From Geosiphon pyriformis uo1 (taxonomy: Eukaryota; Fungi; Glomeromycota): 23,515 bases of DNA. The notes beneath the pieces were generated by a model that was not told the origin of the DNA, did no database searches, and saw only the letters and a program-made list of their open reading frames with translations. The position numbers were made by a program, and so were the translations under genes. The stretch covers positions 1 through 23,515 of the forward strand of contig JAAOMT010000035.1 of assembly GCA_016748015.1 (NCBI GenBank), read 5' to 3'. This document shows, one piece after another, positions 1 through 23,515 of this stretch (positions within the stretch are counted from its first letter, which is position 1; each line of letters begins with the position of its first letter).

Positions 1-1087
1 TAGATCTGAGTCAAGATCAGAATCGGAAGTATCACCCTCGGCATAATACATTCCAGGATCATGACGATCCATCCTATGCCTCATTGCAATCCTGCTGAGG
101 AAAGTGAGATGTTGTGAAGTTGGATTTTGACCACCATGAACTCTAGAAGCATGTTTACCTCCGATTTTTCTTAATCTTTTAGCTGTAATGCCATATGGCT
201 TTAAAAATTTACTAAATATACCTGTACTACGTTTTCCATTAATACTATAGACAGGATCACGCAACTTTCCAATCGCTATTGCATTTTGAATCCAGGTAAG
301 CAATTCTCTTGCACGTTCTGGATTCTTTTCCATGGATAGAAACGGTCGAGGCTCAGAATTGTTTTTTGCTTCTCCTTTATTTTTAATATACCCAGTACAA
401 TACCAAGAGTAATCGGGATTATACCATTCCGGAGGATTTGATTCGTCAGGCTCATAATAGATAATGCGAAGAGTAGTTGCTTCAGCGGGTCTCATGCTCA
501 ACATCATGATCACATCTGCAAGATTTTGTAGAGTGGGGGTCTCAGTGGTACGGATATTCTGAAGTCTTCTAAGCCCCTCTTCTAAGGAGAAGTGTTTAGG
601 CGTTTTAGGTCGACTGATTAGAAGCTCGAGTAATATCTGGTAATTTGGCATATGTATTAATTTGCTCGGGATCAACTCCAGCTTCTGCTAATTCTTTACG
701 AAATTGCGAAAGACAGGAACTGGCCGCCACAATCGCCTCATCTGTATTATTTTTTGGCACAGCTAAGTCTAAAGCATGTAACCAAATATCCGACACATCT
801 CCAGTTTTTGCACAATATCGAGCTCTTTCCTTGACAGTAAGCTTTTTCCCCCTTTTGTCTGGTACAAGAGCTTCTATTTGATTTTCTTTGAATAGGCGCC
901 GACGGAGAGCCTCTTTCACATCTTTACGAGCCTTCCAATCTGGTAGCAAAGTACCAAGCTCATTGGCATGAGCACGTAATTGAAGTGGGTTTGATTCAGT
1001 TGATAGGTTATATTTATTTAGGATCTGATCCAAAATGGAGGTAAAGCTATTAGTTTTGGGGTTTCGGGTTTTTCGGGCAGTTATCAT
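1..1087 (-). pseudogene. Protelomerase (telomere resolvase)-like tyrosine phosphoryl-transfer enzyme; one frameshift near 610-625; C-terminus runs off the window edge
   Basis: ORF 605..1087 gives the N-terminal part. A second - frame is open from about 620 to base 1: LISRPKTPKHFSLEEGLRRLQ...DVIMMLSMRPAEATTLRI...WYCTGYIKNKGE...YGITAKRLRKIGGKHASRVH...LSRIAMRHRMDRHDPGMYYAEGDTSDSDLDSDL. Candidate catalytic residues: R (490-492), K (382-384), KxxR (178-180/169-171), H (76-78), Y (43-48). Spacings are 36, 71, 31 and 10-11 aa. Confidence 0.72.
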
Positions 1088-1109
1088 GGTCGTATTGATA
1101 ATATATTAG

Positions 1110-1220
1110 ATAAGTAGATTGTGATTATACATTAACCTACTTATTCTTTCAAATCGAAAATTAATTATTTGCGAGTCGGTATATCTATACCCAAAAATTG
1201 AATGGGTCGTGGTTAATGTA
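1110..1220. promoter_or_regulatory. Inverted-repeat-rich spacer upstream of the resolvase-like gene (candidate promoter, origin or target site)
   Basis: ATAAGTAG (1110-1117) / CTACTTAT (1137-1144); TACATTAACC (1128-1137) / GGTTAATGTA (1211-1220); near-palindrome GGTATA-TC-TATACC (1178-1191). Function is inferred only. Confidence 0.3.
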
Positions 1221-1233
1221 ATTCTATCGGAAA

Positions 1234-1452
1234 ATGGATATGAGTAAGACACGAGATCGATCAGGCACGAAATGTCATTTTTCTCAAAATAAGGTTATAG
1301 AATCCATAGCTCTATGTAATAAGATTGCTGAAAATATCAATGAGATCAAAGAGGATATAGCTTTACTCAAAGAGGTCATCCAAAAAATTATTGATATATG
1401 CCAAGTATATGATTATACTTCATGTCTAGAATCGGGTAAGTCAGGTATATGA
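1234..1452 (+). CDS. Small hypothetical protein with a probable coiled coil
   Basis: Intact 72-aa ATG ORF with a heptad-like stretch (IAENINEIKEDIALLKEVIQKI). It overlaps the convergent Zn-finger ORF by 40 nt. Confidence 0.4.
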   Translation: MDMSKTRDRSGTKCHFSQNKVIESIALCNKIAENINEIKEDIALLKEVIQKIIDICQVYDYTSCLESGKSGI

Positions 1453-1697
1453 TTCTCAAGCATAACAATTTTTGCACGTAATTCATCCCGCTTTTTTCTG
1501 CGATAATTCTCTCTACTTTGATATTTGCCTACATGTTTATAGCATGCATTATGTATAGAACTATTTAGCTCACCACAATCTCTACAAGGAGTACGTACTG
1601 GAGATTTCCAATGAACATAGCATCCTTCTGATCTATAACTACCTCGACCACAGATTTTTCCAGTTCTATGGATATATGGGCAATGATAAAATACCAT
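1413..1697 (-). CDS. Small Cys/His-rich zinc-finger protein with a basic tail
   Basis: Intact 94-aa ORF with C-x9-C-x9-C-x2-H, then C-x2-C-x10-C-x2-H, then RRKKR. Confidence 0.65.
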   Translation of the reverse strand: MVFYHCPYIHRTGKICGRGSYRSEGCYVHWKSPVRTPCRDCGELNSSIHNACYKHVGKYQSRENYRRKKRDELRAKIVMLENHIPDLPDSRHEV

Positions 1698-1882
1698 CGT
1701 GATTGTATATTATAATCTTGTGAATCAAATTTATATTTTTTCTTGGCAAAGTGCGTTCCGAAAAAGAATGGAGAATAATTAATTTTTATTTTAAAGATTT
1801 ATCTACTAGTTATTATAGTTACAAAATATTATTATATATACTTTTTGTCAGATCAAACAACGCGCATATACAAATCAATAAA

Positions 1883-4800
1883 ATGAATCTGTCTAGTGAG
1901 GCAAAAAAACATCTACGTGAATCGTTACAACAACAGTGCCTAAATCAAAAATTGGCTGAATATAATAAAGCAAAAAAGCTTCTCACGAGTTTAACTGATC
2001 TTGATAGAGGACATACATATTATAAATATTGGCTTGCATCAGATGGTCGTGCCAGCTCTGCTGATAGAAACGATACGGCACTTTTAGAGGCATATTGATC
2101 AGAAGAGATTTATTCTCAATATATAATTCGGACGGCAGGAAAAGGTTATACAGTGATTGATCATCCTACCAAAGTTTATGGAATGCCTAACACTCATAAA
2201 TGTATTGATGGAAATCGGCCTCTTCATTTAATAATTGATATTGATGCAAGACAAAAGCCTGATCCCTCTGATTCTAAACTTTCTTCTCTAGATAGTGAAA
2301 AAATTACTCATGAGGATTTAATGTCTCGAATTTTAGTCGCTTATGCAGATGCATTAAGCCTTATACCAGACTGTATGCCTTTCTTAAATTCTTTTGCATT
2401 AGCAAGTTCATCGAATGCCAATAAATGTAGTTGGCATATTATTTATCTTCAGGCCCAATTCGTGGATTATAGAGAACTTAAGAGTTTTACAGAAAAAGTT
2501 ATTAAATTAGTTGGGGAACCTTATTCAAAGTTCATTGATATTGGTCTTCCCAAAAAACATTTCAATCTTCGGTTACTTGGATTGACAAAAGAAGGTAAAG
2601 TTAAAAGACCCACAATCTCTTCAGTCTAAAATGGATTTCAAAAGCTGGAGGATTATTTAGTTCAACCTAAAGAGAATTATTCTGAAATCTGGCCACAAAT
2701 CTTTTCTCCAGAGGAGCCAGTAAAACAAGAATTCCAACCTATTGATGATGAAAATATCTTGGTTGAGGGAGCCAATTTAGTTATTGCAAAATATGGGTGG
2801 CTCCAAATTGGAAGAACTGAGAAGGGGTTCATCAACTTTGAAGCACAATCTGTTAAAGAATGCCCTATATGTGACATTAAATATGATAAGAATCAACTCT
2901 ATGAATTTATTCGAAAAAATGGGTATTTTATATTTAAGTATTATTACCAAAAACAATACAAGCCAGATTACAAGGGCCTTAGTTTCAATAAGGTATCCAA
3001 CAAAGTTGAGTCAAAAGAAAAGTCTAAGCTCACTTGTTGAATTATCTGAAAAAATTATCAATGTAAAGGAAATGAAAGATGCACCAAAAGCTTACCCTAA
3101 TTTCTTAAGTGAGAATCTCACTACAACTCTTATTCGCTTATCTGTTGCTAGTGGCAAAACAAAAAAACTAAGAGAAATTCTCAATTTTTTAGCCAAAAAT
3201 AGAGCAAATTTGCCTTGTTTTAACTGAATTTCATATTGTAAAACTCTTAACAATAAGACTAAAGCTAAAGTTAAAATATTGCAAAATTCAAAACTTCATG
3301 TATGCCATTATTAGGAAAATAAGGATAATTTAGCTATACGTTATTATTGTCCAAGTTGAAAGTACTCATTATCTTAATTTCTATGAAAGGCATTCTTATG
3401 TAGTTATTTTAGATGAAAATAATGCTATTATGCGTCAAATGTCTAGTGGAGTTCATGCACATAAATCTGAAAATGCTATGCAGGATTTATTAAAATTAGC
3501 TGTTCATGTTATTTCTATGGATACAATTGCAAACAAATTGACTTTAAACTTTTTAAGACAATATTGAGATGGAGATATAAGAATTTTTGATAACAAATAT
3601 AAGCCATGTAAAGATGAGACTGTTAAAATTCTTTATGATTTAGATAAAAGATCAGAAACTATACATAGGGGTCTTAAAATGCTTCAGAAAGGTAAACGAG
3701 TTGCTTTTTTAATGACTTCATGCAAAAAAGCACAAGCTTTAACAAACCAAGCTTCCAAATTACAAAAACCAGATGGCTCATACATTTTATCATGAATTTA
3801 TTTTGGCCAAATGAATGGAAAGCAACAGCAGGATGACTTTGCCGATATTAATACTATTTGGAATAGTCTTGATTGTGTGGTTTATACAAATACTGTAGAA
3901 GCTGGCATCTTTTTTGAAATTTCCAATCATTTTGATGCAGTTATAGAAATAAGTAATATTAATACAGAAGTACATGCTGAAGCTTTTGCACAAATGTTTT
4001 ATCAAGTTTGCAATTACCCATATCATATTATTTCTCTCTATAATAGTAAAAAAACTGACATTTTCAAAGAACCAAATCGTGATCTCATTTGTGCTGAACT
4101 TTTTGCCCTGAGACTTGGGGACTTGTCAACTGTTATAAAAAGACATTGTGAATAAAATAAAATTAATGACTGTTATATATTTGATTCATCTCCAGCCATA
4201 GATTTATATTAAGGTCAAATATAAAAGACACTTATTGGCCAAATATTTCTCTGAGATTTTTTGTAGTCTTATTGCTAGTACTGGAGCAATTCTTGAATTA
4301 ATTTTGACAGAAGATACTAAAAAAGTTAACAAAAATAAAATTTCTCATACTATTAAGAATATTGAGAAAAATATAAAAGCTTGGATACAGAATCAATAGC
4401 AAATGCTTCAGATATTAGTCTCAATAAAGTTGAAATTTTTAAGCAAAATTTTATATACTTTTTTGCTGATAACATGACTTTACAATGTCATTATTTATGG
4501 AGAACATATGCTTTAGGTAATATTGGTGGCAAGAATGATATTTAAAACTGGGGTATGAATAATAATGATTGGATTAAGCTTTGTAATATAGATTTTGTAA
4601 AAAAATTCAATAATCCTGAATCTTTACAACATTTTAGAAAGCTGGCATATTTTAAAAGACAAGGTTTCAATGCGACAAAAGCTATAGAAAATTTAAAAAT
4701 CAAAGAAAAAATGCAATGGGAAAATTCACATAAATCTATGGATCCATCTTCAGTCAATTTGCATAAATTTTATTCAGCAAAACAATAGGAAGCGGTACAT

Positions 4801-5309
4801 AATCTTGTCCAATCAATAGGTTTTAGAGATATAAATGATATGAATATTCTTTTTGATGATGATATGGCTAAGACTTTTGAGCAATCATGAGAAGATACAT
4901 TGTTATTTTTTGGTTTTAAGACCAGAGCTAAAGGATTGCCTGATTTTAATGCTACAATAAAATTTATTAATGCAGTAATGAGTAGTTGGTGTGGTTATAC
5001 TATTAAGAGTAGTGCAACTCATGTAAGTTCTAAAGAACTTCAAGTATAGAAAAAAACATATTGAATTGATCGCAACCCATATTGTGGAGCTGGCTTTAAT
5101 AATCAAGAAGTAATAGCTAAGAAGTTAAATATTGTCCTATAGCTCCAGTTCTTTCATCATATAAGTCAAAGGTAATTGATGAAATTCAGGATCTTTTTGA
5201 TTTAATACTCATTACTACTAATATCACCATTTCAAAATTCAGTAATGAGGTTTGTGAAAAGAGTTCTTGCAATAACATAGTTAGAAAATTTATAACAGAT
5301 TTGCCATAA
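1883..5309 (+). pseudogene. AEP (PrimPol-like) primase - Zn ribbon - UL9/origin-binding-protein-like SF2 helicase fusion, with multiple stops and frameshifts
   Basis: ORFs 1751, 2153 and 2759 share a frame; the likely start is ATG 1883. AEP motifs: LIIDID, KCSWHII, FIDIGLP..FNLRLLG. Zn ribbon: CPICDIK. Helicase motifs: IRLSVASGKT (GKT 3153-3161), VILDE (DE 3412-3417), ISMDTIAN, VVYTNTVEAGIFFE, AFAQMFYQV. These parallel UL9 RAPMGSGKT / LDE / AMDATAN / YTTVVTVGLSF / QSLGRVR. The last frame ends ...FITDLP* at 5309. Confidence 0.8.
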
Positions 5310-5491
5310 TTGCCCGTTTTCATGTTTGATTACAAGTATATAAGCATCACTTGTAAAGTGGTTGTAGTGCGTTGACTTTCAAACTTAGACTAACACTTTT
5401 TAAAAACAATTTTTTGTGCAGACAACCATTTGCTTTACTTAAGCACTTTTATCTTATACTTGCCTCCAAAAACTCTAACTTTTTATCAAAC

Positions 5492-8071
5492 ATGTCTCAA
5501 TCTACTTCTTAATCTACTATCTTTTCTAATAACATGGACATTGACATCCTCCTAATGAACATTAGGGAATCCATTACTGTTCAAAAGCTTGCTGACCAGC
5601 TTGCACTCAAGATTGGTTCTTTCAGTCTTGATAATATGTTGTTCTCTCAAATTCCAAAGCAAAAAAATTATGTTTTTTTTCTATTTCATAAGATAGATGA
5701 TTTGAAATGTAAAATTGTTGCTAATTCAAACCATGACCCAAAATTTTTTCTACCTACTCCTCTTTATGATCTTTCTCAATTTCTTTCTGATGACTTACTT
5801 ATAATTAATAATACACTTGGTGAAGTTTGTGTGACTTTAAAGCATTTTCGTGAAAATTTGCTATTGGCAAAAATTGCTGAATATAATGCTCTTATCAATA
5901 AGTCTCCCTCAAAAGTTCATTTGGATGTCGCCAGTTTAATCAATAAAGTTCATACTAATGACTTGGTTTCCAATGAAGCTAAGAGTGGTTTACTGGGAAT
6001 TCTTGATAAAAAAATTAAGGAGTTTAAAACATTCATTAAAACTTATCAAGCTTTAAAGAACTTGGTCATTGGTTCTGCTGTAGTTAGTTTTACTCCACAC
6101 AAGCCTGTTTTGAAAAAATATTTTTCTAATAAAGTTGTTTCTGTAAGTTCTGGTATCAAAACCTTCCCCAAAATGTAAAGTTCACCCATTTCTGGCCAAG
6201 AAGAATCTCCCAAACAAAAAAGTGAAAAATGCAAAACAAGGCAATCAAAAGGGAAAAAAAAGGCCTCAAAAACAACAGTTAAACAACCACTCAAAGCCAA
6301 AAAATCAACGAAGATATTGGTTCACAATATTTCTTCTGTAATTATTTCCTCTTTTGTTATAGATTTCTTGAAGTTAGATTCAAACTTTCAACTTACTTCG
6401 AAACTCTCTTTTGTTAAGACCTATTAAACGTGGTCAGGCATTAGAAAACAAATCCTCAAAGCCTATGGTAAAATCCCTGAAAAGAAAAGAGAAAGCCTCT
6501 TAATTTTCAATCAGCATTTACTCTTTGCATCCGACTATATTTTAAATAATTTCAATATACTTAAAGATCATAGAAATAGTATTTTTAATATTTCTAAATA
6601 TGTTAATGATGTTTTATTATTTTTAATAAATCATGACTTGATTGTTGTTCTATTAGATAAAAACATGGGTCTCACTATTTGTGATTATTCTCATTATAAC
6701 ACTAAAATGCTTAAGCTACTTTTTGACACTTCAGTTTTTAAGCTTTGTGATGTGCCTGACGTTTTGCACTGTTCTAAATTGCTCTTGGATCATATATCTG
6801 ATTTTTATATGAGCACTGACTTAAGGAAACATAAAAATACTCATGAATACTTGCAAAAAATATTTTTTCCTTTACATAATTCTGAATTACATTTCTCTGA
6901 AATTTATAGATTATGGAAATTACACAAAAACTCTTGTGTTTTTCATCCTATTACTCTTAATCATTCTTAGATTATGTCTGCTGCTTCGCATTAGTTAGCC
7001 AAATGTTGGCAACTCTACATTAAAAAATGTCCAATAGTCTTTGATAATTCTATGAGTTTTGTTAAACTTATTTCGAATTATTATTATGGCTATGTTACTG
7101 TTACTATATTTGATATCAAAAATATGTATACCAATATTGAAATTCATACGTTTTATCAGTGCATTTAGGCTTGGCTGAAATTTTTTTCATCTGATCACTC
7201 AAATTTTGAGAATCTTTGGTTGACCTTTGAAGTTAAACTTATGAGGCTTATTTTTGAGAATAGCTTTGTTCTTTATGAAGATTTGTTTTATTACTAGCAC
7301 AAAAGACTGATGATAGATACTTTAGCTGCTCCTATTATCATGAATTTATTCTGTGCTTCTATTGAACACAAAATTGTCATAACTATGGGTAATACTTTTG
7401 GGTCTATTATTGTTCGTCATTATTTGGATGATATTATTGTTATTTATAACCCTCATAAATTTGATATTAATGCCTGGGTATGGTATTACCAGTCTCTTGC
7501 TGTTTCTTCTATGTTTATTTTGGAATGCACTGATAATAATGATTATAATGCCGTATTTTTAGATTTGAATATTTCGGTTTTCTAGTCTAATAATCTTACC
7601 AAATTTTCGGTCCAATTTTATGACAAACCATGTAATCCTCATATATATACTGATCTTTAGACTTTTTATCCCAGGAAATATGTTATGAACTGGATTCAGG
7701 GCAAAAATATTCATCATATTTGAAATAATTTGGATTTTTCCAGTTACTGGATTCATATTAAAGAATTTAAAGCTTGGCTGCTGGCTAGAGACTATCCCCT
7801 GTCTGTGGTTGACTTTCAACTTAACAAAAATACTTGGGCTGAGAGGTCTCAGCTTCTTGGTTTTCATAAAAAAAGAGATTTTTCTAGTATCATTGTTAAG
7901 ATTCCTAATCTACCAGAAAAGCCTCTTATATGTAAAGTCATTTCCCCTTTATTTTCAAGTTATGTCAACTCTTTGGTAGCTATAGTTATCCGTGGTAGTA
8001 GTGTTTTTAATGTTGTTAATAGAGCCAGAAGGATTTTAATCGTACAAAAACTGGCTGAACCTACTTTTTAG
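5492..8071 (+). pseudogene. Penelope-like reverse transcriptase (~860 codons, in-frame stops, no GIY-YIG domain)
   Basis: ORFs 5534, 6638, 7310 and 7730 are all in one frame with ATG 5492. PLE-type motifs: VHNISS..FLKLDSNF, LLDKNMGLTI, IYRLWKLHK..FHPI, FDIKNMYTNI, AAPIIMNLF, YLDD (7421-7432), FLDLNI, YDKP..HIY, LLARDYP. The frame ends at 8071 with no Cys/His linker or GIY-YIG. Confidence 0.82.
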
Positions 8072-8224
8072 TGTTCACTGGTGTTGAATTCTGATTGGTT
8101 TGCATGATTTGGCTTGACTTGGTGACAGCTAGCTAAATTATTTTATCCTTGGTCCAGCCATGTAATTTTTATCCCATTGGCCATTGTCACAGGCTCTAGC
8201 ACATGATTAGTTTTGTTCTATGAC

Positions 8225-8279
8225 ACTAACCCAACCCTCTACATCTGATCTTAACCTTAATCCTGACTCTAACCCTAAT
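8225..8279 (+). repeat. Degenerate interstitial telomeric tract, (CCCTAA)n-derived
   Basis: Six in-phase hexamers at 8244-8279: TCTGAT CTTAAC CTTAAT CCTGAC TCTAAC CCTAAT. All differ from CCTAAC by transitions only. They are preceded by ACTAAC CCAACC C. Confidence 0.65.
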
Positions 8280-10049
8280 ACTTATTTATAATTTTAAATT
8301 AGTTAAACAAAAAGTTAATCATACCCAAATTGTTAATTTGATTATAAATAAAATTTTTAATATTAATGTAAAACTTATTTAATTAAGTAAAAAATTAACT
8401 TAAAAAATTAAAGAATTTTTTGTTAAAAATTTAAAAACATATTAGTTTTTACAATACTAAAAAAATAACAGCAGTCCATAGTATTAATAATATTATTATT
8501 ATTAAAAATAAAAACAATTATAAAAACAAAATCTTCATAACTATTACTATTGTCAAAAATTAGAATATATTGTTAAAAATTAGAACATATTATTAGAAAT
8601 TGCTGAAAAAAATATTTAATTAATATTAAGAAAATTAATATTAAGTACAATCAAAATATATATAATTAATAAGATATTAATATTTATTTTCTTAGTATTA
8701 ACAACTCTAATATTTATTTTAATTATTACAAAATTATTATTAATATTCTTAAATAATAGTGTAGTCTTTGTCTTAGTATTAAACTTTTCAATTTATTAAT
8801 TTAAGATCTTAAGTTATCAATTATAATTAAAAATAAAAAAACAACAAAAAAAATCAATTTTAATTTATATTTATATTATTATGAGTATAAATTACAGTAA
8901 TTTACCACTTTAAATACTATTAAATAGATATTTTAACCAAGCTATTTATCTTGGTTTTTACAAAACTCGGAATTTTAATACTATTTAAAAAAAAAAGCTA
9001 TAGTTAAATCTACCAATTTTTTTTCTCTTAACAACAACCAAATTACTTCTAATATGATTTCTTTAACTATAATTACTAAAGATAAAATACTTGCTACTAT
9101 TTTTTTATTTAATAAAAAAAATTTAAATATCTTTAATTTTTTTAGTAAAACTGTTTTAATTAGAATAAACTAATAATAATAATATATACTAATATCAAAA
9201 CAGAATAAATAAATATTAAACTAATACTTATTAGTAAATTAACTGACAAAATAATTATAAAACAACTTATAAATTAATTAAATCACTAAGTTAATTAGTA
9301 TTATCAGTTGAAATTTAAGATATTAATTAATATAAAATTATTTTTATAATATTTATTATTAATTAATATAAATTATCAATTAAATTATTATAATTATTAT
9401 TTAACAGTTTACCAAAATAATTTATAATTTACAGAAATAACTTGTAATTTAATGAAATATATTTTTAATTTACCAAAATATTAAGAAAAAAAAGTGTTAG
9501 ATTATAAAATAGTACTATAATAAATTGTATAAAAGAAGAACTTTTTTTTAAAAAAATATATCTTAGTTAAAATTAATTTTTATTAAATATCTTTTCTATA
9601 AATTAATTTCAATAAAAACTTATCCTAAAAACATAAATATTCTTAAATATTTTTTTCTTAAAATTTAATAAACAAAGCCCAATTACTGTTTAGAAATTAA
9701 AAACAAATTAAAAATTCTAGTGTTAAATATAGTTTATATGTTTTTTACATGTAATTAATTACTTAAATTAGTTTAGACTATACTATATTAATACAACAAA
9801 AGAAAATTTATCTAAAGACAACATTTTTTGAATAATATTAAACAAAATAACACTACAAAAAATAAATTCAACTAGTTATTTGGCTGTTTTTAAGAGATTA
9901 GTTTTAATTCTAACAGATTTATATTTCTAAAGAGAAATCAAGTTAGAAAATATATTATTATTTATGTTAATTAAATGTTCTGAATTATTAAACATATCAA
10001 TATCTTATATGCAGCATTTTTTTTTAAAAAAAACTATTTTTTTTTCTCA

Positions 10050-12340
10050 ACTTACTAATAATCTTGCTAAAAAAAACTCAAATAAATCATAAGTTTATTA
10101 ATCTTAAGACTAAAAACACTGTTTAATATAAAATTATCTTTAATAAAATATTTAAACATAATAACTAATACATTAACAGGCTTAATAATAGACCTAATTA
10201 GAATTAACAACTTAACCAAATTGAATTTCAAAGATATCAGCTAAAAAGAAATCAAAAAATTACTAACAATTACAAAAAAAAATAAAAACCACTAAAAAAA
10301 AACTCAGAAGAATCTGAAAGAACAGAAGCTTTAATATAAAAAATATTACTTATAAAATATGGTTTAAATACTTTGAGAGTCTTAGAAAAGAAAGACAAAA
10401 GAACTTTACAGTCCATAGTTAGATGATCTATTTTTTGATATTGTTATTTGAATAGAAAAACCAATCCAAAGTTATAGAAAAAATGTGACCAAAAACATGA
10501 TAACATAAAATAACACAGGATAATGTGAAAGTACACAGAATATGTGTAATAATTCAGAATAACATAATACAAAACTCGATAATATATTATAGCACAAAAT
10601 AACTAATTGAAACATAAGATAACTAGTAATAATGTAGAAGAACAAAGTTATAACAGAAATAGTAAAATAATAGTTAGCAAAAACAAAACAATTAAAAAGC
10701 AATTCTGTAGAACAAAAAAATGTATAAAATAAATAATTATAGAAGTTAGAAAGAAAAAAAAATTAGATTCTTAGGAGTTAATTAAACTCTCAGAGTTAAT
10801 TAGACTTGTAAGTCATAATTATTAAATATTTTTCTCTTCAAGAATAGTTGCTATCAACCAAAATGAAATTATATCAATAAAATATTTCTTCAATTTTTCA
10901 AATCTATGTTATTATCTACTACTTAACTTGTTGACACAATTGTTTTTAATTATGGCTATTGACAGAATATTTATTTCTTATTTCTTATTTTATTTTTTTT
11001 TATTTTTTTATTTTTTTTTATTTTTTTTTATTCTTTTTTGTAAAGTGACAACATAAAAAAATTGACTGTTTGAAAATAAACTTTGTAATAGCCTGGTAAA
11101 AGAAGAAAGCTCTTCTTAAGATTAGATATTAACATTATCTTGATAGCTTATCAGAAGAGTAAAAAAATACCATCAAACCCTAATGACTGCTTGTTAGCTC
11201 AGAGAAAATAATTTACATTCACATACAAGAAATTACAACACCACAAAATATTTCTTTGTGTCTTATAACCAAAAAACTTTATAAGTAAATTCATATTAAT
11301 TAAAAAAACCTTTAGAAACTAATAATACTAATACACTAAACAAGTCTACTAAAAAAAAACCATCAAAAACTCTCCAAAAACCCAAATTTTAAGCACCAAA
11401 TGTTACCACTATATACTACCAAGTTTATTTATAACAACATCTAAAAAAATGCCAACAACCAGAAGTTTCTCTTCAAATATGTTATTTTTTCAGTATATTA
11501 GTTTTGACAACTATAAAGTTTAAGTCAATTTAAGATTTAAATATAATTAGAGCAAATTGGAAATAATAACCAAAATTTGGAAAACAAAAAATAAAACACA
11601 TTTAATTATTAACTTAAAAGATTATATTATTAATCTCAAAAACAGTGCAGCCAAAAAAAAATTGACCAACTTGGTTTTAAACTTATTTTGAAACAAAATT
11701 ATCTTTTTTTAATTCATAAAAAAAAAAATTCAAATATTATCTTTGTTCACTAAAACTAACCAGTAATTGAGAACAAATACAGCAGTATATAATTCTTTAA
11801 AGTAAACAATTATATATTGTCAAAATCAACAAACTTTAACATAATATAGAAAACAACACCAAAAACACTAAGAGTTATCTTAATATTAATAGTAAACATA
11901 CTTAATAATACATTATACAATACAACAGCAAAAAAAAAACCAAATTCAAAAACCACCAAAAACTTGGCAATTTTAAGAGTGGCCAAACAAACAGAACTTG
12001 TAAACTTAATTAAAAACCTAGTATTTAAAAAACTTTAGAAAGCAATTTCTATATAAAAAAACTTTATATTGTCTTTAAAAACAGATTTTACATTCAAAAA
12101 ACCATGTATAAATTAAAAAACAGCCTTAATATAAGCCAATTTAATCTTAAAAATAGTATTAAATATTAGAGTAAAAACTATTCACTTAGTAAATCTTTGA
12201 TAACTAGTAATAGTTTCTCAAGCACCACTAATAATAACACCAAAAACCAGAAAAAATAATAATAATTCAGTTTCTATTTGATCAGCCCAGTTTTCAAGAA
12301 CAAGTAACTTAATAGAAAACTGTTGTTTTTTTTTCAAAAC
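10050..12340 (-). pseudogene. Eroded ORF1/gag-like protein with a CCHC zinc knuckle (probably a non-LTR retrotransposon), split by a solo LTR
   Basis: Residual peptides LLVLENWADQIETE (~12300) and SSVCLATLKIAKFLVVFEF (~11970). Removing 10442-11436 and one TSD copy restores GCWHFFRC-QKIDHLTMDCK (C-x4-H-x4-C). Boundaries are approximate and the family call is from recalled similarity. Confidence 0.5.
10442..11436 (+). mobile_element. Solo LTR (995 bp) with a 4-bp target-site duplication
   Basis: Ends are TGTTAT...ATAACA; flanks are ATAT (10438-10441) and ACAT (11437-11440). It shares blocks (CTGGTAAAAGA, GATAGCTTA, a T-rich tract, AGCACCAA) with the LTRs at 14487 and 16234. Confidence 0.75.
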
Positions 12341-13599
12341 TGGTAAAAATTTACTAAAAGCTCTATATTTAACAACATAATTAATGATTGATTTTGGCTT
12401 ATTTTGAATGATAGACTAATTAATACAACAAAGATCTTATTTAAGATCTTATTAAAAATCACAAAGAAGTTTGTGTAACAATAGCAGAAATAAGTAATTG
12501 TCTCCACTTTTTTGAATCTTTAGTCTTTTTGACTATTTTATTAAAAAAAATAGTACTAATAACACTAAATATAAAACTATAAAAAAAAGACTAACTTATT
12601 AACTGGTTTATTATTAAAAATTTTGGGCTCTTAAAGAAAATAAAAACAACACTAGGATTAATTTAAGTGTGTCTTTTTAAAAAAACTTTAACTAGTAAAA
12701 AACCAGTCAAAAATGAAAAAGATGTTTTAATAGTTACTAAAAGCAGCTTTTCATTAATTTTTTTTAAAAAAATGTAACCAAAACATTATGTTTAGCTGTT
12801 TTAATAACAAAGAGACTTTTTTATGTTGAAATTTTATTAGTTATTATAGAAAAAGTAATATTTACAGCTTTTTTACTTTTTGCTTTGATTATAATCATAA
12901 AATTAAGAAAACAAAAAGTTTTTGATTTTTTCTTAAATATTCTTGTTTTAAAATTAATTATTTTATATAAATATTTTGAATTGATTAATTACTAATTATA
13001 ATAATTATTAATAACTTCTAAATTTGAATCTAAAATGACTTTTTTGATATATTTTTTTATTTTTATTTTTTTTAATTTATTTTTTTTTATATTATTAAGT
13101 AGTTTATAGTTATGATTTTTTATAAAAGAGTTAACTTTTACAACAAAGTAATTATACATATTTTAAAAAATTTACAGATAAGATTTTTTTGTTAAAAAAT
13201 TAATTTTTACTGTAAAGTAATTATACAAATAATTAATATAAAATTGGTTATTTTTTTATAAGTCTAACAGCATAAATAGTTTAAAATATAAAAAAATACT
13301 TTGAAAAAAAAATTAATTTATTGAAAATTTATTAAGTTTTATTAATAACAAAATTACCAGCAAAATAATATTAACAATATTTAGAAAAAAGTAGAAAAAT
13401 TTTCAGTAATATTTGATGTTTTCTAAAAAATAATACAACAACAATTAAATTAAAGTAGTAATTATATCAGATATAATAACTTTAAAGTATTATTAATTAA
13501 TTTATATTTACTATAAACAATAATTTAAAAACCAAAATAAAATTACAGCTTTTAAAAATTTTTTTTTTAATATATTGAAAATTAAATTAATAATTATTT

Positions 13600-14486
13600 T
13601 TTTAGAAACTATAATATTATAAAAATTTAAAAAAAATTTCTTAAAAACTTAATTTATTATTTAAACAAAGATTCAAAAGTTATTAGCATTGATATTTACA
13701 CTATTTATTTTAAAGAACTTAATTATAATATTATTAAGTTTTATAAAAAAAAATATTTTGTTGATTTAAAATTTGTTCTTAAACTTAAATTTGAATCTAA
13801 AATTAACAAAAACAAAAAAAACACTTAACTAGTTTACACAATTTTTAATACATTAAAAACAAATCTTTTAATATTTATAAAAAAACCAATTTTAAATTAC
13901 TATTTTTAATTACATTTTTTTCGATTTTGTTTGCTTAAGTACAAATATTTAATTCATTTTTTAACTAATTTTTAAGACCAGAAAACTTTATCAAAAATTT
14001 AATCTAATAGTTAGAACTAATTTTAAACTAATATTAATCTTCCTAATTATTTAGCAGAAAACCAAAGTAAATATTTAAAAATATTAGCTTACAAAAAAGA
14101 CATTTCTGAATCTATTGAAAAAAAAAACAAAAAAAACAAAAACTATAGACAATAATAAAAATAAAAAAATGACTATTTATATTGCAAAAATTTTTAAATT
14201 CTCTAAAAAAACANNNNNNNNNNNNNNNNNNNNACTTTAATTATTTTTTAAAACTACTTTTAAAACATCAAATAAAAACTATTAGAATCTATTATAACTT
14301 ATATTAAAAAGTTTAATAAATTTCTTAAAAAAATTTATTAGCTTAAAACAAATACTTATTACTCTAATTTTTAAAATTTGGATTAAACTATTATTAATTT
14401 AAGGAATAAATTAATCAAAAAAGTTTATCTACATACTTTAACAGATTTAAATACTACTATTTAACATATTAAAAACTATAAAAGAG
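13600..14486 (+). pseudogene. Heavily eroded retrotransposon gag relic, interrupted by the LTR at 14487
   Basis: Residual reading MTIYIAKIFKF [gap] ...NIK*KLLESIITYIKKFNKFL...NLRNKLIKKV...TDLNTTI*HIKNY resembles the capsid C-terminal/MHR pattern (Q..ESV..Y..RF...F..GL). The start is approximate. Confidence 0.45.
14214..14233. other. Assembly gap (20 N)
   Basis: Run of 20 n characters. Confidence 1.
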
Positions 14487-15354
14487 TGTTACTCATAAAA
14501 ATATAAGAAGTATATTAGTACATAAATTAGCCAATTAGAGGTAGCCATAGTAAATATAGAATTCCAAGATTCTTTTTAAAAGAAATTGCAGAATTCCAGA
14601 AATTTTAGGATTCTTGTACAAGGAATTGCAGAATTCCAAAATTCCAAAATTTTTCTCAAAAAAAATTGCAAGATTCCAGAAATTTCAAGATTCCTGGTGT
14701 GAAAAATTGAGAAATTGAGGAATCTCAATTATGTATATATAGTGGTAGTATTAGAAGTAGAAAAGGCAGACCTCTCAGTTTAGATTTCATCTAAGCAACT
14801 TTCAAATTCACAAATATTAATAAATAATTATTCTCTATCTCAAATCCACTTTCCACTATTAACACTTCATGTTGATAGTAATTGATACTTAACCACACTG
14901 AAACAATAGCTCTTGATCATGGTTATTGACAAAATACTAACTTGTAATTGCTTTTATTTGTTTCATTATTTTTTTTTATATTTTTTTATTTTCTTTTGTT
15001 ATTTTTTTGGTTTTACTAAATTGATTAAGAATTAAGCGCTAAGATACAGATGTTATAAGGACTGGTAAAAGACCCATGAAACAAGAGTAAAACACTCATA
15101 AATTTGAGAATAGCTTATTAGGAGAATTACTGGCCATCACGCTGAAAAAAAAATTTGACAAAACTGCAGTTTTAGGAAGCTACAAATAAAACCATCAATT
15201 AAATCTCTGTCTATTATACAAAAAACTCCACAACAAAACCTTCAGATAATAACAATGTACCAACATTACCAACACCATCCACCAGATTAGTCATTGAGCA
15301 CCAAGTTACAAGTTTGTTATTTGATTTGGAGACCCCAAATAATTACCTATAACA
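14487..15354 (+). mobile_element. 5' LTR (868 bp) of a + strand LTR retrotransposon
   Basis: Ends are TGTTAC...ATAACA. It is homologous along its length to the reverse complement of 16234-17071 (e.g. TAGCCAATTAGA, GAGGAATCTCAATTATGTATATATAG, AATCTCTGTCTATTATACAAA) and is followed by a PBS. Confidence 0.85.
14560..14700 (+). repeat. Imperfect ~40-bp tandem repeats (GAATTGCAGAATTCCAG-type) in the LTR U3 region; counterpart at about 16890-17000
   Basis: About three diverged units are visible in the + LTR, with related units in the - LTR. Confidence 0.6.
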
Positions 15355-15356
15355 TT

Positions 15357-15373
15357 TAGTGCTCTCTGTAAGG
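15357..15373 (+). promoter_or_regulatory. Primer-binding site, probably for an elongator tRNA-Met-like primer
   Basis: TAGTGCTCTCTGTAAGG lies 2 nt after the LTR. Allowing for G>A decay it reads TGGTGCTCTCTGTGAGG, complementary to ...CCTCACAGAGAGCACCA. The tRNA identity is inferred. Confidence 0.6.
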
Positions 15374-16233
15374 TATAATCCTACAGAGAACAGCACCAAT
15401 AACAATCATCCAAAAGTGGCAGAATTAGAAATCATAAGAGCAAACCACTTAGAATTTGCCAAATCTCTGTTTTAACAATACAGGCAACAATTAGAATTAA
15501 ACAATAACCATTTCTCAGCAAAATTAGCCTTCAACTTTTATGTCAATAATAAAATCACAGACTGCTTAGGAGCAACAGTTAACATTGAATCTGCAAGGAA
15601 AAATTTCTATACAGAATTATTTCAACATACCAGTTTACCAAAAAACTACAGTTTTGCACTAATCATCAGAGAAATCAATCAAATCATTAAAAGGTACACA
15701 CAACAACAATTCCCCATCACTTATGCAAACAAAGGCAAAGGAAGATTGCAAATACCAGTAGTAATACCAAAACAAATACAACTACCTACTTAAAAGAAAA
15801 CCAGAGTTGAATCACCAACCAATCTATCATACTATTACACACTAGGAAGCACTATCAATATCTTATTAATAGACATGTTCACATTACATGCGACATCAAT
15901 ATTTGGCCAACTTCCATTTTAAAGTAAATAAAAGAAAGCAGAATTACTAGGAACTTATGGCAACTACTTTGAGGGATTTAAATCATGATCCCCAATGCCA
16001 TCAGAACTCCAATCACCACCACTTTAACCAGATTTTGGAAATGCAAGTCCCTGGGAGATAACAGAATCAGAAAAAAAAGAAAAAAAAGAAGAAACCAAAG
16101 ATTAAAAATTTACTTACCAAAACCCAATCTTAAAAAATTTGGAAGTTGAAACTTCAAACATTAAAACCTAGCAAACTCAAAACAATCTAAATACCAAAGC
16201 AATTAATCAGAAAAACTTACCTTCAGTAATTGT
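15374..16233 (+). pseudogene. N-terminal gag-region fragment of the + strand element, interrupted by the - strand element
   Basis: The frame after the PBS reads NPTENSTNNNHPKVAE...NFYVNNKITDCLG...KGKGRLQ...QKNLPSVIV with scattered stops and ends at the TGTTAC at 16234. Confidence 0.6.
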
Positions 16234-17071
16234 TGTTACAGGTGATTATTTCTGCTGTTGAATTAAATAACAAACCCATAATTTGGTGCTCAAAAGCTAC
16301 TTCTGTGGATAAGGTTCTGCAAGTGTTGTATCTGAAGGTTTTGATAGAGTCCTTTGTATAATAGACAGAGATTCAATAGTGTTGATAGTAGATATATCTT
16401 TCCAAAAATTTTCTCAATTTCTTTCTCAATGTGGTGGCCAGATTTAGTCTGGCAGTCATGCCCTTTTAGTAAGCTATCCAATAATATATAAAATCCTACT
16501 CTTATTTCTGGGTCTTTTACCAGGCTATTCTTGACGTCAATAACTCAATACTTAATTTTTTAATCAATTAGTATACAACAACAAAATCAAAAAAAGAAAG
16601 AAAATAAAATAAAAAAAATAAAAATAAAGAAAATAGAGAAAATAAGCCAAGGCAATTTGGTACGTTAGTATCTCGTCAATAGCTGTGATCAAGAACTATT
16701 GTTCCAGTGTAGTTAAGTATTAATTACTATCAACATAAAGTGTTAATAGTAGAGAGTGGGTTGAGATATGGAATAATTATTTATTTGATAATTGGGAACT
16801 GAAATGTTTCTTTGATTCAATCTAAACTGGGAGGTCTGTCTTTTTAGTTTCTAATCCTGCTGCTATATATACATAATTGAGATTCCTCAATTTCTTGATT
16901 CTTCACAACAGGAATCCTGGAATTCCTGGAATCCTGCAATTCCTTTGAGAGAAATCCTAAAATTCTGAAATTCTGCGATTTCTTGTCAGGCTGGAATTCC
17001 ACATTTACTATGCCTACTTCTAATTGGCTACTACTCATGCTAATCTATTTCCTATATTTCTATAAGTAACA
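16234..17071 (-). repeat. 3' LTR (838 bp)
   Basis: Terminal inverted hexamers TGTTAC (16234) and GTAACA (17066-17071), an adjacent PPT, and homology to the LTR at 14487. Confidence 0.88.
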
Positions 17072-17086
17072 TTATTCCCTTTTTTT
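17072..17086 (-). promoter_or_regulatory. Polypurine tract
   Basis: The - strand reads AAAAAAAGGGAATAA immediately before the LTR's TGTTAC. Confidence 0.8.
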
Positions 17087-17750
17087 AATATTGAGCTCCG
17101 TTGAAATCTAATTCATTTAATTCCTCCTCTTGAAGTATTTCCTGGATTTCGTTTTTGAGAATTACTTGTGTTATTTGGGTTTGTAATTCTTCAAATTGAG
17201 TATTGGTGATCTTTCTCAATTGATTACTGGTAACCATATTCATTGCTTTGTTGAGTAATATTTTTGGTCTATCCTGAAATGCTGTGTGTATTTGGTAGAT
17301 GGCTCGGGTCTGTGTGGATAAGTTGTTCTTTCCCACAAAATGTTCTAATTGTTGTAGTATTTTTTTGTCAAATAATTGCTTTGTTTTATCCGTATATAGA
17401 TTTTGGATATTTATGTGTTGTCCCAAGTAAAAATAACAATAGTTTCTTGGAAATTGTTGTATCTACCAATTCCAAGTTTTTTTAGTCAACTCTTGATATA
17501 GTGCCTCTTTTGTTAACTCTCTTATTGCTAATTTTACTTTTGTAATAATTTTGTCCACCATATTTTCAGTTTTCTTCTGTGTTCTGGGTTGCAATGTTTT
17601 TCTAGTATCTCAATATCAAGTGGTTTATTAATTGATTGTAATCTCCATTTCCTGGTGTTGAATTAATTAAAAAATTTGTTGGGCTAGTGAATGGATATTG
17701 TCCGTAATCTCCATTTTTCTGCTCTCTTCTGTCACATCAACCATGTTCTT
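17085..17750 (-). pseudogene. Additional ORF of unknown function between integrase and the 3' LTR
   Basis: ORF 17085..17426 extends upstream through stops (NMVDKIITKVKLAIRELTKEALYQEL...). Its stop codon overlaps the PPT. The start is approximate. Confidence 0.5.
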
Positions 17751-17767
17751 ATATATTCTTTTGTTGA

Positions 17768-19150
17768 TCAATTGGACGTGTTGTTGTCAATAATAATGAT
17801 TGGTTCCAGATCTCATGGAATCACATCTGGTTGGACTAGTATTCTCTGTACTCTTAATTGTGGAATATTACTGGTGGATGATGATGCTATATGGTGGTAT
17901 GGTTTCAGTTAATCTCCATGTGCTACTTTGGTCAAGATTTTGTTATTCAATCTTAATTTGTAAGCTCCATTTCTTAGAATTTCTTTTATGTAAAATGGTT
18001 TATTCCATTTGGGGTCAAATTTTCCACTCCATTGTTTTTCCGCTTTGGTATGATGTAAGAATACTTTGTCTCCAATTTTGAATTCAACTGGTTTGTCTAG
18101 TAGTTGGTTATCATGTCTTTTTTTTTGTTTCTCTTGTGACTTTTGTATGTTATCAGCTGCTCTTTATTGTTTGTTTTCTAATGTTTTTATTAAGTCATAT
18201 GTTCTTCTCAACAATGTATTTTTGAAATTTTCTTCTGTTATTGGTTTGGTTGGATATGTGCTGACTTTTATTTCCACTGGTAGTATTGCTGTTTTACTAT
18301 ATACTAATTCAAATGGTGGTACTTGTATAGTATCTTGCTTCATTGTCCGATAAGCAAATAGTATTGATGGTATCAACAAATTCCAATTGTTCTGGTTTTC
18401 TTGGCTGAGTTTAGCTATTGCTTCACACAATGTTTTGTTGAATTTTTTGACTAATTCATTGGTTTGTAAATGGTATGGTGATGATAGTGGTCTCTTAATT
18501 CCAAATTTTTGGCTCAATTCTGTTAATGTTTTGTTCACAAAATGAGTTTCTTGGTCTGATAATAATTCTTTTGGACATCTATGTCGACAGATCAAATCCT
18601 AATGAACAAATTCAGCAACGGATTCTGCATTCGCTCTTTGAATTGCTTTCACCTCTGGCCATTTAGTGAGATAGTCCATGGCTACTGCTATGTACCTGTT
18701 TCCTCCACTGGTGATTGTTAATGGTCTGACTAGATCAATTCCAATACAGTCAAATGGTTGTCCTACTTTGATTGGTTTTAATGGTTTACTGGGTTTCGTA
18801 CCTCCTCTTTGCTGACAAGCATCACAATTTTAAACATATTGGATGATGTCTGGATACATTGATGGCCAATAGTATTTTTTTCTGGTTTTTTCTTTGGTTG
18901 CTTCTTTGTGAAAATGTCCTGCTGTTTGATTTGAGTGCATGTTGAATAATATTGTCTCTTTTTCTGGTTCTGTAACTACTCTGGTTGGTTGATCTGGATC
19001 TTTTCTATTTTTCCGATAAAGTATATTTTGGTGAGTGATAAAATATTTTGATTGTTGTTTAATACTCTTTCATTCCATTTGAGATAAATTTTCCTTGAAC
19101 TGTTGAGTGGTTATATAATGTTGAAGTTGTTGATATTTTTGTATGTTCAT
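17768..19150 (-). pseudogene. Integrase (HHCC zinc finger, DDE core, GPY/F region)
   Basis: MHSNQTAGHF..YYWPSMYPDI..CDACQ; IGIDLVRPL; AMDYLTKWPE; LLSDQETHF; SPYHLQTNELVKKFN; KFDPKW/PFYI. Contains stops and a frameshift near 18000. Confidence 0.9.
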
Positions 19151-19212
19151 CTTTTGTTATATTTTTCATTGTTATTGTTCTGGTTTTGTTATATTTTTGT
19201 GTTAAAATGTTC

Positions 19213-20500
19213 TTAGATTTGTCTCATTCATGACAAACCGTCAGCATTTCTATTGTCTTTTCCTTTTTTGTAATGTATAGTATAATTGTATGGTGCAAGT
19301 GCTATTTTCTATCTTGACTGTTTTCCATCTCCAAATTCTTGTTTTTGGAGTGATGTTAATCCCTTGTGGTCTGTGTATACTTCAAACTTCTGGCTCAAGT
19401 ATTCTCTCCATTTCATGACTGCCCAGTATATTGCTAAGTATTCTTGTTCTAGTGTTCTATAGTTCTTTTCGGCTGGCATTAAACCTCTGCTGGTATATGC
19501 TACTAAATGTTCTCTGTCATCTGGTCCTCTCTGAGATAATACTGCTCCCAATGCTTAGCCAGATACATCAGTGATGATGATGAATGGTTTGCTGTGATCT
19601 GGATAAATCAGTACTGGAGCTTGAATGAGCTTTCTTTTCAAAATGTCAAAAGCTTTTTGTTGACTTTCTGCCCATTCATATTTGGCATTCTTGGTTTGCA
19701 GTTGGTTGAGTGGCTGTGCTATTTTGGAAAAATTCTTGATAAAACATTGATAGTAGCTGGCGAATCCCAAGAATGATTTCAGTTCTGTCATATTGGTCAG
19801 CATTGGAAAGTTTTTTACTATCTTTATTTTCTCTGGATCTGTTTTGATGCCGTTTTTGCTGACTATGTGTCCTAAGAATTTTAGCTCTGTTTTGCCAAAG
19901 AAGCACTTTGTTGCATTTAACTTTAGCTCTGCTCTTCTTAGTCTTTCGAACACTTGTTGAAAATAATGAAAATGATCATTAAATGTTTTTGAGAATACGT
20001 TGGTGTTGTCTAAATATACAACTACTGATTTCCACAATAAGCCAGTATAGATAATTTCTATTAACTATTAGAAAGTGGCTGGTGCATTGGTTAAACCAAA
20101 TGGCATTACTTCAAATTCAAAATTCCTTTCTTTCATGGTGAATGCCATCTTTTTTTTGTTGGCTGGATCTATGGCTACTTGCTAGTAACTACTATCTAAG
20201 TCTAATGTTGAGAACCATTTGTTTTTGCCAAAAGCATCAAATAATTCCTATATCCATGAAGTTAGATAGCTGTCTCCATGAGTTACACCATTGAGTTTTC
20301 TGTAGTCTACACAAAATCAGATCTTTCTATTCTTCTTATGGACAAGTACCACTGGTAATGACTATGGGCTCATTGATGGCTGAATTAGCCCATTGTCAAG
20401 CATTCAGTTTATCTTTTAACGAATAATCTCGTGGCTGACTGGTGGCACTCTGTATGCTCTTTGTTTAATTGGCATTGCATCTTCAGTCTTGATCTGGTGC
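19213..20500 (-). pseudogene. Reverse transcriptase and RNase H
   Basis: FCVDYRKLN, TLDLDSSY*Q, VMPFGLTNAPATF, YLDN (20005-20016, from YLDD), KFLGHIVS, ITDVSG, NY..LEQEYLAI, YTDHK, NADGLS. Confidence 0.95.
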
Positions 20501-21044
20501 TGAATGATGTCAGTTTGGCCAAACTCATTTTTGCTGGCAAAGATTTTATTGAACTGGTTGAGCAACATCTTGAATTGCATACATTGGAGTGGATCTAAGT
20601 TTCCCATGTTTATTTGTTCCAATTGTTTTGGTTGGAGCAAATAACATTCACTTTGTCTGTATATTGTTTGTGATGTGATATCAACATATCCACAAAGTTG
20701 TGAAAAGTCTGGAATGAGGTTTGGTGGTTGATCCTCTATTTCAGTGTTTAAGTATTCAATAATGGTTCCGGCTGGTATTTCTATGACATTTTCTGTATTG
20801 TTGTAGATGGGAATTTTGATGTGGCTGTAATCTTTGGCTGGTATGTAGAGATTGATAAGTTCAACTTCTCCTGATTTACAAAGACTGGCTTCTGCTTCAA
20901 AAATTTGTGCTTGGTCTTTTTCCTTCCTTTCTATTGCTAGCATGTACTGGTTATATAGTAGAATAGAAATAGCTTGACTGGTTGAGATAATTTTTTCTTG
21001 GCCAACAATTTTTTCCTCTGCTATATTAACTAGTATATCTATTC

Positions 21045-21441
21045 TACTCGTTGATCCGAATCCCTGTATTCCTCTTGCTGTTATTCTTAATTTTTCTCTC
21101 TTTCCCACTGATACTAACTGAGCTATTTTAACCAGAGGCAGGAATATTGCCTGTGCTATCTTTTCATTGAGCTCTATTACATAGGCCTTTTCTGAGTCAT
21201 TTTGTAGCATAGTGATGATATTTCCTATATATCTCACATTAATTATTTCTCTTCTTATATTAATTCCTCTTTTCGCTAAACTACTTCTAAATGCTAATTG
21301 AACTATTGTTGTTGCCAGAATTTCTAGTGCTACTTTCAGATCAATACAGGTGCATGAATGTGGTTCCAATTTGATGGCTTCTTTTTCTGAATATCTCAGA
21401 TCAAACCCTGTATCAGTATCATGTACACGTTCTGGCATAAT
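21045..21441 (-). CDS. dUTPase domain within the polyprotein (ORF 20416..22113), motif III degenerate
   Basis: Motif I TGFDLR, II RSSLA, III REIINVRYIG (from GGIIDxGYxG), IV EKIAQ, V RGIQGFGSTS. Confidence 0.9.
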
Positions 21442-22549
21442 ACCTTCTCCATTGTTACTATACCATTTCAACTCTTGTTCTTTAGAGAAATCTGGTAGTG
21501 CAATGTATTGTTCATAGTTTAAATTGGAGTTTGAATCTGAGTTTGAATCATCTTTGTTGTTATTGCCATTTTGAACAGAGCTGGAATTGGTGTTTTCATC
21601 ATCATTATTACAGTCTAGATCACAATTGATCAGTGATTCTGATTCCGATGCACAGCTGCTGATTGGTTTTTCTTCTTCAGAGATCATGTAGATCATGCAT
21701 GGTGGTGGATTGTAAATGAGATTACAATTGTCACAATATTCAAAGTCACTGGGAATTAAACAATAGCAACACAGTCTTGTATTTAACTGTACTAGCAATT
21801 GTTTTTGCTCTTTTCTAGTGGGTGCCAAGTTTTGGTAATGTTCATGGAATTCTTCTGGTTCCAGAAAATTTATAACTGGCTCTGCATCCCAGTCAAGCTT
21901 GACAGGTTCTGGTGGGTTGTTTTTAATTGTCCTGATTTCTTTTGGCGATTGCCATTCGCCATAATTCATTGTCGTCATGTGGACAACTGTCCAATCACTG
22001 TACAGCTCTTCTCCAGATGGCTTCAATGGGTGTTTTTTTCTTGATCCAGTCACTGATGAGGATTGTGTATTGGCAAAACACATCGCATGTTCCTTCTCTC
22101 CCCGGAATGTCATTCTATATTTCTTTGTCGAGGAAAGTTTCTCTACAGACTATACATGGTGTATTATCCCATTTTTCTACTTGTTTTGGTCTTCCAAAAT
22201 GTTCGACATGGCATGCATGGTAATAGAACTTGGTTAACTGTAGGTGTATGGGATATAAGTGTTGTTGGCTTGAATGTTTTCTTTCTTCCTCTTTTTCCCT
22301 TTGTCCTTTTCTTTTTTCCACTTCCAACTTGATGGTTCTTTCTGTTCGTTGTCAGTCCAGGTCAAATCGTCTGTTTCCCAAGTCAGTTCTTTTTTTTGTT
22401 TTCCTTTAGGGTTGTCGTTCCACGAGAGTATTGGTGGTAGTTTGTTGTGATCAGCGTTGGTCCAGAAGACTTGGTAAGCTTCCCAGATAGGTTTTTCTTT
22501 CTTCTCTTCCAGTTCGATCAATAGTTTCTCTCTTGGAGGAGTCTTGAAA

Positions 22550-22900
22550 TGACCACACGTGGCTGGTACATGTATGTGTTGGCCATAATATGTTAGCTGG
22601 AGTTCCTGGGTGTTCTAGTTTAACGTTGCATTGACTTTGAATAGCCAGTCATTACCAACAAGAGCTTGATATTGAGTGGCTTTCATCACTAGAACTTTAA
22701 TGGGAGTCATGATGCCATTGACTTCAAAAGGAAAGTCATCGATTTCACCAATTGGAGTTTTGGTTGTTTCATCGGCTGTGATGATTTTGGTACTGGCAGC
22801 TTAATCAATTCGGCAACTTAATTGATCCATGAGTTGTCATGTGATGATGCTGCCTGCTGAATTGTTATCAAGGATTAATTTGATGGATTGTCTCTCGACT
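22550..22900 (-). pseudogene. Retroviral-type aspartic protease
   Basis: IKLILDNNSAGSIIT (D at 22867-22869, from DSG), IITAD, ALVGNDWL; in-frame stops are present. Confidence 0.85.
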
Positions 22901-23088
22901 TTGGCGTCAGTATACATCGCAGTGATTGGTTTGGCTTCAAGAGTAGCTCCACTAAATAATAGCGTTGTAGTCATTTTCTCGAATTCGAATAGGAATATAG
23001 CAGCCAAAGACTCGTCTTCGGTGATGATAGCAGATAGGATATTACTGGTGAGTGGTTGTTTTTGGGTGAATGCTGGGTTATTGGTTGA

Positions 23089-23515
23089 GGGTTAGGGTTA
23101 GGGTTAGGGTTAGGGTTAGGGTTATTGGTTGAGGGTTAGGGTTAGGGATAGGGATAGGGATAGGGATAGGGATAGGGTTAGGGATAGGGATAGGGATAGG
23201 GATAGGGTTAGGGTTAGGGTTAGGGTTAGGGTTAGGGTTAGGGTTAGGGTTAGGGTTAGGGTTAGGGTTATTGGTTGAGGGTTAGGGTTAGGGTTAGGGT
23301 TAGGGATAGGGATAGGGATAGGGATAGGGATAGGGATAGGGTTAGGGTTAGGGATAGGGTTAGGGTTAGGGTTAGGGTTAGGGTTAGGGTTAGGGTTAGG
23401 GTTAGGGTTAGGGTTAGGGTTAGGGTTAGGGTTAGGGTTAGGGTTAGGGTTAGGGTTAGGGTTAGGGTTAGGGTTAGGGTTAGGGTTAGGGTTAGGGTTA
23501 GGGTTAGGGTTAGGA
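23089..23515 (+). repeat. Telomere (TTAGGG)n with variant repeats
   Basis: GGGTTA array running to the window end in G-strand orientation, with 16 GGGATA variants and TTGGTTGA inserts at 23125-23132 and 23271-23278. Confidence 0.98.

Follow-up and report, generated by a model that had tools for sequence, protein, structure and literature searches.

A decayed cassette in Geosiphon pyriformis points to a mobile element of arbuscular mycorrhizal fungi in which a predicted telomere resolvase accompanies a primase-helicase

Hairpin telomeres made by telomere resolvases have been described in a few phages and bacteria, among them the N15-type plasmid-prophages (N15, phiKO2, PY54 and VP882), which combine telN, repA and the telRL site. 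Such ends have lately been supported for viruses of brown algae as well, fold-back reads at a telRL-like site being reported for Ectocarpus phaeoviruses in the available part of that study (PMC13236599). In the literature that we searched, in which supplementary tables on proviruses were partly covered, neither a fungal element combining a resolvase with a primase-helicase nor a hairpin strategy in fungi is described, and the main text of a paper on Glomhoppers, as far as available, contains no occurrence of helicase, primase, protelomerase or hairpin (PMC13465315). We have analyzed a stretch of 23,515 nucleotides of Geosiphon pyriformis DNA (hereafter the window). We give about even chances to the explanation that the cassette at its left end is a dead integrated member of a multicopy family of mobile elements in Glomeromycotina, the active form of which is likely a self-replicating linear DNA with hairpin ends.

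The initial annotation had described four cassette genes, and all four are present in the order and orientation that it gave; that both large genes are pseudogenes was left unsaid there. The features of the window are the following.

1..1087, minus strand: pseudogene of a telomere-resolvase-like tyrosine recombinase, with its ATG at 1087 and its 3' end beyond the left edge
1234..1452, plus strand: helical/coiled-coil ORF of 72 aa, conserved in layout-A copies
1413..1697, minus strand: Cys/His-rich ORF of 94 aa, likely Zn-binding, intact, with known relatives
1883..2650, plus strand: AEP-type primase domain of the replication pseudogene, with DxD, KxSxH and D..RLxG retained and in-frame stops
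2860..2950, plus strand: Zn-binding motif (CxxC..H..C in relatives), its His and last Cys lost in the Geosiphon copy
3033..5315, plus strand: UL9-like SF2 helicase and C-terminal domain (PF02399), frameshifted, stop-rich and with its end cut off
5468..8278, plus strand: decayed reverse-transcriptase element outside the cassette, with a YLDD motif and a weak RVT_1 match (E 0.03)
23083..23514, plus strand: (TTAGGG)n array that includes GGGATA variants and adjoins the 5' part of a gene for a Ty3/Gypsy-type polyprotein

The resolvase gene is split into ORFs 605-1087 and 1-651. That these are two separate genes was considered and rejected, as comparison with both L001 and L002 reveals a single gene with a 35-nt deletion near 618-621. 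Codons for the putative catalytic R, K, R, H and Y survive in this pseudogene. The divergent primase-Zn-helicase gene (1883 to about 5315, plus strand) contains 13 in-frame stops and five frameshifts and runs through six frame segments. Two of its Zn ligands are missing, as are the arginines of motif VI conserved in relatives, and the gene ends at about 5315, some 95 aa before the end of the homolog P0125. A decayed retroelement, whose left boundary is approximate, abuts the truncated helicase and is terminated by degenerate CCCTAA repeats at 8230-8278. The two large genes are pseudogenes, and the Geosiphon copy of the cassette is dead. A RIP-like signature was rejected, the CpG excess in C>T rates being limited to 1.4- to about 4-fold across three comparisons. 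The 94-aa Cys/His ORF is 81% identical to its L002 counterpart and has relatives in 20 of 73 loci, in both of the layouts found in the family. The 72-aa ORF, for which a Pfam search gave no family, lies between the resolvase and the Zn ORF in L002, L034, L036, L043 and L053 (layout A). The TTAGGG array comprises 71 units in right-telomere orientation and is likely the chromosome end; since it is located about 17.8 kb from the cassette, the subtelomeric location proposed initially is plausible for this copy.

Intact relatives constitute a multicopy family in Glomeromycotina (arbuscular mycorrhizal fungi, AMF) and in soil metagenomes. In metagenome DNA they are single ORFs with no sign of introns, in agreement with the intronless cassette first proposed, and their resolvase measures about 370-400 aa. 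Resolvase, Zn ORF and primase-helicase are found together in many copies and hosts. Resolvase and primase-helicase lie next to each other in two layouts, a pairing seen in five named species and in eight of the 73 short loci from metagenomes. On the basis of adjacent or near-adjacent identifiers and equal-sized contigs, linked pairs are RIB11429/RIB11430 in G. rosea, GET57503/GET57504 in R. irregularis, Glove_406g20/g23 in D. epigaea and C1645_811902/811904 in G. cerebriforme, and in R. diaphanus both are contained in one fused gene model. Of nine metagenome loci that extend 900 bp or more upstream of the resolvase, six show the helicase; of 21 that extend 600 bp or more, nine show neither helicase nor Zn ORF. 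The outcomes that the initial annotation had named against itself, such as unlinked genes or single-copy host genes, do not apply, because the genes are linked elsewhere and multicopy. The dN/dS ratios (0.16-0.33 in nine of ten resolvase comparisons; 0.18 and 0.31 for the helicase) point to a family mostly under purifying selection. The resolvase tree, obtained by a quick search in which the Geosiphon row fills only half the columns, contains several deep subfamilies with host genera mixed. Many named copies are on long contigs, up to multi-Mb, and divergent resolvases were found on contigs of 4-22 kb. No joint at which the strand changes appeared among the contig matches listed; as assembled contigs reveal neither hairpins nor copy number, this is no evidence on the ends of the element. 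No relative was detected in the GTDB genomes scanned or by tblastn of resolvases against plasmids and phages, and five of six IMG/VR scans were empty, the other giving a single stretch, related to P0368.

The replication protein (Rep) has the features of a UL9-like SF2 helicase, i.e. Walker A/B, motif VI and a PF02399 match above the cut-off of 20 bits (E 6e-23; 81 bits for P0123 and 30 bits for the Geosiphon read-through). Its only PHROG match is phrog_4913, the N15 RepA family (E 2.6e-21), and tblastn against 50,697 phage records matched nothing but two entries for the RepA of VP882, a protelomerase phage. The helicase region also matches the CyRepA1 plasmid initiator model NF042913 at E 2e-39, with a score of 136 that is under the 200-bit cut-off and is exceeded by that of P0253. 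These comparisons support a UL9-like helicase, as the initial annotation had it, that is homologous to the N15-type RepA family and related to CyRepA1 initiators. The likeness to N15 did not extend to the primase, no similarity being found between the fungal AEP primase and the RepA N-terminus. Modelling of the full-length helicase gave a poor result (mean pLDDT 49, with values under 50 for the N-terminal 326 residues), and the AEP fold is therefore assigned from motifs and profile comparison; the family profile weakly matches the poxvirus D5 primase domain (E 0.027). Rep is closest in fold and architecture to the primase-helicases of giant viruses. It is collinear with P0253 across AEP, Zn and helicase, the best named matches to its fold are the origin-binding helicases of Marseillevirus, Bodo saltans virus, Clandestinovirus and Samba virus, and in ESM the nearest clusters outside the fungi come from viruses.

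Related copies run on into further conserved genes, so that the notion of resolvase plus primase-helicase as a minimal replication kit is unproven. The flanks of relatives contain small genes, one Asp-protease-like gene and genes of the F-box/LRR type, and a 2C_adapt-like ORF (E 3e-4) lies upstream of the resolvase in L001. No capsid, packaging ATPase or polymerase family was detected in the window or in 13 selected non-resolvase ORFs, from loci of only 1-5 kb; capsid and polymerase had also been noted as not visible at the outset. The cassette could belong to a larger virus, either a Polinton-like virus or a Nucleocytoviricota provirus, and serve as its module for replication and ends, with the genes for capsid, ATPase and polymerase located beyond the DNA seen. 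We consider this reading unlikely but worth serious weight. Such a parent is conceivable because Rep is closest to giant-virus primase-helicases, with the collinearity, fold matches and viral ESM clusters just mentioned. The 2C_adapt-like ORF, the divergent resolvases on 4-22 kb contigs and the IMG/VR stretch also fit, as do Polinton-like virus end modules that combine a tyrosine recombinase with a primase-helicase (available part of PMC11296320) and the asfarvirus-related provirus present in R. irregularis (available part of PMC10640383). Against this stand the content of the 13 ORFs and of the flanks, the otherwise negative IMG/VR scans, and the recurrence of a compact two-layout cassette in many dispersed copies per genome. 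Even in a larger virus the resolvase could form hairpins, which has been proposed for phaeoviruses.

The resolvase was not named by any sequence search (Pfam, PHROGs, NCBIfam, PDB sequences). PF16684 was matched at E<=1 by none of 19 members and no PHROG, including PHROG 5272, at E<=0.1 by any of three; Phage_integrase, DUF3504 and DUF3435 gave no match in the 19, and Crypton/Glomhopper membership was rejected on this basis. With HHalign, R, K and R are in register with the protelomerase profile at P 0.0046, the probability being only 7.6%, and no alignment of catalytic residues was obtained with lambda Int. Structural comparison was made with a predicted model of the intact homolog P0005 (mean pLDDT 76), which fits the resolvase-type layout of N-terminal helical domain, long linker helix and tyrosine-recombinase catalytic domain. 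Using VIA-align, only four of 48,161 PDB representatives reached Z>=8, and all are telomere resolvases: the ResT catalytic domain (Z 10.5, 135 residues, 3.3 A), TelA (Z 10.2 and 9.8) and TelK (Z 9.9), the latter two aligning over 237-245 residues that include N-terminal helical and catalytic parts. The next entry has Z 6.4, with integrases and XerH at 5.1-5.6. Among the 30 resolvase matches in the ESM Atlas, 20 are PF16684 clusters (0.96), nine have no common family (the top one being a Mucoromycota cluster) and one is a phage integrase. Foldseek places Cre and TelA level as matches to the model, and the EhV-86 telomere resolvase is a weak fold match (rank 11, E 0.01). The two independent comparisons (VIA-align, ESM) support a protelomerase-like rather than integrase-like recombinase, in line with the initial annotation, and the enzyme is predicted to belong with ResT, TelA and TelK. 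In 25 full-length members the putative catalytic residues are well conserved (R211 and K247 in all, R318 in 24, Y360 in 23), the HxxR position has no conserved His, and the box II His is replaced by Gln in 12, which form one subfamily. The His-to-Tyr spacing of 11 equals that of ResT H324/Y335; the putative Tyr nucleophile is assigned by this spacing only, since the pLDDT of the model is under 50 across residues 305-352.

A resolvase-derived recombinase could also act today as an integrase/excisionase, the element then being a transposon of the tyrosine-recombinase type that replicates itself and passes through a circular intermediate. This appears rather improbable to us. Many chromosomal copies, the Foldseek tie between Cre and TelA and the lack of a second integrase near the resolvase in the loci examined would agree with it. 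So would the search for tel-like palindromes: in 73 loci plus the window, a scan covering loci in which no element end was reached gave 15 with arms of at least 11 bp versus 8-18 in shuffles, and none lies within window positions 1-5400. The VIA-align and ESM results, the missing HxxR His and the unmatched integrase families speak against it. Finally, host genes domesticated for maintaining chromosome ends or repairing DNA, a reading that could draw on purifying selection and on the TTAGGG array about 18 kb away, are very improbable, as both large genes are broken in the Geosiphon copy, the family is multicopy and intronless with a tree that mixes hosts, and the host has ordinary telomeric repeats.

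Under our preferred explanation of a self-replicating hairpin-ended element, the active form is likely linear with sealed ends because a predicted telomere resolvase is paired with a primase-helicase. If phage N15 and Borrelia are taken as models, the UL9-like domain would bind and open an internal origin and the AEP domain would prime. Extension would be carried out by a polymerase not visibly encoded by the element, from the host or a helper virus. Replication through the hairpins would generate dimer junctions, and the resolvase would cleave these and seal them again to leave two hairpin ends. Copies would enter chromosomes through capture during repair or through strand transfer by the resolvase, and would then decay like the Geosiphon one. 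Frequent integration is not explained by a resolvase alone, which counts against this explanation. So do the palindrome counts within the range of the shuffles, the continuation of related copies into further genes, the missing PF16684 matches with the low HHalign probability, the level Foldseek ranking of Cre and TelA, the low pLDDT around the putative Tyr, the Gln in place of the box II His, the loci with neither helicase nor Zn ORF, and the closeness of Rep to giant-virus proteins. A plasmid-like or helper-dependent lifestyle is assumed, since no capsid gene was seen.

More tentatively, and with somewhat more doubt than belief, we propose that AMF host still-active, capsid-less, hairpin-ended linear replicons. 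These eukaryotic counterparts of N15 would combine a telomere resolvase with a giant-virus-type primase-helicase, move between distant orders of fungi, carry F-box/LRR and protease-like cargo and leave decayed chromosomal copies. The claim is directly testable because intact copies exist. If true, a type of mobile element missing from the literature searched would be spread across a whole fungal subphylum, a large unannotated AMF protein family without Pfam match would be assigned a function, and a eukaryotic resolvase would become a new tool for closed-end DNA. To our knowledge AMF have no routine transformation system, and a native autonomous replicon would thus be a lead towards a natural vector.

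With N15-type plasmid-prophages the fungal element appears to share the predicted telomere-resolvase fold, a RepA homologous to its helicase and the closeness of the two genes. It differs in its AEP-type primase, unrelated to the RepA N-terminus, and in a resolvase of about 370-400 aa compared with 631 aa for the N15-type protelomerase (identity about 10%). The N15 telRL is located about 165 bp upstream of telN, whereas none was found beside the fungal resolvase; no phage structural or partition genes were seen, the host is eukaryotic and integrated copies are many. The Ectocarpus phaeovirus proviruses are likewise integrated eukaryotic elements with a telomere resolvase; according to the available part of the report, they are giant viruses with capsid, polymerase and a separate excision tyrosine recombinase, whereas the fungal loci show one recombinase (PMC13236599). 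The end modules of Polinton-like viruses follow the same two-gene logic beside small ORFs, as far as the available text goes (PMC11296320); in contrast, the fungal recombinase is resolvase-like and the helicase UL9-like SF2, and inverted repeats, capsid and ATPase were not seen. Cryptons/Glomhoppers, Starships and DIRS have the tyrosine-recombinase superfamily in common with the element, and Glomhoppers also the host group (available part of PMC13465315); the fungal element differs from them in that it carries a primase-helicase and has no match to DUF3504, DUF3435 or Phage_integrase. The cyanobacterial CyRepA1 initiators are linked to it by the NF042913 match in the helicase region, below the cut-off. 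The AEP-Zn-UL9-like helicases of Nucleocytoviricota (Marseillevirus, Imitervirales, the ASFV helicase/primase) have the domain architecture of Rep and provide its best structural matches, but they are single genes in large viral genomes, whereas the fungal Rep is part of a small recurring resolvase cassette.

The initial annotation had read the cassette as an integrated linear replicon with covalently closed ends. That reading is partly supported: its protein identities are now better backed than it could show, but closed ends and autonomy are still putative, and the palindromes expected of such an element are not in excess. We give about even chances to the cassette being a capsid-less or helper-dependent hairpin replicon. 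In such a replicon the primase-helicase would fire an internal origin, a borrowed polymerase would carry out the extension and dimer junctions would be resolved into hairpins, while integration may be accidental or resolvase-assisted. The weak points of this reading are the missing tel palindrome (15 palindromes versus 8–18 in shuffles), the unseen ends (no element end lies within the copies and 1–5 kb loci examined) and the many integrated copies. No description of the element was found in the full-text literature searched (subscription papers and Repbase lie outside it, supplements are partly covered), nor any paper there combining protelomerase with Gigaspora or replication origin-binding protein with Rhizophagus. 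The main text of the report on an asfarvirus-related provirus in R. irregularis (PMC10640383) mentions no resolvase or recombinase.

The earlier observation is confirmed in part: the four-gene cassette itself is real, with all genes of the initial annotation found within 1–5315, but the window copy is dead. The features of the window are:

605–1087, minus strand, resolvase ORF, N-terminal piece
1–651, minus strand, resolvase ORF, C-terminal piece
1883 to about 5315, plus strand, primase-helicase pseudogene (alignment to P0123)
5468–8278, plus strand, remnant of a reverse-transcriptase element (YLDD motif; RVT_1 only at E 0.03) with degenerate CCCTAA repeats at its end
14482–15031 and 16557–17076, long inverted repeat with arms of about 550 bp, 74–87% complementary
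about 17100–23075, minus strand, Ty3/Gypsy-type remnant that carries a dUTPase domain (PF00692, E 2e-16)

The intact relatives at metagenome loci L001 and L002 have 35 more bases than the window near 618–621, and the two resolvase ORFs are therefore one gene. Against P0123, an intact homolog of 1142 aa, the primase-helicase aligns in one frame after another, in six segments with 13 stops, and breaks off at about 5315, ahead of the reverse-transcriptase element. This copy cannot be active. In the sequencing run most similar to the window, a contig leads from the resolvase 3' end into downstream sequence common with L002; related copies in that organism therefore extend beyond the window start. 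The P0011 gene model, on a 137-kb contig, has its resolvase broken at the same place, and thus duplication may have occurred after the break.

The window is AT-rich and terminates in 71 TTAGGG-type units. The reverse-transcriptase element resembles telomere-associated Penelope-like elements. Another contig, differing by about 8%, likewise runs across its junction with the helicase (4948–5448), which suggests duplication of the junction sequence itself. The 6 kb or so at 8300–14500 are extremely depleted in C and G (11–24% GC, 30–40% in the adjoining cassette), include an N gap near 14214–14233 and hold no ATG-started ORF of at least 70 aa. The inverted repeat encloses a 1.5-kb decayed region. 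A 15-nt piece of the Ty3/Gypsy-type 5' end recurs three times (23075, 23119, 23265), where the telomeric array begins and further within it, as if telomere repeats had been added onto a truncated element.

The UL9-like helicase proposed earlier is borne out by PF02399 and by matches to herpesvirus UL9 structures; among named structures, origin-binding helicases of giant viruses match its fold best. The only PHROG match is the N15 RepA family, the only phage tblastn match is VP882 RepA, and CyRepA1 is matched below cut-off. The N-terminus carries conserved DxD, KxSxH and D..RLxG motifs, which we take to be AEP motifs of the PrimPol/NCLDV-herpesvirus clade, plus CxxC..H..C. A weak poxvirus D5 primase-domain match (E 0.027) lends the AEP call weak support, and the N-terminus aligns with P0253 (probability 87%). 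With the helicase region as query, 63 proteins were retrieved from 5,866 candidates, 60 of them from Glomeromycotina. One relative outside named fungi is P0253 itself, an AEP-Zn-UL9 protein of 1199 aa. Its 114-kb contig was binned under Methylomonas, but the protein's architecture suggests a mis-binned giant-virus contig. That the cassette is a module of a larger virus is conceivable but doubtful.

None of the sequence libraries searched names the resolvase family. The AlphaFold model of the homologous resolvase P0005 (pLDDT 76, residues 305–352 poor) has a tyrosine-recombinase fold, for which Foldseek ranks Cre and TelA together. Among 48,161 chains, an exhaustive structural aligner placed only four at Z of at least 8, scores that helical models may reach by chance; all are telomere resolvases, cover the catalytic domain and lead by more than 3 Z, with integrases at 5.1–5.6. 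PF16684 clusters make up 20 of 30 ESM matches and integrase one. HHalign against protelomerase is weak (P 0.0046, probability 7.6%) with R, K and R in register with the motifs, an alignment that lambda Int does not give. Across the family R, K, R and Y hardly vary and the HxxR His is absent; one subfamily replaces the box II His by Gln. The protelomerase-like assignment is supported, as a predicted telomere-resolvase fold. An integrase-type element is an unlikely reading of the cassette.

The family is multicopy. The resolvase C-terminal ORF matched 176 of 266 candidate proteins, and every organism-named one among the 120 relatives listed is from Glomeromycotina (Gigaspora, Rhizophagus, Diversispora, Cetraspora, Dentiscutata, Entrophospora, Geosiphon, Ambispora, Paraglomus, Acaulospora, Glomus). 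Searching with a profile yielded 487 representatives at E<=0.001, among them divergent members on 4–22 kb contigs. The GTDB genomes scanned held no relative; of six IMG/VR scans, five found none and the other counted one. A quick tree search shows several deep subfamilies, each with mixed hosts, and Geosiphon proteins are 90% identical to those of G. rosea over 155 aa and 82% to those of Paraglomus over 326 aa. These comparisons suggest horizontal spread, in spore-derived assemblies where contamination is possible. The P0266 resolvase cluster (40 members, contigs up to 13 kb; full-length at 380 aa in 10 of 15 members listed) is a candidate for copies active today. Resolvase dN/dS is 0.16–0.33 in nine of ten comparisons (0.88 for L001 versus the window C-part). 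The helicase gave 0.18 and 0.31, the Zn ORF 0.25 and 0.98; the genes are mostly under purifying selection.

They are also linked. Within 73 metagenome loci of 1–5 kb, the helicase is reached in 8 and the Zn ORF in 20. Where at least 900 bp lie upstream (n=9), six loci have the helicase, seven the Zn ORF and two neither; with at least 600 bp (n=21), nine lack both. Two layouts occur: divergent as in the window, with the Zn and helical ORFs in between (L036, L043; L002 and L034 have the small ORFs too), and tandem, with helicase, opposed Zn ORF and then resolvase (L011, L012, L019, L027, L028, L040). L001 has a 2C_adapt-like ORF upstream. By identifiers, the two genes are neighbours in G. rosea, R. 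irregularis (2.6-Mb contig), D. epigaea and G. cerebriforme; in R. diaphanus a single gene model joins the helicase to the resolvase and an LRR gene. Downstream, copies have in common a convergent Asp-protease-like gene, a coiled-coil gene and F-box/LRR genes. That the cassette consists of host genes is scarcely credible. Four loci share the same imperfect 23-bp palindrome, short and AT-rich, in the interval from the Zn ORF start to the resolvase (L011 1442–1464, L012 528–550, L014 162–184, L027 996–1018); the tandem layout is visible in three of them. The palindrome might serve as an operator, as an origin or as a tel core.

As a hairpin replicon, the cassette would be like N15 in its logic, a resolvase paired with a RepA-family helicase. 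However, the N15 RepA primase differs from the cassette N-terminus with its AEP-type motifs, and the two gave no alignment. The pairing parallels that of N15, but Rep, with its best fold matches in giant viruses, seems to have been taken from the pool of eukaryotic viruses.

Follow-up and report, generated by a model that had tools for sequence, protein, structure and literature searches.

To our knowledge, the protelomerases described so far come from bacteria, from phages of bacteria and from a few giant viruses of algae. In phage N15, the replicon consists of RepA, the protelomerase TelN and the telRL site, and its linear-plasmid mechanism has been summarised (PMC9170930). In this study, we describe a gene at the edge of a contig of the fungus Geosiphon pyriformis uo1 (Glomeromycota; assembly GCA_016748015.1, contig JAAOMT010000035.1, positions 1 to 23,515 of the forward strand; the whole stretch of 23,515 nucleotides analysed is hereafter called the window) that belongs to a fungal protein family with a predicted protelomerase fold. 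The family resembles TelA, TelK, TelN and ResT in its predicted clamp shape, with two domains and a long linker helix, in the order and similar spacing of R-K-R-H-Y and in a G-x-x-K motif, and these protelomerases are its best structural, embedding and profile match. However, identity in structural alignments is 8–14%, PF16684 is not matched, the protelomerase motifs GRR..E and GH are replaced, and an extra near-invariant Arg precedes the His. Moreover, the fungal proteins lack the long C-terminal extension of TelK, and their genes are chromosomal and multi-copy, with no telRL found at the loci examined.

The fungal locus is similar to the N15 replicon in that a protelomerase-fold gene lies near a primase-helicase of the Herpes_ori_bp/CyRepA1 type. 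However, N15 RepA has a Toprim primase whereas the fungal N-terminus is AEP-like by eye, the fungal helicases score below the CyRepA1 cut-off, and no partition or virion genes were seen at the fungal loci. The telomere-resolvase-like protein of Emiliania huxleyi virus 86 (EhV-86, Nucleocytoviricota; Q4A292), with 378 residues and a eukaryotic setting, is the first or third viral Foldseek match of the fungal models, but this putative resolvase is 9–11% identical (E 6e-3 to 1.5e-2) and has no direct sequence link to them. Crypton, DIRS, Starship captains, Polinton-like viruses and phaeovirus EVEs share the superfamily and the integrated multi-copy state, and Polinton-like viruses also have a replication gene alongside the recombinase. 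In contrast to these elements, the fungal family is structurally nearer to protelomerases than to Xer/Int/Cre, and it has no Pfam match at E up to 1 to any of their families; Crypton, DIRS and Starship recombinases have few solved or modelled representatives in the structure libraries.

A frameshifted gene copy at the contig edge

A minus-strand frame runs for 229 codons without a stop to base 1, the edge of the window, and none of 1000 shuffles of bases 1–1100 gave a frame as long (shuffle maximum 194). The initial annotation had reported this frame, missing from the list of open reading frames, together with R-K-R-H-Y motifs spaced by 36/71/31/10-11 residues, and both observations are borne out (36/71/31/11 when Y211 is taken); the reference numbering that it gave also matches the reference sequences (TelK R275/K300/K380/R383/H416/Y425; Borrelia miyamotoi ResT R198/K224/R296/H324/Y335). 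When numbered from TTG 675, R62 lies at 490-492, K98 at 382-384, R169 at 169-171, H200 at 76-78 and Y210/Y211 at 46-48/43-45. The features of the gene and its neighbourhood are as follows.

1..620, minus strand: C-terminal catalytic part of the predicted protelomerase-fold gene (tblastn, P0121 residues 164-363 to 630-34, 94% identity)
621..1087, minus strand: N-terminal all-helical part of the same gene (tblastn, P0121 residues 1-158 to 1087-614, 90% identity)
490..492, minus strand: Arg (R62), aligned with TelK R275 in the profile alignment (140 of 147 non-gap rows)
382..384, minus strand: Lys (K98) in G-x-x-K, aligned with TelK K300 in GQAKKR (134 of 136 non-gap rows)
169..171, minus strand: Arg (R169) in LRK, aligned with TelK R383 in the profile alignment (142 of 146 rows)
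76..81, minus strand: Arg-His (R199-H200), whose His/Gln site probably corresponds to TelK H416 (R in 130 of 132 rows; H in 81 and Q in 42 of 129)
43..45, minus strand: predicted nucleophilic Tyr (Y211, equal to Y360 of P0121; 126 of 127 rows)
1147..1168, minus strand: AT-rich motif, 81 nt upstream of the ATG of the recombinase-fold gene, inside a non-coding block conserved across clades
1234..1452, plus strand: small ORF of 72 aa, no family, in a conserved region (blastn 1142-1443 to L058, L060 and L063, and 1142-1523 to L045)
1413..1697, minus strand: small Cys/His-rich ORF of 94 aa, likely zinc-binding, 81% identical to the L001 copy
1775..1795, plus strand: AT-rich motif for the second time, with the helicase ATG (1883) 108 nt downstream
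1883..5106, plus strand: decayed primase-like/UL9-like helicase gene (tblastn with the helicase ORFs of L045, L058 and L042)

The active site had been described as intact, which holds for the five residues, all present, but not for the gene. Relative to the intact relatives L001 and L002, 35 bp are missing near 617-621, so that the frame is shifted, the linker helix is lost and the N-terminal half lies in another frame, as ORF 605-1087. The window copy is a frameshifted pseudogene, likely dead, with its catalytic residues kept. An assembly error is disfavoured, as a true deletion would better account for a 35-bp loss with a 3-bp microhomology. In the best-holding sample, which is possibly the window's own, contigs span the deletion junction ungapped but with just 12–18 letters on one side, and lend the frameshift weak support. 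Past base 1 only an acidic tail of the gene is left; a contig of run X1, identical over window 1-281, extends 198 nt past that base. As for the nucleophile, which had been placed at Y210 or Y211, Y211 is the conserved residue and Y210 is not (42 of 128 non-gap rows). Y211 would fall on TelK Y425, judging from the ranges of the structural alignment, which end at 359 and, in TelK, at 424.

Protein family and conservation

Protein searches gave 159 and 320 relatives, and 356 for the second clade (E up to 1). The named sources among the matches listed (120 per search) are all Glomeromycota, in the genera Gigaspora, Dentiscutata, Cetraspora, Diversispora, Entrophospora, Rhizophagus, Geosiphon, Paraglomus, Ambispora and Acaulospora, and intact full-length members of 380–437 aa are numerous. 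A whole-library profile search found 525 representatives at E up to 0.001; among the 150 listed are seven divergent, mostly unnamed proteins, 28–37% identical to fungal members, which keep the catalytic residues wherever these are covered. The seven (P0400, P0409, P0413, P0366, P0398, P0343 and P0402) come from contigs of 1–22 kb, and most have a shorter N-terminus. Five Gigaspora margarita records (P0126, P0127, P0149, P0188 and P0196) are labelled ‘d5-like helicase-primase’, which looks like a transferred misannotation.

In the window clade (171 proteins aligned to the window, counted over non-gap rows), R62, K98, R169 and Y211 are 95–99% conserved, so that four of the five residues of the proposed active site are near-invariant, and the fifth is mostly His or Gln behind the conserved R199. 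In clade 2 (120 proteins, non-gap rows), the corresponding counts are R 99/116, K 101/102, R 82/94, H 96/101 and Y 94/99. The presence of conserved R, K, R, H and Y on a predicted integrase-type catalytic fold places the family in the tyrosine recombinase/Topo IB superfamily. The initial argument that a KxxR motif favours TelK and type IB topoisomerases over integrases is weak because that lysine (K166) varies, being found in 100 of 145 rows of the window clade and 47 of 94 of the second.

Among the best 80 of 104 confirmed metagenome loci, a single ORF spans profile positions 60-355 in 18, and the gene is split into at least two ORF pieces in 42. Copies are found on contigs of up to 9.5 Mb, and we therefore conclude that they integrate. 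The two modelled clades are 31% identical. In the best-holding run there are many copies of graded divergence, which differ nearly always by transitions (333 of 345 places). Related contigs are also present in RNA run X17, in a share so small that they were rejected as evidence of expression.

Predicted fold and remote homology

The AlphaFold model of P0121 (clade 1) had a pLDDT of 78.6 and a pTM of 0.51, and that of clade 2 a pLDDT of 84.8 and a pTM of 0.65. Among 48,161 chains, the clade-1 model matched TelA (Z 11.0–11.3, rmsd 9–11, about 265 aligned), TelK (Z 10.5) and the ResT catalytic domain (Z 8.4, rmsd 3.9, 136 aligned), then SroF (7.6), XerH (7.2) and lambda Int (6.5). The clade-2 model matched TelA (Z 13.5–13.8, rmsd 5.5–6.3, about 261 residues) and TelK (13.2, rmsd 5.1, 260), followed by ResT (8.8), lambda Int (7.4) and variola Topo IB (6.3). 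The top four structural rows were all protelomerases for both models, which are predictions with whole-chain rmsd of 5–19 Å. Both have a 20-residue linker helix between the domains, and most of the protelomerase lead comes from the N-terminal domain and this helix; when only the catalytic domain is compared, they lead narrowly (ResT 8.4–8.8 vs. about 7.3). The best structural matches were thus protelomerases and not Crypton/DIRS recombinases or Topo IB, the outcomes that the initial annotation had named as contrary to its reading. Against the PDB, the top five Foldseek matches of the P0121 model were TelA (E 6e-4 to 1e-2), with Cre next (1.6e-2). Among viral models, the EhV-86 telomere resolvase was first for clade 1 (E 6e-3), and for clade 2 it came third, behind the Syn5 integrase and nudivirus VLF-1 (second). 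By ESM Atlas features, 19 of 30 matches fell in ResT-TelK_cat clusters (0.96) and one in Phage_integrase (0.94).

In HHalign, a 37-row family profile aligned with 17 protelomerases at E 8.6e-5 (probability 60, 195 columns), in which the linker helix and the residues R, K and R lined up, and with sets of 13 and 26 integrases at E 0.24–0.25; the comparison sets came from 24 of the 30 loci retrieved, with lambda Int and Cre added. In the first controls, clade 1 gave E 0.0085 against protelomerases and 0.024–0.051 against integrases, values that show a superfamily-level signal only, since protelomerases and integrases themselves align at E 5.5e-4. Clade 2 alone gave E 0.21, and the family profile gave 0.54 against TelN alone.

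At the sequence level, PF16684 (ResT-TelK_cat) matched none of 58 members and none of 12 further members at E up to 1, and the lambda-Int/XerC family PF00589 likewise gave no Pfam match, and no His is conserved at the position three residues ahead of the second Arg. Searches of Pfam, NCBIfam, PHROGs and PDB sequences returned nothing meaningful, an IcmE match in the PDB being a repeat artefact, and the family HMM does not retrieve protelomerases. Pattern and BLAST searches, which are no proof of absence, found no relative in GTDB genomes or GenBank phages, nor in IMG/VR, where one stretch was confirmed without a locus. The GRR..E and GH signatures, invariant in 10 of 10 aligned protelomerases, are absent from the fungal family, which reads S/C-M/I-R-P and L/M-R-H at the G-R-R and G-H sites. 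In a quick unrooted tree with long branches (13 family members, 12 of the 17 protelomerases and 12 of the 13 integrases), the family, protelomerases and integrases form three separate groups, whose relative closeness the tree does not rank. It seems that the fungal protein is built like a protelomerase, as far as prediction goes, yet falls outside the group by PF16684, GRR..E and GH. The telomere resolvase first proposed is upheld as a predicted fold for the intact product, with all three solved protelomerases ranked first by both models; its function is still conjectural, and against it stand the separate grouping from the sampled protelomerases, the lack of GRR..E/GH and the lack of a target palindrome at the loci examined.

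The cassette and its upstream motif

Judging from sequence, the recombinase-fold gene is part of a conserved cassette with a UL9/RepA-like helicase, which the initial annotation had missed. In the window the helicase gene has several stops and frameshifts. Parts of it occur in 8 of the 80 loci and the Cys/His-rich ORF is matched by tblastn in 14, most loci being too short for either; the 72-aa ORF has no Pfam match. The helicase ORFs of L045 and L058 match Herpes_ori_bp (E 3e-22 and 5e-12) and reach 106 and 146 bits against CyRepA1, under its cut-off of 200. N15 RepA is a CyRepA1 member (244 bits, same cut-off) that also matches Herpes_ori_bp, and a Pseudomonas RepA adjoining a protelomerase is a full member (353 bits). 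UL9-like helicases are also found in Preplasmiviricota and Nucleocytoviricota clusters, and the helicase partner is therefore not diagnostic. The N-terminus of the fungal helicase looks like an AEP primase from motifs read by eye. Besides the protelomerase-fold gene, no integrase was seen in the core cassette. The recombinase and helicase genes are divergent in the window, L045 and L036 and in tandem in L058, L011 and L042, an arrangement that a simple inversion between the two AT-rich motif copies fails to explain.

The AT-rich motif, ATAATTAATTT(N1-3)ATTT(T/G)AAA, is present at exactly two places in the window and in none of 100 shuffles. A looser form has 13 matches in 9 of 81 sequences (0–1 in 20 shuffles), 12 of them 67–110 nt upstream of a recombinase or helicase ATG, counts that are not independent because the pattern was drawn from the same sequences. 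The simplest reading is that the motif is likely a promoter element. Near-palindromes with arms of at least 11 bp show no excess (10 in 173 kb vs. 4, 6 and 11 in shuffles), and the loci examined, mostly short-read contigs of 1–3 kb, have no recurrent telRL-like palindrome and no terminal repeats. Single palindromes in L032 and L075 were considered as telRL-like sites and rejected, as they do not recur.

A contig of run X1 joins window position 1793 to 4686 with 30 letters between, representing a sister copy without most of the helicase gene, possibly a non-autonomous derivative. ORFs of aspartic-protease-like and RING-finger type are found repeatedly downstream of the recombinase (L058 6663-9565, L063 2268-3072, L001 2099-2524), one such ORF being present in 11 of the 80 loci, and may be further element genes. 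F-box/LRR-like genes, recognised by eye, adjoin the recombinase in up to 13 of the 80 (e.g., L020, L044 and L053), and a coiled-coil ORF lies beside it in 11; both are possible cargo. Polinton-like virus hallmarks (major capsid protein, packaging ATPase) were not found in the window. In L075, a P-loop ORF at 9363-10904 (minus strand), packaging-ATPase-like by eye and without profile support, lies about 8.5 kb from a truncated recombinase, and an additional ORF matches HNH/homing endonucleases; this may be a nested Maverick.

Proposed function and alternatives

It is likely that the gene marks an undescribed mobile element, and the replicating form of this element may be linear DNA with hairpin ends. 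In our view, the family is new, has a protelomerase fold as predicted by the models and probably belongs to a mobile replicon of fungi. We tentatively favour, with chances a little short of even, the explanation that the intact product is the hairpin-telomere resolvase of a mobile replicon with a UL9/RepA-like primase-helicase. In this scheme, an extrachromosomal form would begin to replicate once the helicase had bound an origin, and replication around the hairpin ends would yield an inverted-repeat junction. A dimer of the enzyme would then cut both strands through the conserved Tyr, forming 3'-phosphotyrosine links, and rejoin each strand to itself to give a hairpin, which is the reaction of TelN in N15. 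The ResT reaction can be reversed, and chromosomal copies could arise from such a reversed resolution reaction or from host repair and decay later.

A serious rival is that the enzyme acts in a Polinton-like or transposon-like element as its integrase or excisionase. The copies are chromosomal, and no second gene with a recombinase fold was seen in the cassette; we therefore regard this as a real possibility of somewhat lower probability, and one that does not exclude hairpin resolution. A circular form would recombine into chromosomes in the manner of Crypton, Starship and phaeovirus tyrosine recombinases, and the architecture would reflect either descent from the protelomerase branch or convergence. 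The hundreds of distinct copies in fungal assemblies would suit such an enzyme, as would the name ‘integrase’ given by the sources to three clade-2 records (two from JGI, one from NCBI), the rank of the Syn5 integrase for the clade-2 model and the R-P-x-E and L-R-K of the family, which are integrase-like motifs. Polinton-like elements with a helicase-primase and a tyrosine recombinase have also been described (PMC7805220). However, integrases and other tyrosine recombinases reach Z values of at most 7.4–7.6 vs. 10.5–13.8 for TelA/TelK, HxxR is absent, with variable residues ahead of the second Arg, and profile matches to the integrase sets are weak in all HHalign runs (E 0.024–0.49).

An enzyme of VLF-1-like or Topo IB-like type that resolves concatemers or relaxes DNA while an element or virus replicates, and that produces neither hairpins nor integrants, seems improbable to us. 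The gene adjoins a replication helicase, VLF-1 ranks high for clade 2, and an R-K-R-H-Y pentad is common to Topo IB; but Topo IB chains reach only Z 6.3 and 5.4 with the clade-2 model, limited to the catalytic part, and none was listed for clade 1, whereas the all-helical N-terminal domain aligns with TelA/TelK. It is more improbable still that the family is domesticated or largely fossil, a passive cargo of other repeats with no current element function. The broken window copy and helicase and the many split loci would agree with decay, as would the proposal by Manley et al. of a single old acquisition of origin-binding genes followed by vertical descent (PMC10234402). Against it, one ORF is kept at the 18 loci mentioned above, the cassette and its upstream motif persist between clades 31–37% identical, and the best-holding run has copies of graded divergence.

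Beyond hairpin resolution by this one family, it is conceivable, though on balance doubtful, that AM fungi host undescribed linear elements that replicate themselves, with hairpin ends that are covalently closed and an N15-like build (RepA-like primase-helicase and protelomerase), in which one enzyme would both resolve telomeres and fuse them into host chromosomes, and whose range, through divergent relatives that are unnamed, would reach other hosts or free viruses.

With a multi-copy family in the nuclear genomes of fungi, the protelomerases would gain a new branch, and eukaryotes perhaps a new class of mobile replicon. Searches in the main texts of mostly open-access papers found no description of the family, nor any paper pairing ‘protelomerase’ with ‘Rhizophagus’ or with ‘fungi’ and ‘eukaryotic genomes’; an earlier description may exist elsewhere. 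The words ‘recombinase’, ‘integrase’ and ‘telomer’ do not occur in the main text of the paper on giant-virus regions of R. irregularis (PMC10640383). Unclassified repeats make up 24% of the R. irregularis genome (PMC8647823), part of which the family would name, and Glomeromycotina have unexplained origin-binding genes of possible viral origin (PMC10234402), to which the cassette would give context. If the enzyme integrates DNA, it might be developed towards gene delivery in fungi whose transformation is difficult; if it forms hairpins, the family would provide further enzymes for producing closed linear DNA.

Remainder of the contig

The window looks like a repeat-rich fungal contig. Its last part (23090-23515) is an array of TTAGGG units, some in the variant form ATAGGG, and points to a chromosome end some 22 kb away from the recombinase-fold gene; TTAGGG is the telomere repeat reported for R. 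irregularis (PMC10234402). At about 16000-22500 (minus strand), pieces of dUTPase, RT, RNase H and integrase mark a decayed Ty3/gypsy-like retrotransposon. Directly after the helicase, at about 5500-8100 (plus strand), lies a decayed reverse-transcriptase element, Penelope-like by eye only, with a weak RVT_1 match at 7310-7585 (E 0.03). The stretch 8300-14500 is very AT-rich (GC 12–23%) and contains a single ORF of at least 60 aa.
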